From positions 10,402-74,401 of the forward strand of contig CAZULB010000001.1 of the NCBI GenBank assembly GCA_964621155.1: DNA of 64,000 nt, given 5' to 3'. Made by a program: the position numbers and the translations under genes. This DNA is from an uncultured bacterium (lineage in GTDB: Bacteria; Krumholzibacteriota; Krumholzibacteriia; WVZY01; JAKEHA01). Shown piece by piece: positions 1 to 64,000 of this stretch. The notes below the pieces were generated by a model that saw only the letters and a list, made by a program, of their open reading frames with translations, did no database searches and was not told the DNA's origin. How positions within the stretch are numbered: the first letter of the stretch is position 1; every line of letters begins with the position of its first letter.

Positions 1-713
1 GCCACGACCTCGTCGTGACGCACGAGTCCCGGAAACACGGCAAGCCCGGCCGCGTCGGTCGATGTCCAGCCTTCGGGACGGCGATAGTTCGTCTTGAGAT
101 CGAACACCGCACCCGATCCTGCCTCCCAGCGTGAACCGTTCCACCGGGCCTGGTAGAGTTCGTAAAGCAACCAGTGATCGCGATCGATGATCAGCAGGTG
201 GCGATCGCCGCCGGTGTTGCCACCCGCGACCGCGTTCTCGATGTAGTTCTCCCGCGAACGCGCCTCGACGGGAATCGGATACCCGGCCGGCCTGCCGGGC
301 GCCCCGGCGTCGCTCTCGCGCCCGTACGACGTGAACGTTACCGGCTCGAGCGGCGTATCGCCGCTCACACCGATGTACGGAATCCCCCACGGCGGCGGCG
401 CCATATCCGGATGCAGGCGCTGGCGCGCAGTGGGATTGCTCTCCGTGCGGCCGCTGATCCAGTTGATGTACGACGGCGAATTGGCATCCACCGGTGCATT
501 GGTGATCTCGAGATTCCACCAGTTGTTCGCCGGCAACACCTGTGCGGCGGAAAAATCTTCCAGGAGCGCGGCTCCACTGCCACCTCCCGGCGGAAGAACC
601 GGATTATTGATGCTGGATGACGGACCCTGGGGGGAGTCCTTGGAGCATGCGGCCAGGATGCCGACTGCCAACAGCGACAGCGCTACCCGGGCCAGGATCG
701 AATTGTGAATCAT
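1..713 (-). CDS. Hypothetical lipoprotein (3' end lies beyond the window start; N-terminal 237 aa visible)
   Basis: Not in the ORF track because there is no in-window stop. Reverse-strand translation from ATG at 713..711 gives MIHNSILARVALSLLAVGILAACSKDSP..., a signal peptide with LAAC lipobox. GGAGG lies 7 nt upstream. The frame stays open to position 1. Confidence 0.5.
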   Translation of the reverse strand, partial: MIHNSILARVALSLLAVGILAACSKDSPQGPSSSINNPVLPPGGGSGAALLEDFSAAQVLPANNWWNLEITNAPVDANSPSYINWISGRTESNPTARQRLHPDMAPPPWGIPYIGVSGDTPLEPVTFTSYGRESDAGAPGRPAGYPIPVEARSRENYIENAVAGGNTGGDRHLLIIDRDHWLLYELYQARWNGSRWEAGSGAVFDLKTNYRRPEGWTSTDAAGLAVFPGLVRHDEVV

Positions 714-1204
714 GATGTGCCTCCAGGGAATTGCGAGGCACGTAGAGCAAGATCGTCGCCACGCACGATGAGGCACGATGAGGAGTCATGCGGAGCACTC
801 CAGTTTGCGCGATGCACAGGATTGTGCCGCGAGCGCGTTGTGAATGGCTCGCGCGCCGCCGCGGTGCGCCGCCTTGACAGACGTCAGTGCGTCGTCCTAC
901 CATCTGGGCACATATCGATCCCCGTGCGCCGCGCCTTCGCTTTCGACGCGGCTTTAGGGAAGAGGGTGTGAATCCCTCGCGGACCCGCCACTGTGATTGG
1001 CGAGCCGTGCGCCCAGACCACTGGCCCAGAAGTATGACGAGGCCGGGAAGGGGGCGGCGGCGCTTGAGCCATCAGCCAGGATACCTGCCGGAGATCGCCA
1101 CCATCCAAATCCTCTTCGAGGCTTGAGAGGAACGGGATGACACAATCACTGCTCTACATTTTCTCCGCGGACGACCGCTGACACGCGGCGCGTTTGCCCT
1201 TCTA

Positions 1205-3223
1205 TTGCTGACGACCGCGCGCGCGCGATCGGCGCCGGCCGACGCCACCGTTCCGGCCATTCCCGACTCGATCCCGGTGATGCCGCCCATCATCGTGACG
1301 GCGAAGCGGCCCGATTTTCGTTCCGACATCGTGAACCGGCCGGGATTCGTCGCGTTGGTGGACATGTCGCAGCGCAGGGACCGCGTGGAGGACCTGCCCG
1401 CGATTCTTTCCCAGCTGGTGGGCGTGCGTGTTACGCAGTATGGGGGGATGGGCAGCTTTGCGACGGTGTCGATTCGCGGCTCGTCGTCGAGCCAGGTGCG
1501 CACCTTCCTCGACGGGATTCCCATCGATGATCCCTATCTGGGTATCACCAACATCGGCGATCTTCCCCTGGGCGGAGTTGACCGCGTCGAGGTCTATCGC
1601 GGGTTTTCTCCTCCCGCGCTCGGTAGTGCCGCGATGGGTGGTGCGGTGCAATTGGTCTCGCGCATGGACGGCACGCACGATGCGCTGCTCTCTGGTGTGG
1701 AGGCAAACGCGTCCGCGGGATCTTTCGAAACCCGCCGGGAAGCAATTTCGTTCTGGCTAAAACCCCGCCAATTTCGTTTCTTCGGACACGGAACCCATGA
1801 GTCGTCGGCCGGTGATTTTGAGTTCGTCGACGACAATGGAACTCGGGAGAATCCTGATGACGATCGCACCACGGCTCGGGTTAACAATGACTTCGACGCG
1901 TGGAGCGGCATGCTTCGGGGCAGCGCCGAGATGCCGGGAGTGGGAACCGTGCTCGCGGGCTACTACGACGCCGCGCGCAACAATGGTGTTCCGGGCCTCG
2001 GCTCGAATCAATCGGTCAGTGCCCGCTCTGAACGGCGCCGTCGCCTCGGCCAGGTACGGATAGAGGGTGCTCCGCGCTGCGACGACCGCCTCGCTTGGAC
2101 GGCGGCCGGTTTCTATCATCGTGCGAACGAGAAGTTCCACGACCCCGACGGTGAGATAGCGCTCACCGCGGAAGAGACAGACAACACGATCAACGCGTAC
2201 GGTGGAACGGCGCGCCTGAAGTATCTGATTCCGGGTAACCGGTTCTCTGTTGAGGCGAATTACTCTGCAACGACAGAGCAGTTCCACCCGGCAGAGACAT
2301 TGCCCGCACAAGAAAACGGCCCGGACCGCTGGCGGCGGACGGTGATGATTGCGCTCGGGGGCGACGCGTATCTCATCGGCCAGTCGTTGGTGGTCTCGGG
2401 CCTTTTTCGTTATGAGCGGCACGCCGACGAGTTCGGCGATGAATCCGATTACCCCTGGCTTCCCCCCACCGCCGAAGGACGTTTCGAGCACGAGACGACC
2501 TCGCCTGGCGCCGGCGCGCGCTGGCACGCGCGATCGTGGCTCACCCTCAAGGGCAATATCGGGCGCTACTACCGGCTTCCCACTTTTCTGGAACTGTTTG
2601 GCAACACCGGCGCGGTTACCGGAAATGCCGCTCTCGAACCCGAAGAAGGTGTCAATCGTGACGCCGGCTTCACGGTGAACGTCGCTCGCGCCGGGTTTGC
2701 GCGCTCGCTCTTCGCCGAGGTGAGCTACTTCGACAACACCGTCGACAACCTCATCCTGTTCTGGCCCAACTCGCAATGGACGACTCAGCCCAGCAATATC
2801 GGAGCCGCGCGCATTCGCGGTATCGAGAGCAGCGTAAGCGCCGCGTTGCCGTATCAATTCGATGTGAGTGCCGCGTACACGTTCATGGACGCGGAGGACA
2901 CCGGCAACCTGGCGCGATACCACGGCAAGGCTCTTCCGTCCCGCCCGCGGCACGACTTCAACGGCTCGCTGTCGTATTCGTGGCACGCGCTGCGGGCGAC
3001 GTACGAGCTGCACTACATCAGCGCCAACTATCTCGACCGTTACAACGCAATGCTGACCGACGCGCGCGATCTGCACTCGTTGATTCTGACGCTGCGCGCG
3101 CCGGTTGACGGACTCTCTCTCTCGCTCGAAGGACGCAATCTGGGCGACGTGCACACCGCAGACGTGGCGGGCTTTCCCCTCCCCGGCCGGAGCGTGTATT
3201 CGACGCTGGGATATCGGTATTAG
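1205..3223 (+). CDS. TonB-dependent outer-membrane receptor
   Basis: The plug-domain signature is present (VRVTQYGGMGSFATVSIRGSSSSQVRTFLDGIPIDDP ... VDRVEVYRG). The protein is long and beta-rich and ends in an aromatic residue (YRY). The true start is probably upstream of the TTG at 1205 (see findings). Confidence 0.8.
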   Translation: MLTTARARSAPADATVPAIPDSIPVMPPIIVTAKRPDFRSDIVNRPGFVALVDMSQRRDRVEDLPAILSQLVGVRVTQYGGMGSFATVSIRGSSSSQVRTFLDGIPIDDPYLGITNIGDLPLGGVDRVEVYRGFSPPALGSAAMGGAVQLVSRMDGTHDALLSGVEANASAGSFETRREAISFWLKPRQFRFFGHGTHESSAGDFEFVDDNGTRENPDDDRTTARVNNDFDAWSGMLRGSAEMPGVGTVLAGYYDAARNNGVPGLGSNQSVSARSERRRRLGQVRIEGAPRCDDRLAWTAAGFYHRANEKFHDPDGEIALTAEETDNTINAYGGTARLKYLIPGNRFSVEANYSATTEQFHPAETLPAQENGPDRWRRTVMIALGGDAYLIGQSLVVSGLFRYERHADEFGDESDYPWLPPTAEGRFEHETTSPGAGARWHARSWLTLKGNIGRYYRLPTFLELFGNTGAVTGNAALEPEEGVNRDAGFTVNVARAGFARSLFAEVSYFDNTVDNLILFWPNSQWTTQPSNIGAARIRGIESSVSAALPYQFDVSAAYTFMDAEDTGNLARYHGKALPSRPRHDFNGSLSYSWHALRATYELHYISANYLDRYNAMLTDARDLHSLILTLRAPVDGLSLSLEGRNLGDVHTADVAGFPLPGRSVYSTLGYRY

Positions 3224-3274
3224 TCGGTAAACCCGGCGTCCGTTGCGGCGCCGCTATAATGGAGGAACGCGAGC

Positions 3275-4426
3275 ATGTTCAAGAATTCCCGATCTGCCCT
3301 TCTCTGCCTGTTGCCGGCCCTGGCCGGCGCGCTGGCGCTGGCCGCGTGTGAAGAGGATTCAGTTTCGTCGGGCCTGCCGCCCGTGCAGGGCTATTTCGCT
3401 TTCGTCACCACCACCGACTACCAGACCGGTTCCGCGTCCGTTGTCAGCGCGGACGATTCCGTGCTGGCGGCAGTCAACGATGTGGCCTTGCTGCACAGCG
3501 ACGCCCTCGCACGCGCATACGGAGGTCTCATTTATGCACTGAACCGCCAGGGCGCAGACAACGTGACTGTGATTGATCCGCTTGACGGATTCCGCATTCG
3601 CCGGCAGTTCAGCACCGGGAACGGCTCCGACCCCGAAGACATCGTGTTTCAGAACGCGAGCCGCGCATTCGTGTCGCGCTACAACGAAAATCAGGTGTGG
3701 ATCGTCAACCCCAACACCGGCCAGCGCTCCGGCCTGATCGACTTTTCGTGGCTGGCGGACGCCGACCTCGTTCCGGAGATGGCGCACATGGTGAAAGTCG
3801 GCAACCGCGTTCTTGTCGCCATCCAACGGCTGGATCGCAGCACGCCCTTTTTCGATCCGACCGGCACCAGCTACGTGGCGGTGTTCGATGCCGGCAGCGA
3901 ACAGTTTATCGACGCCGAGCCGGGGACGAGCGGCACGCAGGCCATCAAGCTGGGTGGTGTCAATCCCTTCGGTGAGATGGTGTACAACACCGCGTCGGGG
4001 AAGATCTGGGTACCCACGGTGGGCTATTTCGGCATCGCGGACGGGGGCATCGAGGTGTTGGACCCGGTAACGCTTACGACCGGCGGCATCGTGATCACCG
4101 AGACGACACTCGGTGGCGATGTGACCGATGTCGTGGCTTTGGACGCCAATCGCGGCGCCGCCATCGTGAGCGACTCCAATTTCAACACACTGCTGGTCGG
4201 GTTCGATCTAACCACGCCTACGTCGATTGACACCATTTATGCGCCCGGCAGCTTTGCCCTGCAGGATGCGGAGCGCTCGCGCGATGGCCGCATTTTTGTT
4301 TCGGACCGGTCGGTTGCATTGCCGGGAATCCGTGTGTTTCGCGGCAGCGATCACACGCAGATTACCACCAACCCGATCGACGTCGGGCTACCGCCCGCCG
4401 ACATCGAGTTCGTGACGACCAACTAG
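3275..4426 (+). CDS. Lipoprotein, predicted beta-propeller-like surface protein partnered with the TonB-dependent receptor
   Basis: GGAGG RBS. Signal peptide with lipobox (LALAAC). Beta-strand-rich repeats (YVAVFD, IVITET, AIVSD). Sits immediately downstream of the receptor gene. Confidence 0.55.
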   Translation: MFKNSRSALLCLLPALAGALALAACEEDSVSSGLPPVQGYFAFVTTTDYQTGSASVVSADDSVLAAVNDVALLHSDALARAYGGLIYALNRQGADNVTVIDPLDGFRIRRQFSTGNGSDPEDIVFQNASRAFVSRYNENQVWIVNPNTGQRSGLIDFSWLADADLVPEMAHMVKVGNRVLVAIQRLDRSTPFFDPTGTSYVAVFDAGSEQFIDAEPGTSGTQAIKLGGVNPFGEMVYNTASGKIWVPTVGYFGIADGGIEVLDPVTLTTGGIVITETTLGGDVTDVVALDANRGAAIVSDSNFNTLLVGFDLTTPTSIDTIYAPGSFALQDAERSRDGRIFVSDRSVALPGIRVFRGSDHTQITTNPIDVGLPPADIEFVTTN

Positions 4427-4433
4427 ATGAGCG

Positions 4434-5438
4434 CTACGTTTCGAGCTGATAGAGCTGCCAGAGATCGCGCGTGCTCTGGTGCAGGAGCGGCTTCATGGCA
4501 AGGCGGCCGGTGACACCGATGCTTTTCTCCAAATGTTTGAGCTCGGTGAATTTCTCGCGCGTGCCGTCGGGCACGGCGGGTTTGAACCCGGCTTCCTTCA
4601 TCATGAGTATGCCTTTGGCGCTGATGGCAAGCTCGGTATGAATGCGGAGATAGCAGAGCATGTCCACCACCACCGCGGGTTCGAACTGCCGCCCCAGCTC
4701 GGTGACATAGCGTCCGATCCGGCTGTCGCCCATGGTGCCCGAGTTCATGATCTCGAGCAGTTCGGCGTCGACATCCATCTGGCGCCCCAACCAATGGCGC
4801 GTCGCTCTTTCGCTTTCCCAGAAGGCAAAGATGAGAATTGCCGGCAAGGTGACGTGCAGCAGAATGGTCGAGAGCACGGGCGAAAGCAGGAAGTGGTTGA
4901 AGAGCGAATGTACCAGAATGACGAGCACGAGGGCCGGCACGTACGCCGTCCAGTGGCCGGCGCGCCGGTCCACGAGTGTGCGGGTTATGATGCCGTAGAC
5001 GGCGGTCATGCCGCCGTGCATCACCGCGGTGCCCAGCCCGCGCACAATCCACACCACGATATTGTGCGTTTCCAGCACGCGGATGTAATAGATGTTTTCC
5101 ACCAGCGCAAAGCCTGCGCCCACCGCAAACCCGACGATGGCTGCATCCACCATGAAGCCGATGCGCCGCCGCGCGATCAGCCACGCCAGCCATGCGGCCT
5201 TGAACGTTTCTTCGACCGGCGGCGCCGCATAACGCGTGATCAGAGCGCGCTTCCAGCCGGTGGCGTGCATGATGGAGTCGTTGATGGCGAGACTTACGAC
5301 GGCAACCGCAATACCGATGATCAGCGCCGCCACCAGCTCGCGCGGGCGCACGAGCTGAAAGCTGTCGAGATAGTTCAGCACAAAGAGAAACACGACGACC
5401 GGAAGCAGGCTTACAAGAATGCGGACGATGATTTCCAT
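4434..5438 (-). CDS. PrsW-family intramembrane metalloprotease
   Basis: Multi-pass membrane protein carrying the conserved PrsW motifs EETFK (EExxK), GFALVEN and HSLFN (HxxxN). Confidence 0.65.
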   Translation of the reverse strand: MEIIVRILVSLLPVVVFLFVLNYLDSFQLVRPRELVAALIIGIAVAVVSLAINDSIMHATGWKRALITRYAAPPVEETFKAAWLAWLIARRRIGFMVDAAIVGFAVGAGFALVENIYYIRVLETHNIVVWIVRGLGTAVMHGGMTAVYGIITRTLVDRRAGHWTAYVPALVLVILVHSLFNHFLLSPVLSTILLHVTLPAILIFAFWESERATRHWLGRQMDVDAELLEIMNSGTMGDSRIGRYVTELGRQFEPAVVVDMLCYLRIHTELAISAKGILMMKEAGFKPAVPDGTREKFTELKHLEKSIGVTGRLAMKPLLHQSTRDLWQLYQLET

Positions 5439-5443
5439 TGCGG

Positions 5444-8389
5444 CTACATGATCTTGAGCGAAATCATGAACTCGGATTCCACTTCGCGGCCTTCCTCTTT
5501 GGCGGCCGCTGCGCCGATGGACAGCGTGGACTCGAGCGCAGAGAAAATGACGAGACGGAAATCGATCTGTCCGCCCCAGTTGATTGCCTCGCGCCGGAAC
5601 GCGCTGTCATCCATGTTGGTGACCAGGCCGATGGTAAAGAGCGCCGGGCGCGCGTAAGTGCAGTAGAACTTCGGAACCCCCGCGCGCCGGAACCTCACCG
5701 GCGGGAGCGTCCACTCCACCATTGCCCTCGCGAAGTTGGTGCCGGAGATCGCATCGATCTCGGCGCCGGGAAACCGTTCGAAGTTGCGGTAGCGCTTCAC
5801 CTCCTGGTGGTCGACGTAGTTGTTGCCGAATCCACCGAAGTAGAAGCTGGCAAAACTGTCGTCGCGGTTGCCGCGCGAATAACCGCCCGCGGCGCGCAGC
5901 CACACCGACGAATGATCGATGGGCGTGAGGGCGCCGACGTCCACCTGCGCGGTTCCCCTACCGTAAAAGTCACGATTCACCAGATTGCCCTCAACCCCCA
6001 GCGACCACAACACGCCTTTCTCGTCGTCGACGGCGCCAATGGTGCGCTGCACGCGTTTGTAGTCGAGGCTGGCCGTGGCGGCGCCGTACTCGTTGAACGT
6101 CGCCAGCACGTTCTGGTTGTAGGGCAGTCGTTCTAGCCCGCCGTACCATGCCGCGTTCACCGTGTATTCGAGGTAGCGCGGGCGATCCGCAATGATGAAG
6201 TCGGAGCGCTCCAGCACCACACCATGGCCCTTGCGGCTCACTTTGGTGGGGCCAAAGAAATCGTAGAAGTCGGAACGATTGTACGCCGCCTTGAGCGTCC
6301 ACGGAAAATGGCGGAACACCATCTTCGCATGCCACATCTCCTTGTCGGGCGCGTCCGGCGAAACCCCGGCCACCACATCCCCACCGTGCACACCCAGCGG
6401 ATCCATGAAGTTCCAGCGCACACCAATGGTCGTGTAGGCCTTGTAATACTCCGCGACGGGGTAGATGGAAGCCGCCGTAATGCTGCGGACGTTGTGGTAC
6501 ACGCCACGATATGTGGTCAGTGAATCCAGATTCACGTCGCGTGGCGACGGAAGCTTCCACTCCCGGAGCTCGGGATAACGCGTAACAACCTCGTTACCGA
6601 GATACTGGATCGCGTTCACATCGGTCAGCGTAGTGTCGGCAATGACCGCCGGGTGAAAGCCGTCGCCCGCATACGCAAAGACAACGAGCGAGTCGCCCAT
6701 GGGAATAGGGCGGAAGAAGCCCACGTCAGTATTGGTGACGCAGTCCATGGCCGCGCGCTCGAAGTCCCACTTGAACACGTTGGACACGCCGGTCTGATAC
6801 GACGTCCCGTAGAGATATTTACCGTCTTTGGCATACACGAAGTTGGCAGGCGCCGTCCTGTCGAACTCGTAGAGCGTGCGATACGAACCTCCACCCTTGA
6901 GCAGATCGACGGTGTCGAACTCGACCAGCTTCACGTCACCGTTGATTTCGAGGATGGAAGCCGTGAGATGCTTTCCATCGGGCGCGACATCCAGATCGAA
7001 GACGTCGCGGCCATAGGTGAGGTCCATCACCGGCAGGATGCACTTCCAGGCGTTGTACGGCGATGCGATGCGAACCAGAGTCGAGAACCCGTTGTGGTGC
7101 TGCACGCCCCAGAGTGCGCTGTCGGCTGCGCTGTAAGCCAGGTCGCCGATGCGGCAGTCGGAAATGAGCCGCGTCGACTTGCGCGTCTCCAAGTCGATCG
7201 CGTTCAGGTCGCGCCAGTGCTTGCCGTTGTTGGTGGTGTAAAACAACCGGCGCTGGTTCGGGTCGAAGGCAAGAGAGCAAACGTAGTAGAGCGCGGGTGT
7301 CTTTACTTCATGAAGCGATTCCATCTCACCGGTGGTCAGGTCGACTGATGCAACGTGTGCAAAGGCACCCGGATAGTTCACCGCTACCAGGAGTCGGCCG
7401 GTCTTCGGATCCACGAAACCGCGCGACACCGAGCCCAGGCCGCGCGTTCCCACCACACGCGCATGGGTGAGCGGATACTGCGCCACGGTTTCCAGATTGC
7501 GCGCCTGCCACTCGTGCTCGAACTCGATCCAGCGTTCCCACATGTCCTCCAGCGACACGCCAAACACGCGGTGGAACTGCGACGCGTAGTACGCATCCGA
7601 GCTGTCGGTGCGATTGACCCACGCCATCACCCTTTCCGGTCCCTGCTGGGCGGCCAGATACGACATGAAACGCGTGCCGTAGAGATACGAGTTCTGGCCG
7701 ATCTGGAAATCGCTCGTCGTCCCTTCCGACTCGAGCCCGACGATGTCATAGAAATATTTTCTGTCGCGCACCATGGCACGGAACGCCATCTCGTCGTAGC
7801 CGCCGAGCGAGCGCCCGATGCCGCCGGCGAGCCACGTCTCCATGAAGCAGGCGATGCCCTCGTGGTACCAGCGCGGTGCGAAACGTCGCGGCGAGCACAG
7901 GTACGAGTAGATCATCGATTCCGGATTTTCGGAGTCGGCCAGCACCTTGCCACGGAAGAGCGACCGAAATACCCGGTCAATGTGGCTGGTCTTTTCGGAA
8001 GCGACCACGTGGAAGAGCTCGTGGCTCATGACCCAGTTGAAACGCTCGTTGGTCGGGCACGTCTCGTAGACGTATTCAAAGGGTTCGATGCCGAGCGTGA
8101 TGTAGTTGTTCGGAATCGTCGACGTTCCGGCATAGCCGTAGTCGTCGAAGTCCTGCAGCAGGATCGTGACTTCTTCGCCGGGAACGTATCCGAGCGAGCG
8201 CTCGAAGTAGCCGTACGAGTTTTCAAAACAGCGGGCGAGGTGCGGAATGATGTAGGCGTGCGCGGGATCGTAATAAACGACGCGCAGCGTCTTTGTCTGC
8301 AGGCACTGCAGATCAAGCCCGGCGCGTGACGGTACGGCACCGAGTGCAGCAATGATTGCGATCACAATGGAGACGGTGAGGGCGCGCAT
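5444..8389 (-). CDS. Large outer-membrane protein: N-terminal HExxH zincin-like domain, central TolB/WD40-like beta-propeller, C-terminal Omp85/surface-antigen-like beta-barrel
   Basis: Signal peptide MRALTVSIVIAIIAALGAVPSRA (start chosen at ATG 8389). MSHELFHVV ... HEGIACFMETW resembles HExxH...E. Propeller-like repeats (LLVAVNYPG, LFYTTNNG, LAYSAADS). C-terminus FYFGGFGNNYVDH...GGQIDF resembles the bacterial surface-antigen barrel. Confidence 0.55.
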   Translation of the reverse strand: MRALTVSIVIAIIAALGAVPSRAGLDLQCLQTKTLRVVYYDPAHAYIIPHLARCFENSYGYFERSLGYVPGEEVTILLQDFDDYGYAGTSTIPNNYITLGIEPFEYVYETCPTNERFNWVMSHELFHVVASEKTSHIDRVFRSLFRGKVLADSENPESMIYSYLCSPRRFAPRWYHEGIACFMETWLAGGIGRSLGGYDEMAFRAMVRDRKYFYDIVGLESEGTTSDFQIGQNSYLYGTRFMSYLAAQQGPERVMAWVNRTDSSDAYYASQFHRVFGVSLEDMWERWIEFEHEWQARNLETVAQYPLTHARVVGTRGLGSVSRGFVDPKTGRLLVAVNYPGAFAHVASVDLTTGEMESLHEVKTPALYYVCSLAFDPNQRRLFYTTNNGKHWRDLNAIDLETRKSTRLISDCRIGDLAYSAADSALWGVQHHNGFSTLVRIASPYNAWKCILPVMDLTYGRDVFDLDVAPDGKHLTASILEINGDVKLVEFDTVDLLKGGGSYRTLYEFDRTAPANFVYAKDGKYLYGTSYQTGVSNVFKWDFERAAMDCVTNTDVGFFRPIPMGDSLVVFAYAGDGFHPAVIADTTLTDVNAIQYLGNEVVTRYPELREWKLPSPRDVNLDSLTTYRGVYHNVRSITAASIYPVAEYYKAYTTIGVRWNFMDPLGVHGGDVVAGVSPDAPDKEMWHAKMVFRHFPWTLKAAYNRSDFYDFFGPTKVSRKGHGVVLERSDFIIADRPRYLEYTVNAAWYGGLERLPYNQNVLATFNEYGAATASLDYKRVQRTIGAVDDEKGVLWSLGVEGNLVNRDFYGRGTAQVDVGALTPIDHSSVWLRAAGGYSRGNRDDSFASFYFGGFGNNYVDHQEVKRYRNFERFPGAEIDAISGTNFARAMVEWTLPPVRFRRAGVPKFYCTYARPALFTIGLVTNMDDSAFRREAINWGGQIDFRLVIFSALESTLSIGAAAAKEEGREVESEFMISLKIM

Positions 8390-8442
8390 CTCGTTCCGCA
8401 GCAGTCTACGTGAGTCGGGTACGGACCACAAGGTGATGACCG

Positions 8443-8482
8443 CAAAAACGGGGCGCCACGTTTTGGTTTCGTGGCGCCCCGT
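8443..8482 (-). terminator. Rho-independent terminator downstream of the repeat-protein gene
   Basis: 13-bp perfect stem ACGGGGCGCCACG / CGTGGCGCCCCGT with a 9-nt loop. On the minus strand it is followed by TTTTTG. Confidence 0.55.
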
Positions 8483-8526
8483 CTGGTCATTGCGAAGAAG
8501 TCGGGACTGATGTTGAACGAATGCTG

Positions 8527-9594
8527 TTAGTTCCTGGCCGCCTTCTCCATCTCGGGAGCCTTCTCCAGCGAAGCCTGGGCGCGGTCGCCGACAAAGGCAC
8601 GCTCGAAGGCCGCGGCGCGCTCCGCTTCCGGCGCACGATCCAGGAAGGACGCACGCTCGGTCACGGTTGCATAGTTCAGGATCGCGGCGCGCTCGGCGTC
8701 CGTCGCTGCCTTTTCGAGCTTCACGCGTTCCGCTTCGGGCGCACGGGCGATGATCGAAGCGCGCTCTTCCTTGCTGGCGCGGTCGACGAACTTGGCACGC
8801 TCGGCCACGCTGGCACGCTCGACGATCGCCGCACGGGCGTCAACCGACATGCGCTGCGTCATGTTCATGCGCTCTTCGGCACTGGCACGCTGCAGGATCG
8901 AGGCACGCTCTTCGACGCTGGCCCTGGCCAGGACGGAGGCACGCTCGGTCGCGGTGGCGCGCTCGTACAGCTTGACGCGCTCGTCGGGCGTCGCACGTTC
9001 GAGCATCCTGGTGCGCTCGTCCGGAGTCGCCTGGTTGAAGATCGCGGCACGCTCGGCCACGCTCATGCGGTCGAGCGAGATGTTGGCGCGATCGATCATC
9101 TGGGCGCGTTCGGTCTCGGTGGCACGCTCGAACGCATCCGCCTCGACGCCGGCCTTCTGCAGCACTGAGGCGCGCTCCGTGATGTTCATGCGGCCGAGGA
9201 TCGACGCGCGCTCTTCGGGCGTGGAGCGAGCGAGGAGCGACGCGCGCTCATCGACGCTGGCGCGCTCGAGAATCGACGACGCCATCTGCTTGTCCATGCG
9301 GCTGTACAGATTGAGACGCTCCTGCGCCGACATGCGGCCCATGATTGCCCCGAACGTTTCGAGGCTGGCCGGATCATTGGCCAGCGCCATGAAGAACGCG
9401 TCCGGCGCGGCGGCGTTGTTGTCCGTAACCACGTCGTTCGGCGTGATCTGTTCCGAACGATACTTGTCCACCGTGCCGATGGCGCCCGATACGTCGGTGC
9501 CGGTCGGCGTGGTGTTGCGGGATTTCATGAAAACGACGGAGCCAATGACGACGACACTCAATGCAATCAAAAGACTGGTTGACCTCTTCGACAT
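8527..9594 (-). CDS. Membrane-anchored repeat protein (about 24 copies of a 12-aa xxERAxxxxRAx unit)
   Basis: N-terminal TM/signal anchor MSKRSTSLLIALSVVVIGSVVFM. The rest is degenerate tandem repeats such as VEERASILQRAS / VAERAKFVDRAS / EAERVKLEKAAT. Last gene of the sigma/anti-sigma operon. Confidence 0.55.
   Translation of the reverse strand: MSKRSTSLLIALSVVVIGSVVFMKSRNTTPTGTDVSGAIGTVDKYRSEQITPNDVVTDNNAAAPDAFFMALANDPASLETFGAIMGRMSAQERLNLYSRMDKQMASSILERASVDERASLLARSTPEERASILGRMNITERASVLQKAGVEADAFERATETERAQMIDRANISLDRMSVAERAAIFNQATPDERTRMLERATPDERVKLYERATATERASVLARASVEERASILQRASAEERMNMTQRMSVDARAAIVERASVAERAKFVDRASKEERASIIARAPEAERVKLEKAATDAERAAILNYATVTERASFLDRAPEAERAAAFERAFVGDRAQASLEKAPEMEKAARN
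8570..9320 (-). repeat. 36-bp periodic coding repeat (ERA repeats) inside CDS 8527..9594
   Basis: The 12-aa repeat is visible in the translation. The + strand ORFs 8521..9168 and 8750..9628 are antisense artefacts of this periodicity. Confidence 0.5.
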
Positions 9595-9702
9595 GACCCT
9601 TCCTCCTTGGACGGTGGGTGTGTACTGAATTGCTGTCGATCGTACTACATTCGCCCGGATGCGAAGTTGGTGGGCGACCCAAGATTTTCTTCCCGAAACA
9701 GC

Positions 9703-9725
9703 GACGCCCCCGAAGGCGGGGCGTC
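9703..9725 (-). terminator. Possible weak intrinsic terminator after the anti-sigma gene
   Basis: GC hairpin GACGCCCC...GGGGCGTC followed on the minus strand by a GCTGTTTC tract. Confidence 0.3.
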
Positions 9726-9737
9726 CCCGGGTAAGTC

Positions 9738-10508
9738 TTAGTGGCCCGCCGGGCGCCCCTCGAAGACCGGCTGCCCCGCTTGAAGTAGTTTCAGGACAAC
9801 AGCTTGCGCGGCTTCTCGGGAGCCGGAAAAGACCAGCGTAATGCCGCCTTCTCCGGTGTGCAGACCCTGCACCGAGGTCCGATTGGCGGCAAACGCGGCG
9901 GTCGCGGTTCCTTCTCTTTCGACGCGGAGAAGCTGCCAGGCGTCACCATCAAAATCGAGATGCCACTCGACGGGGACGGTCGACTGCAGCCGCAGCCGGA
10001 CCGCCAGGTTGGAGCCCTGCTCTTCGATACTGGCGCCACCCGAGACGGTGCCTTTTTCGGTTTCTACCGGGATGGAACCGAGCGTGGCGCGCTCATCGGA
10101 AACCATCGAACCGGAAATGCTGCCCGGATCGACACTGCGCGCGTTCCACATGCCGGGACGTCCCTGCTGAACGGCTATAAGAATCAGAGCGCCCGCCGCC
10201 AATCCCAGACCGAAGGTGGACCAGGGGCGCAGCGCAACCGAGAAGAATCCTTTTCGCACCGGCGCCATCTGCACCGGCCGGCGCACGCTCTCGCGTTGCA
10301 CGGCATCCAGAATGCGCGGCTCGAGTTCGGTGGGAGGCTCGGGCATGGGTTCGTGGTTCAACTTCTCGACCACGCGCGCCAACGACTCATAATAGGAGCG
10401 CGCCGTGGGATCAGCGGTGAGCACCTTCTCCAGCTCGGCGCGTTCGCGCGGCGATGCGACGCCGTCGATGGCCAGATTCATGAGTTCTATGGTTTTGGGC
10501 TCGATCAT
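9738..10508 (-). CDS. Anti-sigma factor (single-pass membrane protein)
   Basis: N-terminal anti-sigma domain (ELMNLAIDGVASPRERAELEKVL...YYESL). One TM (GLGLAAGALILIAVQ). Its start overlaps the ECF sigma stop by 4 nt (ATGA). Confidence 0.65.
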   Translation of the reverse strand: MIEPKTIELMNLAIDGVASPRERAELEKVLTADPTARSYYESLARVVEKLNHEPMPEPPTELEPRILDAVQRESVRRPVQMAPVRKGFFSVALRPWSTFGLGLAAGALILIAVQQGRPGMWNARSVDPGSISGSMVSDERATLGSIPVETEKGTVSGGASIEEQGSNLAVRLRLQSTVPVEWHLDFDGDAWQLLRVEREGTATAAFAANRTSVQGLHTGEGGITLVFSGSREAAQAVVLKLLQAGQPVFEGRPAGH

Positions 10509-11062
10509 TCCGTGATCCCCCTTGCGGTCAGGATGTCCTTGAGCTGCTGACGGGCAGTAAACAGGCGGGACTTCACGGTCTTTTCCGGGACACCGAGCAC
10601 GTCGGCCATCTCCTGGTAGGAGAAATCGTGGTAGTGCTTGAGCACGATCACCATGCGATAGTCCGGTTTCAGCATTTCGATGGCCTCGACGATCTCCTCG
10701 CTCAGTGCCGCGGCGCTGTGCGTCGCTTCCTGCGTGGGCGCCAGCACGACACTCTCCCCGCTCTGATACTCCTCGTTGCGTTTGGCCCGGTTCGTAAAGT
10801 TGATCGATTCATTGATGGTGATGCGATAAATCCAACTGAAGAACTCATGCCTGTCATCGTACGAATCGAGCTTCTGGTACACCTTCACGAACACGCCCTG
10901 CACGATGTCCATGGCGTCGTCCCGGTCGCGGGTCATGCGCAGCGCCAGGTGGTAGAGAGGCTTCTCGTACTTGCGCACGAGGGCATCAAAGGCGCGCGAA
11001 TCACCCGCGAGGCATTGCCGGACCAGGATGGCGTCGGCGTTCGGGTCTTTCAGTGAAGACAT
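10505..11062 (-). CDS. ECF (sigma-70 family, group 4) RNA polymerase sigma factor
   Basis: Region 2 (DAMDIVQGVFVKVYQKLDSYDDRHEFFSWIYRITIN) and region 4 (LSYQEMADVLGVPEKTVKSRLFTARQQL) motifs. Confidence 0.85.
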   Translation of the reverse strand: MSSLKDPNADAILVRQCLAGDSRAFDALVRKYEKPLYHLALRMTRDRDDAMDIVQGVFVKVYQKLDSYDDRHEFFSWIYRITINESINFTNRAKRNEEYQSGESVVLAPTQEATHSAAALSEEIVEAIEMLKPDYRMVIVLKHYHDFSYQEMADVLGVPEKTVKSRLFTARQQLKDILTARGITE

Positions 11063-11129
11063 ACAGTCGGGGTGGCCGAAAAGTTGGCAAGAATATGCCG
11101 ATCGGCCTGCGGAAGCGTTGATGGCACTG

Positions 11130-11447
11130 CTACTTGATAATGAACACCTGGCTGAAACCGGCGATGGAGAAGAGCTCCTTGATGTGGCGGCTCATGTGCG
11201 TCAGGACGAGGCTCTGCCCCTTTTCCGCGAGTCGGCGCTGAACGCCGAGAAGAACACCCAGGCAGGCGCTCGAGATGTAGTCCACGTTCTCGAAGTCGAG
11301 CTCGCACGTGGCCTCCACGGGCTTCAACTCTTCACGCAGTCGGTCCGCCTGAGCGGCGTCCAACCTTCCCACCAGAATGAATTCCCCGTTGGGGCCGCGA
11401 CGGACATCGAGCATGAATTGCCTTTCGCCGAACAAGGAGATTACCAC
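11130..11447 (-). CDS. STAS-domain protein (anti-sigma factor antagonist-like)
   Basis: LVGRLDAAQADRLREELKP...LDFENVDYISSACLGVLLGVQRRLAEKGQSLVL is typical of SpoIIAA/STAS. An alternative start ATG at 11414 would give 94 aa. Confidence 0.6.
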   Translation of the reverse strand: MVISLFGERQFMLDVRRGPNGEFILVGRLDAAQADRLREELKPVEATCELDFENVDYISSACLGVLLGVQRRLAEKGQSLVLTHMSRHIKELFSIAGFSQVFIIK

Positions 11448-11526
11448 ATCAGCGGAAGGCGCCGTATCTGATTCTGTGCAAGAGTCTTAGCGCGGCGTGC
11501 CCGGGCGAGCGAGAAGCGGCGAGTTG

Positions 11527-11955
11527 TCAGTCGTCGTTGCGAACCGATCCGCGCATGCGCTTGGTGGCAGAACGGCGGCGTTTGGCATCGACGCGGTTGG
11601 CCTTGGCGGCGCGCGAAACGCGGGTCATGCGGCGGTGTTTGGGAGGAGTGGCGGCGGTGCGGATCATTTCGACCAGACGTTCGATGGCGTCGGCACGGTT
11701 GCGCTCCTGGGTGCGAAAGCGGCGCGCCGTAATAATAAGGACGCCCTCGCGCGTGAGACGGGAGCCAACGCGCGAGACGAGTCGGGCCCGCACATCATCG
11801 GGGAGCGATCGTGAATGAGCGGCGTGGAACCGAAGCTGGGCGGTCGTCGCCACTTTGTTCACGTTCTGACCGCCCGGTCCCGACGAGCGCACGAAAGTAA
11901 TGTCGAGCTCGGACTCGTCGATCGAGAGCGTGGGGGTGATGTGGATCCGGGCCAC
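11527..11955 (-). CDS. arfB: Alternative ribosome-rescue factor ArfB (peptidyl-tRNA hydrolase, GGQ family)
   Basis: 142 aa. GGQ motif in SSGPGGQNVNKV with a basic C-terminal tail, as in ArfB/YaeJ. Confidence 0.85.
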   Translation of the reverse strand: MARIHITPTLSIDESELDITFVRSSGPGGQNVNKVATTAQLRFHAAHSRSLPDDVRARLVSRVGSRLTREGVLIITARRFRTQERNRADAIERLVEMIRTAATPPKHRRMTRVSRAAKANRVDAKRRRSATKRMRGSVRNDD

Positions 11956-11958
11956 GGT

Positions 11959-14325
11959 CTACTTGAGCAACACCATCTTGCGCGACAGCGTGGTCAGTGC
12001 CGTGTCCAGCCGGTACAGATAAACTCCGCTCGCCAGCTGCTGGCCGCGATCATCACGTCCATCGAACGTGACACGGTGCGGACCTTTGGCCTCGACGGCG
12101 TCCACCAGCGTGCGCACCAGATGACCCGCCGTGTCGAAAACGCGAATGCGTACCGGTCCCGCCAGCCCCAGTGAATACTCGATGGTGGTTTCCGGATTGA
12201 ACGGGTTCGGGTGATTTGCGTGCAGCTCGGTGAGTGCGGGCAAATCGCCCGCGCCGGTAGCCACGGGCTTGAGCCAGATGCCGTCGGTGAGGCCAACGCG
12301 ACGCTGGGTGGCGCCGTAGGTAATGTTTGTGATGAGTGTGTCCGGCACGTAGCCGGGCGCCGAAAAGATGATGGTCACGTCCTCGTTGGTGCCGCGGGTG
12401 GGGCCGTCGTCATACAGAAAATAGAAGCGGCCATCGTCCTGGACGTGCTGCACAAAACCGCGTTCGATGGAGCGCGCGGTAAAGTTGGAAATGATGTGCT
12501 GACTGTACTTGTCGCGCACTTCGCCGTTGATCTCGCCGGTGGCGTAGGGCCCACTGAGCACCGTGTTCAACGCGGCACGCCCATCGACCGACTTTTCGAA
12601 GTATTCTTCCCACGTCTTCCTGAAGAGAGCAATCTTGTCGAGCTGCGCCTGCAAAGGCACGGTCCCCTGCTTGATGAGGAAGATGAAACCCTGGCGCAGC
12701 ACATGCTCTTCGTCGGCCACCACGGGCGTGCGTGGGCCTTCCGAAGCGATGATATCCTCTACCGTCACGGGGACAAAGGTACCGGTGGCAACCGAACCCA
12801 TGAGCGGCGTCCCCACGGAACGAGCGCTCACGGTATTGTTGGACGCGCTGGATATGAAGAAGAAGTCCTTCACTTCATTGGGCGTACGCATGCCAAAGAG
12901 GTACTCGTCGATCTCCGAGAAGTAGTCGACGTTGGTGGGGCAGCTGTAGTTGCTGCCACCCGTGCTCACCCAGTCACCGCCTTCGAGAGAGCTGTGATCG
13001 AGATCTGCGTAGTAACTCCAGTGCGCGTCGGAGCGGCCCAGGATCAGATTGCTATGGCCGACTCCGTACGTGACGAAAGCACCCCAGCGGTGTCCCGACT
13101 CCTGCCCCATGATGGTGAGGAAGCTGTTGCCCTTGCCGAAGGTGCGCGCAGCGGGGTCGGCTGAGGCCCATACGTCGAGATTGTTCATGTTGCATCGGCT
13201 CTCGAGCACGCCCGACGACCCGTACGATGCACTGCCGTCGAAGATGTTGAGCCCGATGCCGGTCACATCGTTACTGATGTTGACCTCGTTCGCGAACCCG
13301 GCCATGGTCTGGGTGAAGTTCGTGAAGAAAACGAGCTGAAAGAACTCATCAGCGAACTGGGAATAGAAACGCTGGAACAGCGCCGCCTCGTCCACGAGCG
13401 GATTGGCGTAGCTGTAGTACTGCTCGAACACGGCCGCGCCGGCAGCACTCGTGTGCGGGAGCCCTGAAGAGTAGCTGATCTCCTCGAGCGTCGGGTTGTT
13501 GACGCTGGGGTTGTATCCCGTGAGGCTTCCGATATTGGAGCCGATTCCGTTATAGGTAATGGTGAAATCCCCGTTCGGGAACATTACCAGTTGAAACGTG
13601 TTGCTGGCCGGTTGGCCGTACTCGAACACGTTGATATACGTCACCGTGTACTTGGTGGCTTCACTGCGCACGCGCACATCGCCGTTCGCGGTTTCATCAA
13701 GGTCCAGGTAATAGGGCGCAATCTTCGGGGTCGTGCTGAGAAAGTCGTTCGGATCGAAAAACGCGCCGTTAATGGGAGCGCCGAATGAGACCGCGCCGTT
13801 TCCACTCACATACATCTGCGTGTACGTTGTTCCGGCGTAGGGAAACGCAAACGGAAGGTTGACCAGCACCGCGCCGTCGTCGCCGGGGGCGAGCAACGTC
13901 CCCAATGTGTTGTCGTAGCTGAACGTCTGCGACGTGATGGTGTAGGCGGTTCCGCTCCTGGTGTACTTGTGGGTCTGGTGGTCGACCACGAACGGGTTGG
14001 TGCCGCTCAGCGTGAGCGTGCCGTCGTCTTCGATGACCCAGACGTTGTCATAGACGTAGTCGAGCCCGGTGGTGACGGCACCGGCTTTATGCGCTATCTG
14101 CTTCTGTTTGGCGGCGTGCAGCAGCCGCGCCCCCCGGTTTTCAGTTTCGTTTCCCTTGTAGGTGCCACAGTCAAAGACGGTCTCTCCCAGCGCGGTATAA
14201 GTCCGTTGGGGCTGGGCGACCTTCTGCGGAACGCCGGAACGCGGCCGGGCCTGCGCGCTTGAAACGAGGCAAAGGCTTGCAAGGAAACCAAAAAGGAGCC
14301 GTTTGTGCGCTGACGATCCCGCCAT
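11959..14325 (-). CDS. Secreted protein with T9SS-type C-terminal sorting domain
   Basis: Signal peptide MAGSSAHKRLLFGFLASLCLVSSAQA (start ATG 14325, GGAGG RBS). C-terminus NPFNPETTIEYSL...IRVFDTAGHLVRTLVD...GVYLYRLD...RKMVLLK. Confidence 0.7.
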   Translation of the reverse strand: MAGSSAHKRLLFGFLASLCLVSSAQARPRSGVPQKVAQPQRTYTALGETVFDCGTYKGNETENRGARLLHAAKQKQIAHKAGAVTTGLDYVYDNVWVIEDDGTLTLSGTNPFVVDHQTHKYTRSGTAYTITSQTFSYDNTLGTLLAPGDDGAVLVNLPFAFPYAGTTYTQMYVSGNGAVSFGAPINGAFFDPNDFLSTTPKIAPYYLDLDETANGDVRVRSEATKYTVTYINVFEYGQPASNTFQLVMFPNGDFTITYNGIGSNIGSLTGYNPSVNNPTLEEISYSSGLPHTSAAGAAVFEQYYSYANPLVDEAALFQRFYSQFADEFFQLVFFTNFTQTMAGFANEVNISNDVTGIGLNIFDGSASYGSSGVLESRCNMNNLDVWASADPAARTFGKGNSFLTIMGQESGHRWGAFVTYGVGHSNLILGRSDAHWSYYADLDHSSLEGGDWVSTGGSNYSCPTNVDYFSEIDEYLFGMRTPNEVKDFFFISSASNNTVSARSVGTPLMGSVATGTFVPVTVEDIIASEGPRTPVVADEEHVLRQGFIFLIKQGTVPLQAQLDKIALFRKTWEEYFEKSVDGRAALNTVLSGPYATGEINGEVRDKYSQHIISNFTARSIERGFVQHVQDDGRFYFLYDDGPTRGTNEDVTIIFSAPGYVPDTLITNITYGATQRRVGLTDGIWLKPVATGAGDLPALTELHANHPNPFNPETTIEYSLGLAGPVRIRVFDTAGHLVRTLVDAVEAKGPHRVTFDGRDDRGQQLASGVYLYRLDTALTTLSRKMVLLK

Positions 14326-14425
14326 GGATGCGTCCTCCGAAGGACGAGAATGTGGAAAGCACCGGTCGGAACAGAGTGGGGTGTGCTCGCTATATTTTCG
14401 CACTCGGGCAGGCTATGCGCAATGA

Positions 14426-15598
14426 TCAGTTCGTCTTTTCCGATTTTCCCGCAAACAAATCCAGCTTTACCAGGCGGCCATCGAGCCCGCCATTGGCCAG
14501 CGGCTTTTTGAAAGCCGGCCGCAGGCCGATCGACTTGAGGAGTTCGCGTTCGCCAAAGTAGACGAACGCGGTCGAACCCGTGCAGCGCTGCTTCAGAAAG
14601 TCACCAAAACCGCGGACGAAATCAGGCATCGCATCGCGTTTGCCCATGCGAACTCCGTAGGGCGGATTGGTAACAATCGTCGCATCATGGATGCCTTCAA
14701 TCTCTTCGAAGCGTCTCGTGTCTACCACCACACGCCTGCCGTCGGGCAGCTTGGCGAGGTTGGCGCGCGCGGCATGCACGGCATCCCGTGACGCGTCGCC
14801 GCCTTTGATCAGTCCCTCGGGAAGCGCACGGATCGCGGCGTCGGCCTGCTTTTTCATTTCATCCCAGGCGGGCGCATCGTAGTCCGGCATGAAGCGCACG
14901 CCCTGTTTGGGGCGAAGGTATGCGGCCGGCACGCGGCAATATCGCATCAACGCTTCGCACAGAAGCGTCCCCGAGCCGCACATCGGATCGACGAAGGGAC
15001 GTTCGCCGTCCCAGCCCGTCATCGCGACCATCACCGCGGCCACTGTCTCCTGCATGGGTGCTTCAATCGAATCCACGCGGTAACCGCGCCTGTGCATGGA
15101 CCCACCCGAGAGATCGAGCGAGATGGTGGCACGGTTGGCGTGCAGGTAGAGATTGATCCACAGGTCGGGATTGAGCGGCTCGATGTTGGGACGCGACCCT
15201 GTCTTGTCACGAAACTGGTCGACGATGGCGTCTTTGACAGTAAGGGCGGCGTACTGCGAGTGACGGATGGTGCTGTTTGCGACGGTTGCGAACACGGCAA
15301 AGGTGCGCCGGTTGGTGAACATCCGGGTCCAGTCGATATCCTGCACGCGCTTGTAGAGGTATTCAGGACTGTGCGTCTGGAATCGAATGAGCGGGCAGAG
15401 GACGCGCGAGATGGTGAGCGCGCTGTAGACGATGCGGTAGAGCGCGTCGCGATCGGCGAGGAAGTAGAGTCCGCGGTAACCGGGGACGACTTTGGAGGCG
15501 CCCAAACGCAGTAGTTCTTCGCCAGCGACGTCTTCGCCTCCGTCGGGAACTTGCGCAAAGAAGGGTTCGCCGGCCTGGTAGAGGTAATCGGTACTCAC
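14426..15598 (-). CDS. THUMP-domain class I SAM-dependent RNA methyltransferase (RlmL/COG0116-like)
   Basis: THUMP N-terminus (DYLYQAGEPFFAQV). SAM-binding DPMCGSGTL. Catalytic NPPYG motif (IVTNPPYGVRMG). Start placed at GTG 15598; the ORF track extends to 15739. Confidence 0.7.
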   Translation of the reverse strand: MSTDYLYQAGEPFFAQVPDGGEDVAGEELLRLGASKVVPGYRGLYFLADRDALYRIVYSALTISRVLCPLIRFQTHSPEYLYKRVQDIDWTRMFTNRRTFAVFATVANSTIRHSQYAALTVKDAIVDQFRDKTGSRPNIEPLNPDLWINLYLHANRATISLDLSGGSMHRRGYRVDSIEAPMQETVAAVMVAMTGWDGERPFVDPMCGSGTLLCEALMRYCRVPAAYLRPKQGVRFMPDYDAPAWDEMKKQADAAIRALPEGLIKGGDASRDAVHAARANLAKLPDGRRVVVDTRRFEEIEGIHDATIVTNPPYGVRMGKRDAMPDFVRGFGDFLKQRCTGSTAFVYFGERELLKSIGLRPAFKKPLANGGLDGRLVKLDLFAGKSEKTN

Positions 15599-15624
15599 AT
15601 TGGGCTCGCTGTCGCTCGCCGGTC

Positions 15625-16143
15625 TCACCACTCGCCTGCGTAGTCGGTGCGATTCGGGTCGGCGCGGCGGCCGAAATGCTCGAAGAGAATGCGCTCGATC
15701 TGGCGCAGGTGCAGAAGATCGTGTGCGGCCCACGCGCACAACATGGACGCCGCGGTGAAATCACCCATTTTCGGGTGCGTGTATGCGGCACTCCAATCGG
15801 CGTCGCGCAGGCCCTCGAGCCATTCGAGCGACTTGCCGCGCTCACGCATGAAATCGGCGCGGAGATCCAGCAGCGACTGGCGGTTGAAATTTGCTTCGCG
15901 CACGGTGCGTTGCGGATCGATGGCAGGCCAGCTCTGGCCCTGCCTGTGCAACATGTAGTCGATGCGGGTCCGAAAATCGTTGCGCTCTTCATCGGCCAGA
16001 TGACCGAGCACGTCGTTGATCGACCACTTGCCCGGCGCGGGCGCTTCGCGCGCAACATCCTCGGCTATGCCGGAGGTCAGTGCGTCGATGGCGCGGCTAC
16101 TGGCCTGCAGGGACGCGGAAATCTCGATGACGAGCGCGCTCAC
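15625..16143 (-). CDS. DinB/YfiT-like (DinB_2) metal-dependent hydrolase family protein
   Basis: PAPGKWSINDVLGHL...HDLLHLRQI pattern. Start placed at GTG 16143, which overlaps the upstream gene's TGA stop (GTGA). The ORF track start at 16209 would overlap by 70 nt. Confidence 0.65.
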   Translation of the reverse strand: MSALVIEISASLQASSRAIDALTSGIAEDVAREAPAPGKWSINDVLGHLADEERNDFRTRIDYMLHRQGQSWPAIDPQRTVREANFNRQSLLDLRADFMRERGKSLEWLEGLRDADWSAAYTHPKMGDFTAASMLCAWAAHDLLHLRQIERILFEHFGRRADPNRTDYAGEW

Positions 16144-16670
16144 TTCTTTGCCTTGTGTTTCCCCGCGAGAATATATGGTTTGAAGCGCTCGATCAGGAAA
16201 TGCCGCCACACACCCTTGACCAGCGACCCGGTGGAAGCATCGACAGCGCCCATTCCCGACGCGAAAAGCGTCATGCGCGTCGAATCCGTGCCCACCGCTT
16301 CGAACGAGTACGTGAAGACCATGTCCACCGCGGTGCCTGAAAGCCCCAGCGGACCCTGGAAACGAATCTTCGACGGACGCTGGCAGAAGATCACCTCGGC
16401 ATGTTGGGCACCATTACCCTTGTCGTCGAAGAGTTCGACAAAGTGTCCTCCCACTTTGGGCTCGAGCACGAGCGCCTTCGGGGCTCCCGAAAAGGTGTGG
16501 TCCCACCATCCCGTGATGTCGCCGGTGGCGGCATCGAAGATTTCCTCCGGCGTTCCCGGAAGCACGACGGGAACATCAAAAGCGAACGCGTTGACGCCAA
16601 CCGGCCCGGTTTCGGCGCCGGCAACCGCAGCAAGCATCAACAGGGACAGTGCAACCAGAACCAGACGCAT
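16140..16670 (-). CDS. Secreted hypothetical protein
   Basis: Signal peptide MRLVLVALSLLMLAAVAGA. No recognisable motif. Confidence 0.45.
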   Translation of the reverse strand: MRLVLVALSLLMLAAVAGAETGPVGVNAFAFDVPVVLPGTPEEIFDAATGDITGWWDHTFSGAPKALVLEPKVGGHFVELFDDKGNGAQHAEVIFCQRPSKIRFQGPLGLSGTAVDMVFTYSFEAVGTDSTRMTLFASGMGAVDASTGSLVKGVWRHFLIERFKPYILAGKHKAKK

Positions 16671-16681
16671 CGGACCGCTCC

Positions 16682-17866
16682 TTAGTACTGTTTGAGAATG
16701 GGAACAACTTCGGACTGTATGCCACCGGTGACGTGCACCCGGTTGTCACCGTCGACATACACGTCAACTTCGAGCCGGACGCCGAACTCGGGCAGGTAGA
16801 TGCCCGGCTCGATCGAAAAGCACGTGCGCCGCAGGATGCGGCGCTCGTCGTGCGTTTCCAGGTTGTCCATGTTGGCGCCGTTGCCGTGGACTTCGGTTCC
16901 GATGCTGTGCCCGGTGCGGTGCACGAACTGATCGCCGTAGCCCGCCTTCTTGATCACCGCGCGCGCCGCGTCGTCCACTTCCCAACCGTACACAGGCTTG
17001 CCTGCGTTGAGCGCGTCGCGCACCTTATCGATGGCAGCGTCACGCGCCGCAGCGACGATATCGAATACTTTCGTGTATTTCTCCGGAACGGTTTCGCCCA
17101 TATAGCCGACTTTGGTGATGTCGCTGTACACGCCACCGGGCTTGTCGACTTTTGCCCACAGATCCACGAGCACGAAGTCGCCTTCGTTGATCTCGCTGTC
17201 GTGCATGGGCACAGGTTCGTAGTGCGGGTCGCCGCCGTGCGGACCCACTCCGACGATGGGCGGGTGATAGGTGGTGAGGCCGTGCTTGGCGAAGTGATCC
17301 ATGATGGCCTTCTGCACGTCGACCTCGCGCACAGACTTTTTCCTGCGCACGCCGTCGGCCATCATCTTCCACGCCACATCGAAAGCCGACTGTGTGTGCT
17401 TGTCGGCTTCGAGGTGCATCTGCCACACCTCGTCGCTCCACGCGGCATCGAATATCTGAATGAGATCGCCGGATGAATGGAGCTCGACGCCCGTGCTCTT
17501 CACGAGCTCGACTGTCCCCGCGTCCACGATCGAGACGTACGGGATCGCGTTCCGGGGCGAGTATTCCATCGCCACTTTCCTGTGCCCGGAAACGAGCTCG
17601 CGGACGCCGGCTTCCAGCTCCTGCCACTTGAGGTACACGCTCTTTTCGCCCGGGAGCGAATCCAGCGCGCCCGCCTCGATACGGTGGACGAGCTTGCGCG
17701 GCTCGCCCTTCGCCGGCACGAGGTACATGAAGCGGCGTGAATTCATGCCGCCTTCGAGCTTCAGGATGTTGCGCGCCACCGGATTGCTGCCGCGGAAATC
17801 GTAGAAGAGCCACGCGTCGAACCCGAGTTCGCGCAGCGCGGACTGGATGGCATTCAGATCGAACAT
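16682..17866 (-). CDS. M24-family metallopeptidase (Xaa-Pro aminopeptidase/prolidase-like)
   Basis: Pita-bread fold motifs (HRTGHSIGTEVHGNGANMD), an M24 metal-ligand pattern. Confidence 0.8.
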   Translation of the reverse strand: MFDLNAIQSALRELGFDAWLFYDFRGSNPVARNILKLEGGMNSRRFMYLVPAKGEPRKLVHRIEAGALDSLPGEKSVYLKWQELEAGVRELVSGHRKVAMEYSPRNAIPYVSIVDAGTVELVKSTGVELHSSGDLIQIFDAAWSDEVWQMHLEADKHTQSAFDVAWKMMADGVRRKKSVREVDVQKAIMDHFAKHGLTTYHPPIVGVGPHGGDPHYEPVPMHDSEINEGDFVLVDLWAKVDKPGGVYSDITKVGYMGETVPEKYTKVFDIVAAARDAAIDKVRDALNAGKPVYGWEVDDAARAVIKKAGYGDQFVHRTGHSIGTEVHGNGANMDNLETHDERRILRRTCFSIEPGIYLPEFGVRLEVDVYVDGDNRVHVTGGIQSEVVPILKQY

Positions 17867-17929
17867 GGATGTCTCCGTAGTTAGGGTATCCGCCCGACAG
17901 GGCGGACGCGATTATACACGAATGGCAAC

Positions 17930-18694
17930 CTAGTGCTTCGCGAAGAGCCCAATCACGTTCTGGGCTACCAACACCGTTCCGACGAGAAGAAGAAACACAC
18001 CGAAGGCTGGACGTAGCCGATGTGCGGGAAGCGGTTTGCTGAGGCGCTCACCCAGCAGGCTGCCGGCCGCATTGAATCCGGTAACTGTCAGTGTCAGCGG
18101 CCACGGAAAATTTTCGTGCGCGGCAAAGCCGAGGAAACCACCGAGCGAATTGATGGCGATAATCAAAAGCGACGTGCCGATGGCGTGTTTGACGTCCATG
18201 CCGCACACGATTACAAGCGCGGGCACGAGGAGAAACCCGCCACCCACCCCTATCATTCCCGTAAAAAAACCGAGCACCATGCCCACAAGCACTGCTTGCA
18301 GCGGCGGCATGTGTTCGCCTTCTCCGGTCGCCGACGGAACACGCCGGCGAATCATGAGCAGCGCCGCGACCACCACGACGACCGCGAATGTGGTGAGCAG
18401 CACGCTTTCGGGAATGAATTCGGCCACGCGACCGCCCCCGTACGCACCCACGATGCCGGCGATTGCCCAACGGATACCAATCGCCCAGCGCACATTCATC
18501 GAACGCGCATGCGCCAGCGCGGCCAGCAGGCCCGTGCACATGAGAATGAAGAGGGACATGCCCAACGACGTCTTAACGGGAACGTCGAGCACGTAGACAA
18601 GAATGGGAACCAGCAGGATGGAGCCGCCCGCGCCGAAGATGCCGAACACGGTTCCGGCGGTGAATGCGAGCAAGCCCGCTAAGAACAGGTGCAT
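17930..18694 (-). CDS. TauE/SafE-family sulfite/anion exporter
   Basis: Two-fold repeat membrane protein with GAGGSILLVPILVYVL and GVGGGFLLVPALVIVCGM motifs. Confidence 0.8.
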   Translation of the reverse strand: MHLFLAGLLAFTAGTVFGIFGAGGSILLVPILVYVLDVPVKTSLGMSLFILMCTGLLAALAHARSMNVRWAIGIRWAIAGIVGAYGGGRVAEFIPESVLLTTFAVVVVVAALLMIRRRVPSATGEGEHMPPLQAVLVGMVLGFFTGMIGVGGGFLLVPALVIVCGMDVKHAIGTSLLIIAINSLGGFLGFAAHENFPWPLTLTVTGFNAAGSLLGERLSKPLPAHRLRPAFGVFLLLVGTVLVAQNVIGLFAKH

Positions 18695-18794
18695 GCGCGC
18701 AGTATAGCAAAGCGCTTCCGCCGGCAGGTAGGCAACTCACCGGATCCGATGCCTGTCTTCCGGATGGGAACGGGATAAGCGCGAGAGGCGTCCG

Positions 18795-19820
18795 CTAGTC
18801 CTGGATCGGAATTACCTCGAGGTGATGGCGGTGCCCGCCGTGGCGGATAACGGTCAGCGTTACCCTGTTTCCGGGAGTGATGCGCGCGAGTCCGCGCTGC
18901 AGATCGTCGATGCTGGAGATGCCGTCACCGTCCATTGATACGATCACATCGCGCTCACGAACGCCCGCGCGCTGCGCGGGACCGTCGGCCATCAACGACA
19001 GCACTTCGACGGCACTGGCTTCCGCGAGGTTGAATTCACGCTGCACGCGGCGATTGACGGGACGCGTCTGTCCCACCACACCCAGCACGGCGCGATGCAC
19101 GCGACCGCCCGTCATGAGCTCGCTCACCACCCACGTCATGGTGGCGGACGGAATCGCGAAGCACAGCCCCTGCGCCATGCGAATCATGGCCGTGTTCACG
19201 CCGACCACGCGGCCGCGGCTGTCCACCAGCGGACCGCCCGAATTGCCGGGGTTCAAGGCCACGTCGGTTTGAATGATGTTCTCGATGAGACGCCCCGACT
19301 GGCCGCGCAGACTCCGGCCCAGCGCGGACACCACGCCCGTCGACACCGTGCTTTGAAATCCGAGCGGGTTGCCGATGGCAATCACGAGTTGTCCGACGCG
19401 AAGGTTCTCCGAGCGTCCGATTTCGACGGGCACCAGCCCGCCTTCGGGAACGCGCAGCAGGGCGAGATCGGTGGCGGGATCCGAGCCGACCACGCGCGCG
19501 CCCAGCTCGCGTCCGTCGGTAAACACGGCCGTGACGGCGTTGGCCTTCTCGACCACGTGGTGATTGGTGATTACGAATCCGTCGGGTGCGATGACGAAAC
19601 CGGACCCGGCTCCCTGCCCCACACCACCCTGGCCATTTTCAGCGGTGATACGAATGCTGACCACGGAAGGCGCCATGCGGTCGGCCACGCCAATCACGGC
19701 GCGCGAGTAGGCGTCGAGCAACTCGAGGTCGTCTTCTTCGGGGAGCTCCGGGGCAAAGCCTGCGCGGCGCAGCGGATCTGCTTCACTGGCAACGAACTGC
19801 AGCGGCCGTTCGGGTTTCAT
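18795..19820 (-). CDS. HtrA/DegP-like trypsin-fold serine protease with C-terminal PDZ domain
   Basis: Catalytic triad context (GFVITNHHVV, DLALLRV, NPGNSGGPLVD) followed by a PDZ-like segment. Confidence 0.8.
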   Translation of the reverse strand: MKPERPLQFVASEADPLRRAGFAPELPEEDDLELLDAYSRAVIGVADRMAPSVVSIRITAENGQGGVGQGAGSGFVIAPDGFVITNHHVVEKANAVTAVFTDGRELGARVVGSDPATDLALLRVPEGGLVPVEIGRSENLRVGQLVIAIGNPLGFQSTVSTGVVSALGRSLRGQSGRLIENIIQTDVALNPGNSGGPLVDSRGRVVGVNTAMIRMAQGLCFAIPSATMTWVVSELMTGGRVHRAVLGVVGQTRPVNRRVQREFNLAEASAVEVLSLMADGPAQRAGVRERDVIVSMDGDGISSIDDLQRGLARITPGNRVTLTVIRHGGHRHHLEVIPIQD

Positions 19821-20027
19821 GCCGGCAATATAAAAAGGGTCTCAAGCGCGACGCAAATGGGAGTGGTTTGAAAGCTCGACCGGCCATGATGGCGGCGGAG
19901 CTCTCGGACGCGCGTGTCTTCGCGGCGAGTTGCGCTGCGCGCGTACAATGCCTCATCAGCGCGCGAGCACTGTCTGAGCAAGCGAAGACACCGCACGTTC
20001 GAGAGCAGAGCCGGCGTCGAGACAGGG

Positions 20028-20681
20028 CTAGTAGTTGTGCCGCAGGATCTCGCCTTCCACCATGAACACCACGTCTTCCGCGATGTTGGTGGCCAGGTCG
20101 CCGATGCGCTCCAGGTGCCGCGTGGCCGAGATGGTATTGACGGCCGATTCGATTAGCGCCACGTCGTTGCGCATCACCGTCTGCATGGCGGAATACATCA
20201 GTCTGTGCACGCGGTCCACCTCGTCGTCCATGTCGCACACCTTGCGGGCGAGGTTGGCGTCGTGCTCGATCAGCGCGGTCAGGCTGTCCTTCATCATGCG
20301 CTGCACCGTCTGCACCAGGAGATCAAAGTCCTCGGGCCGCGGAACCGGCTCCAGTCCCGCCAGTACCACGGCACGCTCCGCGATGGACACGGCGTGGTCG
20401 CCGATGCGCTCGAGGTCGTTGTTCACCTTGAGCACGGTGATGATGTAGCGCAGATCCGCCGCCACCGGCTGATGCAGCGCCAGCATCTTGAGCGCGTGGT
20501 CCTCGATGCGGTTCTCGTGGTCGTTGATGGCATCATCGACGGCGATCACCTCGCGCGCGAGGTTCCTGTCCCGGCGCACGAGCGCGTTGATGGCGCGATT
20601 GGTGGCTTCCTCCACCATCGCCCCCATGGTGAGGAGCTCTTTGGAGAGCTCATCGAGATCGATCTGCAGGTGTTTTGTCAT
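20028..20681 (-). CDS. phoU: Phosphate signalling complex protein PhoU
   Basis: MTKHLQIDLDELS...two PhoU repeats (RIGDHAVSIAE, RIGDLATNIAEDV). True start is ATG 20681, overlapping the phoR TGA by 4 nt. The 370-aa ORF-track extension is read-through into phoR. Confidence 0.85.
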   Translation of the reverse strand: MTKHLQIDLDELSKELLTMGAMVEEATNRAINALVRRDRNLAREVIAVDDAINDHENRIEDHALKMLALHQPVAADLRYIITVLKVNNDLERIGDHAVSIAERAVVLAGLEPVPRPEDFDLLVQTVQRMMKDSLTALIEHDANLARKVCDMDDEVDRVHRLMYSAMQTVMRNDVALIESAVNTISATRHLERIGDLATNIAEDVVFMVEGEILRHNY

Positions 20682-22501
20682 TGGCTGGCCGCGAATCCTT
20701 CCCGTCGCGGGGTCTCGCCCGGCTTCAGGCCGAGCTGGACGCGGAACGTGCTCCCGCGCCCGGACGCGCTCTTCAGCGATACACTGCCGCCGTGCGCGAG
20801 CGCAACATGTTTGACGATTGAAAGTCCAAGTCCGGTGCCGCCCAGCTGGCGCGAACGCGCCTTGTCCACGCGATAGAACCGTTCGAACACGCGGCTCTGT
20901 TCTTCGGGCGGAATGCCGATGCCGGTATCGGCCACCTCGAGCACGGCGCTGCCGTTTTCGGCCACGAGCTTCACATCCACGCGGCCGCCCGAGGGTGTGT
21001 ACTTGATGGCGTTGCCCACCAGGTTGTCGACCAGCTCGCGCATGGCCTCGGAGTCGCCTTCTATGGTTACCGGGCGCTCGGGAACGCCAAGGTGCAGCTC
21101 GACGCGTTTGGTTTCCGCCGCATGCGTCTGCGTGCGGCACGACTCCGCCACCGTCTCGCGCAGATCCATGGCTTCGAAACGCAGACCGCCGGGGCCCGAT
21201 TCCAGCCGCGACAGGGTCAGGAGATCGGACACCAGATTGCCGAGACGGGTCGACTGGTCGCGAATCTTCTCGATGAAACGGTCGTGGGTGTCCCTGTCCA
21301 TCTGGCGGTCGTCGATCAGGGTTTCCACCAGGCCGCGGATGGCGGTCAGCGGAGTCTTGAGCTCGTGCGAGATGTTGGCCACGAAATCGCGCCGGACCGA
21401 CTCGAGCTGGCGCAGCTCGCTGACGTCGTGCAACACCACCACCGCGCCGTCGATCTGGTCCGCACCGTTGCGCAACGGTGTCGCCGTGAGCTGGATGACC
21501 TGGTCCTTGACCGGTGTCGGGATGCGCACTTCGGAAACGCGCACACGATTCTGGCGCATGGCTTCGCCCAACGCGTCACTCACCTCGACCACGCGCATCA
21601 CTTCCCAGATGCGCCGGCCCAGCGCCGTCTTCGCATCGATGCCGAGAATGGCCTGGGCCGCGGCGTTGGCGTGCACCACGCGCTCGTCGCGATCCACCGC
21701 CACCACGCCTTCCACCATGCCGGCCAGAATGGCCAGCGTCTTGTTGCGGTCCGCCGCCATGGTGTCGAGCTGCGTATGCAGCTGCGCGGTCATGGCGTTG
21801 AGGGCTTCCGCCAGCTCGCCGATTTCGTCCGAGCGCTGCACGTGCAGCCGGGGCGCTGCTTCGCCGCTGGCCACCGCACGCGCCGCGTCCGTCATGTTGA
21901 TCAGCGGTTGCGTGAAAGCGCGCGCCACCAGCAGCCCGAGCACCAGCGCCGCCAGCACCGGCAGCACCATGGCCAGGGCAACGCCACGCCGCACCTCCGC
22001 GCGTCGCGCGGCAATCGCCTCGAGCGTGGCCGACGTGCGCACAAAACCGGCCAGCACCCCCTGCTTCATCACCGGGATGGCGAGATACATCGAATTCGCC
22101 GCCACCGTGCGACTGAAGCGCGTGGACGTGCCCATGCCGTTGTTGGCCGCAGCCATGATCTCGGGACGATCGCGGTGATTGTCCATCGTTGCCGGATCTT
22201 CATTGGAATCCGCCAGCACGCGTCCGTCGGCGGCAATCACCGTGTAGCGCACGCCGGTGCGGGTGCCCAGCGCGCGGATGCGCTGCTCGAACGCCGAGTC
22301 CGGGGGCGCATCGACGAACGGCGCCGCAATGTCGCGCACCAGAAAGGCGTCGCGCTGCAGTGCGTCGCGGATGTCGTCCGACACACCGCGCTCCGCGTCG
22401 CGCACAAGCACCAGCCCCACCACGACCGCGGTGGCGACGATAATGAACGCATAACCTGCGTAGAGCTCCCAGAGGAAGCGGGAACGAAGCAAGCGGTTCA
22501 C
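20678..22501 (-). CDS. phoR: Sensor histidine kinase PhoR-like
   Basis: Two TMs, HAMP/PAS-like region, H-box HELKTPLTAIRG, G-box GGTGLGLSIVKHVALAHGG. Confidence 0.8.
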   Translation of the reverse strand: MNRLLRSRFLWELYAGYAFIIVATAVVVGLVLVRDAERGVSDDIRDALQRDAFLVRDIAAPFVDAPPDSAFEQRIRALGTRTGVRYTVIAADGRVLADSNEDPATMDNHRDRPEIMAAANNGMGTSTRFSRTVAANSMYLAIPVMKQGVLAGFVRTSATLEAIAARRAEVRRGVALAMVLPVLAALVLGLLVARAFTQPLINMTDAARAVASGEAAPRLHVQRSDEIGELAEALNAMTAQLHTQLDTMAADRNKTLAILAGMVEGVVAVDRDERVVHANAAAQAILGIDAKTALGRRIWEVMRVVEVSDALGEAMRQNRVRVSEVRIPTPVKDQVIQLTATPLRNGADQIDGAVVVLHDVSELRQLESVRRDFVANISHELKTPLTAIRGLVETLIDDRQMDRDTHDRFIEKIRDQSTRLGNLVSDLLTLSRLESGPGGLRFEAMDLRETVAESCRTQTHAAETKRVELHLGVPERPVTIEGDSEAMRELVDNLVGNAIKYTPSGGRVDVKLVAENGSAVLEVADTGIGIPPEEQSRVFERFYRVDKARSRQLGGTGLGLSIVKHVALAHGGSVSLKSASGRGSTFRVQLGLKPGETPRREGFAASQ

Positions 22502-22502
22502 A

Positions 22503-23192
22503 TCAATCCTTGAAGCGATATCCCACGCCGCGAATAGTTTCTATCAACTGGCGGTGATCGCCGAGTTTCTTGCGAATGGCACGCACGTGCACATCGATGT
22601 TGCGATCGATCACGATGGCTTCTTCACCGATCACGCGCGTCAACAGCTGGTCGCGCGTAAACACGCGCCCCGGGTGCGAGGCCAGGAAGTGCAGCAGCCG
22701 GAATTCGGTCGCCGTGAGCACGAGGGAGTCGCCGTCCACGCGCACGTCGTGGCGCTGCGGGTCGATGATGACGCCATCGCGCACGATGCGGTCCTTACGT
22801 TCCTTCTCCGGCGCGCTGCGCGAGCGGCGCAGCACCGCCTTTACGCGCGCCACCAGTTCCTTGGGACTGAACGGCTTGACCATGTAGTCGTCCGCGCCCA
22901 TGCCGAGCCCGAGTACGACGTCGGATTCCTCGCCCTTCGCCGTCACCATTATGATAGGAACACCCTGCGTCACCGGGTCGGCCTTGAGCTTGCGGCACAG
23001 GTCGAGCCCGTCGATCTCGGGAAGCATGAGATCGAGGATCACCAGGTTGGGCACGGCGCGTTCGATCTTCGAAAGCCCGTCTTCGCCGCTCGTGCTGGTG
23101 GTGACATCGAAGCCCTCGCGCTTCAAGTTGTACGCGATGACCTCGAGGATGTCCTCCTCGTCCTCGATGACGACAATCTTGTCCGTCTTCAC
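22503..23192 (-). CDS. phoB: OmpR/PhoB-family response regulator
   Basis: Receiver domain (IVVIEDEEDI...LDLMLPEIDG...VTAKGEE) plus winged-helix C-terminus (VIGEEAIVIDRNIDVHV...GVGYRF). Confidence 0.85.
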   Translation of the reverse strand: MKTDKIVVIEDEEDILEVIAYNLKREGFDVTTSTSGEDGLSKIERAVPNLVILDLMLPEIDGLDLCRKLKADPVTQGVPIIMVTAKGEESDVVLGLGMGADDYMVKPFSPKELVARVKAVLRRSRSAPEKERKDRIVRDGVIIDPQRHDVRVDGDSLVLTATEFRLLHFLASHPGRVFTRDQLLTRVIGEEAIVIDRNIDVHVRAIRKKLGDHRQLIETIRGVGYRFKD

Positions 23193-23207
23193 GGTATTAC
23201 CTGCTTT

Positions 23208-24116
23208 CTAGCCAAAGCGGCCCGTGACGTAATCCGAAGTCTCGGTGAGCTTCGGGTTGGTGAAAATCTCCGCGGTGGGTCCGTATTCGATCAGCCGGCC
23301 CAGGTACATGAACGCGGTGAAATCGCTCACGCGCGCGGCCTGCTGCATGTTGTGCGTGACGATCACAATCGAGTACGAACCCTTGAGCTCGTGCATGAGG
23401 TCCTCGATCTTGCCGGTGGCGATGGGATCAAGGGCCGAGCACGGTTCGTCCATCAGCAGCACTTCCGGTTCGCCCGCAATTGCGCGCGCGATGCACAGTC
23501 GCTGCTGCTGCCCGCCGGAAAGGCCCAGGGCACTCTCGTTGAGGCGGTCTTTCACTTCATCCCACAGCGCCGCGCCACGCAGGCTTCTCTCGCATACTTC
23601 ATCCAGGGTAGCGCGCGCGCGCACGCCGTCGACGCGCAGCGAATACACCACGTTCTCGTAGATGCTCATCGGGAATGGATTCGATTTCTGGAACACCATG
23701 CCCATGCGCTTGCGCAGCTCGATCACGTCGACGGCACGACCGTAGATCGAGTCGCCATTGAGCAGAATGTCGCCTTCGATTCGTACGTCGTCGAGCAGGT
23801 CGTTCAGGCGGTTGATCGAGCGCAGGAGCGTCGACTTACCGCAGCCCGACGGGCCGATGATGGCGGTGATGCGTCCCTGCGGCATTCCCATCTCGATGTC
23901 ATGCAGCGCCTGCTTGACGCCGTACCAGAAACGGAAGCGCTGCACGTCGAGCACGTGTTTCTCGCGCGCCAGCGCGTCGTGCACCACCGTGGACACGGAC
24001 TCCCCGCGCGCAATCGCCTCCAACCGGTTCATCGAACCGGAGGGCGGTGTGGTCTCGCCGGATGGGGCGGAAAAAATGGAACGATCGGGCACCGAATTCT
24101 CCCGGTTGGTAGGCAT
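23208..24116 (-). CDS. pstB: Phosphate ABC transporter ATP-binding protein PstB
   Basis: Walker [10 protein letters not shown], signature [14 protein letters not shown], Walker B LLMDEP. Start ATG 24116 overlaps the pstA TAA by 1 nt. The ORF-track upstream extension is read-through. Confidence 0.85.
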
Positions 24117-25780
24117 TAGAAGGTACCACCCACGAACTTTCGCCGCAATCTCGTGCGCACGCGGATGGCGGCCACGTTGAGCAGCGCGATAATGGTTATG
24201 AGGAGCAGCGTGGTGGTGAACACCATCGGCTTGGCGGCCTCGCTGTTCTGGCTCTGGAAACCGACGTCGTAGATGTGGAATCCGAGGTGCATGAAGCTGC
24301 GCTCGGGGTGCACGTAGGGAGCGGTGGCGTCTATGGGCAGCGCCGGGGCGAGCTTCACCGCGCCCACCAGCATCAGGGGCGCCACTTCCCCCGCGCCACG
24401 CGCGATGGCCAGGATGAATCCGGTCATGATACCGGGCATGGCGCGCGGCAGCACGATACGGCGGATCGTCTGCCACTTGCTGGCTCCGCATGCGTACGAA
24501 CCTTCGCGCATCGATCGCGGCACCGCCGCCAGTGCTTCTTCCGTGGCCACTACCACGACGGGAAGGGTGAGCAAGGCGAGCGTGAGCGATGCCCAGATCA
24601 GACCGCCCTTGCCGAAGGTCGGATTGGGGAGGCTCTCCGCAAAGAACGTGCGGTCGATGGATGCTCCCATGATGTAGCAGAAGAACCCCAGGCCGAATAC
24701 GCCGAACACGATGCTCGGCACACCGGCAAGATTGTTGATGGCGATGCGCACGGCACTCACCACGGCGCCGGCCCGGGCATACTCGCGCAGGTACAGCGCC
24801 GCCAGCACACCGAACGGAACCACCGCGATCGACATCAGCAGCGTCATGACGATGGTGCCGACAATGGCGGGAAACACGCCGCCCTCGCTGTTGGCTTCGC
24901 GCGGCTCACCGCACAAGAACTCTTTCCATCGCGAGCCATACACACCGAGACGCGAGCCCGCGTTCAGGCGATTGGCCGGATATGCGCGCACAATGTCCGC
25001 GACTGCGATCGCCGCCGTGTCGCCTTTGGCGGTGGCCAGCATCAACTGGTAGCGCGCGTTCTCCTGGTCCAGCGCGCGCATCTCATCCTCGAGCGCGGAG
25101 CGCCGCGCATCCATCGCGCGCTGCTCTCCCTCATGGATGGCGCTCGCCTTCCTGTATTCGGCGGAATCTTTCCCGCTGGCGCGTTCCACCTTGAGCACGT
25201 GCAGCCGCCCACGCTCCACGGTCGCGTTGAGGGCACCAAATTCATCGCGCTGCAGGTGGTAACGCCGGTTGAAGCGGTCAATCACGCCACCGTGAATCTT
25301 TCCGAACTCGGCCCATGCCGCCTCCGGGCCGGTCGCGACCGGCTTGCCGTCGATTCGAAACTCGGTGGGCACGCCGTAGAAACGGCCCCAGGCCCGACGT
25401 TCCAGCACGAGTCCCCACTCCGGACGCGATTCATTGGTGATGTCGGCGTCGTCCACCCACTCGAAGTGCGTGCCCGTTCGCTCGAAGTTGCCGGTGCGCA
25501 CAAGGCGCCGGTGCGCGTCGCCCTCGGTCTGGTGTCGCGTCACCTCTCCCATGAGCACTGTGCCGTTGTTGAGCTCGACGCGCTCCAGCGGATGCGGCCA
25601 GAACGTGGTGCCTCCCTGCCACAGCACCAGCGCGAGCAGGCCGACCACCATCACCGCACACACGGCAAGCGCACCACCCATGAGCCAGATCATGTTCTCG
25701 CCGTGCGCAAGCAGTGATGTGCTTCCGCTCACGCGCTTGAGAAACCTCGGCGCCCCGGGAGTACGCAGCGGCATGCTCAT
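24116..25780 (-). CDS. pstA: Phosphate ABC transporter permease PstA (long form with ~270-aa N-terminal extension)
   Basis: C-terminal ABC permease core ([20 protein letters not shown]...EAA-like region). Gene sits between pstC and pstB. Confidence 0.8.
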
Positions 25781-28302
25781 ATCTGCGCCGACCTTTTTCG
25801 GAATCGGAGGCGCACAATCTCAGCCACCGTGTTCACCAGAAACGTCATGGCGAAGAGCAGGAGTGCCGCAAAGAACAGGGTGCGATAGTGGGTGCTGTTG
25901 CGGACAGCTTCCGGAAGCTCAACGGCGATATTCGCGGACAGTGTGCGGAAGCCATTGAACACATTCATCTGCATCACGGGCGTGTTGCCGGCCGCCATGA
26001 GCACGATCATGGTTTCACCCACAGCGCGCCCCAGGCCGATCATGATGGCGGAGAAGAGGCCGCTCATCGCCGTCGGTAGCACGATACGCACCGCCGTCTG
26101 CCAGGGTGTGGCGCCGGCGCCGAGAGACGCGGCCCGAAGGTGCGAGGGCACCGCGGAAAGCGCATCCTCGGCGATGGTGTAGATGATGGGAATCACCGCG
26201 AAGCCCATCACGAACCCGACCACCAGCGCGTTACGCTGCACGTAGGTGCCGAAGAATCCGCCGCGCGGGTCCGCGTGGACGAGGGTGAGCAGTCCCGCCA
26301 CCGCCAGGGTCAGGAGCAGCGTGGCAATGGCGGCAACTACAAAACGAATGCAGTCCATGCCCGCCACCCGCGAGCGCGACATCGTCATCGACGCACTGCG
26401 GAAACGCGCCTCGGTGAAGCGGCTCGTGCCGAAAATGACAACGGCGGCACACAACGGGATCAACAGCAACACCCATCCCCCGAAACCGCTGCCGCGCTGG
26501 CCATCGAGCCACGACATGATGTCGCCCGCGAAGAGCGTGCGCTCGGCCCACGGCCCCATCAGGGCGGCAAGACCCAGAGAGAATGGCAGGACCAGCAGAA
26601 TGATGACAAAGCGCAAGCGCGACAGGCGGCGTGTCGTGGACGCGGGCAGAAGCTGCCAGAGATACGCGCCGGCCAGCAGTGTCAGCGGCACGATGAGAAA
26701 TCCAACCATCACCGACGCGACGTGCCCCTGCACAAAGGGCGCGAACACGAGCGCGGCCAGGAATCCAAGCACCACGCTGGGCAGACTGGCCATGGACTCG
26801 ATCAGCGTTTTCAAGCGCGGGCGCAGCGACGGAGAAACAAACTCACTGGTGAAGATCGCGGCCAGCAGAGCCAGCGGCACACCAAAAAGCATGGCGTAGA
26901 AAGTGGCCTTGAGCGTACCGAACACGAGCGGCCACAGGCCGAGCTTGGATTCGAAGTCGTCCGTGCCGGCCGACGACTGCCACACGTGCGTGGGCGTCGC
27001 GTAACCTTCGTACCATACGGGGCTGAAGAGCGAACGCAGCGTGACTTCCGGATGCCCGGGTTCGAGGTCAAAGTGCTGGAGCGATGCGCCCGACGCGACC
27101 AGCAATCCGTCCGTCTTGGGCGCAAACGCGAGCGCGTCGACGCGCGCCTTTGGATCGAGCGTCATGTCGATCACGCGCTTGCCGCTGGTGCCCTGGAACA
27201 TGCGCACACGGCCATCGGCGTAGCCTGCCACGAAGAGTCTTGCGCGCGCTGAAGCCGCAAGCGCCGTCACCGCGGACCCGTCACCGCGGAACACGCGCGG
27301 GCTCACCAGCGTGGGCTTGCCGTTCGACTCCGCCTTGAACCACGCCGTCACGTTTCCCTTGTCGTCGCCGAAGAGCACGGTGGAACGGCCGATGAGCGTG
27401 CTGACCGCCGTGATCCGGGCGTTACCCGCCAGCATTCCGGTGGCGATTGCGGGCAGCGCATCGTTGCGCGCATCGAGCATGGTGGCATCGCCGTCGGCGC
27501 CAACGACGAGAATCGAGCTGCCTTCTTCGGTAACGATGACCCGCGCATCGGCGCCGGTTTCGGGCGTCGCCGTCGCGTGGCGGACGATGGCGGTCGCGGT
27601 TTCTCCGGTAAACTCATTTTCCTCGCGCTTGACGCGATCCAGGATGAGCGAATCCCCGGCGAGGGTCACCACCATGAAACCGTTATCGTCGGCGAGATGA
27701 TCGATGGCGCGCAGAGTGGCCGCGCCCACGGCGGGAATCGTCCCGGTACTGTCGAGCTGGGCGCGCTGGCTGCGCAGGGACCCCTCGCTCGTGCGTTCGA
27801 TCACCGCGTCACCGGCCGTTACACAGTCGCCCGCATGCGCCGGCGGTGTATTGGCGGCCACCTCCGCTTCCGCGGGATAGGAGGTGTCAAAGCCGACTCT
27901 GTAGAGCTGAATGCTGCCGTCAGTGCGGCCGAGTGCGAGTGAGCTGGACCTCACATCGAACGACGCGACTGCCAGCGAATCTGCGGAAACGAGGGTTCGC
28001 GTGAGGAGCACGTCACCATTGTCGAGTCGGAAGGAGCGAAATACGCCGTCCTTCCCCAGCTCCCAACCGCAGACCCGGTATTCATCCACTCCCGTGTACA
28101 ACGGTGACGGCGCAGCAGTGGCGCCGTGACCCGACGGCGCCACATCGCCGGAGCGAAACAGCGGATACACCACGCTGAGCAGAAACAAGAATACGCCGGT
28201 GACAGCGAGAATCGTCCCGATGCCCCCGACGGTAATACACATTGCGGCCAACTTGTCCGCGACGCGAACCGTCCAGCGTGTCTTGTGCGCTCGTTTTCTC
28301 AT
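25777..28302 (-). CDS. pstC: Phosphate ABC transporter permease PstC with ~400-aa N-terminal extracytoplasmic domain
   Basis: C-terminal six-TM permease core (GTLKATFYAMLFGVPLALLAAIFTSEF...). N-terminal TM, then a beta-rich region. Sits immediately after pstS. Confidence 0.75.
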   Translation of the reverse strand: MRKRAHKTRWTVRVADKLAAMCITVGGIGTILAVTGVFLFLLSVVYPLFRSGDVAPSGHGATAAPSPLYTGVDEYRVCGWELGKDGVFRSFRLDNGDVLLTRTLVSADSLAVASFDVRSSSLALGRTDGSIQLYRVGFDTSYPAEAEVAANTPPAHAGDCVTAGDAVIERTSEGSLRSQRAQLDSTGTIPAVGAATLRAIDHLADDNGFMVVTLAGDSLILDRVKREENEFTGETATAIVRHATATPETGADARVIVTEEGSSILVVGADGDATMLDARNDALPAIATGMLAGNARITAVSTLIGRSTVLFGDDKGNVTAWFKAESNGKPTLVSPRVFRGDGSAVTALAASARARLFVAGYADGRVRMFQGTSGKRVIDMTLDPKARVDALAFAPKTDGLLVASGASLQHFDLEPGHPEVTLRSLFSPVWYEGYATPTHVWQSSAGTDDFESKLGLWPLVFGTLKATFYAMLFGVPLALLAAIFTSEFVSPSLRPRLKTLIESMASLPSVVLGFLAALVFAPFVQGHVASVMVGFLIVPLTLLAGAYLWQLLPASTTRRLSRLRFVIILLVLPFSLGLAALMGPWAERTLFAGDIMSWLDGQRGSGFGGWVLLLIPLCAAVVIFGTSRFTEARFRSASMTMSRSRVAGMDCIRFVVAAIATLLLTLAVAGLLTLVHADPRGGFFGTYVQRNALVVGFVMGFAVIPIIYTIAEDALSAVPSHLRAASLGAGATPWQTAVRIVLPTAMSGLFSAIMIGLGRAVGETMIVLMAAGNTPVMQMNVFNGFRTLSANIAVELPEAVRNSTHYRTLFFAALLLFAMTFLVNTVAEIVRLRFRKRSAQI

Positions 28303-28378
28303 CTATATGTGTGCCGAAGCCGGCGAGCGACTTTCGTCGCCCGCCGGCCCGGTTGTAACCTTGCGTGGAAGCAACGCC

Positions 28379-29386
28379 TCAGTTGGCGGCCTTCATGGTC
28401 AGGCCGAGCTTGGCGAGCTCCTCGCTCGCGATCTTGGCGTTGACCGGGAAGTAACCGTCCTTGATCACGTCCGCCTGGCCGTCCCGGCTGAGCACATACA
28501 GCAGGAACTCGCGACGGAGCGGATCGAGCTGCGTACCCGGCTTGAGATTCACGTAGACGTACAAGAAGCGCGAGAGCGGGTACTTGCCCGTGTAGGCGAA
28601 TTCCGGTGTGGCCGAGATGGCCTCATCCGTCGCCGTGGCCTTGAGCGGTACTTCGCGCACATCGGCCGATTTGTAGCCGATGCCGCTGTAGCCAATGGCG
28701 TACTTGTCGCTCGAGACCGCCTGGACGACCGCCGCGCTACCCGGCTGCTCCTTCACTTCATCCTTGTAATCACCCTTGAAGAGCGCGTGCTCTTTGAAAT
28801 ACCCGTAGGTGCCCGAGGCCGAATTGCGGCCGTAGAGGCTGATGGGCTTGTCGGCCCATTCGCCGGTGAGACCAAGGTCGCCCCAGGTGCGAATGTCCGC
28901 GGCTGCGCCACCCTTGCGCGTCTTCGAGAAGATAGCGTCGATCTGCTGCATGGTCAGATTCTTGATCGGGTTGTCCTTGTTGACATAGATCGAAAGCATG
29001 TCGATCGACGTGCGGATCGCCGTCGGCTTGTACCCGTATTTCGCCTCGAACTGGTCGACCTCTTCATCCTTCATCATGCGGCTCATCGGACCAAAGGTCG
29101 CGGTGCCTTCGACGAGCGCCGGGGGAGCCGTCGAAGAACCCTTGCCTTCGATCTCGACCTGGACGTTCGGATACGCCTTGCGGAAATCTTCCGCCCACAG
29201 CGTCATCATGTTGTTCATGGTGTCCGAGCCCACACTCTTGATGTTGCCCGACACGCCCGAGACCGTCTTGTACGGCGCGAGCTTCGAATCCACTTTCACC
29301 GCCGTGTCCGCAACGGCCATGGCCACCATCGCCACCAGCGCGCCGGTGATCACCAGCGACACTTTACCAAAGGTTGAGCGAATCAT
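28379..29386 (-). CDS. pstS: Phosphate ABC transporter substrate-binding protein PstS
   Basis: PstS-family motifs (SGVSGNIKSVGSDTMNNMM...GTATFGPMSRMMKDEE). Start ATG 29386 with a GAGGAGG RBS. Confidence 0.8.
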   Translation of the reverse strand: MIRSTFGKVSLVITGALVAMVAMAVADTAVKVDSKLAPYKTVSGVSGNIKSVGSDTMNNMMTLWAEDFRKAYPNVQVEIEGKGSSTAPPALVEGTATFGPMSRMMKDEEVDQFEAKYGYKPTAIRTSIDMLSIYVNKDNPIKNLTMQQIDAIFSKTRKGGAAADIRTWGDLGLTGEWADKPISLYGRNSASGTYGYFKEHALFKGDYKDEVKEQPGSAAVVQAVSSDKYAIGYSGIGYKSADVREVPLKATATDEAISATPEFAYTGKYPLSRFLYVYVNLKPGTQLDPLRREFLLYVLSRDGQADVIKDGYFPVNAKIASEELAKLGLTMKAAN

Positions 29387-29468
29387 GTCTGCAGGTCCTC
29401 CTCGACAGGGCGCCGCAGGCGGCGCCGAAAATTGTTTGATCCTCAAGTCCGTGAGGAGATTAGCGAGG

Positions 29469-29566
29469 CCGGATAAAGATTGTATTAAGGAAAGCTAAAG
29501 GTTTGCGACCGCGGTGAGGATGCGGTGCAAACTGTTACAAGCTAACTAGTTACCGGATAAAGATTG
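29469..29566. promoter_or_regulatory. pstS upstream region with two copies of CCGGATAAAGATTG (29469..29482 and 29553..29566)
   Basis: Exact 14-bp direct repeat, 84 bp apart, upstream of pstS on the transcribed side. Candidate Pho-regulon operator, by inference only. Confidence 0.3.
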
Positions 29567-30859
29567 GCTGGCGCTGTCCCCGGAACGGGAGGAATCGGCC
29601 GGCTCGGGCGTCGGGGCCGCCCGCATGATCTGGGCACGCTGGATCAGCATCTGCGCCCGCTCGCCGTACTCTTCACTGGCCGCCGCAACGGTGAGATGGG
29701 TCATGGCCAGGTCGGGCTGGTTCAGCTCGAGCGCGCAGTAGCCGAGCATCATGTACGGGCGCGGCTTCTCAGGAGAGAGCTTCACGCACTCAGTGAATGC
29801 TTTGTATGCCTCTTCGAAATGTTTTTCCATGACCTGCAGGTCGCCGAGCAACGACCAGAGCTGAAAGGTCGGAGCCTCGCTGAGATTCTTGTTCAGGACC
29901 ACCAGCGCGCTGTCCGGCTGGAAGGAGGCCATGTAAGCAGACGCGATACGCTCCGCGTCGGTGCCCGAGGACGCGTCGCGCATGGCGACGGTGTAATGCT
30001 CCGCTGCCGCCGCCGGCGCATCGATGGCCGAGTAAAGATCACCCAGCTGCTTGTGCTCGGCTGCCGTGAGCGGACGTAGATACCCCACTACGGTGAGCGC
30101 GACCGCTGCCTGCTGGTAGTTCGACGTGCTGGCGTAGAACTGGAAGGCGAGATAATGGGCATCGGCGCTGCTGGGAAACTTCTCCAGCATGGCGTTGACC
30201 GCGCGCTGCCCACGATCCTTGTCCTCCGCCTGCAGACAACCGCTCACCAGTCCGCGGTACCATTCGAACTTCGGCGCACCGTGCTTGCCGGAAACCAGGT
30301 CTTCCAGCATCGGTAGCGCGCCGTTCGCGTCGCCGGACTGAAGCCGCGCGGCCGCTGCGTAGTAAAGAAGCTCGGGGCGCTTTTCGACGGAGAGATCGTA
30401 GCCCTTCTGCAGCGCTTCCGACGCGCGCTTGAAGTCTCCCAGGCCGTACGCGGTTTCACCCAGCGCGAGCCAGCCTTCGTCGTAGCGCGGCTCGAGCGCC
30501 ACAACTTTTTCGTACTCCTTGAGGGCCAGGTCGCGCTTGTCCACCTGCGCAAGCATGCCCGCGTACTGATAGTGCACGAGGAAGTGTTCGTCCTTCGGGT
30601 GGCCCTTGATGTATTTCGCGAGTGTTTCGACCGCTTTGTCGTTCTCGCCCTTTTCCATGTGCTGCTGTGCTTCGAACAGCGCCATGCGCGCATCGCGCGG
30701 GAGATCTTCCAGCGTCTCGATGGGCTTTTCAGCTTTGGCAGCGACCGCAGGAGCTTTGGCCGCAGCCGCCTTGTCGGCGTCTGCCGCCAGCGCGAGCGGT
30801 GATCGTGTTGCCAACGCGATGAGAAGCCCGAAAAGAATTCTGAGCCTGCGAAAAGTCAT
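29546..30859 (-). CDS. Secreted TPR-repeat protein (TtpD-like component of TonB2-type system)
   Basis: Signal peptide MTFRRLRILFGLLIALATRSPLALA (ATG 30859, 2 nt after the tonB stop). Multiple TPR-like helices. Positional equivalence to ttpD. Confidence 0.6.
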   Translation of the reverse strand: MTFRRLRILFGLLIALATRSPLALAADADKAAAAKAPAVAAKAEKPIETLEDLPRDARMALFEAQQHMEKGENDKAVETLAKYIKGHPKDEHFLVHYQYAGMLAQVDKRDLALKEYEKVVALEPRYDEGWLALGETAYGLGDFKRASEALQKGYDLSVEKRPELLYYAAAARLQSGDANGALPMLEDLVSGKHGAPKFEWYRGLVSGCLQAEDKDRGQRAVNAMLEKFPSSADAHYLAFQFYASTSNYQQAAVALTVVGYLRPLTAAEHKQLGDLYSAIDAPAAAAEHYTVAMRDASSGTDAERIASAYMASFQPDSALVVLNKNLSEAPTFQLWSLLGDLQVMEKHFEEAYKAFTECVKLSPEKPRPYMMLGYCALELNQPDLAMTHLTVAAASEEYGERAQMLIQRAQIMRAAPTPEPADSSRSGDSASQSLSGN

Positions 30860-30861
30860 GG

Positions 30862-31521
30862 CTATGTATTCAGTTTGAAGTGGAGTGCGGTAACCACCCA
30901 CGACGTCACTTTCTTGCCGCCGATGGTGCCGGCCTCGAAGCGCCACTTCGAAACCGCATTGATCACCGAGTCGTCAAAGGTCTCTTTGGGACCGCCCGTC
31001 ACACGCGATTCGACGATCTGCACCTCGCCGACCGAGCCGTCTTCACGAACCAGAATCTTGATCTGCACGGTGCCTTCGACACCCTGTTCGCGCGCCTTGA
31101 ACGGGTACACCGGCGGCATCTTCACGATGGCACGCGGCGCCTGGTCGAGCTCGTACTGATCGAAGACGAGCTTCCGGGTCACGCTGTTGTCGGTAGCGCC
31201 GCCGAGGTTGATCGACACCGCCGCGCCCGCGAGATTGCCCAGCGCCTGCAGCTCCGCGTTCATGTCGATGCTTTCCAGGAGGTCCTTGGTGACATCGGGC
31301 TGGGGTTGCTCCTGCGGCTTCTCCGGCGGTGCGACCTGCTGTTCTTCCTGCGGCTTCTCGTCGGCGAGATCCATCAACGCAACGCCGCTGCCCATCTGGA
31401 TGTCCTGCTTCACGGCCACTTTGTGGTGCGTGAGAAACAATCCGGTACCGAGCAATGCCACGTTGGCGCAGATCGCCACCGCGCCGGCCGGGAAAATCCA
31501 TTTCGGAAAGCGATCGAACAT
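30862..31521 (-). CDS. tonB: Energy transducer TonB
   Basis: N-terminal TM, Pro/Glu-rich spacer (PEKPQEQPQP), C-terminal TonB domain (PVYPFKAREQGVEGTVQIKILVREDGSV). Start at ATG 31521. Confidence 0.75.
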   Translation of the reverse strand: MFDRFPKWIFPAGAVAICANVALLGTGLFLTHHKVAVKQDIQMGSGVALMDLADEKPQEEQQVAPPEKPQEQPQPDVTKDLLESIDMNAELQALGNLAGAAVSINLGGATDNSVTRKLVFDQYELDQAPRAIVKMPPVYPFKAREQGVEGTVQIKILVREDGSVGEVQIVESRVTGGPKETFDDSVINAVSKWRFEAGTIGGKKVTSWVVTALHFKLNT

Positions 31522-31523
31522 TT

Positions 31524-31940
31524 CTACGATTCCCACTCGCGCTTGGCCGCCAGACTCACGTTCTTGGCACCCGCGAGCCGGCACTGGTCCATGACTTTGA
31601 CGATGTCGCCCGTCTTGCTGTCGCGATCCGCCACCACCACCACACCCGCTTCCGGATCACCGGCGAGCTCGCGCTCGACCAGACCGCGCACACGGCGCAC
31701 ATCGACACGCTTGCCCTCCATGTAGATGTCGCCGTTGGAGGAGACGCCGATCATGATGCTGCCGTGATCTTTCACTTCGGCCGTCGACGCCGTGGAGCGC
31801 TGCACGTCGATACCGGTTTCGCGCACGAACGATGTCGAGGCCACGAAGAAGATGAGCAGCACCATCATGACGTCGATCAGCGAGACCACGTTGATCTCGA
31901 CTTTTTCGTCGCCGCGAATTGTTTTGCGGATGTTGATCAT
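31524..31940 (-). CDS. exbD: Biopolymer transport protein ExbD/TolR
   Basis: INVVSLIDVMMVLLIFFV TM followed by a periplasmic domain. 138 aa. Confidence 0.85.
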   Translation of the reverse strand: MINIRKTIRGDEKVEINVVSLIDVMMVLLIFFVASTSFVRETGIDVQRSTASTAEVKDHGSIMIGVSSNGDIYMEGKRVDVRRVRGLVERELAGDPEAGVVVVADRDSKTGDIVKVMDQCRLAGAKNVSLAAKREWES

Positions 31941-31949
31941 ATCGGTTCC

Positions 31950-32543
31950 TCAGCGAACATGGTGCTCGAGCACCAGCATGGTTTGATCAAGATGATGCGA
32001 GAGACGGCTGGCGCGGCGCGACAGCGACGCGCTGAGCAGCAGGCCCGGGATTGCCACCAGCAGGCCCGCTTCGGTTGCCACCAGGGCCTCCGAAATTCCG
32101 CCCGCCAGTGGGCGCGCGTTACCCGTGCCGATGGCCGAGATCACGTTGAATGTCGCGATCATGCCGCTCACGGTGCCGAGCAGACCGAGCAGCGGCGCCA
32201 CCGATCCCAGCGCGGCAATCACCGACAGGTTGCGGTTGAGCTCGGGACGCATCTTGATGGCGCATTCCGAAAGTATGCGCTTGTCGAGCTCGGGCTCGCC
32301 GGTGCGCATCCGCGTGTAACTCTGGATCAAGCGTGCGCGCAGTCCGTGGCCAAAATGGTTCACCGGATTTCCCTGCACGGCGTGCACGGCGTCCTGGATG
32401 CCCAGATCTTTGGATGTGAGCCGGTGGAACGTAATGAGGCGTTCCGCGATCAGTGTCCACATCAGGAATGAGACCGCGGAAAGCGGAATCATCACCCAGC
32501 CGCCGGAGCGAGCGAGATCAAGCAGTGACTGCCAGAGATCCAC
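31950..32543 (-). CDS. exbB: MotA/TolQ/ExbB proton-channel protein ExbB
   Basis: Three TMs; conserved C-terminal GTVSGMIATFNVISAIGTGNARPLAGGISEALVATEAGLLVAIP. Confidence 0.8.
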   Translation of the reverse strand: MDLWQSLLDLARSGGWVMIPLSAVSFLMWTLIAERLITFHRLTSKDLGIQDAVHAVQGNPVNHFGHGLRARLIQSYTRMRTGEPELDKRILSECAIKMRPELNRNLSVIAALGSVAPLLGLLGTVSGMIATFNVISAIGTGNARPLAGGISEALVATEAGLLVAIPGLLLSASLSRRASRLSHHLDQTMLVLEHHVR

Positions 32544-33933
32544 GACGCTGCTCCTTCTGAATGATGTTGGTGAGACCCACGGCCTTCTCCTCCATATCGC
32601 TCACCACCGCGTTGGCGCGGCGCGAGAGGAACACGTGCAGGAGCATGGTGGGTACCGCGATACACAGGCCCCACTTGGTGGCGATCAGCGCTTCCGAAAT
32701 ACCGCCCGACATGAGCTTGGGGTCGCCGGTGCCGTACACGGTGATCACGTTGAAGGTCCGGATCATACCCGTCACCGTGCCCAGCAGACCGAGTAACGGT
32801 GAGATGGCACCCAGGGCCGCCATGATCGAAAGGCCTTTTTCGAGGCGCGGGATCTCGCTCAGGATGGATTCCTGCAGCACGTTCTCGAGCGTTTCGCGGT
32901 CCTCGTTGCGCGCATTGATGCCGTCGCGCAGCACGTTCACCACCGGCCAGTTGTGATTCTTGTGTTCCTGCATGATCGTGTCGACGGCGTCCCAATCGCC
33001 CTTGGCCGCCAGATCATTGACCCGGCCCATGAGCTTGTCGGTGTCACCGTGCACGCGCTTCAGGTACACGACTTTGTAGAGCGTGAAGAGGATCACGGCA
33101 ACGGCCACGATCAGGATGGGCCACATGATGTTGCCACCCAGCTTGAATTCCTCGAGCATGCTCAGGTGGTGCGTCAGCTGCGACAGCGACTCGCCGGCGG
33201 CGATGTCGATGGGAACCACTTCGCCCTTGCCCGCGAAATAGTTGCGCATCGAGCGCGCCATGCTGCCCGAAGGCAGCACGGAGAGCGCGACAAGATTCTT
33301 CGATTCGGTGGTGTAGCTCAGGAAGCCGACTTCCTTGCCGTCGCGGTAAAGTGCGGTAAAACGGCCCAGGAGCAGAATGTCACCGTCGTGATCGTTTCCG
33401 TCACGGCCGACGTACTTGCCCTTCTGCAGTGCCACCTGGGACGAACGCTTCATTTCTTCAAAGAGCACCGCCGTCATGCCGCCGATATCATGGATGTCGG
33501 GGAAATGGCCGGTATCCAGAAGCGGTGAAATCTTTGCAAGCGGCGTCTCGTCGAGCGCCGTGCGCGGCGAGGCCTGCAGCATCGCTTCCACGTCGCGCGC
33601 GGCCATGCGCACGTTGCCGGACAGCTCGTGGAAGTCGGACTCCTTGGTGGACCACTTTTCGTTGAGCGCATCGTGGCGCGCCTGCCTGTCGGCTTTCTGC
33701 TTACGCAGCGCCGCAATGTCGTTCTCGAGACTCTTTTCGCGCGCCTCGAGCTCGTTCACCTGCAGTTCCAGCGCCGCCTTGTCGGCAAAGATCTTCTGTT
33801 CGACTTCCTTCGCTTTCGCTTCCGCCGCCAGCTTGTCGGCTTCAGCCTTCTTGACGGCTTCGCGCACGTCCTGCGCTGCGACAGGCGCGGCCAGCGCACT
33901 CAGACAGAGGATGGCAATCAATAGCTTCTTCAT
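32518..33933 (-). CDS. Large MotA/TolQ/ExbB-family protein with N-terminal signal peptide and coiled-coil periplasmic domain (TtpC-like)
   Basis: Signal peptide MKKLLIAILCLSALAAPVAA. Long coiled-coil (KEVEQKIFADKAALELQVNELEAREKSLENDIAALRK). C-terminal ExbB channel core (GLLGTVTGMIRTFNVITVYGTGDPKLMSGGISEALIATKWGL). Confidence 0.7.
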   Translation of the reverse strand: MKKLLIAILCLSALAAPVAAQDVREAVKKAEADKLAAEAKAKEVEQKIFADKAALELQVNELEAREKSLENDIAALRKQKADRQARHDALNEKWSTKESDFHELSGNVRMAARDVEAMLQASPRTALDETPLAKISPLLDTGHFPDIHDIGGMTAVLFEEMKRSSQVALQKGKYVGRDGNDHDGDILLLGRFTALYRDGKEVGFLSYTTESKNLVALSVLPSGSMARSMRNYFAGKGEVVPIDIAAGESLSQLTHHLSMLEEFKLGGNIMWPILIVAVAVILFTLYKVVYLKRVHGDTDKLMGRVNDLAAKGDWDAVDTIMQEHKNHNWPVVNVLRDGINARNEDRETLENVLQESILSEIPRLEKGLSIMAALGAISPLLGLLGTVTGMIRTFNVITVYGTGDPKLMSGGISEALIATKWGLCIAVPTMLLHVFLSRRANAVVSDMEEKAVGLTNIIQKEQRRGSLAVTA

Positions 33934-34694
33934 GACTGGATCCTTCCGAGCGGGAGCGTGATCACTTTGGTCGAACGCAGGCGCATGACCATTTCACGCG
34001 CATCCGCGATCGAGTTCACGTATTTCTTGTCCATCTCGACCCACTGTCGCGAGGCGCGGTCGAACTCACCTACGCGCTTGCCGTCGGGCGAGCGCCAGTA
34101 GACCGACACGCGGCCAATCCGGATCACATCGGCGGAAATCTCTTCGCTTCCAACCTTGATGCGTTCCTGGGAGACATCGACAGTGTTGCCATAGTTGGCT
34201 TCCACCTGCAGCGCTTCCAATACGCGGCGCAGTTTCTCGGCGCCCGTCACTTCGGGCTTGGCGATGGCTTCTCGCACCGAGGCCAGACGGTCGCTGCGTT
34301 CCTTCACCAGGAAGGGAATGTCCTGCTTGACCCACTCGTCGAGGCGGTTGACCACCACATTGAGCGAATCCTCGAGGTTGTCCTTGAGCCGGGCGGACTC
34401 AACCATGCGGCGCTCGAGCTCGGCGATACCCGCGTCGAGCGAAGCCACTTCCCTCGCTTCGAAGGCTTTGGTTTTCTCGAGATAATCGACTTGCGCCCTG
34501 GCGGCGCGGTAGCGGGCGGCGTAATCGTTCTTCTCTTCCGCCCACGCTTCCTGCTTCTTCTGCGTTTGCTGCTGGGTCTCGACGGTCCTGGCGACCGTCT
34601 CGCTCAGCGACTTGTTTTCCTGGGCGCCCGCGAGCAACGCTGCACCGAGCGAGAAGCCCGTGAGGATGGTCGCGGTGCAAATCAAACGTTTCAT
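33930..34694 (-). CDS. DUF3450-like periplasmic coiled-coil protein (TtpB-like)
   Basis: Signal peptide, then a Gln/Glu-rich coiled-coil. 254 aa. First gene of the TonB2-type cluster; overlaps the next gene by 4 nt. Confidence 0.55.
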   Translation of the reverse strand: MKRLICTATILTGFSLGAALLAGAQENKSLSETVARTVETQQQTQKKQEAWAEEKNDYAARYRAARAQVDYLEKTKAFEAREVASLDAGIAELERRMVESARLKDNLEDSLNVVVNRLDEWVKQDIPFLVKERSDRLASVREAIAKPEVTGAEKLRRVLEALQVEANYGNTVDVSQERIKVGSEEISADVIRIGRVSVYWRSPDGKRVGEFDRASRQWVEMDKKYVNSIADAREMVMRLRSTKVITLPLGRIQS

Positions 34695-34814
34695 TTGTGT
34701 CCTTTCGAGGGGTGCGGATCGAGCGCGACGTAGCAGTACAAACGCGGAGGAGCGCGCAATGACCGAACCCTGGTCGCGAAGCAGGATAGAGATGCTGTGT
34801 AAATCGCGTATGAA

Positions 34815-34835
34815 TCACGGGTGAATCACCCGTGA
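34815..34835. promoter_or_regulatory. 21-bp palindrome TCACGGGTGA-A-TCACCCGTGA in the divergent promoter between the TonB2-type operon and the TonB-dependent receptor
   Basis: Perfect 10-bp inverted arms with a 1-nt spacer. Embedded in iterated GAATCAC/GAATC motifs (34811..34845) with another copy at ~34903. Confidence 0.4.
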
Positions 34836-34991
34836 ATCTGGCTGTCGCGCCAGTGTGCTCCGATCGGTCCGCGCGCGTTTCTATATTTCACTTCGGCTTT
34901 ATTCCAGATTCACACGACTTCCCTAGTATCGCCCCCGTTGATCCGCGCCCGTAGGTGTCGGGAAGCGGACACAGAGACACATTCACAGGAG

Positions 34992-37751
34992 ATGACAATG
35001 ACGGGGACCGCGAAAGGTGTATTCGCTCTCTCCTTCATGCTCGCACTCTGGGCCGCTGGCGCAGCGATGGCGGGAACCATTGAAGGAACCATCAAGGATG
35101 CGAAGACGGGTGATCCGTTGGTCGGAGCCACGGTGCGTATCGTGAACAAGGATTTGGGAGCCGCAAGCAACATCGACGGCAGGTACCTGATCGCCAACGT
35201 GCCGCCGGGCATCTACTCGCTGCGCGTTTCGTACGCGAACTACGCCCAGAAAGTGTTGCCGGGAGTGGCCGTGACTGGAAACGACAGCACCACCATGAAC
35301 ATCACGATGGAGCCTGCTGGCGGCACGGGAGACCTGCAACGCATCGATGACACCTATGTGGTCGAAGATCGTATCCGCAACAACATCGTGGGTGAACTCG
35401 CCGCGCGCCAGAAGTCAGCCATCATCGGCGACGGCATGACCCAGGAACAGATTCGACTTTCTCCCGCAAGCGACGCCGGCGATGCGCTCAAGCGCGTCAC
35501 CGGACTCTCCGTTGTGGACGACAAGTTCGTGTTCGTGCGCGGCGTCACCGACCGTTACAACTCGACGACGCTCAACGGCGCGACCGTCACGGGCACGGAC
35601 ACGGACAGCGACAAGAAGAGCTTCTCGTTCGATCTGATTCCGTCATCGCTGATCGCGAGCACCATCGTCGCCAAAACGGCCACCCCCGACCTGCCTGGTG
35701 ACTTTTCGGGCGGACTCGTGCAGGTCAACACGCTGGACTTTCCATCGCAGTTCATGCTCACCGCCGGCATGGAAGCCGCCAGTGACAACGTGAGCTCGAA
35801 CAAGGATATCCGCAAAGCGCCCGGCGGTGGATCGGACTGGAAGGCCAAGGATGACGGAAGCCGCGCGCTTCCGCCGGGCGAGACCGGCGTCGACCTTGCC
35901 AAAGCGCTTCCCAACACCTGGGCCACATCCGGTGACGAGTCCAACCTGAACAGCAACTACGGCCTCGCGGTCGGGAACAAGTTCAATGTCGGCGGCGGCC
36001 AACTCGGCTTCATTGCGTCGGGCACGTACAAGAACAGCTTCAAGATCGAAGACTACCACCAGGCGCCGACGCCGCCCGGGCAGGGGCCCATTTTCGAATT
36101 CGATGGCAAGCGCTACAAGGAAAAGTACCTGTGGGGCGGGCTCGCGAACGTGAGCTGGCACATAACCGACAATCATCGCATCGCATTCGAGAACAACTAC
36201 ACGCGCACCGCGGACGACAAGGTCACCGAGTCCGAAGGCACGGCGGAAAGCCAGGTACCCACGCGCGCCCAGTCGATCACATGGGCCCAGCGCGATCTCT
36301 ATCTCGGCCAGCTCAAAGGCCAGCACACGCTGCCTTTTGCGCACGGCCTCGACATCAAGTGGCGCCTTACGACGTCGGCGTCATCGGCGCAGGAGCCGGA
36401 CCGCAAGTTTGCGGCCTACGGAAAGACCGCGCGCGGTGTGTACTTGCTCGGCGAAAACTATCGCACGTGGTCCGAACTGAGTGAAGACACACACGGCGGA
36501 GCGCTGGACGTCCAATATCCGGTCGGAGACGGCTTCGTCAAGGCGGGCTACGCGCAAAATCACCGCGCTCGTGACTACCACATCGATGCTTTCGCGGCGA
36601 GTACTCAGGGCATGGACAGAAAGTATCAAAACACGCTGCCGATCCTGCCCATTGACGAGATATTTGCGCCGGAAAACTTCGGCAAGGACACTGACGGCAA
36701 GCAGATGTTCGACTTCATCCCGTACACCGTTCTGTCCGGCACCTACGACGGTGAACAGGATCTCAGCGCTTACTACGGCATGTACGATTCGCCCTTTAAA
36801 CTGCGCGGACGCGGTTTTCGTTTCGCGGGTGGCCTGCGCGTCGAGGACTCGGACCAGACGGTGAACGGCCCGAAAGCAGCCGACGATCCGACCCTCATCT
36901 CATCGCGCAGCCAGACCACCGACGCGCTCCCATCCGCAAATCTGACCTGTGAAGTGACCAGGACGTCCAACATCCGGCTCGGATATTACAAATCGGTCAA
37001 TCGACCGGAGATTCGCGAGCAGGCCAACGTTGCCTACCTGGACTTCGACCGCAACCAGACCGTGGTGGGAAATTCAGATCTCGAGCGCGCCACCATTCAG
37101 AATTATGACGTGCGCGCCGAGTGGTTTCCGAAACCCGGTGAAGTAATCGCGGTGAGCTACTTCTACAAGGATCTGACCGACGCCATCGAAGAACAGCTGC
37201 TGCCGTCGCCGGACCGCTACATCCGCACCTGGTTCAATTCACCAAGCGGGAAGAACTTTGGCTACGAGATTGAGATGCGCAAGGGGCTTGGCTTCCTGAC
37301 CCGAGGGCTGGAGAACCTGGTGGTGCAGGCCAATTACACACACGTCGATTCGGAAGTCGAATACACCGAATCTTATAACGATTCGTTGACCAACACGCCG
37401 GTCTACATATCCAGGACACGACCGCTGCAGGGCCAGGCCCCGTACACGGTCAACGCCGGCCTGACCTATTCGATTCCGGAAATCGGACTCTCGACGAGTC
37501 TCCTGTACAACCGCTTCGGCCGCCGCCTCGATGCGGTGGGCGATTCGCGCGATGAGGATACCTACGAAGAGCCGCGCAACCTGCTCGACTTTGCGCTCAC
37601 CGAGCAGTTCACGAGTTGGATTCGTCTGAAGTTCACGATGAAGGATCTGCTGGCGGACGACAAAGTGCTGACGTACGGCAACAGCGGATCCACGTGGGAG
37701 CGCGTTAACGTGGGGACGACGTACGCACTTTCTCTCTCTTTCAGTCTCTAA
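34992..37751 (+). CDS. TonB-dependent receptor with N-terminal carboxypeptidase-regulatory-like domain
   Basis: AGGAG RBS. Signal peptide. CarbopepD_reg-like (GTIEGTIKDAKTGDPLVGATVRIVN...DGRYLIANVPPGIYSLRVS). Plug (DALKRVTGLSVVDDKFVFVRGVTDRYNSTTLNG). Long barrel. Confidence 0.8.
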   Translation: MTMTGTAKGVFALSFMLALWAAGAAMAGTIEGTIKDAKTGDPLVGATVRIVNKDLGAASNIDGRYLIANVPPGIYSLRVSYANYAQKVLPGVAVTGNDSTTMNITMEPAGGTGDLQRIDDTYVVEDRIRNNIVGELAARQKSAIIGDGMTQEQIRLSPASDAGDALKRVTGLSVVDDKFVFVRGVTDRYNSTTLNGATVTGTDTDSDKKSFSFDLIPSSLIASTIVAKTATPDLPGDFSGGLVQVNTLDFPSQFMLTAGMEAASDNVSSNKDIRKAPGGGSDWKAKDDGSRALPPGETGVDLAKALPNTWATSGDESNLNSNYGLAVGNKFNVGGGQLGFIASGTYKNSFKIEDYHQAPTPPGQGPIFEFDGKRYKEKYLWGGLANVSWHITDNHRIAFENNYTRTADDKVTESEGTAESQVPTRAQSITWAQRDLYLGQLKGQHTLPFAHGLDIKWRLTTSASSAQEPDRKFAAYGKTARGVYLLGENYRTWSELSEDTHGGALDVQYPVGDGFVKAGYAQNHRARDYHIDAFAASTQGMDRKYQNTLPILPIDEIFAPENFGKDTDGKQMFDFIPYTVLSGTYDGEQDLSAYYGMYDSPFKLRGRGFRFAGGLRVEDSDQTVNGPKAADDPTLISSRSQTTDALPSANLTCEVTRTSNIRLGYYKSVNRPEIREQANVAYLDFDRNQTVVGNSDLERATIQNYDVRAEWFPKPGEVIAVSYFYKDLTDAIEEQLLPSPDRYIRTWFNSPSGKNFGYEIEMRKGLGFLTRGLENLVVQANYTHVDSEVEYTESYNDSLTNTPVYISRTRPLQGQAPYTVNAGLTYSIPEIGLSTSLLYNRFGRRLDAVGDSRDEDTYEEPRNLLDFALTEQFTSWIRLKFTMKDLLADDKVLTYGNSGSTWERVNVGTTYALSLSFSL

Positions 37752-37845
37752 ATGGGTGACACCATGACTCGACCAAAGTCGATTGAGAGGGAGAGAGACT
37801 GCGTATCTAGCGCCTCGGATTGACGCCAGAGCAAAAAGGAAATTG

Positions 37846-37875
37846 CCATCCCCGGAGGGCTAGCTCCGGGGATGG
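37846..37875. other. Strong GC hairpin (12-bp stem CCATCCCCGGAG / CTCCGGGGATGG, 6-nt loop)
   Basis: Perfect inverted repeat in the intergenic region. The U-tract lies on the minus-strand side (CAATTTCCTTTTTGC). Orientation and function are ambiguous. Confidence 0.4.
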
Positions 37876-38023
37876 CGGACCCTGAAAGGAGGAGCCCGGC
37901 AAAGCGGATTCGCACGAAAACCCCTCTCTTATTGGGTGAGAGGAAAGAATAAGGGATTGCAAGAGGTTGAAACAACCAGCAACGAAAGCAACAGCTACCA
38001 ACGTCTTTCTGGAGGAACTAAAC

Positions 38024-39748
38024 ATGAAGCGTTTCATACTTGGCCTGGCCTTCGCCGCCATCGCGGCCAACGCTGCCACGGCAAATGCGGTGAAGCCCCA
38101 GGTCGTGATCGGCCCGGGCACGGGCTCCGCGCCGCGCACACCGTACTGCCAGCTCTTCGACCGTACGCTGGACTCCGACACCACGTATGTTCTGACGGGC
38201 CTTTATTACGTCGAACCCAATCACAGCCTGACCATTCAGCCGGGCACCGTGATCCTGGGCCACAAGGCCACCGGCGGTACGCTCATTATTACCAAGGGCG
38301 CGCAGATTTTCGCCCAGGGTACCGTGCAGCAGCCCATCGTGTTCACGAGCAACCAGGCCATTGGAGCGCGCAACCCCGGTGACTGGGGCGGCATCATCGT
38401 CCTCGGCGATGCTCCCACCAACAAGGTGAACCCGGTCATCGAAGGCGGTCTCATCGGCGGTTCGTGCGGCGGCGGCGTGACCACGTACGGCGGCGCCAAC
38501 GCCAACGACAACAGCGGCGTGCTCAGCTACATCCGCATCGAGTTCGCGGGCTATCGCTTCCAGCTCAACAACGAAGTCAACGGTCTCACCATGGGCGGCG
38601 TCGGCGCGGGCACGCAGATCGACCACATCCAGGTGAGTTATTCGAATGACGACGCCTACGAGTGGTTTGGCGGCACCGTGAACTGCAACTACCTCGCGGC
38701 GCTGGGCACCACCGACGATGAGTTTGACACTGACTTCGGTTACTCAGGTCACGTGCAGTTCGGTTTCGGCCTCCGCGACCCCGACTTCTGGGATCCGACC
38801 GGTCAGTCGAACGGCTTCGAGTCCGACAACGACGGCTCGTCGACTTCGACCGCCGACCCGCACACACACCCGATCTTCTCAAACATCACGCTGGTCGGTC
38901 CCGAGCGCGTCGACGCGGAAGTTCCCTTCCCGCTTGCCTCGACCATCCAGTTCGGCGCCCTCCTGCGCCGCTCGACGCAGACTTGCATCTACAACTCCGC
39001 AATCATGGGCTACGCCTGGGGTCTCGCGGTTCGTGATGCAACCACGCAGGGTTTTGCGACCGGTGGACAGCTCCAGATCCGCAACACCAACTGGCAGGCC
39101 ACGCTGCTTCCGGGCGCTTCGGCATCGATTCACGAACATTCGACGTGGGCCGGCATCGAAGCCTGGTACGGCACAGCGGGCTTCAACAACGTGAACAACC
39201 CCGCTGTTACGCGCCTTCCCAACACGATCAAGCTCAACAACCTGAGCAACCTCAATGCTCCGGATCCGCGTCCGCAGACGACCTCCGAGCTGGTCGGCAC
39301 CGCCGACTTTTCAAACGGCAACCTCGCTGGCTTCGCAGTCACGAGCTATCGCGGTGCGTTCCCGCCGGTCAACGTGGCCAGCCCGAACACCCTGTGGACG
39401 GCTTTCTGGACCAACTGGGATCCGCAGAATGTCGACTACTCGAACGGCGTCCCGGGCCCGATCACGGCCGTGGGTGGCCCGAAGATGGAGTCCAGACTCG
39501 GACAGAATTATCCCAACCCGTTCAATCCGCAGACGTCGATCGATTACACGGTCGGCCAGGAAGGCAAAGTCACGCTGAGCGTGTATGACGCTTCCGGCGC
39601 GAAGGTCAGGACGCTGGTGAGCGAAGTGAAGAAGGCCGGTTCCTACACGGCCAGCTTCAACGCTGACGGCATGGCATCGGGCGTGTACTTCTACCGCCTG
39701 GTTGCGCCTGGCATCAACGAGTTCAAGAAGATGGTGCTCCTGAAGTAA
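38024..39748 (+). CDS. Secreted protein with T9SS-type C-terminal sorting domain
   Basis: GGAGGA RBS. Signal peptide MKRFILGLAFAAIAANAATANA. C-terminus NYPNPFNPQTSIDYTV...LSVYDASGAKVRTLV...GVYFYRLVAPGINEFKKMVLLK. Confidence 0.65.
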   Translation: MKRFILGLAFAAIAANAATANAVKPQVVIGPGTGSAPRTPYCQLFDRTLDSDTTYVLTGLYYVEPNHSLTIQPGTVILGHKATGGTLIITKGAQIFAQGTVQQPIVFTSNQAIGARNPGDWGGIIVLGDAPTNKVNPVIEGGLIGGSCGGGVTTYGGANANDNSGVLSYIRIEFAGYRFQLNNEVNGLTMGGVGAGTQIDHIQVSYSNDDAYEWFGGTVNCNYLAALGTTDDEFDTDFGYSGHVQFGFGLRDPDFWDPTGQSNGFESDNDGSSTSTADPHTHPIFSNITLVGPERVDAEVPFPLASTIQFGALLRRSTQTCIYNSAIMGYAWGLAVRDATTQGFATGGQLQIRNTNWQATLLPGASASIHEHSTWAGIEAWYGTAGFNNVNNPAVTRLPNTIKLNNLSNLNAPDPRPQTTSELVGTADFSNGNLAGFAVTSYRGAFPPVNVASPNTLWTAFWTNWDPQNVDYSNGVPGPITAVGGPKMESRLGQNYPNPFNPQTSIDYTVGQEGKVTLSVYDASGAKVRTLVSEVKKAGSYTASFNADGMASGVYFYRLVAPGINEFKKMVLLK

Positions 39749-39806
39749 CACCGTCAGGAGTTACCACGCGACCCTCCCGGAGCGAATGGAGGGTCGCAAA
39801 ACTCGC

Positions 39807-39842
39807 GCGCCCCGGTTCCTGCGAACCGGGGCGCTTTTTTTT
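39807..39842 (+). terminator. Rho-independent terminator (also serves the convergent minus-strand gene)
   Basis: GCGCCCCGGTTC-CTGC-GAACCGGGGCGC followed by T8. A second hairpin GCGACCCTCC...GGAGGGTCGC lies at 39768..39797. Confidence 0.65.
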
Positions 39843-39878
39843 GCCATCTGCAGCGGGACGAGCAGTTTTCCGCGCGGG

Positions 39879-40127
39879 CTATCCGAAGAGAAGGTCGATG
39901 ATGGAACCGAGGTGGCGCTTTCCTTCCAGCACTTCCGGATTGTAGATCTCGGTGTAACCGCAGTTGGTGCACGACGCCGTGATGAACTGGTTGTGCTCGA
40001 CATCGAGAATCTTGGAGAGCCCGGTGCCGGCCGCCGAGATGCGTTTGACCTTCGCACCGCGGGTCTGGCACTTGGTGCACACGAATCTGGTTTCAAGCTC
40101 GGTTGCAAATGACATGGGTTCCTCCAT
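39879..40127 (-). CDS. Small zinc-ribbon protein
   Basis: Two CxxC pairs (CTKCQT...CTNCGY). 82 aa. Confidence 0.45.
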   Translation of the reverse strand: MEEPMSFATELETRFVCTKCQTRGAKVKRISAAGTGLSKILDVEHNQFITASCTNCGYTEIYNPEVLEGKRHLGSIIDLLFG

Positions 40128-40215
40128 TATATGTGGGACGCCGCATGCAATTGCGGCGGCGAATGGAGCGGGTACACGGCAGGGCTTGCCGTATTCGAGG
40201 GTAATTTTTTCCCGG

Positions 40216-41391
40216 TCAGCGGACGAGGAAATCGGTAGAGACGCGGTTGATCCAGGACACCACCTGGCCGCGGCTGGCGCGCGCGCCGATGAACAGCGCT
40301 TCGAGCAGCGCGGGATGTGAGGCGACGTATTTCTGCGCGCGATACGAACGGCGGATCAGTCCCCCGATCGCCACATCGCAGCGGCGGTCGTAATCTTCCA
40401 GGATATCCATTGCACCGTGCGGCGCATCGAGCGCTTGATGCACGACCTCGGCCGCGATGGTGGCGGTGGCCACGGCGTGGTGAATTCCCTCCCCCGTCAT
40501 CGAATCAATGAAACGGCCGGCGTCCCCCACGAACAGCACGCCCTTGGCCGCACGAGCGCCGGATGAGGGGGTTGCGTATGGAAGCTGCCAGGTGGCGGAA
40601 TCATGGAGGCGCGCATCGCTCGCGAGCCTCGGTCTCACATCGGGGCTGTCGAGGAAGCGCTGCAACAACTGCTGCAAGGTGGCGCCACTGCGCTTGAATC
40701 GATCCGTGCGCATGATCACGCCCACATTGGCGCGGTCCGGACCGAGCGGGAAGACCCACGCATAGCCGGGTGCGAGCGCTGCCTGGAAATGAAACTCGGC
40801 CGCTAAAGCACCGGTATCGATGCCCTCGATATAGGCGCGAATCGCCACCCCGCGATCGGCTTCCGCGGCACGCGCGGGCGCGAGCGCGCGGCCCAACACT
40901 GACGTCGCGCCGTCGGCTGCGATCACATGACGCGCGCCTATCACCCGCCCTGACCCATTGGACTCTACTTCCACTCCGCGAACGACACCGCTTTCGATGA
41001 CGGGCGCGCGCACCTGGGCGCGCTCAAAGCGCGCGCCGGATGCAATAGCGTGTCCCCGCAAGAGCGCGTCGAACTGGATTCTCGGCGCGATCAGAAACTG
41101 CGTGTCATCCCGACGTGGATCAAAGGAAACCGTGAAGTCCCTACCCCGGGCCGAAACCAGCCGGACCGCGCGCACGCGCGTGAAGCCCGCGCCGGCCAGC
41201 TCGTCGCGCATTCCAAGGTCGTGGAGTATGCCCACGGTGCCCGGGGGAATGCCGTCACCGCAAGGCTTGTCCCGCGGAAACTCGGCGCGGTCGACAAGGA
41301 GCACGTCGCGCCCGCGCCGCGCGAGCGACGCCGCAGCCGTGCTTCCCGCAGGGCCGGCGCCAACCACAATCACATCATGGAACGCGGACAT
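40216..41391 (-). CDS. FAD-dependent oxidoreductase, geranylgeranyl reductase family
   Basis: N-terminal dinucleotide-binding motif VIVVGAGPAGSTAA...LLVDR and a GDAAG-like motif (FVGDAGRFID). Confidence 0.75.
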   Translation of the reverse strand: MSAFHDVIVVGAGPAGSTAAASLARRGRDVLLVDRAEFPRDKPCGDGIPPGTVGILHDLGMRDELAGAGFTRVRAVRLVSARGRDFTVSFDPRRDDTQFLIAPRIQFDALLRGHAIASGARFERAQVRAPVIESGVVRGVEVESNGSGRVIGARHVIAADGATSVLGRALAPARAAEADRGVAIRAYIEGIDTGALAAEFHFQAALAPGYAWVFPLGPDRANVGVIMRTDRFKRSGATLQQLLQRFLDSPDVRPRLASDARLHDSATWQLPYATPSSGARAAKGVLFVGDAGRFIDSMTGEGIHHAVATATIAAEVVHQALDAPHGAMDILEDYDRRCDVAIGGLIRRSYRAQKYVASHPALLEALFIGARASRGQVVSWINRVSTDFLVR

Positions 41392-41474
41392 GTCTTAAAT
41401 GTTACCTGCACGGCGATCATGCGCGTTGTGATAAGCTTTCCGGAACCGCCCCACCACCCGAAGGAGGCGCATTC

Positions 41475-43088
41475 ATGGCCACGATCTCGCGTCGCTCCAG
41501 CCGTACTGTGCTGTTCCTGTGCTGTACACTCGTTCTCACGCTGTTCACCCACAACCTGTTTGCCGCCACCTGGACCGTTCGCAAGGACGGCACGGGACAG
41601 TTTACTACGATCGGCGCTGCCCGGGCGGTGGCCACGACCGGTGACATCATCGAGGTCGGTCCGGGGACGTATCCGGAGGAAGTCGACTTCGACTATGCGG
41701 TCACGCTGAAGTCGACGGACGGCGCCGCTACGACCATACTGGACGGCGAAGACGTCCGTCGTCTCCTGATTTTTCGCGCCGGAACGGGCACCGTGGTGGA
41801 CGGGTTCACGGTGCGCAGGGGCATTCAGGTCAGCGCCGGCGCCGGTATCCGCGTGCAGCTCACCGCGACGGCCACCATCAAGAATTGCGTATTCGAAAAC
41901 AACAATTCGGACTTCGACGGCGCCGCCATGATCTGTCGCGACGCCGGATCGCGCATGGACGTTCTGGACTGCGTTTTCAGGAACAATTTCGCCGTTCATC
42001 GTGGCGGCGCAGCCGTGGTAGTCATACAGGGAACCGCCACCTTCACCCGGTGCGTTTTCGACGGCAATGACTCCGGTGAAGTCGCTGCGCTCGGCTTCAA
42101 CACTGGCTCTGTCTGCACGGTGACAAACTGCCTGTTCAAGAACAACGGAAGCGAAATCTCCGGCATTTATGGCGAGCTCTCGACCGTCACCGTGACGGAC
42201 AACACTTTCGTCAACAACCACGCCTCCGGTGCGACCGTTCACATTTTTTCGTCCACCGTGGTGTTCAAGCGCAACATCCTGGCCCATGACCCGAGTGCGA
42301 ACGGTTGGGACGTCCTCAACAACACCAGTGAAGATCGCACCTGCAACGTCTACTGGCAGAATGAGAAACCCACGAGCTCGGGCGTCATCAACCCCGGCGA
42401 GCTGCTGGGAGATCCTCTCTTTTGCGATGCGCCCAACAATAACTTTAGCATCAACCTTATTTCGCCGGCGGCGCCGGGGCACAATGCTTGCGGTCTGCTC
42501 GGCGCATTTCCCGTAGGTTGCGGTCCGGTGGCGGTTGCAATCTCTTCGTTCGATGCGAAAGCCATGGGCGGTGTGGTATCACTTCACGGAACGTTTACGT
42601 CCGATCTGCGTGTACAGGCAGTGAACGTCTATCGCGGCGAAGGCGATGCTTCCTTCATCCGACTTGCCACGATCGTCGACTTCGAGGGGACCACTTTCGA
42701 CTACACCGATAATTCGGTGGCACCGGGACAATCCTACCGCTACCAGATCGGCGTCATCGACGGTGACGGCGAATTCATGTCTCCGATCGAACGCGTCAGC
42801 GTCGCACCACTGCTGAGCGGTATCGACCAGAATCGTCCCAACCCGTTCAATCCGCAAACCACGATTCATTACACACTGTCCACACCGGGGCGCATCACGT
42901 TGGCCGTGTACGATGCGACGGGGCGCCTGGTGCGCACATTGCTGGACGAGAACCGGGCCGCAGGGGCACAGGACGTGATCTGGAATGGGCAGGACGATCG
43001 CGGCAACGCCGTGGCGTCGGGCGTGTACTTCTACAGGATGACCGCCGGGAAGTTCAGCCAGACGAGGCGCATGGTGCTGCTCAAGTAG
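41475..43088 (+). CDS. Secreted right-handed parallel beta-helix protein with T9SS-type C-terminal sorting domain
   Basis: Signal peptide. Repeated NNxxxxGGA beta-helix rungs (CVFENNNSDFDGAAM, CVFRNNFAVHRGGAA, CLFKNNGSEISGIYG). C-terminus NPFNPQTTIHYTL...VYDATGRLVRTLL...GVYFYRMTAGKFSQTRRMVLLK. Confidence 0.65.
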   Translation: MATISRRSSRTVLFLCCTLVLTLFTHNLFAATWTVRKDGTGQFTTIGAARAVATTGDIIEVGPGTYPEEVDFDYAVTLKSTDGAATTILDGEDVRRLLIFRAGTGTVVDGFTVRRGIQVSAGAGIRVQLTATATIKNCVFENNNSDFDGAAMICRDAGSRMDVLDCVFRNNFAVHRGGAAVVVIQGTATFTRCVFDGNDSGEVAALGFNTGSVCTVTNCLFKNNGSEISGIYGELSTVTVTDNTFVNNHASGATVHIFSSTVVFKRNILAHDPSANGWDVLNNTSEDRTCNVYWQNEKPTSSGVINPGELLGDPLFCDAPNNNFSINLISPAAPGHNACGLLGAFPVGCGPVAVAISSFDAKAMGGVVSLHGTFTSDLRVQAVNVYRGEGDASFIRLATIVDFEGTTFDYTDNSVAPGQSYRYQIGVIDGDGEFMSPIERVSVAPLLSGIDQNRPNPFNPQTTIHYTLSTPGRITLAVYDATGRLVRTLLDENRAAGAQDVIWNGQDDRGNAVASGVYFYRMTAGKFSQTRRMVLLK

Positions 43089-43118
43089 CATCCCCGGATA
43101 ACTCATTGAATGGCGAAA

Positions 43119-43149
43119 GGCCGGGGTGCTGCCACCCCGGCCTTTTTTT
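43119..43149 (+). terminator. Rho-independent terminator between convergent genes
   Basis: GGCCGGGGTG-CTGC-CACCCCGGCC followed by T7. Confidence 0.65.
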
Positions 43150-43173
43150 CTGTCACTGCAATCACGCGGGCTT

Positions 43174-44937
43174 CTACGTCTGCTGCTTCTTCTTCGCGAC
43201 CCACGCCTTCACGTTGGCGTCGAGCACGTCGAGCGGGACGGCGCCGCTCCACAGCACCACATCATGAAACTCACGCACGTCGAATTTCGGGCCCAGCTCT
43301 TTGGTGGCGTAGGCGCGCAGCTCACGGATCTTGAGCTCGCCGGTCTTGTACGCCACCGCCTGTCCCGGCCACGCGATGTAGCGGTCGATCTCGGCTTCGA
43401 TGTTACGCATCGACAACGCGCCGTTGGCGGCAAAGTAGTCGAGGGCTTGCTGGCGCGACCAACCGAAGTAGTGCATGCCGGTATCCACCACGAGACGCAT
43501 CGCGCGCCACATCTCGTAGCTCAGGCGGCCGAAATCGCTGTAGGGATCCTGGTAGAGCCCCATCTCCATGCCGAGCCGCTCCGAATAAAGTCCCCAGCCT
43601 TCGCCGAAAGCCGTCACCCATTCGTAGCGACGAAACATGGGCACATCCGGAAGCTCCATGGAGACAGCGGTCTGCAGATGGTGGCCCGGCACGGCTTCGT
43701 GCAGCGACAGAGCTTCGATCTCGTAGAGCGGGCGGCTCTTGAGATCGTACAGATTGACGCGGTAGCAACCGGCGCGCGTGCCGTCGCCTGCGCCGCGTTC
43801 GTAATACGCGGTCGTCGTCTTGGGCGCCATGAAATCAGGAATGGGCTTGATGCCGTAGGGCATGCGCGGCAGCGTCTTGAAGAGCGTCGGCAGCTGTCCG
43901 TCGATCTTCTTCAGCACGTACGCCGTCTCCTTCATGAGCTGTTCCGGATCAGTCGTGTAGAAACGCGGATCCGTGCGCAGGAAATTCACGAACTCCGCAA
44001 ACGAGCCCTTGAACGCGGTCTTCGCGATCACCACATCCATTTCACCGTGGATGCGCTTCACTTCCGAAAGTCCCGTTTCGTGGATTTCTTTCGGCGTCTT
44101 GTCGAGCGTGGTGTACTCCTTCACCAGGAACTCGTAATACGCTTTCCCGTTGGGAAGATTGGCGCACGCAATCGACTCACGTCCGCCCGGCACATATTCT
44201 TTTGCGAAGAAATCCCGCAAATCGGCGAAAGCCGGCACCACCGAAGACGTGATGGCTTTCTTACCGCGCTCGGTGAGGCGCGCACGGTCCTTCTCGCCGA
44301 TGATCGCCGGGAAGTTCTTGAACGGTTCGTACAGGAGACTTGTGGTGGGATCATCCACCACGTGCGGCGTCACGGTCTCGACCAATCCTGACATGACGAC
44401 TTTGGGCAACACGTAGCCGCCCTTCAGCCCGGTGCGCATGACCTCGATATTCTGGTCGAAGTACGTCCGCGCCGCTTCGAGGCGCGCGCAGTAGTTTTCA
44501 TAGTCCTTGACGGTCTCGAGCGGCACGTTGTCGGCAAGCTGTGGAAAGTCGGTATGAAAACCCTCGCGGTTCGTGATCGGCATCAGGTAGCTCTTGAACT
44601 CGGATTCCGTGATGCGATCACGCAGACTGCGCCCGAAAATGTCGTAGTTGATGCGGTCCGCATCAGGAAGTTTGGCGCGGTCGATGCCCTGCCAACGCTT
44701 GAGAAATTCCCGTGTGTCTTTCTCGCGGCGCTCGTAATCCGCCACTGTCACCGAGGGCAACTTGTCGTCGGCGCCGTGGTCTCCAACCGAAGTGGCGAAG
44801 AGCGGATTCTCGTGCAGCCGCCAGGCCCACTCGTCATCGAGGAGTTGCTTGAGGTCGCTTGACGGCGTCTGCGATAACGCAATCGTGGCGCCCATCACAA
44901 GGAAGAGTAACGCCACGATCCACGGAGCGTGTTTCAC
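43174..44937 (-). CDS. DUF885-family protein (secreted)
   Basis: Signal anchor WIVALLFLVMGATIALSQ. Conserved HEAVPGHHLQ motif. Start placed at GTG 44937 with a GGAAAGGAG RBS. Confidence 0.65.
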   Translation of the reverse strand: MKHAPWIVALLFLVMGATIALSQTPSSDLKQLLDDEWAWRLHENPLFATSVGDHGADDKLPSVTVADYERREKDTREFLKRWQGIDRAKLPDADRINYDIFGRSLRDRITESEFKSYLMPITNREGFHTDFPQLADNVPLETVKDYENYCARLEAARTYFDQNIEVMRTGLKGGYVLPKVVMSGLVETVTPHVVDDPTTSLLYEPFKNFPAIIGEKDRARLTERGKKAITSSVVPAFADLRDFFAKEYVPGGRESIACANLPNGKAYYEFLVKEYTTLDKTPKEIHETGLSEVKRIHGEMDVVIAKTAFKGSFAEFVNFLRTDPRFYTTDPEQLMKETAYVLKKIDGQLPTLFKTLPRMPYGIKPIPDFMAPKTTTAYYERGAGDGTRAGCYRVNLYDLKSRPLYEIEALSLHEAVPGHHLQTAVSMELPDVPMFRRYEWVTAFGEGWGLYSERLGMEMGLYQDPYSDFGRLSYEMWRAMRLVVDTGMHYFGWSRQQALDYFAANGALSMRNIEAEIDRYIAWPGQAVAYKTGELKIRELRAYATKELGPKFDVREFHDVVLWSGAVPLDVLDANVKAWVAKKKQQT

Positions 44938-45155
44938 AGGGGTCTCCTTTCCAACCGGGTGATCGCGCCGCGCAAGCGGGACCAGGCAGCGCGACGCGAG
45001 CATAACACAGTCCGGCTGGCATGAAGGAGATTGCGCGCCACACCATCCAAACGTCCGTTTCCGGTCCCGAAAATGAAACGGGACGATACGAACGCGATGA
45101 CACTCATCGCGCGCGTACCGCCCCGAATCGGCGGCCTCCCAAAGGAACGAAGCCG

Positions 45156-46178
45156 CTAGAATTTGCCCTGGAACGTCAGGCGGGCCATGACATCCGTATC
45201 CGGCTTGGGCGGGCCGGCCACTTCGGGATCGTCATACACCGTGATTTCGACGTTGGGCATGATGTTGACGCCTTCCGCCACCGCGAAATCCATGCCACCG
45301 ATGAACAACGTGTTGGCGGAGATGGACGAGAACGGAAGGTACGCGATCGATTCGCCCTGCGGATTGGGATCCATGTTGCGATCGACGCGACCGAAAAGCC
45401 ACATCTTGTCTTTTACCGCACCGGTGATGAAGCCGGAGAGAATGCGATAATCCTGATCCTCGCCAACTTCGTTGCGCGACTGCTGTGCGAACTGCAAGCC
45501 CGCGCGCATCTTCTCCGCCGTGTAACCGGCGAAACCGTAGTACGTGACCCGGTCCGCGGCGTTGACGCGGTCATCGTAGTCGGCGTAGCCCTCGAGAACC
45601 AGATGGGCGGTGGGACGAAACTGAATCGCGCCCATCGCCTTCTTGCGCGTGTTGGTCTCGGATCCGACAGATGCGCCGTTGCCAACCAGGATGTGATAGC
45701 CAACCTTCTTCGATTCGCCGAAGCCGCCCTGGAAGCCGATGCCGGCGTCGCGCGACGCGCCCCACAGCTGGAGCTCGACCGGAACCTTCTCGATCGTCCG
45801 GTATCCCCACACGTCCTCGTAAGTCTGGAGGGTGGGCGTGGGCTGAATACCGATGAGCGCTGAGTGCGTATTGTGCTGCCACTTGAGCCAGGCGTCCTTC
45901 ATGAAGGCCGGAATCGTGGCGACCGTCTTGAAGTCGCCGGGCTGCGAGGCCTCGAGGCGAAGGCGAGCGGACCAGACGTCGTCGAACTTCTGGTCGTAGG
46001 TCAGATAGAAACGGCGGATCCAGAGACCGTTCATGTCCTCGATCGTCGAATCATGATTGGCCGCCATCCAGTAAGCGTCGCCGAAGACCAGCGCGCTGAA
46101 CTTCCCTTCACCGGCAAAAGCCGGAACCGCGGTTGCCGCCAGCGTGAGCACGGCGAGAACAGCACTTTTGAAAGACAT
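45156..46178 (-). CDS. Outer-membrane beta-barrel porin-like protein (possibly phosphate-selective porin O/P-like)
   Basis: AAGGAG RBS. Signal peptide MSFKSAVLAVLTLAATAVPAFA. Alternating amphipathic strands. C-terminal F. Confidence 0.5.
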   Translation of the reverse strand: MSFKSAVLAVLTLAATAVPAFAGEGKFSALVFGDAYWMAANHDSTIEDMNGLWIRRFYLTYDQKFDDVWSARLRLEASQPGDFKTVATIPAFMKDAWLKWQHNTHSALIGIQPTPTLQTYEDVWGYRTIEKVPVELQLWGASRDAGIGFQGGFGESKKVGYHILVGNGASVGSETNTRKKAMGAIQFRPTAHLVLEGYADYDDRVNAADRVTYYGFAGYTAEKMRAGLQFAQQSRNEVGEDQDYRILSGFITGAVKDKMWLFGRVDRNMDPNPQGESIAYLPFSSISANTLFIGGMDFAVAEGVNIMPNVEITVYDDPEVAGPPKPDTDVMARLTFQGKF

Positions 46179-46370
46179 TGAGGCACTCCTTGGTTTGAAC
46201 CGAACCATCTTGTCAAATGACTTGCGGCGAAGAATGCAGGGTAAGTGTGAAGACCGGATGAAGGAAAAATGAATCCTTCACACAGCGACGACCGATCTTT
46301 ACTGCCTTGTCGGGGTCTTAATATGGCGGCGGAGACGGGGCAGGAGTGTAAGTGCCTTATGAAGCCGAGC

Positions 46371-49300
46371 TTACGCGACTTCGAACAAATGGTCTTCGGA
46401 CGGATTCTCGGCCGGGATGAGCGCGGCGCTGGCACGGGCCGCCGCATCCTCGTGTTCGACCACACGCTCGCGCCACTCGTCGCGGAGCTTGTCCTCACGG
46501 TAGCGCTTGAGAAAATAACCGATGGTCTCGACGCGAATCTTGATGGACCCGGCCGGGCGATTCTCGTCGAGATCCTTGAATGAGTAGTACGGCGTGCCCG
46601 AGCGTTCGATGATTTCTTCCACCACGCTGTAGATGGGGGCGTCGTGGCCGCACTTGAAGTTGGACACCTCGAGAGCCACGAGGTTCGGGTGCCGTGCGGT
46701 GTACTTGGCGGCCCACACCTTGCGTGACGTGTTTTCGCTGTAGGCGTTCTTCCACACGTCGCTGATGTCCATGGGGTGCGCGATATCGCCAGCGCGGACT
46801 TCGTCGCCGAACAACCAGTCCAGGATGTCGTCGTCGATGGGAAGTGAGTCCTGCGTGAAGACCGGATAGCCGAGTTTCTGGAACTCGACGAGGATCTCGT
46901 GGTTGATACCGGGGTCGTTGTGATACGGGCGCCCCAGCACCACGATTCCGATCTTGTTCTCACGTTCCAGCTCTTCCAGCACCTCACGCGCGGCAGCGCG
47001 CGTCGATACCACGTATTCGTCGAGGGCCTTGAAGCCGGCTTCCGCCGCGCGCTCGTTTTCTTTCTCCGAAATCCCGAGCACATCCTTCCACGCCGCGAAC
47101 ATCTGGCGCGCGAACAGGTGCGGCTGCGCGACATTCACCACCGGGCAGAGATACTGGATGCCCTTCTTGGCGAAGGTGTCACCTTCCTTGGTGAAGGCGG
47201 CCTTCACGGCCTCCGGCGTGGCCGTGACCGTCGGGCACGCGCGGCAATCCTGCGCCTTGTAGATCTCGCTCTTCAGGTCGTCGATCATGGGGAAAAAGAT
47301 CGCGTCCAGCGGCTTCTTCTCGTGCTGTTTGAAAATCAGATTGTGCACGTGCGGAATGCCGAGCTTGCTCGGGAAGCACGGGTCGATGGCACCGCGCTTG
47401 GCGCCTTCCTTATAGAGGTCCTCGGTGGTGTAGTCCGAGTACACGAGGTTATGCGGACGAATGCCGAGCGACTCGAAGTACGCCGAGAAGAGCGGATTGG
47501 TCGAGTACTGGTTCAGCATGCGCGGAATGCCGATGCGATAACTCTCGCGCTTCTTCATCTGCTCGATGCGCGCCTTTTGCCCGCTGGTGAAGGCGTGCTT
47601 CGGGAGCGGATCCGCCACACTCTCCGGCTTGAAGCTCTTGAACACGTCGCGAGCGCTCTTCTCGATGAAGTTGGGCGCAGCCTTGAGGCGCGCGTCGAGG
47701 TCCTTCTTGATCTCGCGCATCGACTCGACGTCTTCGACGAGTCCCTTCTCGCACGAATTATTGACGATCAGCCGCCGCGCGCCCGGCATGAGCGGCACTT
47801 TCGACTTGCGTGCGCCCGCGGTGGCGCTGGCGGTGTCGACTTCGCCCTGCTCGCGCTTGATGGCTTTCTTCGAAGCCTCGACGTCGATGAACGTGCGCAG
47901 GCACTCGTTCTTGCAGAAGTGGCAGCGCGTGTCTTCCGACGTGTGCGTCGTGTAGGAAATGGTCTGGATGGCGTCGAGCCCGATGAAGCTGGTTATACGC
48001 CCGTTGGCGTGCAGGCGCTGCGCTTCCAGTGCCGCGCCGATGGCGCCGCTTTCGCCGCAGTGCTTGTGCACGATCACTTCGGGCAAATCGTCGGCCGTGC
48101 CGCGGAAGCGCGATGAGATGAAATCGACCTGCGACTTCACCGCGGCCAGGTTTCTCTGTGTGCCGCCCTGCAGCACGAATTTCTTCCCCAGCTTGGCCAG
48201 GTTGGGGATCTGCGCGACATACAGCCAGATGTTCTTGGGCAACACCGCGGCCAATCCGGCCATGATCTCGCCCGCCGTCCAACCCTGGCGCTGGAAGTCG
48301 ACGATATCCGACTGCATGAACACCGCGCAGCCATAACCGAAGGTCGGCATCTGCTCGGCACCGAATGCGGTGTCGGCGAACTTCTCCACCGGGACACCGA
48401 ACTCGCCCGCCGTGCTCTGGAGGAAATAGCCGTTCCCCGCGGAACACTGCGTGTTGAGCTTGAAGTCTTTGACGCTCCCGTCTTTGAGCACCATGATTTT
48501 GATGTCCTGGCCACCCACGTCGCAGATCACATCCACGTCATCGTAGAAATGGAGCGCGCTCTCGGCGTGCGCCACGGTTTCGACGATGGCGGCATCGGCG
48601 GCCAGCACATCGCGCAGGACGTCTTTGGCATAGCCGGTCGTGCCCACGCCCAGAATTTCGAGGCGGGCGCCGAACGATTCGACGTGGCGCTGGATGTCGC
48701 CGATCACCTCGATGGTGTCCTTGATGGGATTGCCCTTCGAGAGCTGGTAGGCCTTGCAGATCACTTCACGCGCTTCATTGACGAGCACGGCTTTGGTGGA
48801 GGTGGATCCACCATCCAGGCCGATGAAGGCTCTCACGACTTCGCCGGGCGCAAAGGTCGCGGGCTCGAAGGGCTCTTCCCGATAGCGTTCCTTGAAGCTT
48901 GCGAGGTCGGCGGGATCTTTCGAGAGTCCGACGCTCGCCTTGGCCTTGCTCTGCTTGCGCCCGACGTTGATGTACTCCTCGAGCGCGGTCCACCCTTTAT
49001 AGACACCGACGCCTTCGTCCTCGTCCTTGCCATACTCGACGGCGCCGAGGGCGGCGTAGTACTGCGCATTCTGCGGCACCACGATGAGCGACTTGGGATC
49101 AACGCCCTCGGGCAATTTGACCTCTCGCTCTTTCCACGTGATGGGAATGTTGTGCTGCCATGCTTCGCGCATGCCGCGGATGTAGGTATTGGGTCCGCCC
49201 AGCAGAATGACTTCGGGACGAAGCGTGTGGCCGCGCGTCAGTACCGAGAGATTTTGTCCGATGATGGCCTCGAACAATGAGGCCATCAATTCTTCGGTGG

Positions 49301-49886
49301 GAATGCCCTGTTTCTGCAGGCCGTTGATGTCGGTCTCGGCGAAGACACCGCACTTCCCCGCCACGTGGTGCAGCTTGACCCCGTTATAGCCCTGCTCGCA
49401 CAACTGCTCGGGAGGAATGCGCAGCTTGGCGTTGATCTTGTCGATGACGGCACCGGTTCCACCCGCGCATTTGTCATTCATCGACGGAATCTTCTTCTTG
49501 CGGCCGGTCTCGGGGTCTTCCTTGAAGACGATGATCTTGGCGTCCTGTCCGCCCAACTCGATCACGGAACCTGCGGCCGGATGCACCTTCTCGACGGCGA
49601 GACACACCGCGTTCACTTCCTGCACGAACTTGGCGCCCAGTTTGGGCGCGATGTTCATGCCGCCGCTGCCGGTGATGAACACGCAGGTTTCCCCCGCCGC
49701 GGTGGCGGCGCGAAGCCCGTCGACTTCTTCGTCGATGCGCTTGAGGAACTCGAGAACTTTTTCGGGTTGTTTGGTCTCGTGGCGCTGGTAGTCGTGCCAC
49801 ACCATGGCGTCCGTAGCGGGATCGACCACGACCGCCTTGACGGTCGTGGAGCCGACATCCATGCCAATGAGGAACCGGGCAGCCAT
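46371..49886 (-). CDS. CoA-substrate-specific enzyme activase (two BadF/BadG/BcrA/BcrD-type ATPase domains) fused to a 2-hydroxyacyl-CoA dehydratase-like domain
   Basis: N-terminus FLIGMDVGSTTVKAVVVD and second copy FIGLDGGSTSTKAVLVN (acetate/sugar-kinase fold ATPase). The 1171-aa architecture matches COG1924+COG3580/3581 fusions. Confidence 0.75.
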   Translation of the reverse strand: MAARFLIGMDVGSTTVKAVVVDPATDAMVWHDYQRHETKQPEKVLEFLKRIDEEVDGLRAATAAGETCVFITGSGGMNIAPKLGAKFVQEVNAVCLAVEKVHPAAGSVIELGGQDAKIIVFKEDPETGRKKKIPSMNDKCAGGTGAVIDKINAKLRIPPEQLCEQGYNGVKLHHVAGKCGVFAETDINGLQKQGIPTEELMASLFEAIIGQNLSVLTRGHTLRPEVILLGGPNTYIRGMREAWQHNIPITWKEREVKLPEGVDPKSLIVVPQNAQYYAALGAVEYGKDEDEGVGVYKGWTALEEYINVGRKQSKAKASVGLSKDPADLASFKERYREEPFEPATFAPGEVVRAFIGLDGGSTSTKAVLVNEAREVICKAYQLSKGNPIKDTIEVIGDIQRHVESFGARLEILGVGTTGYAKDVLRDVLAADAAIVETVAHAESALHFYDDVDVICDVGGQDIKIMVLKDGSVKDFKLNTQCSAGNGYFLQSTAGEFGVPVEKFADTAFGAEQMPTFGYGCAVFMQSDIVDFQRQGWTAGEIMAGLAAVLPKNIWLYVAQIPNLAKLGKKFVLQGGTQRNLAAVKSQVDFISSRFRGTADDLPEVIVHKHCGESGAIGAALEAQRLHANGRITSFIGLDAIQTISYTTHTSEDTRCHFCKNECLRTFIDVEASKKAIKREQGEVDTASATAGARKSKVPLMPGARRLIVNNSCEKGLVEDVESMREIKKDLDARLKAAPNFIEKSARDVFKSFKPESVADPLPKHAFTSGQKARIEQMKKRESYRIGIPRMLNQYSTNPLFSAYFESLGIRPHNLVYSDYTTEDLYKEGAKRGAIDPCFPSKLGIPHVHNLIFKQHEKKPLDAIFFPMIDDLKSEIYKAQDCRACPTVTATPEAVKAAFTKEGDTFAKKGIQYLCPVVNVAQPHLFARQMFAAWKDVLGISEKENERAAEAGFKALDEYVVSTRAAAREVLEELERENKIGIVVLGRPYHNDPGINHEILVEFQKLGYPVFTQDSLPIDDDILDWLFGDEVRAGDIAHPMDISDVWKNAYSENTSRKVWAAKYTARHPNLVALEVSNFKCGHDAPIYSVVEEIIERSGTPYYSFKDLDENRPAGSIKIRVETIGYFLKRYREDKLRDEWRERVVEHEDAAARASAALIPAENPSEDHLFEVA

Positions 49887-50005
49887 AGTCGAGCGGAGTA
49901 TGGGCTACGTGCCGCCCCGGGGCAATAGTGGAAACCGATTATTCTATTTCGTATACTACCGGCGCTGACTGCAGTCCGCCCCACTATAAATGACGAGGTT
50001 TGGCC

Positions 50006-50377
50006 ATGTCCGCGACCTACCGTCTGAATGATGACGTTGTCGAGATGACACTCAACGGCAGCACTGGAATCGACGAGGTCATTCAAACTTTCCACAAGGC
50101 TCTCGACGACTCGGATACTCCGGAAGAGTTCGTGCTCCTCCTGGACGTTCGCAAGTCCACCTCACTCGCCACCCGACCCACGTCCGAAATCATCAAAGTC
50201 GCGGAGTACCTGGGACCGTTCCAGGACCGCGTCAAGCGCTGCGCCGTACTGGCCACGGAGAACATTCATTTCGGACTGAGCCGCCTGGGTGCTGTGTACA
50301 GCGAGACGGCCGGTGTGATGACGAGCGTCTTCCGCGACAAGGAAGAAGCCATCGACTGGCTGCACAGCGGCCAGTGA
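50006..50377 (+). CDS. Hypothetical small cytoplasmic protein (possible STAS/SpoIIAA-like fold)
   Basis: ATG 50006 with a GAGG RBS. 123 aa; no strong motif. Confidence 0.4.
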   Translation: MSATYRLNDDVVEMTLNGSTGIDEVIQTFHKALDDSDTPEEFVLLLDVRKSTSLATRPTSEIIKVAEYLGPFQDRVKRCAVLATENIHFGLSRLGAVYSETAGVMTSVFRDKEEAIDWLHSGQ

Positions 50378-50391
50378 GTCGCAGCGTCCGC

Positions 50392-53300
50392 CTATTTGAG
50401 CAGTACCATCTTCTTCGTGTCGACGAACTCGCCTGCGCGCATGCGGTAGAAATACACGCCCGAGGCGACGCGCTGTCCGCGATCGTCGTCTCCATCCCAG
50501 TGCACTGACCATGATCCTGGGTTGCGTCGCTCGTTCACGAGCTCGCGCACGCGGCGTCCGGACACGTCATAGATCGAGATGTTCACATCGGCGCCACCCG
50601 CGGGCACGTCATACGTGATCGCGGTAAGCGGATTGAACGGATTGGGAATGTTCTGCCCCAACGCGAACGCGAGCGGTCGATTGCCGGTACCGGTCGGCAA
50701 GAGATGGGGCTTTACGACGACCACGTGCGACGCCGCAGTAGTGGCGAGGAATCCAGGAATGGTCGCCGAGACAGTGACGCTGCCAGGATTCAGCGGACCG
50801 AACTCCACACCGCCGAGCACCGCCGACGCCGCCGATTGCGACTGGCCGGCCGGAATCGCCACGACGACTGGTGAGCCATTCAGCGCATCTGTGACGAGCG
50901 TCGCGAAACCAAGATCGGATAGCGACACCGTCGCATTCAGCGTCGGGCCGCCGGGGCGCACGAACTGCGGAGCCCCGACAGTGGCCTGATCACTGCTCGC
51001 CGTGCCCACTCGTACCACGAACGGATCATTGGGATCATTGTCCATGATTGAATCCGGCAAGAGCGCAACCTGCAGTGCAGGTTGCACCACGTTCGCCACG
51101 CGAACGCCCGAGGTGAAGGTGGGCACGCTGGCCGAGACCGTTGATGTGCCCATCGCAACACCCTGAACGTAAAAGGAAACCTGTGTGCTCCCGTTCGATA
51201 GCGGGAAGTCCAGCGAAGCCGTCCCCGGCGTGGAGAAATTAGGGGCAAGCAGTGCGACTGATGGGTCGCTGCTCGCGACGTGCACCGTAACGCCACCGTG
51301 CTGGGCCAGTCCCAACACCGCGCTGATAACACCGCTCTGCAATCCCTCCCCGACATCTTCAATGGCTCCCATGGTAACGATACGCTGCGAAACGACCACC
51401 TGCTGTGTCGCCGCGCCCATCGGCGTGAAGCCCGGGATGGTCGCCGCCACCAGCGTTGTCCCGGGCCCGAGCGGATCGAACGCGACGCCGCCGGTGGCAA
51501 CGGTGGCACCCGACGATGACGCGCCAGCCGAAATGTTGACCGTGACCGATGCGCCGGTGGCAGGCGTCGTCACCAGCTGACCGGCGACCGCGTCGGTGAG
51601 AGTGATGGTTGCGGTCACACCCGGACTTCCGGCGCGCACCGACTGCGCGGGATTGACGGACCCATTGCCGCTCGCGGGCAGTCCCACGCGCACCTGGAAC
51701 GGGTCGTTGGGATCCGTGGCGTCGAACGCCGCGGCGAGACCGATCATGTCGAGCGCCGGTGTGACGATGGTCGCCGTCTGGCTCGCCGAGATGAACCCGG
51801 GCGCCGACACGGTGATCAGTGACGTGCCCGTCACGTTCTCCATTCCCGAAACGTAGAACGTGGCAGTCGCGGATCCGTTGGCCACGGATAAATCGATGGA
51901 GGCGCTGCCCGCCGTGCTCGCGTTCGGCGCCACCAGCGCGACCGATGGGTTCGCGCTTGCGATGTGCGCCGTGACGCCTCCGTGATTCGACACGCTCAGT
52001 GTGGCCGAGTTCCCCGAGTTCTGAAGGCCGGCGCCGATGGTCCCCAGCGCACCGAGAGAAATGGTCGGTTGCGTGACGGCCACCGTCTGACTGGCGGCCG
52101 TGGTCGTAATGAAACCAGGAATCGTGGCGGAGACCGTGGTCGATCCGAGCGCGGTCCCGTCAAAGGCGACGCCGCCCGTCGCGACCGTCCCAGGCGACGT
52201 TGAATTTCCGGGGGTGATTGATACCACCACCGAATCTCCGGTGAGCGGCGTGGTGATGAGGTCGCCGACCGGATGGCTGGAATTCTTGATGGTGGCCGTG
52301 AGGGGGACACCCCCCGCACGAATGTTTTGCGTTGAATTCACGCTGGTGTTGCCCCCGGATGGCAATCCGACGCGGACATAGAACGGGTCGCTCGGAGCGA
52401 GCGTGTCGAGGGTTGTGACCAGACCGCTGATGTCGAGCGCCGGCTGCACGACGGTCGCCGTCTTGCTCGCCGAGGTGAACCCGGGCGCCGACACGGTAAT
52501 CAGTGATGTGCCGGTCACGTTTTCCATGCCGGAGATGTAGAAGGTCACACCGGTGGATCCGTTCGGCACGAACGCGTCGAACGAGGCGTTCCCCGCGGTG
52601 GTTGCGGTGGGAGCCACGAGGGCCACGGATGGGTTGGCGCTTTCGACGTGCACCGTCACGCCGCCGTGCTGCGACGCGCTCAGCGTGGCCAAGTTCCCCA
52701 AGCCCACAAGACCCGAGCCGACATTGGAAATTGCGTTGAGCGTGATCACGGGCTGCGTGACGGTCACCGTCTGACTGGCGTTCGTCGTCGCTATGAAACC
52801 GGGGATGGTGGCGGACACGGTGGTCGAGCCAAGCGCGGTCCCGTCGAAAGCGACGCCGCCAGCCGCGACGGTCGTCGGCGAGAAGTAAGAACCGACGGGG
52901 ATCGTCACCGTGACGGAGTCCCCGGTGAGGGCCGTGGTGATGAGATCGCCGACCGCGATTGCGGAATTCTTGATGGTGGCCGTGACGGGGACACCCCCGG
53001 CACGAATGCTTTGCGTCGGATTCACGCTGGTGATACCGCCGGATGGCAGGCCGATCGTGACCCAGAACGGGTCCACGGGATCGAGCGTGTCGAGGGTGGT
53101 GACCAGACTGCTGATGACGAGCGCGGGTTGCTGAACGTTTGCGAGCCGGCTGGCGTTGCCAAAGCCGGGCGCGGAAACGGTGATCAAGGAAGCGCCGCTC
53201 ACTCCTTCGAGACCCGACACGACGAACGACGTGCCCGTGAGCCCGTTGGCAAGGAAGATGTCGATAGAAGCAGTTCCGACGGTCGTTGCATTGGGCGAGA

Positions 53301-54189
53301 CCAACGCCACCGACGAATCGGCGCTCTCCACGTGAATGGTCACGCCGCCGTGCTGCGACCCGCTCAGTGTCACCCCATTGGCCAAACCCTGCAGACCCGA
53401 ACCCACGTTTCCGATTGCATTGAGCGTGATCACGGGCTGCGTGACGCTCACATTCGCGCTGGCCGCCGCGGTGGCAATGAATCCGGGAATGCTTGCCGAC
53501 ACCGTGGTCGACGCGACGTTCAGGCCGTCAAAGGCCACACCGCCCGCGGCAACGCTCGTCGGCGAATAGTAGAGACCGGGTGTGATAGAGACGGTGACCG
53601 TCTGGCCCGTAAGGGGCGTGGTAATGAGCTGCCCGGCGAACGCGTTCGAGTTGACGATCGTTGCCGTGAGTCCCGTGCCGCCGATGCGCACGCTTTGCGT
53701 TGGATTCACGGTGCCGTTGCCGCTCGATGGCAACCCGATCTGGACCCAAAACGGGTCCGCAGGATCGAGCGTGCCGATGGAGGTGACCAGGTTGGAGATG
53801 GCGACCGCCGGCTGAACAATGGTCGCGGTCCGGCTCCCGCTGGTAAACCCGGGCGCCGACACCGTGATCATCGCGGTGCCGGTGACGTTCTCCATGCCCT
53901 GAACAACGAATTGCACGCTGGATGACCCGTTGGGGACAAACACGTCGAACGATGCGCCGCCGGCGGTGGAGATGTTGGGCGCGACCAGAACCACCGACGG
54001 GTTGTCGCTCTCGACGTGCACGGTCTTGCCCCCGTGCTGCGACGTGCTCAAGGTGGCCGTGTTGGCGCTGCCCTGGAGTCCGCTCCCCACATTGGAGAGC
54101 ACGGGCACAGTGATGGTTTGTGCACGCGCGTTCGACGCCGCGAGCGTGCCCAGGAATGCAATGACAAGAATCAGCGGTGAGCGTTTCAT
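50392..54189 (-). CDS. Giant secreted repeat protein (5 x ~230-aa tandem domains) with T9SS-type C-terminal sorting domain
   Basis: Signal peptide MKRSPLILVIAFLGTLAASNARA. Repeated blocks begin (I)T(V/L)..(S/G)NVGSGLQG...SQHGG(K/V)T(V/I)HVES.DPSVALVAPN. C-terminus NPFNPLTAITYDV...ISIYDVSGRRVRELV...GVYFYRMRAGEFVDTKKMVLLK. Confidence 0.7.
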   Translation of the reverse strand: MKRSPLILVIAFLGTLAASNARAQTITVPVLSNVGSGLQGSANTATLSTSQHGGKTVHVESDNPSVVLVAPNISTAGGASFDVFVPNGSSSVQFVVQGMENVTGTAMITVSAPGFTSGSRTATIVQPAVAISNLVTSIGTLDPADPFWVQIGLPSSGNGTVNPTQSVRIGGTGLTATIVNSNAFAGQLITTPLTGQTVTVSITPGLYYSPTSVAAGGVAFDGLNVASTTVSASIPGFIATAAASANVSVTQPVITLNAIGNVGSGLQGLANGVTLSGSQHGGVTIHVESADSSVALVSPNATTVGTASIDIFLANGLTGTSFVVSGLEGVSGASLITVSAPGFGNASRLANVQQPALVISSLVTTLDTLDPVDPFWVTIGLPSGGITSVNPTQSIRAGGVPVTATIKNSAIAVGDLITTALTGDSVTVTIPVGSYFSPTTVAAGGVAFDGTALGSTTVSATIPGFIATTNASQTVTVTQPVITLNAISNVGSGLVGLGNLATLSASQHGGVTVHVESANPSVALVAPTATTAGNASFDAFVPNGSTGVTFYISGMENVTGTSLITVSAPGFTSASKTATVVQPALDISGLVTTLDTLAPSDPFYVRVGLPSGGNTSVNSTQNIRAGGVPLTATIKNSSHPVGDLITTPLTGDSVVVSITPGNSTSPGTVATGGVAFDGTALGSTTVSATIPGFITTTAASQTVAVTQPTISLGALGTIGAGLQNSGNSATLSVSNHGGVTAHIASANPSVALVAPNASTAGSASIDLSVANGSATATFYVSGMENVTGTSLITVSAPGFISASQTATIVTPALDMIGLAAAFDATDPNDPFQVRVGLPASGNGSVNPAQSVRAGSPGVTATITLTDAVAGQLVTTPATGASVTVNISAGASSSGATVATGGVAFDPLGPGTTLVAATIPGFTPMGAATQQVVVSQRIVTMGAIEDVGEGLQSGVISAVLGLAQHGGVTVHVASSDPSVALLAPNFSTPGTASLDFPLSNGSTQVSFYVQGVAMGTSTVSASVPTFTSGVRVANVVQPALQVALLPDSIMDNDPNDPFVVRVGTASSDQATVGAPQFVRPGGPTLNATVSLSDLGFATLVTDALNGSPVVVAIPAGQSQSAASAVLGGVEFGPLNPGSVTVSATIPGFLATTAASHVVVVKPHLLPTGTGNRPLAFALGQNIPNPFNPLTAITYDVPAGGADVNISIYDVSGRRVRELVNERRNPGSWSVHWDGDDDRGQRVASGVYFYRMRAGEFVDTKKMVLLK
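50650..54117 (-). repeat. ~690-bp tandem coding repeats (about 5 copies) within CDS 50392..54189
   Basis: Protein periodicity of ~230 aa. The antisense plus-frame ORFs (around 51.6, 52.2, 52.9 and 53.6 kb) recur with near-identical translations. Confidence 0.6.
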
Positions 54190-54261
54190 CGTAGAACCTC
54201 CCTCAGCGCGCAGATTTCGGGTCGGGCGGAAACGCCGATTTCATTTCCGTCCACTCGATCT

Positions 54262-54573
54262 TCACGTGTATCCGTTCTTGAAGTTTTCCCACACGCTTGT
54301 CGTACCCGAGACGATGCCGGCGTGGGCAACCGCCGGGAGCGATTGCAGGTATGCGAGCGCGCGGACCGCAATCGTGTTGGGACTCTCTGCGCTCCACCGC
54401 TCCACCTGCCCGGCCACCAACCCGAGATTCTTCACCCAGGCGCTATCGCCACTCGTCACGGTCCCGCCGCCGCCACCTCCTCCGCCCCCGTCGTCCTTGG
54501 GTTCGGTACTGTTGTTACCGGAGCAAGCGGCGAAGACGACAAGAACAAAAAGGACGAGCGTTTCATGTGGAGC
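54262..54573 (-). pseudogene. Truncated N-terminal paralogue (about 100 aa) of lipoprotein gene 57251..59329, with an apparent 1-nt frameshift in the signal-peptide region
   Basis: ATG AAA CGC at 54573 reads MKRSS... in one frame. The downstream homologous frame (LFVLVVFAACSGNNSTEPKDDGGGGGGGGGTVT...TIAVRALAYLQSLP) aligns to MKRFALFLLIVFAACSSDNGTAPKDPGGGGGGGGGGAVT...SIAVRAAGYLSQQP of the intact gene and stops after ~100 aa. Confidence 0.35.
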
Positions 54574-54575
54574 AC

Positions 54576-57239
54576 CTACTTGAGAAGAACCATCTTCCTG
54601 GTTTCGACAAAATCGCCCGCCCGCATGCGGTAGAAGTACACACCCGACGCCACGCGCTGGCCGCGATCGTCGTCGCCATTCCATTGCACGGACCAGCTTC
54701 CCGGACCGCGGTGCTCGTTGACGAGTTCACGCACCCGCGCACCCGCGACGTCGTAGATCGTCATGTTCACGTCCGCTCCCCCCGCCGCCACTTCATAACG
54801 AATGGTGGTCTGCGGGTTGAACGGGTTGGGAACCGCCTCGTGCAATGCAAACTTGAGGGCGGGCTTGTCGCCCACCGCGGTGGCGGCCCCCGCGCCGATC
54901 ACGAACGGTGAAAGACTTGTCGTCGTGCCACAAATCACGTCGACGTCGGTGTCGAGGAGGGTGGTGATGTTGACCCAAGCGGGTGGATTGAGCGACGCGT
55001 CGTAGTGGAGCAATTGCAGCGATGCCTCGGGCACCGAGAGTGCGAACGGGTCGTACTCGATACACACCTCGATGGTGCCGTTGAAGCTGACCAGGGTGCT
55101 TATGTTGTAGAACCTCCCGTCACCGGCTGTGAAGGACCCGGGGAGGGCCGGGCCGGTGGACGTGACCTCGAGATTGGTTCTGCCCGACTGGGACACGTTC
55201 GCGAACGTGATGCCCACATTGTGCAATCCGCTTCCGTTTTCGTCCCACGGCTGAATGTGCACGTTGTTCCCCACCGGCGTGTTCGGAAGCAGGAACGCGA
55301 CCGTGTTCGAGACCACGCTGCGATTGCAGTTCAGGTCCAGGGCAATCACCGACCAGTACTGATCTGTGCCCCCGGGGTTGGAGATGGTGTAGAGCGTGTC
55401 GGTTGCCGTGTCGTAGTAGCTTTCGAAGGGAGGCTGTACCGGAATCTGACTCATGTAGACGGCGTAGTACATGATGTCGGACGCGGGTCGCGACCAGTGG
55501 AGCTGCAGCAAGCCGGGCGGAACGATGTGCGACGCGAGGACCGACGCCGGCGGCGCGATGTTGTCGAACGAAGTCCCATGCCGGATGTTCGATGATTCGA
55601 GCGAGGAGATGTAACCGAGCACCCGGAAGTTCTGCCCGAATAGCTGCCAGCACGTCGAATCATCCTGGGTCGGTTCGTTGGCGACATAGAGGTCGGTTCC
55701 GTTGTCGTTGATCCAGTCGATTGTGATCCATGCTCCGTTGTCGTTGCGCTGCACCTCGTACAGGTAGTTCTCACCGGGACGGTCGAGATCCTTCCAACGC
55801 ATGGTCACGTGCCGGCCCTCGTCGCCCGGCGTGTCAACGATCGATGTGATAACCGGCTCGGGATTTCCCCACGCTCCGGCCGCACTCATGCGCTGCGCAT
55901 AGGTCTGCGAGGTACCGCTGCGGGCATCCGACCAGGCGATCATGCTGGCGCCGTTGACGCTGGGCGCGATCACGGGGGTGACTTGTGCCCCGGTGGCAAG
56001 ACAGACTTCGGAGCCTTGCAGCACGAAGAAGAGATTGCCGAGCGCATCAACGCGGCGCGCATAGATGTTGTCTCCCGCGACGCGCTGATCCTGCCAGGTG
56101 ATGATGGCGCCGTTGGAGCCGTCGGTCGTCAGGGTGGGCGCAACCTGGTGGCCGGACGCGGTACAAACCGCAACTCCATCGGCTGTCCACAGGGCGGTGC
56201 CGCTGGCGTTCACGCGCCGGGCGTAGATGTCGGCATTGCTGAGGCCGTTGCGCATGTCGCGCCAGGTCGCGATGCCGCCGCCTGCGCCGTCGGCAATCAA
56301 GATGGGATCGTACTGATCACCGAGCGAGCCACAGAGCACCACGCCGTTCGCGGCCCACAGCATATTGCCTGCGCCGTCGGTGCGCTGGGCCCAGATATCG
56401 GTGTGGGAGATGCGTCGATCCTGCCACACGACGATGGCGCCACCGGCACCGTCGGAAACAATCTTCGGGACATTCTGACTCGCGCCCGCGTTGCAGACGA
56501 TGACTCCGTCCGCGGTCCACAGCGGCGTTCCGCTGGCGTTCACGCGACGGGCGTAGATGTCGGCCTGCAGACTGCTGACGCGCTCATCGTGCCACACCAC
56601 GATGGCGCCACCCGCGCCGTCGGATGCGATCGAGGGACCATCCTGGTTGTTCGCTGCGGTGCACAACGCAACGCCGTTCGTCGCCCACGCCCGCTTGCCG
56701 TCCGAATCGTAACGCGCGGCATAGATGTCCGCGCTGCCGCTGCGCGTGTCGTCCCACGCGATGATGGCCCCGCCCGCGCCATTCGACGCAATCACGGGGT
56801 GTGCCTGCGTGCCGGTCGCCGTGCAGACAGCGACCCCGTTGCCGGTCCAGGCCGACTTGCCGGACCCATCTACTACCTGCGCGAAGATGTCCCCGGTGGC
56901 GTTACGCCCGTCTTCCCAGACAATGATCGCTCCACCCGCACCATCGGCGATGATCGCGGGATTGATCTGATCGCCGGCCGCGGCGCAAATCGTTGCGCAC
57001 CACACGGTGTTTCCCGCGGGAGTAATCCGGGACGCGACAATGTCGTAGGCTCCATTACTCGCGTCGCCCCACGCGATGATGGCTCCGCCGGCGCCGTCAG
57101 AGGCGATCGCGGGTGCCTGCTGCGCCCCCGTCTTCGCGCACGGCGGAAGGCCGTTGATCACCCATTGTGCGTTCGCGGTCGCGATTGCCACAACGCACAC
57201 AAACGCGGTTGTAAGTATCAGGGTTGCGTGCCTCTTCAT
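54576..57239 (-). CDS. Secreted protein with 8 tandem ~47-aa repeats (DGAGGAI[IV]xW...DIYAxRV...GV.VCTA) and T9SS-type C-terminal sorting domain
   Basis: AGGAG RBS. Signal peptide MKRHATLILTTAFVCVVAIATANA (ATG 57239). C-terminus NPFNPQTTIRYEV...MTIYDVAGARVRELV...GVYFYRMRAGDFVETRKMVLLK. Confidence 0.7.
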   Translation of the reverse strand: MKRHATLILTTAFVCVVAIATANAQWVINGLPPCAKTGAQQAPAIASDGAGGAIIAWGDASNGAYDIVASRITPAGNTVWCATICAAAGDQINPAIIADGAGGAIIVWEDGRNATGDIFAQVVDGSGKSAWTGNGVAVCTATGTQAHPVIASNGAGGAIIAWDDTRSGSADIYAARYDSDGKRAWATNGVALCTAANNQDGPSIASDGAGGAIVVWHDERVSSLQADIYARRVNASGTPLWTADGVIVCNAGASQNVPKIVSDGAGGAIVVWQDRRISHTDIWAQRTDGAGNMLWAANGVVLCGSLGDQYDPILIADGAGGGIATWRDMRNGLSNADIYARRVNASGTALWTADGVAVCTASGHQVAPTLTTDGSNGAIITWQDQRVAGDNIYARRVDALGNLFFVLQGSEVCLATGAQVTPVIAPSVNGASMIAWSDARSGTSQTYAQRMSAAGAWGNPEPVITSIVDTPGDEGRHVTMRWKDLDRPGENYLYEVQRNDNGAWITIDWINDNGTDLYVANEPTQDDSTCWQLFGQNFRVLGYISSLESSNIRHGTSFDNIAPPASVLASHIVPPGLLQLHWSRPASDIMYYAVYMSQIPVQPPFESYYDTATDTLYTISNPGGTDQYWSVIALDLNCNRSVVSNTVAFLLPNTPVGNNVHIQPWDENGSGLHNVGITFANVSQSGRTNLEVTSTGPALPGSFTAGDGRFYNISTLVSFNGTIEVCIEYDPFALSVPEASLQLLHYDASLNPPAWVNITTLLDTDVDVICGTTTSLSPFVIGAGAATAVGDKPALKFALHEAVPNPFNPQTTIRYEVAAGGADVNMTIYDVAGARVRELVNEHRGPGSWSVQWNGDDDRGQRVASGVYFYRMRAGDFVETRKMVLLK
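55900..57170 (-). repeat. ~140-bp tandem coding repeats (8 copies) within CDS 54576..57239
   Basis: GAGGAIIAW / GAGGAIIVW / GAGGAIVVW / GAGGGIATW / SNGAIITW blocks at regular ~47-aa spacing. Confidence 0.55.
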
Positions 57240-57250
57240 TTCACTACTCC

Positions 57251-59329
57251 TCAACGCGCCGCATCCGGATCGGGCAGGAAGAACGGCGTAATATCGTTCC
57301 ATCTGATTTTTGCCTGCCCGTCCAGCTCCGGGCCAAGATGGGTGACCAGGGGAGTCACCGAACATGAGCCGCGCTCGCCCTTCAAGATTTCGAAATCGTT
57401 GTTCATCGGGATGAGGAACGCGGTCGCCTGTCCGTGGTCGTCGAACAAACAGTCCTCGGTTGCGACCTGAACGTAGAGCGGCTTGCTGAAGTTCTCGCAG
57501 TCTCCCGACCGCTTCCACGTCCCCGCCGTGAACACGGCGAGGACTTGCATGGCCAGTCGCAGCTGATGAGCCTTGGTATCGACGGATCCGAAATACACGT
57601 AGAGCCCATCGGGACTTCCATACCAGACGGACTCGATCTTTCCTCCCTGCCCGAGCGTGTAGGTGTCCGTGCAATCGGCGATGGTTTCCGAGTATTCGCC
57701 GCCCGTGGTGATTTCGATCCTGGAGTCGTCGCTTGGCCCGAAGAGCACTGTGGTTTCGAACGGCTCCTCACCCGGCTCGTCGCGGAACGAATGAATATCG
57801 GCGCGGAAGCGGAGGCTTATTTTCATCTGGGCGGTTTGACTGCCGGGATCATCGCGGTCGTACGTCCACTCGCCCTTCCACTCGGTGAGGTTTACGGGAT
57901 TGCTAATGCGTGCATCGTCTCCGGTCCCGACCTTGACGACGACGGTGCCGGATGCATTGCTGCCCGTGTCGGGCAGGTCGCAGTTGATTTCCGACGGGAA
58001 CCACTCGACATTGTCGAGCCGCACGTCGTTGATAGTCACCTCACGGTTGCCTTCACCAGGATCGGTTCCGAAAAGCCCCGCGATGATGAGTCGGCGGCGA
58101 TCGGGGGTTTCGTCGACCGAGAGGAACTGGATGGTCGGCGACAGGAGACCGAAGTCGCCGTTCATCCGTGTCGGTGTGAGTACGGCGTTCTTGTATGGGT
58201 CATCCGTAAGCTGGCGGTGAACTTTCATGTCGTTCAGCACCTGATCAATGTTGAACGCCCGCTGCTTCGGGTCTTCGGGTGAGATTTCGTTCGTCCCCAA
58301 CAGACGGTCGAACAGGTATTTCATCGCTTTGTACGCGAACCTGTCATCCACCTGGGTGGTCCATCCCAGGTAGAGGGACGCACCGTTGTTCTTGAAGGCC
58401 TGTTGCATGTCGAACGCGGCAGCGGATGCACTCGAACATGCGTCGATGAAGACGAGGCTGTTTTTTCCGAAGCTCATGTTCTCCGCCACGAACCCGGCCG
58501 TGATTCCATAGTGGCACACATTCCGGCATTTCCCCTGCTCGTCGCGGCCTCGTTCCGTCATGATCACAAGATCACCGTTGTGGAGCATCTTGTTATACGA
58601 TTCGAGCGTGTTCCACTCGTGCGTCGTTGTCGTCCACAAACCGTAGACGGGAATCCCGTCATCGTTCTTCCCCACCCCTCCGTGCGTATCGAGGTAGAAA
58701 ATGCCGTTGCCACGAACTTTCTTCATGTCGTCAACACTGCCTTCGAGATCGCCTGCATTCACGTAGTGTCCCTTGCGCAGCAGCATCTTTAGGACTCCCA
58801 GAGGATTGACAAAACACGAGCCGATCGCATTGACGGCACGGAATGTGGGCTGCGCGGGAAGCTCGAGTCCCTTGGATGGAATGCGCATGGCTTTCATCAT
58901 CTGCCGGCCGGCCGGGATGGCAACACGCCTCGGGGGCGCGACCCGGCTCGGCGCTTGCGCAGCGACGTCGTCGATGAGCGTGTCGGTCGCAGCGCTTTGG
59001 TTGCGATTGTTGGGAAAGATCAGGGAAACGCCGTCCGTGAAGACGGCCCAGACCGTCGTCTCTCCCGGTGTGATGCCGGAGGACTTGATCAATGGTTGCT
59101 GGCTCAAGTAGCCGGCCGCGCGCACGGCGATGCTGTCCGCGCTCATTCCGTCCCACAGGTCGAGTTGCGCCGCGAAATCCTGCATCGCCTCGACACGAAG
59201 CGAGTCGATATGAGTGACCGCTCCGCCACCGCCCCCCCCGCCACCACCACCGGGATCCTTGGGAGCGGTTCCGTTGTCACTCGAGCACGCGGCAAACACG
59301 ATCAGGAGAAAAAGGGCGAAGCGTTTCAT
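57251..59329 (-). CDS. Lipoprotein with poly-Gly tether and caspase-like (clan CD, gingipain/legumain/clostripain-type) cysteine-peptidase-like domain
   Basis: Signal peptide with lipobox MKRFALFLLIVFAACS. A run of 12 Gly. Candidate catalytic dyad: His in YLDTHGGVG and Cys in SLVFIDACSSAS (H-G ... D-A-C). Confidence 0.55.
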   Translation of the reverse strand: MKRFALFLLIVFAACSSDNGTAPKDPGGGGGGGGGGAVTHIDSLRVEAMQDFAAQLDLWDGMSADSIAVRAAGYLSQQPLIKSSGITPGETTVWAVFTDGVSLIFPNNRNQSAATDTLIDDVAAQAPSRVAPPRRVAIPAGRQMMKAMRIPSKGLELPAQPTFRAVNAIGSCFVNPLGVLKMLLRKGHYVNAGDLEGSVDDMKKVRGNGIFYLDTHGGVGKNDDGIPVYGLWTTTTHEWNTLESYNKMLHNGDLVIMTERGRDEQGKCRNVCHYGITAGFVAENMSFGKNSLVFIDACSSASAAAFDMQQAFKNNGASLYLGWTTQVDDRFAYKAMKYLFDRLLGTNEISPEDPKQRAFNIDQVLNDMKVHRQLTDDPYKNAVLTPTRMNGDFGLLSPTIQFLSVDETPDRRRLIIAGLFGTDPGEGNREVTINDVRLDNVEWFPSEINCDLPDTGSNASGTVVVKVGTGDDARISNPVNLTEWKGEWTYDRDDPGSQTAQMKISLRFRADIHSFRDEPGEEPFETTVLFGPSDDSRIEITTGGEYSETIADCTDTYTLGQGGKIESVWYGSPDGLYVYFGSVDTKAHQLRLAMQVLAVFTAGTWKRSGDCENFSKPLYVQVATEDCLFDDHGQATAFLIPMNNDFEILKGERGSCSVTPLVTHLGPELDGQAKIRWNDITPFFLPDPDAAR

Positions 59330-59430
59330 GCGGCCACCTACCGGGGGTCACGGTTGTCTGGTGCTGGCTGTGGACCGGTAGACGAACCAGGACCGCCGAA
59401 ATCATGCGGCGACCGAAAAAAGGCCGGGGG

Positions 59431-60102
59431 CTAGCGCGTGCGGATGGAGCCGGGAGCAGAGGTGGCGATCACGTCGCCCTGGGAAAGGGCGAAAACCCGC
59501 CAGGTGAGGTCAAGGTGAGGCACCTGGTTGGGAGGTAGAACAGCGCGCTCAATGGTCAACGAAGTTGCCGCTGTATTCGACGAACGATAGATTTCGCCGA
59601 AGTCAGGGCCGTAGAGACGGACCTGGTACGCGTCGGCACCCGCGGCGGGAGTCCAGCTCAAAAGGATCCTCTCGCCTCCTGCGAGTTCTGCAGGATTGAG
59701 CGCAAATGCCTGCGACGACGTCGCGCTGTCGCGCAACGAGCTCTGTTCCGGTTCGCGGGTAGTCCAGAAAACCGCTGCGGCAATGACCACCAAGCTGGCC
59801 GCGAGGAGCGGGGCGGGACGCAACATGGCCTGCCACCGGGAGGCGCGCGCCGGCGCTTGCGACGCTTTCCAGCGTGAGGCGTCGGCACGAATTCGCGCAT
59901 CCAGCATGCCACGTGCGCGCTCGAGCTCTGAGCCCTCGACGGGTGCCGCCTCCACGAACGACTGATAGGAAGCCACGAGGCTCTTGCAGCGTGGACAGCT
60001 TTCCGCGTGCCGACGGACCGGGTCGTCGACCGGAAGTTCGAGCACCATCCCGGCCTCGCGCGTATCGATGCACTCGGCGTCCATGCGTTTCTCGTCTTTC
60101 AT
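59431..60102 (-). CDS. Anti-sigma factor with zinc-finger (zf-HC2-like) N-terminus and one TM
   Basis: H...C..C motif (RRHAESCPRCKSL). TM LLAASLVVIAAAVFW. Periplasmic C-terminal domain. 4-nt overlap (ATGA) with the upstream sigma gene. Confidence 0.65.
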   Translation of the reverse strand: MKDEKRMDAECIDTREAGMVLELPVDDPVRRHAESCPRCKSLVASYQSFVEAAPVEGSELERARGMLDARIRADASRWKASQAPARASRWQAMLRPAPLLAASLVVIAAAVFWTTREPEQSSLRDSATSSQAFALNPAELAGGERILLSWTPAAGADAYQVRLYGPDFGEIYRSSNTAATSLTIERAVLPPNQVPHLDLTWRVFALSQGDVIATSAPGSIRTR

Positions 60103-60692
60103 TTTGCTTCCCTCCTTCGCTCCAGTGCAGCGCGAAGCTTCTTGCGCGCGCGCTGCAGCACGGTGCGCGCGCCCGAGGCGTTTTCCAGTTTCATGATACG
60201 TGTCACGTCATCGATTCTCATCCGCTCGACACAACGCAGCCAGATCGCCTGCTGTTCATCCGGTTCGAGCTCGGTGCGAATCATCTGCAACAGCCACTGC
60301 TCGTCGCGTTCTTCGTTCAGTGCCGCATCCGGCGTCGGCCTGCCGTCCGGCGCGGAGGTGACGGCGTCCTCGTCGAGCAGGTAACTCACATGCCGGCTGG
60401 CGTCGATGCATCGATTACGCGTCACCGCGAACAACCAGGACGAGAACTTGGCCCGTCCCTCGAATGTGCCCATCCGCTCCCAGACGCTGGTGAGCACGTC
60501 CTGGGAAAGATCGAGCGCGCGCTCCACGTCCCCGGTGTAACGGAAACACCACAGGTACACCGAGTCACGGTACCGCAACACGAGCTCGGTCGCGGCCGCA
60601 CGGCAGCGCTCCGCATCGCCGCCCGAACGGACAACGAGCAGAAGTTCCTCATCGGGGACAGTCTTGTCCCACCTGTTTGACGAAGCACCCAT
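60099..60692 (-). CDS. ECF (sigma-70 group 4) sigma factor
   Basis: Region 2 (ALDLSQDVLTSVWERMGTFEGRAKFSSWLFAVTRN) and region 4 (RMRIDDVTRIMKLENASGARTVLQRARKKL). Confidence 0.85.
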   Translation of the reverse strand: MGASSNRWDKTVPDEELLLVVRSGGDAERCRAAATELVLRYRDSVYLWCFRYTGDVERALDLSQDVLTSVWERMGTFEGRAKFSSWLFAVTRNRCIDASRHVSYLLDEDAVTSAPDGRPTPDAALNEERDEQWLLQMIRTELEPDEQQAIWLRCVERMRIDDVTRIMKLENASGARTVLQRARKKLRAALERRREAK

Positions 60693-60724
60693 GAATAATC
60701 ACGCGCAATCGGTGCGCCTGGCCA

Positions 60725-63628
60725 TCATCCCACGAAGGCGCGGGCGCGTCGATGTCGTATGAAGAGCCCGACGGCAACCAGGAAAAAAGCTCCTGCCAAC
60801 GCCTTCAGGGCGAAACTCAATGTTACCAGGCGCTTTTCAACGGGTAGTGTCCGTGCCCCATCGCCCACCACCGTGAAGCCGGACCAGTAGAAGGGATGCG
60901 CCCAACGCGTCATGTGGCTGGCGTCGAGTTGGGCGTGACGCAGTGCCGTAGCCACGGACTCGCCGTCGGAAAGATTGCGATAGAACGATCGCATGATGAC
61001 GGCCGTGGCCCTGTCATCCACCGGCCACAGGCTGGCGACCACAACCGGTACCCCCGCGCTCAAGAATGCGGCGGTCAGACCGATGGTTCCCTCTCCCGTG
61101 GTCATGCGGCCGCCGGCAGTTTCACACGCGGACAACACGGCGAGTCGCGCAGGGATATCCAGTTTCGCGATCTGCCACGCCCGCACGTACGGATCGGACG
61201 GAAACGTTCGTTCGATGGTGAGCGAATCCACGTCGGAAAGAAAACCGGCGCGCGTGTGCGTCGTGGCCGTGGCACGCGATGCAAGCGTCTCTGCGGTCGC
61301 ACTCTTCGTACTCCTCAGTTCGATCCCCGACCACCATGGAGAACGATCCACCAGCAGAGCATGCGACGCGATATGCAGCACATCGGCGCGGCCGGCGGCC
61401 TCCCCGAACGCGTCCGGCCCGCTCAGATCGGCAAGCGTTTCGACGTGACGATACTGCCGCGCCAGGTCGCGCACCTCTTTACGCGCTCCCGACAGCCCCA
61501 CCGCGGAGGCGCTGATTGCAACCACTCGCAGCGGCGTCTGAGGTTCCGGTCGGAGGGCGGTTCGCTGGAGCACGAGCACGCCGGCCGACGGAACCTGAAC
61601 GACATCCCGCTTCTGCATCAGCCCATCGTTTCCATCGCCGATGATCAGAAGGCCGAACGGAATCGACGCAAAGTATCCGTCCGGACACACGAACACGCGC
61701 GTCGATGCATCGACAATAGTCGCCGCGCCGCCCAGGATGTCGCGGCCGAGCGCGCGTTGTACGGCGACGAGCCGATCGACGCTGTATTCGTCGCGCAGTG
61801 AGTTATCCGTGCTGGCGAGCACGGTGCGCAGCAGTTGGACGCGTTCCTGGAGCCCCGACGCCGGGCCAGGCAGTTCGACGAACCGTAACGAGTCCGCCGT
61901 TACCGCGGCGAGAAACGACGCCTTCACCCCCACGCAGAAATCGAGCACCGCTTCTCCCGGGCGCAAAGCGGATTGCAAATCCGCCAGCGTCGCGGACTGT
62001 TCCGGCAATCGTGCCGCGTTACCCGAGGCGCCGGCTCGGGGTCGGTTGATGCGGTCGAGAAGTGCGCGTGTCTTGACGCGCTGAATCGCATCGAAGAAGG
62101 AGCGCTCACGAACCGACGGCGCGGCCGACTCGGGATACTCGAGCAATACGCGCCCCGCCTCGACTACATCCTGCGCCACCCATTGCCCGTAGACCTCGCG
62201 CCACTCTGCCGTGCTGATCCCGCCGCGCACCGCCGTGAGACTGTCGAGGGCAGCGTAATATGTCTTTGTGGCCTGCGCACGATCGCCCGCCACACGCAGA
62301 CACTTGCTTTCAAGAAACATCGCCGCGACCATGGCGCGTCTTTGTCCGTTGGTCAGAGCCACTTCCCGTGCACGTCGCGCGCATAGAAGGGCCTCCTGAG
62401 TGTTTCCGTTGTCGGCGTAGAGACGCCCGAGCACCAGGTTCGCTTCGGGCAGGTTCTCGGCGTAGAAACTGGTGCCGCGGGCCCTCATATGCCCGGACAG
62501 GAGTTCGATCGCGGCGGCGGCACTGTCGCTCGAAAGGGATTCGGCCAGGTCCACGATGAGCAGGTCACGATGCTGGGCTTCCAGCCCGCCGGTGCGAATC
62601 AGGCGGCGCATGATGCTCCTCGCGTTCGCGTGCCGGCCCTGTGCCACCCGGAGGACGGCAAGTTGGTAGTCCAGAACAGGAATCTGCTCCAGCGTCCCCT
62701 GCGTCTCGCACACGGCGCGCGTCTGGTCGAGCACCTTTTCGGCGGTTTCGTAATCACCCAGCTCCCCGAGTCGAGCGGACAGGTTGGTGGCGGGAATGAC
62801 CATCGCGACGGGGGACCTGAGTTCCTTCGCCAGAACCAGGGCACGTTGGAGATACTCCCAGGCCCGGCTCATGTCGCCCTGAAAGTTCTCCATGGCGGAG
62901 AGATTGTTGAGCGACCACATCTCGTTCATGCGGTCGCCCACCTCCCGCGCTGCCACCCACGATTGCTTGTACCACCGAATGGCCGCGGGCCCGTCGCCGA
63001 CGGCGCTGGCAATACGTCCCAATCCGATCAAGGGTTCAATTTCAAATCGCTTCGTGCCGGCGGCGTGGAAGAGCGCGAGTGCACGCTCGTATTCCTGCTT
63101 CGCGCGTTTCTGGTCGCCGGTAGCGTGGAAGACCATGCCGAGAGACGTGCGCGCCCACGCTTCGTCGACCGGTGCGTGCGCACGCTCGGCGAGCATCAGA
63201 CGGTGCTCGAACCAGCGAGCCGCCTCATCGGGCTGTCCGGCGCTCCAGCGCGCGAACCCTTTGAAACTCAGCGCGGGCATGAGACCCATCGTGTCCTGCA
63301 CGGACTCCGCGATGCGTATACCGGTGTCAATTTCGCGTTCGGCATCAGGATGCCCGAGCATCAGGAGCGCGCGCCCACGCTGTGTGATGGCGCGGCCGAA
63401 GAGCATCGAATCCCCGCTCGCTTCGGCGCGCCGCATGAAGGTGGACGCAATAGCACGGAGCGAGTCGTATTGTCCGGTAGTGAACAGATTCTCGCTGAGG
63501 TTGCGCAGGGAGTCTGCGGTTGTATGCGAGGACGGGGCCGGAGGCGCGGCACCCGACGTCAGCACGCCCGCGATCAGAAGCGAGCAGACGGCGAGCGTAA
63601 GACGACGGGCGCGGGAAAGGGCAACCAC
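60725..63628 (-). CDS. TPR-repeat CHAT-domain protein (caspase-like) with N-terminal signal peptide and C-terminal TM anchor
   Basis: Multiple TPR helices. C-terminal CHAT signature: His (ADVLHIASHALL) and Cys (LAVLSACETAGG) motifs. Terminal hydrophobic segment LKALAGAFFLVAVGLFI. Confidence 0.75.
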   Translation of the reverse strand: MVALSRARRLTLAVCSLLIAGVLTSGAAPPAPSSHTTADSLRNLSENLFTTGQYDSLRAIASTFMRRAEASGDSMLFGRAITQRGRALLMLGHPDAEREIDTGIRIAESVQDTMGLMPALSFKGFARWSAGQPDEAARWFEHRLMLAERAHAPVDEAWARTSLGMVFHATGDQKRAKQEYERALALFHAAGTKRFEIEPLIGLGRIASAVGDGPAAIRWYKQSWVAAREVGDRMNEMWSLNNLSAMENFQGDMSRAWEYLQRALVLAKELRSPVAMVIPATNLSARLGELGDYETAEKVLDQTRAVCETQGTLEQIPVLDYQLAVLRVAQGRHANARSIMRRLIRTGGLEAQHRDLLIVDLAESLSSDSAAAAIELLSGHMRARGTSFYAENLPEANLVLGRLYADNGNTQEALLCARRAREVALTNGQRRAMVAAMFLESKCLRVAGDRAQATKTYYAALDSLTAVRGGISTAEWREVYGQWVAQDVVEAGRVLLEYPESAAPSVRERSFFDAIQRVKTRALLDRINRPRAGASGNAARLPEQSATLADLQSALRPGEAVLDFCVGVKASFLAAVTADSLRFVELPGPASGLQERVQLLRTVLASTDNSLRDEYSVDRLVAVQRALGRDILGGAATIVDASTRVFVCPDGYFASIPFGLLIIGDGNDGLMQKRDVVQVPSAGVLVLQRTALRPEPQTPLRVVAISASAVGLSGARKEVRDLARQYRHVETLADLSGPDAFGEAAGRADVLHIASHALLVDRSPWWSGIELRSTKSATAETLASRATATTHTRAGFLSDVDSLTIERTFPSDPYVRAWQIAKLDIPARLAVLSACETAGGRMTTGEGTIGLTAAFLSAGVPVVVASLWPVDDRATAVIMRSFYRNLSDGESVATALRHAQLDASHMTRWAHPFYWSGFTVVGDGARTLPVEKRLVTLSFALKALAGAFFLVAVGLFIRHRRARAFVG

Positions 63629-63683
63629 GCGTCGATTATATACCTATCAGGCGCAGCCGGGCATAAGTGGCCGGGTGAATCAG

Positions 63684-63995
63684 TTACCGCGTGGGATCCA
63701 GTGCGGCCAGGCTCAGGCGGCCCACGTGGTCCATGCGAATGCTCCCGATGTAGAGGTCCCCGGCATAGGCATTGGCACTGGTGAGGGCGCCGTAATCACC
63801 CGCCGAGCTCTGGAGGTTGTGTTGAACCACGCCGGTGGTATCGATCCCGACCACCCATGCCATGTAGTGGTGATTGCGAAGGGACGGAATCGGGTGCGGA
63901 GCCTGCAACAGCGGCGCTTTGGCTACGAACTGGCGCACGACGGGATACCGACTCCAGCGCTCAAATGCCGGCGTGCGCGGTGACACGAGAGCCAT
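63684..63995 (-). CDS. Hypothetical protein (may extend beyond the window end)
   Basis: ORF-track frame only; beta-rich sequence; no motif recognised. Confidence 0.3.
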   Translation of the reverse strand: MALVSPRTPAFERWSRYPVVRQFVAKAPLLQAPHPIPSLRNHHYMAWVVGIDTTGVVQHNLQSSAGDYGALTSANAYAGDLYIGSIRMDHVGRLSLAALDPTR

Positions 63996-64000
63996 CCAGA

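Follow-up and report, generated by a model that had tools for sequence, protein, structure and literature searches.

What might a protein do that carries a zinc-peptidase-like head and a beta-propeller on an outer-membrane barrel, and what do the genes kept beside it say about its role? The question is raised by one gene in a 64,000-nucleotide stretch of DNA from an uncultured bacterium (hereafter, the window). A first-pass annotation of this DNA had described the product as an unusual chimera, either a self-inserting surface protease or a BamA-like assembly factor with an appended enzymatic head. We analyzed the predicted protein, its homologues, and the respective gene neighborhoods. The conserved cluster that includes this gene looks like an undescribed signaling system that operates across the cell envelope.

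Domain architecture of the outer-membrane protein

The outer-membrane protein gene is located on the minus strand at 5444..8389, including the stop codon. In the open reading frame listing of the window, the frame starts with TTG and spans 5444..8431 on the minus strand; from the ATG at 8389, it encodes 981 aa followed by a TAG stop, and a database protein of equal length (P0001) is 100% identical to this product. The gene assignment is further supported by the AlphaFold2 model of the 981-aa protein (pLDDT 89.8, pTM 0.87), which contains, in order, a putative signal peptide, a zinc-peptidase-like domain, a six-bladed propeller, a helical linker, and a 16-strand Omp85-type barrel. A mis-assembled or chimeric reading frame was excluded by the existence of thousands of full-length homologues. 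We judged from the secondary-structure string of the model how the barrel is oriented, where the linker helices lie, and how the peptidase and propeller are arranged, as described below. The N-terminus (aa 1-24, MRALTVSIVIAIIAALGAVPSRAG; 8318..8389, minus strand), which is helical with low pLDDT in the model, looks like a signal peptide as read from the sequence, with a presumed cleavage site.

Searches with the 981-aa protein returned no NCBIfam matches, and the Pfam matches obtained with the single protein, Omp85_2 and PD40, were both below threshold. Sequence searches of the PDB with either the single protein or a profile yielded marginal matches to propellers and nothing else. The three domain calls of the first-pass annotation, namely, zincin-like head, TolB-like propeller, and Omp85-like barrel, are borne out by conservation, fold, and the AlphaFold2 model, and every sequence string that it quoted was found in the protein.

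The zinc-peptidase-like domain is of the gluzincin type (aa 28-302; 7484..8308, minus strand). It contains the HExxH motif HELFH (aa 123-127; 8009..8023, minus strand), part of the string MSHELFHVV (aa 121-129, nt 8003-8029), on a helix spanning residues 116-132 of the model. A second conserved segment, WYHEGIACFMETW (WYHEGIA…ETW; aa 174-186, 7832..7870, minus strand), includes E177, which sits on helix 173-187. Residues H123, E124, H127, E177, and E184 are unchanged in all 118 homologues with 50-87% identity and are retained in 29 of the 31 full-length relatives with 23-46% identity; the chance expectation of an HExxH motif at the amino acid composition of this protein is 0.03. Given this invariance and the fold, the HExxH match is not incidental, as the first-pass annotation had allowed, and is a real conserved active-site signature in which HELFH is predicted to be both zinc-binding and catalytic. 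Probably, E177 is the third zinc ligand, considering the fold match and the resemblance of the surrounding motif to WLNEGFA of the M1 family.

With HExxH on the active-site helix, a glutamate on a later helix, and a thermolysin-like catalytic fold, the head belongs with the gluzincins [clan MA(E)]. Its sequence identity to M1 aminopeptidases and to the M30 gluzincins hyicolysin and lugdulysin is 12-14%. M1 aminopeptidases are characterized by HExxH-x18-E, GxMEN, and N- and C-terminal domains of their own, all of which are missing in the outer-membrane protein. Membership in M1 was rejected because the GxMEN exopeptidase motif is absent from the whole 981-aa protein and the HExxH-to-glutamate spacing differs, with 49 residues between H127 and E177 instead of 18.

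The head is followed by a propeller (aa 310-584; 6638..7462, minus strand) with six four-stranded blades and the PD40 repeat signature, which assign it to the TolB/PD40-like type. The segment between the propeller and the barrel, which the first-pass annotation had singled out as a place to look for POTRA-like modules, contains none: DSSP on the model delineates three short helices and nothing more (aa 597-624; 6518..6601, minus strand), and no Pfam match to POTRA was detected in the 981-aa protein or among 30 family members. The Omp85/TpsB superfamily accepts subfamilies that lack POTRA (PMC4104836).

The Omp85-type barrel region spans aa 627-981 (5447..6511, minus strand), with 16 long strands starting from about aa 638. 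Thus, the Omp85-like call of the first-pass annotation stands, but the barrel comprises about 345 aa (from about aa 636 to aa 981) rather than the approximately 250 aa given there; the strings quoted from it map to aa 849-861 (FYFGGFGNNYVDH) and aa 939-944 (GGQIDF). The only Pfam barrel match, to Omp85_2 (PF19143), scored 16.3 bits against a cut-off of 23.1, and the same model matches 9 of 30 family members at E<0.01; there was no significant match to Bac_surface_Ag (PF01103) or a related Pfam model. The strand pattern of the model, together with conservation, delineates a long loop between strands 11 and 12 (aa 839-884; 5738..5875, minus strand). This conserved 46-residue loop lies where L6 is found in Omp85 proteins, and its family motif reads FYFGGFGNN.VD…RYR…FPG; the (V/I)RG(F/Y) motif is absent throughout the 981-aa protein. 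Assignment to type V autotransporters was rejected given that the barrel has 16 strands with the Omp85 fold, not 12.

Eleven barrel strands precede and five follow the 46-residue loop, as with L6 of BamA. The 16 strands and this 11/5 split would place the N-terminus in the periplasm. Most likely, therefore, the peptidase and the propeller face the periplasm, on the inner face of the barrel, as suggested by the predicted loop pattern and by analogy with PlpD, the one comparable protein to have been studied, the enzyme head of which has been experimentally shown to be periplasmic, overturning an earlier claim of surface export (PMC11116518). With this standard Omp85 topology predicted and the PlpD precedent (PMC11116518), the self-inserting surface protease of the first-pass annotation is not favored.

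A widespread family in a conserved gene cluster

The family is represented in at least 577 species genomes from about 15 phyla and forms 2375 clusters at 50% identity, every copy being annotated “hypothetical protein,” with no curated model covering the family. Far from an unusual chimera, this is an old, fixed architecture, the domain pattern of which was listed in 2014. By that pattern, the protein matches the uncharacterized “WD40-like Omp85” subfamily of the Omp85/TpsB superfamily listed by Heinz and Lithgow, described as having a TolB-like propeller before the barrel and an aminopeptidase-like region before the propeller (PMC4104836, Table S3). That work confines its discussion to the propeller, viewed as a BamA-BamB-like fusion, and reports no function or gene context for the subfamily (PMC4104836), which in 2024 was still called not well characterized (PMC11116518). 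Our literature search found no paper on the gene cluster, and the ECF reclassification paper mentions none of PrsW, STAS, Omp85, or propellers. What is new here is the gene context and not the three-domain type itself.

In the window, all genes of the cluster are on the minus strand. Immediately downstream of the outer-membrane protein gene, starting 5 nt past its stop, is a gene for a 334-aa PrsW-family membrane protease (4434..5438; Pfam PF13367, E 1.8e-20) with intact EETFK, FALVE, and HSLFN motifs and a conserved cytoplasmic C-terminal extension. Upstream, the first gene encodes a 355-aa, single-pass, N-terminally anchored repeat protein (8527..9594) with an MgtE_N-like Pfam match. Its juxtamembrane motif, GAIGTVDKYRSEQITPNDV, is followed by an array of approximately 12-aa helical repeats (ERAS…), reflected in a 36-nt period in the gene. 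Next come genes for a single-pass, 256-aa anti-sigma factor (9738..10508), a 185-aa ECF-type sigma-70 factor (10505..11062; Pfam Sigma70_r2 and Sigma70_r4_2), which overlaps the anti-sigma gene by 4 nt, and a 105-aa STAS-domain protein of the RsbV-like anti-anti-sigma type (11130..11447; Pfam STAS_2, E 4.4e-16). The zf-HC2 match of the anti-sigma factor has an E-value of 0.04 here and is above threshold in the orthologue from locus L006. No RsbW-like kinase gene is adjacent to the STAS gene in this window. A promoter and terminator scan of 4200-12000 performed no better than on shuffled sequence and is neutral with respect to co-transcription.

This arrangement recurs in loci drawn from about 15 phyla. 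In 76 of 77 loci, the outer-membrane protein gene is immediately followed by prsW. A profile detected the repeat-protein gene directly upstream in 53 of 67 loci; inspection by eye added 7 further loci, 6 of which the profile had missed, and an equivalent gene also lies upstream in distant loci. Upstream genes for the ECF sigma factor and the anti-sigma factor are each present in 45 of 52 loci, and the STAS gene in 43 of 52; the RsbW-like kinase gene (40 of 52 loci) usually precedes the STAS gene. The repeat protein carries the conserved motif GTIG..KYR..QI…DV.L followed by a hypervariable array of short repeats.

Two gene fusions tie these components together. In about nine loci, a single reading frame joins the anti-sigma domain, a transmembrane helix, the motif, and the repeats. 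In one lineage, PrsW and the outer-membrane protein share a single reading frame (P0147), the product of which contains an internal signal peptide; all four members of this cluster are 1365 aa long, and each comes from a separate assembly. The pair of an anchored or secreted repeat protein and the outer-membrane protein is kept down to 26% identity and persists without PrsW and the sigma factor, in which case another membrane protein (LytTR, RDD) is encoded downstream. Sigma genes are missing near the relatives at L090, L092, L064, L073, and L081. In the secreted repeat proteins (L088 and L091, the only two loci observed here without PrsW), a conserved AER[FY] motif is found 5-6 residues from the predicted mature N-terminus.

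Proposed role and alternatives

The ECF sigma factor, anti-sigma factor, repeat protein, and PrsW as neighbors point to signaling by proteolysis, so the BamA-like assembly factor suggested in the first-pass annotation is not favored. We give even odds to a model in which the outer-membrane protein, as a protease anchored by its barrel and facing the periplasm, binds or cleaves the repeat tail of the anti-sigma system and, jointly with PrsW, controls the sigma factor. The protein would be the outer-membrane component of an envelope-signaling cluster, with the barrel anchoring a propeller and an M1/thermolysin-like zinc peptidase. Its likely partner is the upstream inner-membrane-anchored repeat protein, the periplasmic part of which combines the GTIG..KYR motif with fast-evolving repeats and which in some lineages doubles as the anti-sigma factor. 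The propeller and the peptidase head would bind and cut the repeat tail near the outer membrane; the cut would expose the juxtamembrane region to PrsW, which could act as the site-1 protease as it does on RsiW of Bacillus subtilis. A site-2 protease encoded elsewhere would then free the ECF sigma factor of the cluster, and the STAS and RsbW-like pair could add a cytoplasmic input. Site-1 cleavage of an anti-sigma factor by PrsW has been proven (reviewed in PMC3482391).

The outer-membrane tether is far from the site of anti-sigma cleavage at the inner membrane, and therefore, the enzyme would act on the distal tail only. In B. subtilis, PrsW cuts first and other proteases trim later. That order, the reverse of the one proposed above, could apply here as well, such that PrsW releases the tail, which is then degraded or exported by the outer-membrane protein; the AER[FY] motif near the mature N-terminus in L088 and L091 would fit this order. 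More tentatively, and somewhat short of even chances, we propose that an Omp85 barrel has, across many phyla, come to serve as the anchor for a protease and propeller, the head of which reads or cuts the hypervariable repeat tether of the anti-sigma factor in physical partnership with PrsW.

The gene neighborhood does not discriminate between a signal transducer and an effector that the sigma factor switches on. One such effector would be a quality-control or assembly machine for outer-membrane proteins, which joins the equivalents of BamA (barrel), BamB (propeller), and BepA (protease) in one chain, folds or degrades stalled outer-membrane proteins, and is switched on by the ECF sigma factor while remaining outside the signal chain. 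However, POTRA, which BamA and TamA use for substrate handling, and the (V/I)RG(F/Y) loop motif are both missing, and it would not be explained why an anchored repeat protein and PrsW almost always accompany the gene, why two gene fusions occur, or why the pair persists without the sigma gene; we regard this alternative as unlikely.

Rather more doubtful is a secretion device, in which the barrel exports its own head, autotransporter-like, or else exports the repeat protein in a TpsB-like manner once PrsW or signal peptidase has freed it from the inner membrane. Passage of a folded peptidase-propeller head of about 580 aa through a 16-strand barrel is unlikely, and for PlpD, a similar proposal was disproved by experiment (PMC11116518). 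POTRA and the TPS domain are both absent, and the repeat protein cannot be fully secreted where it is fused to a cytoplasmic anti-sigma domain. Moreover, if the barrel served for export, it is not obvious what the invariant peptidase site would do. A role for that site would also be dispensed with if the protein were a non-catalytic scaffold with a relic HExxH, serving only as an outer-membrane receptor or structural tether. In favor of a scaffold, the sequence matches to peptidase families are weak, and the motif is lost in two distant members, P0149 (DRESMQ) and P0181 (NYQTTQ); we nevertheless consider it very improbable.

Relation to known envelope systems

Every Omp85 protein studied to date functions in the assembly or translocation of other proteins, and the role of the subfamilies without POTRA has been posed as a question (PMC11116518). 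The cluster supplies a candidate substrate (the repeat protein with GTIG..KYR), a partner protease (PrsW), and, in the ECF sigma factor, a transcriptional read-out. If correct, proteolytic control of the sigma factor by the outer-membrane protein would be the first signaling role for an Omp85 protein and would mean that regulated proteolysis of the PrsW type also operates in cells with two membranes. It would then provide many environmentally dominant double-membraned bacteria with a route by which information at the outer membrane reaches the cytoplasm. In Acidobacteriota, Gemmatimonadota, and the Bacteroidota-related phyla, it would be a candidate envelope-stress pathway. The fusion of PrsW with the barrel would span both membranes as a single polypeptide, which raises the question of how it is inserted into each.

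Among known systems, PlpD and other patatin-like Omp85 proteins similarly have an N-terminal enzyme domain in place of a POTRA array on an Omp85 barrel. PlpD, however, combines a lipase head with one POTRA, whereas the outer-membrane protein described here has a zinc peptidase and a propeller and no POTRA, and no sigma/anti-sigma/PrsW cluster is known around the PlpD gene. The BamA-BamB-BepA proteins of outer-membrane protein assembly and quality control in Escherichia coli share the three elements, that is, an Omp85 barrel, a propeller, and a periplasmic zinc protease. The TpsB-TpsA systems likewise consist of an Omp85-family barrel gene and a repeat-rich partner with a conserved N-terminal element; here, in contrast, POTRA and the TPS domain are lacking, and the partner is membrane-anchored and sometimes an anti-sigma factor.

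On the regulatory side, the cluster resembles sigma-W/RsiW/PrsW/RasP of B. subtilis in its ECF sigma factor, single-pass anti-sigma factor of the zf-HC2 type, and PrsW-family protease; in that bacterium, site-1 cleavage by PrsW takes place in the extracytoplasmic part of the anti-sigma factor. B. subtilis has neither an outer membrane nor an Omp85 partner, and its prsW gene lies outside the sigW operon, whereas here PrsW adjoins or is fused to the outer-membrane protein, and a variable repeat array makes up the extracytoplasmic part. Like FecA-FecR-FecI, the cluster comprises an outer-membrane barrel with a periplasmic domain, a single-pass anti-sigma factor that crosses the periplasm, and an ECF sigma factor; FecA-type signaling traverses the envelope and culminates in anti-sigma proteolysis. 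FecA, however, belongs to the TonB-dependent transporters and has 22 strands and a small signaling domain, as opposed to a 16-strand Omp85 barrel that carries its own predicted protease.

Domain architecture and ancestry of the outer-membrane protein

The minus-strand open reading frame at window 5444-8431 is read from the ATG at 8389, giving a 981-aa outer-membrane protein that ends in a TAG stop (5444-8389). Public data contain a 981-aa protein 100% identical to it, in a cluster that includes a Candidatus Krumholzibacteria record. The N-terminus is a predicted signal peptide of the typical kind. AlphaFold2 modeling with a 118-sequence alignment (pLDDT 89.8, pTM 0.87) predicted four successive parts: a mixed alpha/beta and helical domain at aa 28-302, whose helix 116-132 bears the HExxH motif; a six-bladed propeller made of about 24 strands (aa 310-584); a stretch of three short helices (aa 597-624); and a barrel of 16 long strands (aa 638-979). 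This layout and the motif conservation uphold the zincin-like head, propeller, and Omp85-like barrel called in the first-pass annotation, and all the strings quoted there are in place (MSHELFHVV, aa 121-129; WYHEGIA…ETW, aa 174-186; FYFGGFGNNYVDH, aa 849-861; GGQIDF, aa 939-944); the barrel length of about 250 aa is corrected to about 345 aa. Pfam searches matched all three domains but weakly and in a minority of the 30 family members searched (Peptidase_MA_2 in 6, PD40 in 12, Omp85_2 in 9), and an NCBIfam search of the protein returned no match. POTRA-like modules, looked for between the propeller and the barrel, were found neither in the model nor by profile search of the 30 members; the three short helices occupy this place instead. 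The (V/I)RG(F/Y) motif is absent from the sequence, as is GxMEN, on which ground membership in the M1 family was rejected. A highly conserved 46-residue loop (aa 839-884), with 11 barrel strands before it and 5 after, takes the position of loop L6 of BamA.

Given 16 strands, the chain would run into the barrel from the periplasmic side, and the peptidase/propeller head should therefore, judging from the secondary-structure string of the model, face the periplasm. This orientation agrees with that of PlpD, an Omp85 protein with an enzyme domain whose head was located by experiment in the periplasm and is not secreted (PMC11116518). Some relatives (P0153 and also P0151) are extended at the N-terminus by about 265-280 aa, and within this extension residues 156-246 of P0153 showed a weak, sub-threshold match to the AMIN domain (18.7 bits vs the cut-off of 20.5). 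As AMIN domains are periplasmic and associated with the cell wall, such a match would fit a periplasmic head.

By chance, HExxH would be expected 0.03 times in a sequence with the composition of this protein; the motif by itself thus means little, and conservation decides. Residues H123, E124, H127, E177, and E184 do not vary among 118 full-length homologs (50-87% identity), and HExxH together with W..EG.A.F.ETW is retained in 29 of 31 full-length relatives, at identities down to 23%. The possible active site noted in the first-pass annotation is therefore not incidental. In the two exceptions, the motifs are clearly degenerate (alignment A4): HExxH is replaced by DRESMQ in P0149 and by NYQTTQ in P0181, which also lacks ETW, and these proteins may be non-catalytic versions.

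Heinz and Lithgow (2014) defined ten Omp85/TpsB subfamilies, “WD40-like” among them (PMC4104836). Fold hits of three kinds are given for WD40-like members in their Table S3, namely TolB, a BamA barrel, and a “best aminopeptidase hit,” which matches the three-part architecture seen here. Of these parts, only the propeller is taken up in the main text, where it is treated as a BamA-BamB-like fusion. In 2024, this subfamily was still not well characterized (PMC11116518); the architecture has thus been catalogued without a function being assigned. By ancestry, the outer-membrane protein is a WD40-like Omp85 with a gluzincin head, matched to the subfamily by its described architecture.

A word-indexed search returned 3659 proteins, the best 120 of which are nearly all full length, and 1.84 billion cluster representatives, searched exhaustively, gave 2375 matches, with full-length members down to 26% identity. 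With one genome scanned per species, at least 577 carriers were identified. Taxa named for family members include Latescibacterota, Krumholzibacteria, Eisenbacteria, Fibrobacteres, Acidobacteriota, Gemmatimonadota, Calditrichota, KSB1, Zixibacteria, Marinimicrobia, Cloacimonadota, Delongbacteria, Bacteroidota (Ignavibacteria, Chlorobi, Cytophagia, Chitinophagales, and Balneolaceae), and the gammaproteobacterium Aliikangiella. Among the records listed, all family members are named “hypothetical protein.”

The conserved gene cluster

In the window, the outer-membrane protein gene is one of seven neighboring minus-strand genes, and the first six form a conserved cluster: PrsW protease (4434-5438, starting 5 nt after the outer-membrane protein gene ends), the outer-membrane protein (5444-8389), an anchored repeat protein (8527-9594), an anti-sigma factor (9738-10508), an ECF sigma factor (10505-11062), and a STAS protein (11130-11447). 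The seventh gene (11527-11955; RF-1 domain, ArfB-like peptidyl-tRNA hydrolase) occupies the slot of an RsbW-like kinase; the window cluster has the STAS gene without an adjacent RsbW-like partner. The gene order is identical in six related contigs of different phyla, with the kinase ahead of STAS.

Neighbors were counted across 85 loci with small profiles built from the neighbor proteins, the denominators being loci with enough flank. PrsW lies directly downstream in 76/77 loci; upstream are the repeat protein (53/67), the ECF sigma and anti-sigma factors (45/52 each), STAS (43/52), and the RsbW-like kinase (40/52). Inspection by eye of eight loci, seven of them without a repeat-protein profile match, revealed an equivalent protein directly upstream in seven; in the eighth, L076, it lies just upstream, joined to the anti-sigma domain.

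The window PrsW continues past the Pfam domain with a conserved helical extension of about 130 aa at its C-terminus (aa ~200-334; …MVDMMCYIRIY…MKEAGY…). Beside the cluster, 11959-14403 (minus strand) encodes a protein of 814 aa that combines a NIDO-like region with a FlgD_ig/type IX secretion C-terminal sorting domain; a similar FlgD_ig/Por_Secre_tail protein is found near the cluster in locus L002. Converging on the PrsW end from the opposite strand are genes for a TonB-dependent receptor (1205-3223) and a 383-aa lipoprotein-like protein (3275-4426) with no Pfam match.

The repeat partner and gene fusions

In the repeat protein, a single N-terminal transmembrane helix precedes the motif GTIGgVkKYRaeQItdkDVvL, whose G, I, G, Q, and D residues are about 90% conserved across 67 proteins; C-terminal to the motif comes an array of 9-12-aa helical repeats (period 36 nt in the window gene). 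As seen in the genes compared (window 8527-9594, minus strand; L001 5469-7892; L003 5474-7888; L004 6634-7866; L007 6625-7713), the juxtamembrane motif GTIG..KYR..QI…DV.L is constant while the repeats vary between lineages, with completely different sequences, a 3-4-fold range in number, and protein lengths of 223-807 aa. Pfam yielded only MgtE_N-like matches on the repeats. Runs of N, read as X, occur in the genes of L023 (5192-6202) and L025 (5989-6696); the arrays may have been masked or may resist assembly, and counts of repeats from metagenome-assembled genomes may therefore be unreliable.

Two kinds of gene fusion link the parts of the cluster together. In about nine loci, a single open reading frame encodes an anti-sigma N-domain, a transmembrane helix, the GTIG motif, and the repeat array (among them L017 437-1720, L023 5192-6202, L040 5563-6705, L048 5437-6783, L062 5032-6756, L084 4858-6765, L076 5621-6796, and L086 2182-3462), joining two genes that are separate in the window and placing the repeats in the periplasm. 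In P0147 (1365 aa; L092 7001-11098, L093 4839-8936), PrsW is complete, including its cytoplasmic C-domain and the conserved C-terminal extension, and is fused in frame to the outer-membrane protein precursor; the sequence cluster of P0147 has four members, each of 1365 aa and from separate assemblies, and at this locus a transmembrane protein with GDIGKAKTYRS is encoded 10 nt upstream. From the sequence, the signal peptide of the precursor would become an extra membrane helix, and P0147, if not processed, would be a single chain spanning both membranes.

Among distant relatives, L089 (39% identity to the window protein) encodes sigma and anti-sigma factors, three small GAAGTIVAAKR proteins, the outer-membrane protein, and PrsW; L090 (33%) has a GNIGKANKQQ protein, the outer-membrane protein, and PrsW, with no sigma factor nearby. 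In L091 (31%) and L088 (Aliikangiella, 26%), the repeat protein is secreted, with a predicted cleavable signal peptide and an AER[FY] motif (VAERYG and TAERFA, respectively) 5-6 residues from the predicted mature N-terminus. In these two most distant loci (L088 11120-12004; L091 10042-10623), other membrane proteins stand downstream in the place of PrsW: in L088, a membrane-anchored LytTR DNA-binding protein, and in L091, a protein of the RDD family with FIST and PAS/GAF sensor proteins after it. The repeat protein and the outer-membrane protein thus make up the deepest conserved unit; PrsW comes next in conservation, and the sigma module is a feature of the core clade.

A proposed role in transmembrane signaling

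We consider it an even call that the outer-membrane protein is the outer-membrane end of a proteolytic signaling chain. The periplasmic propeller and peptidase head would engage the anti-sigma system at its repeat tail, PrsW would cleave at or near the conserved juxtamembrane motif, and site-2 cleavage would then set the ECF sigma factor free. The specific order, with the outer-membrane protein acting first and PrsW second, is tentative and rather doubtful. The reverse is plausible, with the tail released by PrsW and then degraded or exported by the outer-membrane protein, as hinted at by the position of AER[FY] close to the predicted mature N-terminus of the secreted repeat proteins.

Three other roles were weighed against signaling. 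The protein is unlikely to be a quality-control effector resembling BamA-BamB-BepA, slightly less likely to be a secretion device, whether for self-export or of the TpsB type, and very improbably a non-catalytic scaffold.

A literature search found no paper on the conserved gene cluster, and its partner proteins are not mentioned in the ECF reclassification. The protein type was already listed; what appears to be undescribed is the phylum-spanning conserved module, with its hypervariable repeat partner and its two gene fusions. Together, these open the function of a non-POTRA Omp85 subfamily to direct testing. The function proposed for the cluster resembles FecA-FecR-FecI cell-surface signaling as well as the sigma-W/RsiW/PrsW system, in which the cut of RsiW by PrsW provides the model for the juxtamembrane cut.

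Follow-up and report, generated by a model that had tools for sequence, protein, structure and literature searches.

The 355-residue repeat protein encoded next to an ECF sigma/anti-sigma pair, here called REP, is read with moderate confidence as a detached anti-sigma ectodomain, a sigma-induced periplasmic regulatory or sensor module of the ECF pathway which would modulate proteolysis of the PrsW type. Its gene lies in a stretch of 64,000 nucleotides from an uncultured bacterium, referred to as the window. Sigma, anti-sigma, REP, an outer-membrane protease and PrsW together constitute a widespread, unstudied module that probably signals envelope state by proteolysis. The features concerned are listed in Table 1.

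Table 1. Features of the sigma/anti-sigma/REP locus, in window coordinates.
Feature	Position	Strand	Details
PrsW-family intramembrane metalloprotease	4434..5438	-	334 aa; starts 5 nt past DOWN995
DOWN995	5444..8389	-	981-aa exported protein with signal peptide
TAGACT box	8403..8408	-	TAGACT or TACACT in relatives; between REP terminator and next gene
REP intrinsic terminator	8443-8483	-	GGGGCGCCACG / 9-nt loop / CGTGGCGCCCC, then TTTTT
REP	8527-9594	-	355-aa predicted type-II (N-in) membrane protein, MgtE_N-like alpha-solenoid
Tandem 12-residue units (~22)	8548..9342	-	consensus x-R-A-s-x-x-E-R-A-x-x-hydrophobic
REP juxtamembrane motif	9430..9486	-	GAIGTVDKYRSEQITPNDV, residues 37-55; alignment of relatives
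REP signal-anchor TM helix	9517..9588	-	residues 3-26; AF2 helix
REP Shine-Dalgarno site	9602..9608	-	AAGGAGG; conserved in nearly all loci
P_rep	9646..9670	-	second CCAACTT-N14/15-TGTA copy; 51 nt upstream of REP start codon
Hairpin after anti-sigma gene	9703..9725	-	GACGCCCC / GCCTTCG / GGGGCGTC, weak T-tract; just past anti-sigma stop
Single-pass anti-sigma factor	9738-10508	-	256 aa; ORF, NF052375, 27-orthologue alignment
ECF (group 4) sigma-70 factor	10505-11062	-	185 aa; ORF list and Pfam
P_sig	11062..11087	-	promoter-like CCAACTT-N15-TGTA; directly before and overlapping annotated sigma start codon
STAS-domain protein	11130..11447	-	105 aa, anti-sigma-antagonist-like; Pfam STAS_2 4e-16, STAS 5.5e-11

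The ORF list confirmed the three minus-strand genes of the original prediction, the first two overlapping by 4 nt (10505-10508), and their identities as an ECF sigma factor, an anti-sigma factor and a TM protein with helical repeats were supported. The sigma factor matches Sigma70_r2 (3.4e-16) and Sigma70_r4_2 (1.2e-17) and scores 109 bits against TIGR02937 (cut-off 42.9); it shows the make-up by which ECF (group 4) factors are recognised, namely regions sigma2 and sigma4 without region 3 and a length of ~170-200 aa. Among the named subgroups (SigY, SigW, RpoE and others) no equivalog cut-off was reached, the best score being that for SigY (120 bits, cut-off 194), with 112 against 209 for SigW and 103 against 236 for RpoE. 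As judged from relatives, where it is GTG or ATG, codon 4 (CTG here) may be the true start.

The putative anti-sigma factor has an N-terminal anti-sigma domain lacking Zn ligands, one TM segment (residues ~96-113), a juxtamembrane segment DPxxVSG[ST][ML] conserved in the alignment of 27 orthologues and, in the periplasm, a probably beta-rich domain of ~120 aa. Its match to NCBIfam NF052375 has an E-value of 2e-11, but at 44 bits it falls short of the 100-bit cut-off. No HxxxCxxC zinc motif occurs in the protein, the aligned positions (LTADPTARSYY) being without His or Cys, and zf-HC2 stays below its cut-off (E=0.04; 14.5 bits as compared to 22.2). By the HxxxCxxC definition, it would not be a zinc-binding anti-sigma factor (ZAS). 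The segment VSG[ST][ML] resembles VSGAIG of the REP motif, a short likeness that could be chance.

The lag-12 identity of REP is 0.344 as compared to 0.099+/-0.018 for shuffled sequence (z=13.8); harmonics appear at lags 24, 36 and 48, and lag 6 shows a half-period. The 12-residue period proposed originally thus holds, while the count of ~24 copies comes down to about 22 units across residues 85-349. The repeat, which had gone unrecognised at that stage, matches Pfam MgtE_N (PF03448) in 4 stretches (2.1e-20, 73.6 bits, threshold 25.9); seven stand-alone or fused relatives score 38-74 bits and the giant P0006 scores 219 bits. Helical-repeat modelling with AF2 yielded 24 short helices of 8-13 residues each at medium confidence (overall pLDDT 70), and in this model every unit folds into a single short helix and a turn. 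The best PDB matches of the model in Foldseek are MgtE N-domains (2oux, 8gpv, also 2yvy; probability 0.98-1.0), with a weak E=0.1 and TM scores of 0.2-0.3. REP orthologues occur in 58 loci and range from 344 to 807 aa, the repeat number varying from about 20 to about 60 units; in two loci (L045 and L062) the repeats are swapped for unrelated ones.

The N domain of the MgtE channel has the helix-turn repeat fold predicted for REP and provides its best Pfam and structural matches, but it is cytoplasmic, consists of ~10 helices and precedes CBS domains and a 5-TM pore, whereas REP is without these and its repeats are predicted to be periplasmic. No CBS and no MgtE Pfam match was found in REP, and TIGR00400 gives 16.3 bits against a cut-off of 232.75. 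The label 'Mg/Co/Ni transporter MgtE' given to P0001 by one source is an over-annotation.

It is scarcely credible that REP is a low-complexity translation artefact of a real gene on the plus strand. Long ORFs (215 and 292 aa) do run antisense to REP, and GC3 is 0.83 in the REP frame and in the antisense mirror frame alike, so that GC3 alone cannot tell the frames apart. The start codon, Shine-Dalgarno site, TM segment and 19-residue motif are, however, conserved in >55 sequences, MgtE_N is matched above threshold, and homologues are found across phyla. Third-position changes also dominate: differences from the orthologue L001 number 29/20/78 at codon positions 1/2/3, with 59 synonymous and 39 non-synonymous codon changes. 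The conserved start, N-terminus and motif and the excess of position-3 changes show the minus-strand frame to be real; conservation, substitution pattern and MgtE_N score refute a plus-strand gene, and the earlier judgement that the plus-strand ORFs are artefacts was upheld.

The side of the membrane that the repeats face, a point raised in the original prediction, can be deduced from charge bias and from fusion proteins. REP has one N-terminal hydrophobic helix (mean Kyte-Doolittle hydropathy 2.3-2.4) with a flank charge of +1.8 on the N- side and -0.2 on the C- side, and the N-flank is the more positive one in 57 of 59 stand-alone family members, in accordance with the positive-inside rule. 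In two proteins, P0009 and P0010, an anti-sigma N-terminus and TM segment are joined to a REP-type motif and MgtE_N repeats; the N-terminal 113 aa of the window's anti-sigma factor are homologous to their N-termini (BLASTP 2e-12 and 5e-9, respectively). Their loci read STAS, sigma, fusion and a ~990-aa protein, that of P0010 also holding PrsW, and four further fusion clusters were obtained (P0051, P0060, P0064, P0069). Since the anti-sigma domain must be cytoplasmic and the fusions have one TM segment, the repeats would lie outside, and we infer a periplasmic location for those of REP. The fusion of the anti-sigma N-domain to the TM segment, motif and repeats of REP also suggests that the repeats belong to the signalling path.

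Between the TM segment and the repeats lies a juxtamembrane motif of 19 residues, with the family form GAIGTVDKYRSEQITPxDV, which the anti-sigma fusions carry as well. Among 55 distinct sequences its G, I, Q, D and V never vary, the second G is kept in 54, and the motif begins 9-15 residues past the TM segment. Residues 27-64 of the REP model have pLDDT <50, a stretch of predicted disorder that contains the motif.

The Pfam domain, the N-terminal TM segment and the periplasmic location are also in common with flagellar E-ring proteins of the MotE/FlbB/FlgY type, MgtE_N-domain periplasmic scaffolds around the MS-ring. In these proteins the periplasmic MgtE_N domain is an ARM-like right-handed superhelix, preceded by an N-terminal TM segment or signal peptide (COG3334; PMC13023049), and REP likewise combines an N-terminal TM segment with a predicted periplasmic MgtE_N domain. 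The E-ring proteins are, however, 170-265 aa long, join a long dimeric coiled-coil to a single small four-helix head, and are encoded beside fliJ/fliK (PMC13023049). REP, in contrast, has 344-807 aa, 22-60 tandem helices, an extra invariant motif and a model with neither coiled-coil nor long helix, and its neighbours in all of the more than 60 loci are sigma/anti-sigma and protease genes, never flagellar ones. Architecture and gene context contradict an E-ring identity, which is very improbable.

The promoter-like motif CCAACTT-N14-16-TGTA has two matches in the 64 kb as compared to 0.00 expected, one at the sigma gene (P_sig) and one at REP (P_rep). As is characteristic of ECF factors, an AAC-containing -35 motif is present at the sigma factor's own gene and at a putative target. 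The consensus of sigmaW promoters in Bacillus subtilis is TGAAAC-N16-CGTA, and the motif here likewise has an AAC-containing -35 and an xGTA -10 element. P_sig was found in all 37 loci with the sigma upstream region available and P_rep in 62/62 loci with REP upstream sequence, other phyla included; the two are paired in each of the 37 loci offering both regions, which include Chlorobi-like, Eisenbacteria and Acidobacteria-labelled genomes. In L045 and L046 both sites carry the same -35 variant, CGAACTT. With the motif that it has in common with P_sig, P_rep would be sigma-dependent. The TGTA of P_sig stands 3-9 nt ahead of the sigma start codon in relatives; in the window it overlaps the annotated ATG and codon 4 is CTG, so that autoregulated sigma expression is not straightforward in this genome.

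The original prediction took the three genes as an operon ending in the repeat protein. In its strict form, REP would be co-expressed constitutively and serve the periplasmic domain of the anti-sigma factor as ligand or partner, like RseB; this is improbable, even though the genes are close together on one strand and a partner role would fit the fusions. The hairpin past the anti-sigma stop is moderate (dG -25 kcal/mol, z=-2.0) with a weak T-tract, so read-through is plausible. Against one operon stand the P_sig-identical motif in the anti-sigma/REP spacer of all 62 loci and the spacer itself, 143 nt here and kept at ~140 nt throughout. In the close relatives L001 and L003 this hairpin recurs with a proper T-run (TTTTT/TTTTTT) behind it, and in several other loci GC-rich segments and then T-runs follow the anti-sigma gene. 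The hairpin is possibly a terminator, perhaps leaky, parting sigma/anti-sigma from REP. The REP start itself shows AAGGAGG and ATG in nearly all loci, with GGAGG-type variants in a few. Given the hairpin, and the conserved promoter of ECF type and Shine-Dalgarno site that REP has to itself, the gene most likely forms a monocistronic unit apart from sigma/anti-sigma and dependent on sigma. Further, no RseB-like fold was found, the AF2 model and Foldseek pointing to a predicted alpha-solenoid. CpxP (for CpxA) and RseB (for RseA) are regulon-encoded periplasmic proteins, tied to an envelope-stress regulator, that modulate the accessibility or activity of a sensor or anti-sigma factor, and REP may be likened to them in logic, with no sequence or fold kinship; REP differs in being membrane-anchored, repeat-built and, in some lineages, fused to the anti-sigma factor.

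The strong terminator predicted after the repeat gene was confirmed as an intrinsic one (dG -36.8 kcal/mol, z=-7.1); its GC-rich stem has 14 bp, 11 of them within the conserved GGGGCGCCACG core, and relatives keep its sequence, a G:C pair being exchanged for A:T by compensatory change. The pattern scan, with a loop limit of 8, missed this hairpin owing to its 9-nt loop. The TAGACT box, which comes shortly after the terminator in most loci, is tentatively regarded as a candidate -10 element for the DOWN995-PrsW pair; the CCAACTT...TGTA motif is absent between the REP terminator and DOWN995 in the loci compared.

REP is linked to the sigma and anti-sigma genes in every locus with flank, and the order STAS-sigma-anti-sigma-REP is kept in all of these down to 37% sigma identity. 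The functional tie suggested in the original prediction was strengthened by this linkage, by the promoter pairing and by the fusions. A promoter of its own together with a lack of conserved linkage had been named there as grounds for giving up the tie; the own promoter motif was found, and the linkage proved to be conserved. The three genes do form a conserved unit, to which the STAS gene upstream and DOWN995 and PrsW downstream, missed earlier, have to be added. The module STAS/sigma/anti-sigma/REP/DOWN995/PrsW is conserved in order from Krumholzibacteria to Eisenbacteria and Chlorobi-like MAGs. The STAS gene, the first gene of the module within the window, encodes a protein scoring 50.8 bits against TIGR00377, slightly below the cut-off of 53.45. 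An RsbW-like kinase gene precedes it in most relatives (seen in L048, L025 and L062-L064) but is missing ahead of STAS in the window; three further MAGs labelled as other phyla (L062-L064) have the full set kinase/STAS/sigma/anti-sigma/REP/DOWN995/PrsW.

In DOWN995 a domain like that of HExxH (MA-type) metallopeptidases is combined with a six-bladed propeller resembling TolB and, at the C-terminus, a beta-barrel for which 14 long strands are predicted; going by these predicted domains, it is a putative outer-membrane-type protease. The catalytic motifs of PrsW proteases are EExxK/R and HxxxN/D, and VEETFK and HSLFN are visible in the translation of the next gene, whose match to Pfam PF13367 (1.8e-20, 73.8 bits, cut-off 23.5) places it in the PrsW family. 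PrsW was detected in 16 loci, and in 15 of them, all but L044, it comes after DOWN995. Among the closest relatives (L001, L002, L047, L048), DOWN995 and PrsW do not lie immediately downstream of REP, indicating that this part of the module can be unlinked.

It is unlikely that REP is purely an output of the regulon, a sigma-induced protein of the envelope acting for instance as periplasmic spacer or tether, as cation-binding buffer or as protective scaffold, with no part in sigma control. REP does hold the only sigma-type promoter in the 64 kb besides that of the sigma gene, and its repeats vary in number and even in type, as expected if its role were bulk or structural. Charge is high in the solenoid (R 14%, E 13%), and the N-domain of MgtE is part of its Mg2+-sensing region, which also counts for such a role. 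However, the recurrent fusion of motif and repeats to an anti-sigma domain puts the ectodomain in a signalling protein, the invariant motif at a fixed distance from the membrane resembles a recognition site rather than a bulk property, and the position of REP between anti-sigma and DOWN995-PrsW is constant across phyla.

Two known systems resemble the module in part. FecI/FecR/FecA show the order sigma, anti-sigma and outer-membrane beta-barrel, and a promoter dependent on sigma lies downstream of their anti-sigma gene; a trans-envelope relay is conceivable. The module differs in having neither a FecR domain nor a TonB-dependent plug/barrel, and its barrel protein has protease-like and TolB-like domains and no sigma-type promoter ahead. 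In the sigmaW/RsiW/PrsW/RasP system of B. subtilis, an ECF sigma factor is held by a single-pass anti-sigma factor, as predicted for the module, and a PrsW-family protease takes part (PMC5358783). In contrast to that system, the present module is found in diderm FCB-type bacteria, links PrsW to the sigma locus and adds STAS (with or without the RsbW-like kinase), REP and the outer-membrane-type HExxH/propeller/barrel protein; its anti-sigma factor is without HxxxCxxC and its sigma factor is below the SigW equivalog cut-off.

Computed gene identities, promoter pairing, synteny, fusions, motif invariance and repeat variability underlie the preferred reading of REP as a detached ectodomain, while the physical contacts, the action of PrsW on the anti-sigma factor or REP and the sign of the feedback are what we infer from them. 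The single-pass anti-sigma factor would hold sigma, which would most likely be freed by regulated proteolysis through the PrsW of the module and possibly DOWN995 too; the anti-sigma factor RsiW is known to be cut at site 1 by PrsW (PMC5358783). REP would be made from its own promoter with the -35/-10 motif of sigma and end at its own terminator, and its level would track sigma activity because the motif is that of the autoregulated sigma promoter. The juxtamembrane motif may be the element recognised by the proteolytic machinery or by the anti-sigma ectodomain. In the fused lineages, motif and repeats would be the gate of the anti-sigma factor itself, while in the split form seen here REP, induced by sigma, would exert feedback on the pathway, in the simplest case damping anti-sigma cleavage as a shield or as a pseudo-substrate that competes. 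Against this reading, the anti-sigma factor of the window retains a periplasmic domain of its own, and REP is perhaps dispensable for sensing.

A further-reaching version, which would make the module a trans-envelope device for signalling by proteolysis in FCB-type diderms, so far undescribed and with a relay from barrel to REP to PrsW, is doubtful. If it is true, the natural occurrence of the anti-sigma factor in split and fused forms would make REP the first anti-sigma ectodomain known to be encoded separately as a sigma-induced gene. DOWN995, with its barrel, HExxH domain and TolB-like propeller, would here monitor the outer membrane or periplasm and act on the REP solenoid extending from the inner membrane. 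The loss of REP, or its remodelling, would then bare the juxtamembrane motif of REP or of a fused anti-sigma factor to PrsW, whose access would trigger the anti-sigma factor's destruction, and a STAS/RsbW-type partner switch would provide an added cytoplasmic input.

The three consecutive minus-strand ORFs of the original prediction, encoding an ECF sigma factor, an anti-sigma factor and a 355-aa repeat protein (hereafter REP), were recovered where they had been predicted. Pfam and NCBIfam searches matched regions 2 and 4 of the sigma factor, with TIGR02937 over its cut-off, and none of the named equivalog models of NCBIfam was reached; the sigma clade may have a group number in the existing ECF classification. 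In the anti-sigma-like protein, the N-terminal domain is devoid of a zinc motif. No family match was obtained for its periplasmic domain of ~120 aa (within residues 114-256; 9738-10170, minus strand), which is ~40 residues shorter in one sub-clade (L022, L023, L025, L051-L053, L055, L057).

Positions of genes and regulatory elements at and around the repeat-protein locus
Feature	Position	Strand	Remark
TonB-dependent receptor	1205-3223	plus	neighbour
PrsW-family protease	4434-5438	minus	Pfam 1.8e-20
DOWN995 (981 aa)	5444-8389	minus	after REP
REP terminator (8443-8483) and TAGACT/TACACT box	8403-8483	minus	dG −36.8 kcal/mol, z = −7.1
REP ORF (355 aa)	8527-9594	minus	143-nt gap after anti-sigma gene
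P_rep (motif copy before REP)	9646-9670		CCAACTT-N15-TGTA
Hairpin after anti-sigma gene	9703-9725		z = −2.0
Anti-sigma gene	9738-10508	minus	ORF; 4-nt overlap with sigma gene
ECF sigma gene	10505-11062	minus	ORF; Pfam and NCBIfam
Overlap of P_sig TGTA and sigma ATG	11051-11065	minus	TGTATG
P_sig (motif copy at sigma gene)	11062-11087		CCAACTT-N15-TGTA
arfB-STAS gap	11448-11526		79 nt
arfB (ribosome rescue)	11527-11955	minus	2.5e-53; neighbour upstream of module
814-aa protein, T9SS C-terminal sorting domain	11959-14403	minus	neighbour

REP consists of a single N-terminal hydrophobic helix followed by a sequence of 12-residue periodicity. The predicted 12-aa period is significant, as evident from a lag-12 identity of 0.344 as compared to 0.099 in shuffles (z = 13.8), while the number of units comes to ~22 rather than the ~24 proposed. 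The repeat had not been recognised earlier, and it proves to be of a known fold type, matching Pfam MgtE_N at 2.1e-20 (73.6 bits against a cut-off of 25.9 bits). The AF2 model of REP, built on a 12-sequence alignment (pLDDT 70), displays a TM helix (3-26), a low-confidence linker (27-64) and 24 short helices. Its closest PDB structures are the cytoplasmic N-domains of MgtE, followed by a leucine-rich-repeat variant and FliG, with high probabilities and weak E-values; PDB sequence searches gave no match for REP, and no informative match for the anti-sigma protein and DOWN995, the protein encoded downstream. REP is not an MgtE channel, as it is without CBS or pore domain and TIGR00400 lies far under its cut-off. 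One source names the REP orthologue P0001 'Mg/Co/Ni transporter MgtE', an over-annotation from the MgtE_N match in a protein with no channel domain. A weak likeness to Pfam DUF3106, below threshold in both cases, was recorded for REP 177-260 (E=0.098) and for residues 269-325 of the related protein P0009 (E=2.6e-4); DUF3106 is a proteobacterial helical-repeat family, the genes of which adjoin ECF sigma genes.

The Shine-Dalgarno site, ATG, TM and juxtamembrane motif of REP are all conserved among orthologues, and the changes relative to an 89%-identical orthologue fall mostly at third codon positions. These observations identify the REP frame, rather than the antisense ORFs, as the real gene and uphold the earlier judgement that the plus-strand ORFs are artefacts. 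That REP itself is a translation artefact is contradicted by the same conservation, and the chance of it is negligible.

The REP family is rare, with 90 representatives among 1.84 billion sequences at E<1e-3 in an exhaustive HMMER search. The full-length query gave a single match, its repeats saturating the word index, and a protein search with the N-terminal 111 aa returned 4 fragments only; the family was recovered via the invariant motif and HMMER. Back-translation of the N-terminal motif gave 58 loci; their sources are metagenomes of soil and sediment, and MAGs of Krumholzibacteriia and Latescibacterota. The conserved element of REP is this motif, G-[AT]-I-G-x-[VA]-x-[KR]-[YH]-x3-Q-[ILM]-x3-D-V, rather than the repeats. 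Among 55 distinct sequences, its G, I, Q, D and V never vary and its second G is missing from just one; the motif begins 9-15 residues past the TM, within the region left unstructured by AF2. The anti-sigma orthologues possess a conserved juxtamembrane segment of their own, DPxxVSG[ST][ML], bearing a faint likeness to the start of the REP motif (VSG[ST][ML] vs VSGAIG); a protease site common to both proteins would be a weak lead, the match being short.

The suspected linkage of the repeat protein to the ECF pair is kept in relatives, the order STAS, sigma, anti-sigma and REP being found in every locus with enough flanking sequence. In most loci, as in the window, REP is followed by a ~985-aa protein (DOWN995) and immediately thereafter by a PrsW-family protease. 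Homologues of DOWN995 led to the same order in a Chlorobi-labelled MAG, a complete Eisenbacteria genome and an Acidobacteria-labelled MAG, each of which encodes an RsbW-like kinase, STAS, sigma, anti-sigma, a REP-like protein, DOWN995 and PrsW. The full order is documented for Krumholzibacteria and Latescibacteria loci and for single Eisenbacteria, Chlorobi-labelled and Acidobacteria-labelled MAGs; Bacteroidota-labelled homologues also occur. An RsbW-like HATPase_c_2 kinase gene lies just 5' of STAS in most relatives, among them some Krumholzibacteria loci (L048, 4196-4600; L025, 5774-6355), overlapping the STAS gene by 4 nt in L048. The short gap between arfB and STAS in the window implies that the kinase gene is missing there and that STAS is an orphan. 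Many loci of Krumholzibacteria and Latescibacteria keep arfB and the 814-aa T9SS protein upstream of the module. Of the relatives with downstream sequence, the four closest (L001, L002, L047, L048) have other genes, and not DOWN995 and PrsW, directly after REP; the clade has therefore seen a rearrangement of the module, which the window preserves intact. Among the genes following REP in L001 and L048 is an ORF starting MAKV..YDDPV..GYPKSY.

For DOWN995, more than 3,659 homologues were obtained; wherever a source names one, the name is 'hypothetical protein'. HExxH is invariant, as is an E downstream of it. In the AF2 model of DOWN995 (pLDDT 79.7, pTM 0.79), a signal peptide is followed by an alpha/beta peptidase-like domain and a C-terminal barrel of long strands; matches to Omp85_2 and Peptidase_MA_2 are weak and confined to some family members. 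Both PrsW motifs, EExxK and HxxxN, are retained in the protein of the window. Site-1 cleavage of the anti-sigma factor RsiW is the task of PrsW in B. subtilis (PMC5358783).

At least 6 of the 90 representatives (P0009, P0010, P0051, P0060, P0064, P0069) are fusions, in which an N-terminal anti-sigma domain precedes one TM, the juxtamembrane motif and MgtE_N repeats. In P0009 and P0010, the initial 115 residues can be aligned with residues 1-113 of the window anti-sigma (E=2e-12 and 5e-9, respectively). Their loci encode STAS, sigma, the fusion and a ~990-aa protein, in places with the kinase ahead and, at the P0010 locus, with PrsW, and contain no separate REP gene. An anti-sigma domain needs access to sigma in the cytoplasm, which would put the motif and repeats on the outer side of the membrane. 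Stand-alone REPs agree with this by the positive-inside rule, the N-flank of the TM scoring +1.8 as compared to −0.2 for the C-flank, with the same direction in 57 of 59. On this topology, a role in cytoplasmic Mg2+ sensing like that of MgtE is rejected. The fusions and the invariant motif weaken the view of REP as a pure effector, which is rather unlikely. MgtE_N domains of periplasmic location are already known from the flagellar E-ring proteins MotE, FlbB and FlgY (PMC13023049). REP differs from these in size, architecture and context, and its identity as an E-ring protein, failing on the latter two, is extremely improbable.

The original prediction placed the repeat gene at the end of the sigma/anti-sigma operon. 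The promoter analysis argues otherwise, as the anti-sigma/REP spacer holds both a hairpin and a CCAACTT-N15-TGTA motif (P_rep), 51 nt ahead of AAGGAGG-N7-ATG. The sole other match in 64 kb lies directly before the sigma gene (P_sig), with 0 expected by chance. A relaxed motif was found upstream of the sigma gene in 37 of 37 loci and upstream of REP in 62 of 62, including loci labelled as other phyla, and both copies in L045 and L046 share the −35 variant CGAACTT. No copy precedes the DOWN995 or kinase/STAS genes in the loci scanned. ECF promoters characteristically have an AAC-containing −35 and are autoregulated; together with the match of P_sig and P_rep, these traits suggest that REP is a direct regulon member, which from its sequence context would be transcribed as its own unit between the hairpin and the terminator. 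The conserved internal promoter likewise weakens a reading in which a single operon encodes an RseB-like REP, leaving it a slim chance.

In relatives, 3-9 nt separate TGTA from the start codon of sigma downstream, pointing to a sigma mRNA that is leaderless or has a very short leader. In the window, the annotated ATG of sigma and the TGTA of P_sig overlap; relatives start with ATG or GTG at codon 4, 8-9 nt downstream, where the window has CTG, and the sigma start in this genome is uncertain or non-canonical. The strong terminator predicted after REP is real. The sequence of its stem, GGGRCGCCACGG...CCGTGGCGYCCC, recurs, with a compensatory change from G:C to A:T, across loci whose REPs share only ~40% identity, and is followed by a recurring TAGACT/TACACT box. 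The region is conserved beyond the need of a plain terminator, and may have a second role as promoter or operator region of DOWN995-PrsW. A scan for sigma-70 promoters and terminators gave nothing relevant, as the promoters are of ECF type and the 9-nt terminator loop exceeds the limit of the scanner; an Rfam scan of 8300-11600 gave no credible RNA family.

Comparative evidence from uncultured organisms, on which all of the above is based, is consistent with a mechanism in which the membrane anti-sigma sequesters sigma until an envelope cue sets off PrsW-type cleavage, which the outer-membrane protease/propeller protein possibly aids or gates. From PrsW action onward we infer that released sigma would drive its own promoter and P_rep. 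REP would be a periplasmic solenoid on a membrane stalk bearing the invariant motif, an ectodomain which in other lineages is part of the anti-sigma. Where the two are fused, the ectodomain would gate protease access to the anti-sigma; where they are split, the sigma-dependent synthesis of REP would provide feedback, in the simplest case with REP as a pseudo-substrate that competes or as a shield, the sign of this feedback being a guess.

Among the major modes of bacterial signal transduction, ECF sigma/anti-sigma pairs rank third. For most ECF groups we know of no identified signal or sensing domain, and PrsW is, to our knowledge, understood only in Firmicutes. Within the literature collection searched, there was no paper linking ECF or anti-sigma factors with MgtE_N, PrsW and STAS, or DUF3106, and none connecting ECF systems with a linked set of PrsW, STAS and outer-membrane protease. 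The locus, a variation on a known theme, regulated proteolysis in ECF signalling, indicates a conserved module of six to seven genes that joins the ECF pair, PrsW, an outer-membrane protease/propeller/barrel protein and a novel type of anti-sigma ectodomain, in which MgtE_N helices follow an invariant juxtamembrane motif. Its occurrence in both split and fused form amounts to a natural experiment on the gating of proteolysis by anti-sigma ectodomains. P_sig and P_rep are a ready-made reporter pair, and with five or six genes the pathway could be reconstituted in E. coli, making signalling of an uncultured phylum directly testable.

Beyond the motif, the REP family varies considerably, with ~20 to ~60 repeat units in proteins of 344-807 aa. 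The giant proteins P0002 (5016 aa) and P0006 (1881 aa; Pfam 1.4e-65, 6 stretches) contain many MgtE_N-like units with no TM and no motif; giants of this type are contextually unrelated, and some are probably eukaryotic. Shortened REP ORFs occur in L014, L025 and L035 (243, 273 and 168 aa, respectively), likely frameshifts or assembly errors within the repeats; in L014 and L025 the repeat-coding sequence runs on past the REP stop. Two lineages have exchanged the ER-type repeats for unrelated ones with retention of the TM and motif; in one such variant, present in L045 (2136-3619) and also in L046, low-complexity repeats of the KGSNSTKGMNDA type take their place. Between this variant and DOWN995, L045 carries a small two-gene pair which by eye resembles the HigB/HigA toxin-antitoxin system.

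Follow-up and report, generated by a model that had tools for sequence, protein, structure and literature searches.

A six-gene cluster resembling the TonB2 energiser of Vibrio is found here in a Krumholzibacteria-like FCB-group bacterium, between a TonB-dependent receptor (TBDR) gene and a set of pst and pho genes, raising the question of which import process it serves. A sequence-only reading had placed such a cluster in the window (the whole 64-kb stretch of DNA that was analysed), and all six genes were recovered on one strand, each matching the expected Pfam family (6/6):

29546-34694, minus strand: energiser cluster of six genes (DUF3450/TtpB, TtpC, ExbB, ExbD, TonB, TPR/TtpD)
33930..34694, minus strand: ttpB-like, periplasmic DUF3450 protein, 254 aa (Pfam DUF3450, E 1.9e-61)
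32518..33933, minus strand: ttpC-like, 471 aa (MotA_ExbB, E 1.2e-31, residues 332-448)
31950..32543, minus strand: exbB, short ExbB/TolQ-type proton-channel subunit, 197 aa (Pfam MotA_ExbB, E 4.1e-29)
31524..31940, minus strand: exbD, 138 aa (Pfam ExbD, E 1.3e-27)
30862..31521 (ORF 30862-31584), minus strand: tonB, 219 aa (TonB_C, E 3.2e-17)
29546..30859 (ORF 29546-30946), minus strand: ttpD-like, secreted TPR protein, 437 aa (many TPR families)

exbB starts at a GTG with AAGGAG upstream, while the probable starts of tonB and ttpD are ATG 31521 and ATG 30859. The tight coupling of 2-4 nt reported by the sequence-only reading applies to ttpB/ttpC (4-nt overlap), exbD/tonB and tonB/ttpD (2-nt gap in each), but not to exbB/exbD (9-nt gap) or to ttpC/exbB, where the overlap is 26 nt, as in five relatives with called genes. 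Signal-peptide-like hydrophobic N-terminal segments are present in TtpB, TtpC and TtpD, as anticipated for the second and last genes, and the TM layout matches expectation. In TtpB a signal peptide precedes a helix of ~100 residues and a small beta domain (AF2 model, pLDDT 75; a fold search gave no functional clue). In TtpC, the signal peptide is followed by a DUF3450-like periplasmic domain (~residues 22-262; weak Pfam DUF3450 match, E 1.7e-4) that is homologous to TtpB (hhalign probability 98.9, E 1.3e-17, 229 columns), and by a 3-TM ExbB/TolQ core. ExbD has a single TM segment with Asp23 inside, and in TonB an N-terminal TM anchor is joined to a TonB_C domain by a spacer rich in Pro, Glu, Lys and Gln.

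The published order of Vibrio TonB2, in which all six proteins are required for siderophore uptake, is ttpB-ttpC-exbB-exbD-tonB-ttpD (PMC6957404), and the cluster reproduces it with the same six genes, all on one strand, as in V. vulnificus, V. anguillarum and V. cholerae, bearing out the synteny proposed earlier. Protein sizes from TtpB to TtpD (254/471/197/138/219/437 aa) are close to those of V. campbellii (255/455/184/134/206/390 aa), a gammaproteobacterium, although pairwise identities to Vibrio TonB2 proteins are only 26-39%. Five of the six proteins are significantly similar pairwise to those of the V. campbellii and Salinivibrio TonB2 clusters: TtpB (26-30% identity, E 1.6e-17 and 5.4e-23 by blastp) and TtpC (27-28%, E 8e-40 and 4e-45) align full-length, the former with common motifs retained, and ExbD is 39% identical to V. 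campbellii ExbD2. TtpD has no significant similarity to Vibrio TtpD in pairwise BLAST (E 0.04), but a profile of TtpD and its relatives is collinear with a Vibrio-type TtpD profile over 361 columns (hhalign probability 99.9, E 1.7e-35; reversed-profile control, E 0.14), placing the last gene in the TtpD family as the DUF3450 match places the first with TtpB. The six-gene order is kept in nearly all fetched loci of sufficient length, in several phyla (Krumholzibacteriia, Latescibacteria, Eisenbacteria, Fibrobacteraceae, Thermodesulfobacteriota, SAR324, Acidobacteriota and Gammaproteobacteria). Judged by sequence, the cluster is a genuine TonB2/TtpBCD-type six-gene energiser.

On the other side of the divergent promoter lie a receptor and a beta-helix protein (BHel):

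34998..37751 (ORF from 34938), plus strand: TBDR with N-terminal CarboxypepD_reg, Plug and barrel
38021..39748, plus strand: BHel, secreted right-handed beta-helix protein with a T9SS type-A C-terminal sorting domain

The spacer between ttpB and the TBDR gene is 303 bp if the latter starts at ATG 34998, which has a Shine-Dalgarno sequence (AGGAG) at 34987-34991, in agreement with the CarbopepD-type receptor and 300-bp spacer first described. Among NCBIfam models the TBDR best matches TIGR01782 (226 bits, under the cut-off of 310). Over ~890 aa it is homologous to TBDRs adjoining TtpBCD clusters of Alteromonas and Pseudoalteromonas (E 3.5e-77 and 3.4e-72), and it is also homologous to a Hymenobacter TBDR (E 8.5e-104). 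The receptors nearest to it are of the BHel-paired kind rather than characterised siderophore receptors, and in the plasmid collection every record with a TBDR homologue also has a BHel homologue next to it (22/22). From these similarities the TBDR is assigned to a receptor class always paired with a beta-helix surface protein, and BHel is its probable surface partner. The C-terminus of BHel matches Por_Secre_tail (E 8.5e-9) and TIGR04183, its AF2 model (pLDDT 85) is a beta-helix plus an Ig-like CTD, and its homologues carry precomputed PF28492. A fold search gave no functional clue for BHel, with no match at E below 1e-3. A further TBDR is encoded in the window at 1205-3223 and a second beta-helix protein at 41475-43088.

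TBDR and BHel genes adjoin the energiser cluster, divergently or co-directionally, in most FCB-group loci, and an eight-gene module of receptor, BHel homologue and ttpB through ttpD is shared with Alteromonas macleodii and Pseudoalteromonas. There the genes are co-directional, whereas here they are divergent; the large beta-helix repeat protein, annotated merely as hypothetical, is a triplicated BHel (~1360 aa) without a match to the T9SS C-terminal domain of the window BHel, and the receptor alignment begins at about residue 100-116 of the window TBDR, leaving the N-terminal CarboxypepD_reg uncovered. In A. macleodii one strand carries phoB-phoR-pstS-(2OG oxygenase)-BHel-like-TBDR-ttpB-ttpC-exbB-exbD-tonB-ttpD, with gammaproteobacterial Pho-box-like sites 64-92 nt upstream of phoB, the BHel-like gene and ttpB.

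The TBDR-BHel pair also appears to belong to the family of CC0171/ElpS, Fjoh_0545/0546 and BT4055/4056, in each of which a TBDR is encoded next to a pectin-lyase-fold surface protein; for BHel this homology is indirect, via relatives. BHel is 38% identical (E 2e-50) to an Indioceanicola protein in elpS-like synteny, the Indioceanicola order (BHel-like, TBDR, gsp) matching the published elpS-cc0171-gsp arrangement of Caulobacter (PMC2996285). Fjoh_0545 has the Pfam make-up of the window TBDR (Plug, CarbopepD_reg_2, OMP_b-brl_3), and Fjoh_0546 a pectin-lyase fold; low phosphate strongly induces the two, which are listed under 'PhoBR operon' (PMC8115612). ElpS is likewise induced by phosphate starvation, while its receptor gene cc0171 was reported as constitutive (PMC2996285). 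The phosphate-starvation receptor/beta-helix pair lies in or near a phoBR locus, together with a porin. Partners of the ElpS/Fjoh_0546/BT4056 type are lipoproteins (lipobox), whereas the window BHel has a T9SS sorting domain, and the consulted text of the papers on the Caulobacter, Flavobacterium and Bacteroides pairs mentions no linked TtpBCD-type energiser.

ttpD is followed immediately, on its own strand, by a pst/pho set:

20028..29386, minus strand: pstSCAB-phoBRU
28379-29386, minus strand: pstS (above NCBIfam cut-off)
25777-28302, minus strand: pstC-like
24116-25780, minus strand: pstA (above NCBIfam cut-off)
ORF 23208-24491, minus strand: pstB (above NCBIfam cut-off)
22503-23192, minus strand: phoB (best family PhoB TIGR02154, 258 bits, under the 296 cut-off)
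20678-22501, minus strand: phoR
within ORF 20028-21140, minus strand: phoU (above NCBIfam cut-off)

This adjacency, also seen in loci L001, L003, L004, L011, L012, L015 and L038, is restricted to the nearest clade. Direct repeats of 11 bp are arrayed in the divergent spacer and upstream of pstS, with a -10-like hexamer after each array:

34795..34838, minus strand: four direct repeats facing ttpB, putative PHO boxes (GATTCACGGGT GATTCACCCGT GATTCATACGC GATTTACACAG)
34783..34788, minus strand: TATCCT, -10-like hexamer on the ttpB side, 6 nt past the last repeat
34885..34917, plus strand: three direct repeats facing the TBDR gene, putative PHO boxes (ATTTCACTTCG GCTTTATTCCA GATTCACACGA)
34924..34929, plus strand: TAGTAT, -10-like hexamer on the TBDR side, 6 nt past the last repeat
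29469..29501, minus strand: three direct repeats upstream of pstS, putative PHO boxes (CCTTTAGCTTT CCTTAATACAA TCTTTATCCGG), then TAATCT

The repeat core is TTYAY, and the two opposed arrays of the divergent promoter are built of the same repeat as the array ahead of pstS. The pattern TTYAY-N6-TTYAY-N6-TTYAY has four matches in the 64-kb window against 0.07 expected, three of them in the divergent spacer, and all strict repeat matches (43/43) in 1.13 Mb of related loci are in the divergent spacer or upstream of pstS. The ttpB-facing array is retained in position and orientation in 10 related loci; the pstS arrays score 13-15/15, and in the window and in seven relatives 82-86 nt separate them from the pstS start (for L013, whose contig stops before pstS, 68 nt lie between the array and the end of the sequence read). 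Aligned promoters have a constant spacing from repeat to hexamer, the latter being TAATCT in most relatives on the ttpB side and TAGTAT, TAGACT, TACAAT or similar on the TBDR side. Loci of the Eisenbacteria type have the receptor pair and lack strict arrays. PHO boxes described in the literature consist of 11-nt units in direct repeat, with a core of GTTCACC in Streptomyces (PMC4415409), and a PhoB-activated promoter is laid out as here, with head-to-tail 11-bp repeats occupying the -35 position and a -10-like hexamer after them; the repeats could instead bind a different OmpR-family regulator.

The reading that best accommodates these observations, to which we give a probability of about 0.6, is that the locus encodes a putatively Pho-controlled module for import across the outer membrane that includes a six-part energiser of its own. 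A precedent is the Pho-dependent exbB2D2-tonB4 operon of P. aeruginosa (PMC4971064), part of phdA-pdtB-exbB2D2-tonB4 (PUMA3 region), a TonB energiser whose expression needs phosphate limitation, PhoB and sigma-VreI. That set has three components, without TtpB, TtpC or TtpD, is under ECF sigma factor control and works with another partner, the PdtA/PdtB secretion system. The literature searched contains no description of a conserved link between a TtpBCD energiser and a phosphate-starvation receptor pair.

The strongest competitor, though still unlikely, is a general-purpose TonB energiser for many receptors, whose position beside one receptor and pst has no specific meaning. Many loci do have the cluster but neither the receptor pair nor pst genes (e.g. 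L006), including most of those labelled Fibrobacteraceae or Thermodesulfobacteriota, another TBDR is present in the window, and the TonB2 system of Teredinibacter serves two unrelated substrates (PMC10734418). However, the receptor-BHel-TtpBCD linkage recurs in distant phyla (FCB group and Alteromonadales), and one repeat type is common to both divergent promoters and pstS; phosphate-dependent induction would be compatible with either reading, since an energiser can be both Pho-induced and promiscuous. A glycan-utilisation locus, with BHel acting on polysaccharides at the cell surface as a lyase or hydrolase and the receptor taking up oligosaccharides as a carbon source, is improbable. The receptor resembles the TIGR01782 'Xanthomonas/Caulobacter' class, which is associated with carbohydrate uptake, the window encodes a second beta-helix protein, and the nearest folds to BHel, none with E below 1e-3, are tailspikes and PL6/PL3 lyases. 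Against this, genes for glycoside hydrolases, sugar transporters or sugar regulators are absent from the conserved neighbourhood, the characterised BHel relatives are phosphate-starvation proteins, and the PHO-box-like arrays and pst/pho adjacency indicate otherwise.

An iron/siderophore energiser like Vibrio TonB2, Fur-repressed and acting on ferric-siderophore receptors, is slightly less probable again. Homology, identical gene order and the requirement for all six proteins in Vibrio speak for it, but the partner receptor, with TIGR01782 as its best model and BHel-paired nearest relatives, is not of the siderophore type. Whereas the Vibrio model is iron-regulated, no Fur box was found in the spacer (best match 11/19, equal to background, with an E. 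coli consensus that may not be that of the host phylum), which has OmpR/PhoB-type direct repeats instead; the neighbours are pst and pho genes, and a Teredinibacter TonB2 cluster that is not clearly iron-regulated serves carbohydrate use (PMC10734418). Tol-Pal-like envelope maintenance (TolQ/TolR/TolA plus a CpoB-like TPR protein, with no TonB system) can practically be dismissed: below threshold, the ExbB and ExbD genes match TolQ and TolR best in NCBIfam and the TPR protein matches YbgF/CpoB weakly, but TolB and Pal are absent from the cluster, the TonB protein combines a Pro-rich spacer with a TonB_C domain that exceeds the TIGR01352 cut-off (53.4 bits against 27.1), content and order are orthologous to a system experimentally shown to energise receptors (PMC6957404), and the receptor linkage extends across phyla.

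In the favoured Pho-controlled import module, ExbB and ExbD would form the inner-membrane proton-driven motor, and TonB would cross the periplasm to tug the receptor plug. TtpC is a second ExbB paralogue that carries, in its N-terminal 260 residues, a periplasmic helical domain of the DUF3450 type; TtpB is the same domain as a free periplasmic protein, and TtpD would be a periplasmic TPR scaffold. TtpB and the TtpC N-domain may pair via their long helices, giving a periplasmic superstructure on the stator that TtpD would organise. Because the PhoB-activated-promoter layout is seen at both divergent promoters and at pstS, we propose that phosphate scarcity would lead the neighbouring PhoR-PhoB to turn the module on, presumably through PhoB binding to the arrays. 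The TBDR would then act with T9SS-exported BHel in importing a putative phosphorus-bearing substrate, and PstSCAB would move the released phosphate across the inner membrane. The energiser may additionally serve other receptors, such as the TBDR at 1205-3223. The neighbouring genes and promoter repeats suggest that the module serves phosphate scavenging rather than iron uptake of the Vibrio type.

The minus strand of the window between 29546 and 34694 carries six consecutive ORFs, and their Pfam matches bear out the gene content proposed in the sequence-only reading.

Genes of the energiser cluster (window coordinates, strand, product and best matches)
33930-34694, minus: DUF3450 protein (TtpB, 254 aa); Pfam DUF3450 (PF11932), E 1.9e-61, covering 234/254 aa
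32518-33933, minus: long ExbB (TtpC, 471 aa); MotA_ExbB, E 1.2e-31, residues 332-448, and a weak N-terminal DUF3450 match
31950-32543, minus: ExbB; MotA_ExbB, E 4.1e-29
31524-31940, minus: ExbD; Pfam ExbD, E 1.3e-27
30862-31584, minus: TonB ORF; TonB_C, E 3.2e-17
29546-30946, minus: TPR protein ORF (TtpD); many TPR families

From start-codon context, tonB was taken to begin at ATG 31521 (219 aa) and ttpD at ATG 30859 (437 aa). Hydropathy gave signal-peptide-like N-termini for the DUF3450, long-ExbB and TPR proteins, three transmembrane segments for ExbB and one each for ExbD (with Asp23) and TonB. The NCBIfam TolQ/ExbB and TolR/ExbD equivalogs all scored the ExbB/ExbD genes below threshold, and the TonB C-terminal domain exceeded its cut-off. 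Taken in order, the first two junctions overlap by 4 and 26 nt, and the other three have gaps of 9, 2 and 2 nt; the coupling of 2-4 nt claimed for the cluster thus holds at three of five junctions, but not at the 26-nt overlap or the 9-nt gap. The ttpC and exbB reading frames share exactly 26 nt (32518-32543), as they also do in the gene calls of all five relatives examined, and this identical overlap, retained at 53-69% TtpC identity, points to coupled translation of the two ExbB paralogues. Divergent from the cluster lies a TonB-dependent receptor gene (TBDR; 34998-37751, plus) encoding CarboxypepD_reg and Plug domains (Pfam). Its start is probably ATG 34998, preceded by AGGAG, leaving a spacer of 303 bp, in agreement with the divergent receptor and promoter region of about 300 bp first described.

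The published tonB2 operon of V. vulnificus is ttpB2-ttpC2-exbB2-exbD2-tonB2-ttpD2, in which TtpB2 (255 aa) belongs to DUF3450 and TtpD2 (425 aa) is a TPR protein, and all six proteins are needed for siderophore uptake (PMC6957404). The window genes follow this order on one strand, and the V. campbellii and Salinivibrio replicons taken from the plasmid/chromid collection as Vibrionaceae references (L007 and L008) carry the identical six genes in identical order, so the proposed synteny with Vibrio ttp clusters was recovered.

Pairwise BLAST of window proteins with Vibrionaceae counterparts
TtpB vs Vibrio/Salinivibrio: 26-30% identity, E 1.6e-17 and 5.4e-23
TtpC, full length, vs Vibrio/Salinivibrio: 27-28% identity, E 8e-40 and 4e-45
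ExbB vs V. campbellii: 30% identity, E 1e-23
ExbD vs V. campbellii: 39% identity, E 1e-34
TonB vs V. campbellii: 26% identity, E 5.5e-9

Window and Vibrionaceae TtpB align collinearly with 22 invariant columns. TtpD gave no significant pairwise BLAST similarity to the Vibrio/Salinivibrio proteins (E 0.04); conservation of TtpD is poor even within vibrios (23-55%; PMC6957404). When 57 TtpD sequences from related loci were combined into a profile, it aligned over 361 collinear columns (hhalign probability 99.9, E 1.7e-35; reversed-sequence control, E 0.14) with one built from six last-gene TPR proteins of Vibrio type, five of them gammaproteobacterial (Vibrio and Salinivibrio among these) and the sixth taken from an Acidobacteriota MAG, a match to be read in the light of the ease with which TPR proteins align. 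Given these pairwise similarities and the TtpD profile match, the cluster has the gene order, the DUF3450 TtpB (~255 aa), the TtpC with a long N-terminus (~450 aa) and the terminal TPR TtpD (~400 aa) of TonB2/TtpBCD systems. Together with the Pfam matches, all the family-defining features examined support the TonB2/Ttp-type assignment originally made, and the energiser adds a new lineage to a type already known.

The TtpB family profile matches the N-terminal ~260 columns of the TtpC profile (hhalign probability 98.9, E 1.3e-17, 229 columns). On the strength of this match, TtpC is an ExbB core fused to a DUF3450-type periplasmic domain, of which TtpB is a free copy. In a 2025 survey, DUF3450 at the N-terminus of ExbB-like subunits was noted but left unexplained (PMC12505986). 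The TtpC extension is a paralogue of TtpB, which suggests that repeats of a single domain make up a periplasmic assembly. TtpB and the TtpC N-domains would form a helical assembly in the periplasm on a mixed TtpC/ExbB-ExbD stator, for which TtpD may act as scaffold.

An NCBI protein matches the window TtpC at 100% identity, and the nearest named relatives of TtpC belong to Candidatus Krumholzibacteria and Latescibacteria MAGs; nearby genes encode T9SS-type sorting domains, consistent with the FCB group. A scan with the TtpB alignment over one genome per species confirmed at least 549 encoding stretches, those listed including Krumholzibacteriia, Latescibacteria, Eisenbacteria, Fibrobacteraceae, Thermodesulfobacteriota, SAR324, Acidobacteriota and Gammaproteobacteria. 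Among 1.84 billion cluster representatives searched by profile, 1,799 clusters fell in the TtpB family (1,194 at E <=1e-10). When HMMs from the window and the first relatives were run on the ORFs of 88 loci, nearly all loci of sufficient length had the TtpB-TtpC-ExbB-ExbD-TonB-TtpD order; L073 and L081 depart from it in having a TtpD-like gene upstream of ttpB. Whereas ttpB, ttpC and ttpD have been described as restricted to vibrios and certain marine bacteria (PMC10734418), these homologues indicate an actual spread far beyond them, the six-gene set reaching several phyla. In one uncultured Gammaproteobacteria MAG (L077, 7908-15546) the energiser is tandemly duplicated: its TtpBCD-type cluster contains two ExbD genes and is directly followed by a second TtpB-TtpC pair.

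Downstream of the TBDR gene lies one encoding a secreted 575-aa protein (BHel; 38021-39748, plus) with a T9SS type-A sorting domain, modelled by AF2 (pLDDT 85) as a right-handed beta-helix followed by an Ig-like C-terminal domain. A receptor with Plug, CarbopepD_reg and barrel adjoining a surface protein of pectin-lyase fold, as seen in the window, is the arrangement of the ElpS/Fjoh_0546/BT4056-type pairs. The Flavobacterium johnsoniae TBDT Fjoh_0545 combines Plug, CarbopepD_reg_2 and OMP_b-brl_3 domains, and Fjoh_0546 is a pectin-lyase-fold lipoprotein; both are listed under 'PhoBR operon' with an OprP porin and are induced by low phosphate (log2 8.0 and 9.9, respectively) (PMC8115612). According to Price et al., Fjoh_0546 is related to Bacteroides BT4056 and more remotely to Caulobacter ElpS, and the receptor/partner adjacency occurs in 621 genera (bioRxiv 10.1101/2023.03.17.533168). 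ElpS is a phosphate-starvation product encoded beside TBDR cc0171, upstream of gsp genes (PMC2996285). The same synteny is seen in the alphaproteobacterium Indioceanicola (BHel-like, TBDR, gspN, gspD, gspE, gspF, gspG), and its BHel-like protein is 38% identical to the window BHel (E 2e-50); by this indirect route, the window pair probably belongs to the ElpS/Fjoh_0546/BT4056 family. The window BHel is also 43% identical to a Hymenobacter homologue. The partners in those pairs are outer-facing lipoproteins, whereas BHel has an ordinary signal peptide (MKRFILGLAFAAIAANAATANA) lacking a lipobox Cys and carries a T9SS anchor in place of the lipid anchor, an alternative route to the same surface location. 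Invariant acidic clusters in BHel (alignment A2: D210 D211 E214; D232 D233 D236 D238; D253 D258; E267 D269 D271) may form a metal/cation-binding face or an active site. The 269-bp gap between TBDR and BHel contains a perfect GC-rich hairpin with a 13-bp stem (37845-37876), without a T-run after it on the plus strand, which may be an mRNA-stabilising or attenuating structure; Rfam gave no RNA family in 28000-40500, hairpin included.

The TBDR-BHel pair lies beside the six-gene cluster, divergent or co-directional, in L001, L003, L004, L005 and most other FCB-type loci. In the plasmid/chromid collection, a BHel homologue adjoins the TBDR homologue (E <=1e-20) in 22/22 records; 15 of these are Pseudoalteromonas or Alteromonas replicons, all 15 with a TtpC homologue within a few kb of the pair. 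That collection gave no Vibrio match to the window TBDR at E <=1e-20, even though it includes Vibrio records with TtpC homologues, and a link to the Vibrio TonB3 receptor was dropped on this result. In A. macleodii pBGP9, one strand reads phoB-phoR-pstS-(2OG oxygenase)-BHel-like-TBDR-DUF3450-TtpC-ExbB-ExbD-TonB-TPR. Its TBDR is 28% identical to that of the window (888 aligned positions, E 3.5e-77), its PstS is 48% identical, and the window BHel matches each of three internal repeats of its BHel-like protein (E down to 8e-40). Pho-box-like sites of the form GTAAY-N5-TGTCAC (4 matches vs 0.74 expected) lie 64, 76 and 92 nt upstream of its phoB, BHel-like gene and ttpB. Literature searches for published data on expression of the Alteromonas cluster under phosphate limitation found none.

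In the window, ttpD is followed on the same strand by pstS, a long pstC-like gene, pstA, pstB, phoB, phoR and phoU (20028-29386), an adjacency confined to the nearest clade. The PstC-like protein (25777-28302, minus; 841 aa) and PstA (24116-25780, minus; 554 aa) are well above usual length, the former with weak WD40/beta-propeller matches at about residues 257-407, before the permease core; long PstC-like forms (842-859 aa) also occur in L001, L003 and L004.

The PHO boxes to which PhoB/PhoP bind consist of 11-nt units arranged head to tail, with the core GTTCACC in Streptomyces (PMC4415409). The TBDR/ttpB spacer contains GATTCAC-type repeats with an exact 11-bp period. Since a weight matrix trained on the pstS repeats only was over-fitted to CCTTTA and failed to rank the divergent spacer of the window, the degenerate core TTYAY at 11-bp period was adopted; TTYAY-N6-TTYAY-N6-TTYAY is found four times in the window, vs 0.07 expected.

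Strict TTYAY x3 matches (window coordinates, strand)
34795-34838, minus: four-unit array facing ttpB, two overlapping matches
34885-34917, plus: three-unit array facing TBDR, one match
46247-46273, minus: fourth match, upstream of the gene for a 350-aa porin-like protein (45156-46208, minus)

In 1.13 Mb of related loci, 43/43 strict matches fall in the TBDR/ttpB spacer or upstream of pstS. Alignment of 11 loci gave the units GATTCAC, GATTCAC, sGTTTAT and yATTTAT on the ttpB side, with a -10-like TAATCT (TATCCT in the window) at a fixed 6-7 nt after the array, and TTTCAC, CTTTAC and GTTCAC on the TBDR side, then TAGTAT or TAGACT. In the window, a -10-like hexamer stands 6 nt past each spacer array, i.e. 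both sides have the two or more head-to-tail 11-bp units at -35, upstream of a -10, of a PhoB-type promoter. The same repeat type is found at the pstS promoter, where the window and eight relatives have three TTYAY-core units scoring 13-15 of 15, scores of at least 13/15 being reached at only nine positions in the whole window (128 kb, two strands). In the window and seven relatives, ~82-86 nt separate the end of the pstS array from the start codon; the 68 nt obtained for L013 is not comparable, because that contig ends before pstS. TTYAY arrays were absent from Eisenbacteria-type loci, the window response regulator scored below the NCBIfam PhoB equivalog cut-off, and a generic promoter/terminator scan returned counts at chance level. 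About 14 nt downstream of the ttpB -10-like hexamer, a 9-nt motif (34761-34769; GACCGAACC on the plus strand, GGTTCGGTC in ttpB orientation) is nearly invariant in 11 related loci and could serve as a leader or start-site element. Two copies of the 14-nt sequence CAATCTTTATCCGG lie on the minus strand, one in the last ttpD codons (29553-29566) and the other making up the third pstS-array unit (29469-29482).

The porin-like protein gene is preceded by the only strict TTYAY x3 array of the window outside the spacer, and its product may be a phosphate-starvation porin. The protein has a signal peptide, the look of an outer-membrane porin and the C-terminus ...TFQGKF; it matched no Pfam/NCBIfam family even at lenient thresholds and showed no BLAST similarity to an annotated Hymenobacter porin. 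Its homologue in L001 adjoins a DUF885 gene. Elsewhere, the window encodes a second, shorter TonB-dependent receptor (1205-3223, plus), three very large proteins (11959-14403, 50392-54189 and 54576-57674, minus) with FlgD_ig-like C-terminal domains that may be sorting tags, and an ECF-type sigma factor beside a CHAT-TPR protein (60099-63628, minus).

We favour, at a probability of roughly 0.6, a PhoB-controlled import module in which TBDR, the beta-helix protein at the surface and a TtpBCD-type energiser dedicated to them would feed phosphate to PstSCAB, with PhoB putatively binding and inducing through the candidate PHO-box arrays. The strongest rival, a general-purpose energiser serving more than this receptor, is compatible with Pho induction, and a glycan locus is a further, less likely alternative. 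An iron system of the Vibrio type would fit the gene order, but the best Fur-box match in the spacer, scored against the E. coli consensus only, is 11/19, i.e. at background level; iron/Fur regulation is a trait of the Vibrio TonB2 archetype, not of every member. A Tol-like system is the weakest candidate, as neither a beta-propeller TolB nor an OmpA-like Pal was found among the ORFs in or adjoining the cluster (Pfam), whereas Tol-Pal membership entails tolB and pal beside tolQRA.

Beyond the import module proposed for the window, a broader and more tentative reading is that TtpBCD-type six-component energisers are an ancient, widespread machine and not a vibrio iron speciality. One recurrent, possibly primary, job would be to power an ElpS-type phosphate-starvation receptor/beta-helix pair under PhoB, a partnership that would be conserved from FCB candidate phyla to Alteromonadales, with TtpB, the TtpC N-domain and TtpD as an adaptation to such a receptor or its cargo. 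This cross-phylum partnership was not found described in the literature searched and is the part worth following up. In the window the energiser genes adjoin a receptor/beta-helix pair with relatives that rank, in Flavobacterium, with the proteins most strongly induced by phosphate starvation. The same module with Pho-box-like sites is carried by the cultured genera Alteromonas and Pseudoalteromonas, making the link testable there; if it holds, the cargo problem of ElpS-type receptor/beta-helix pairs would gain a candidate energiser.
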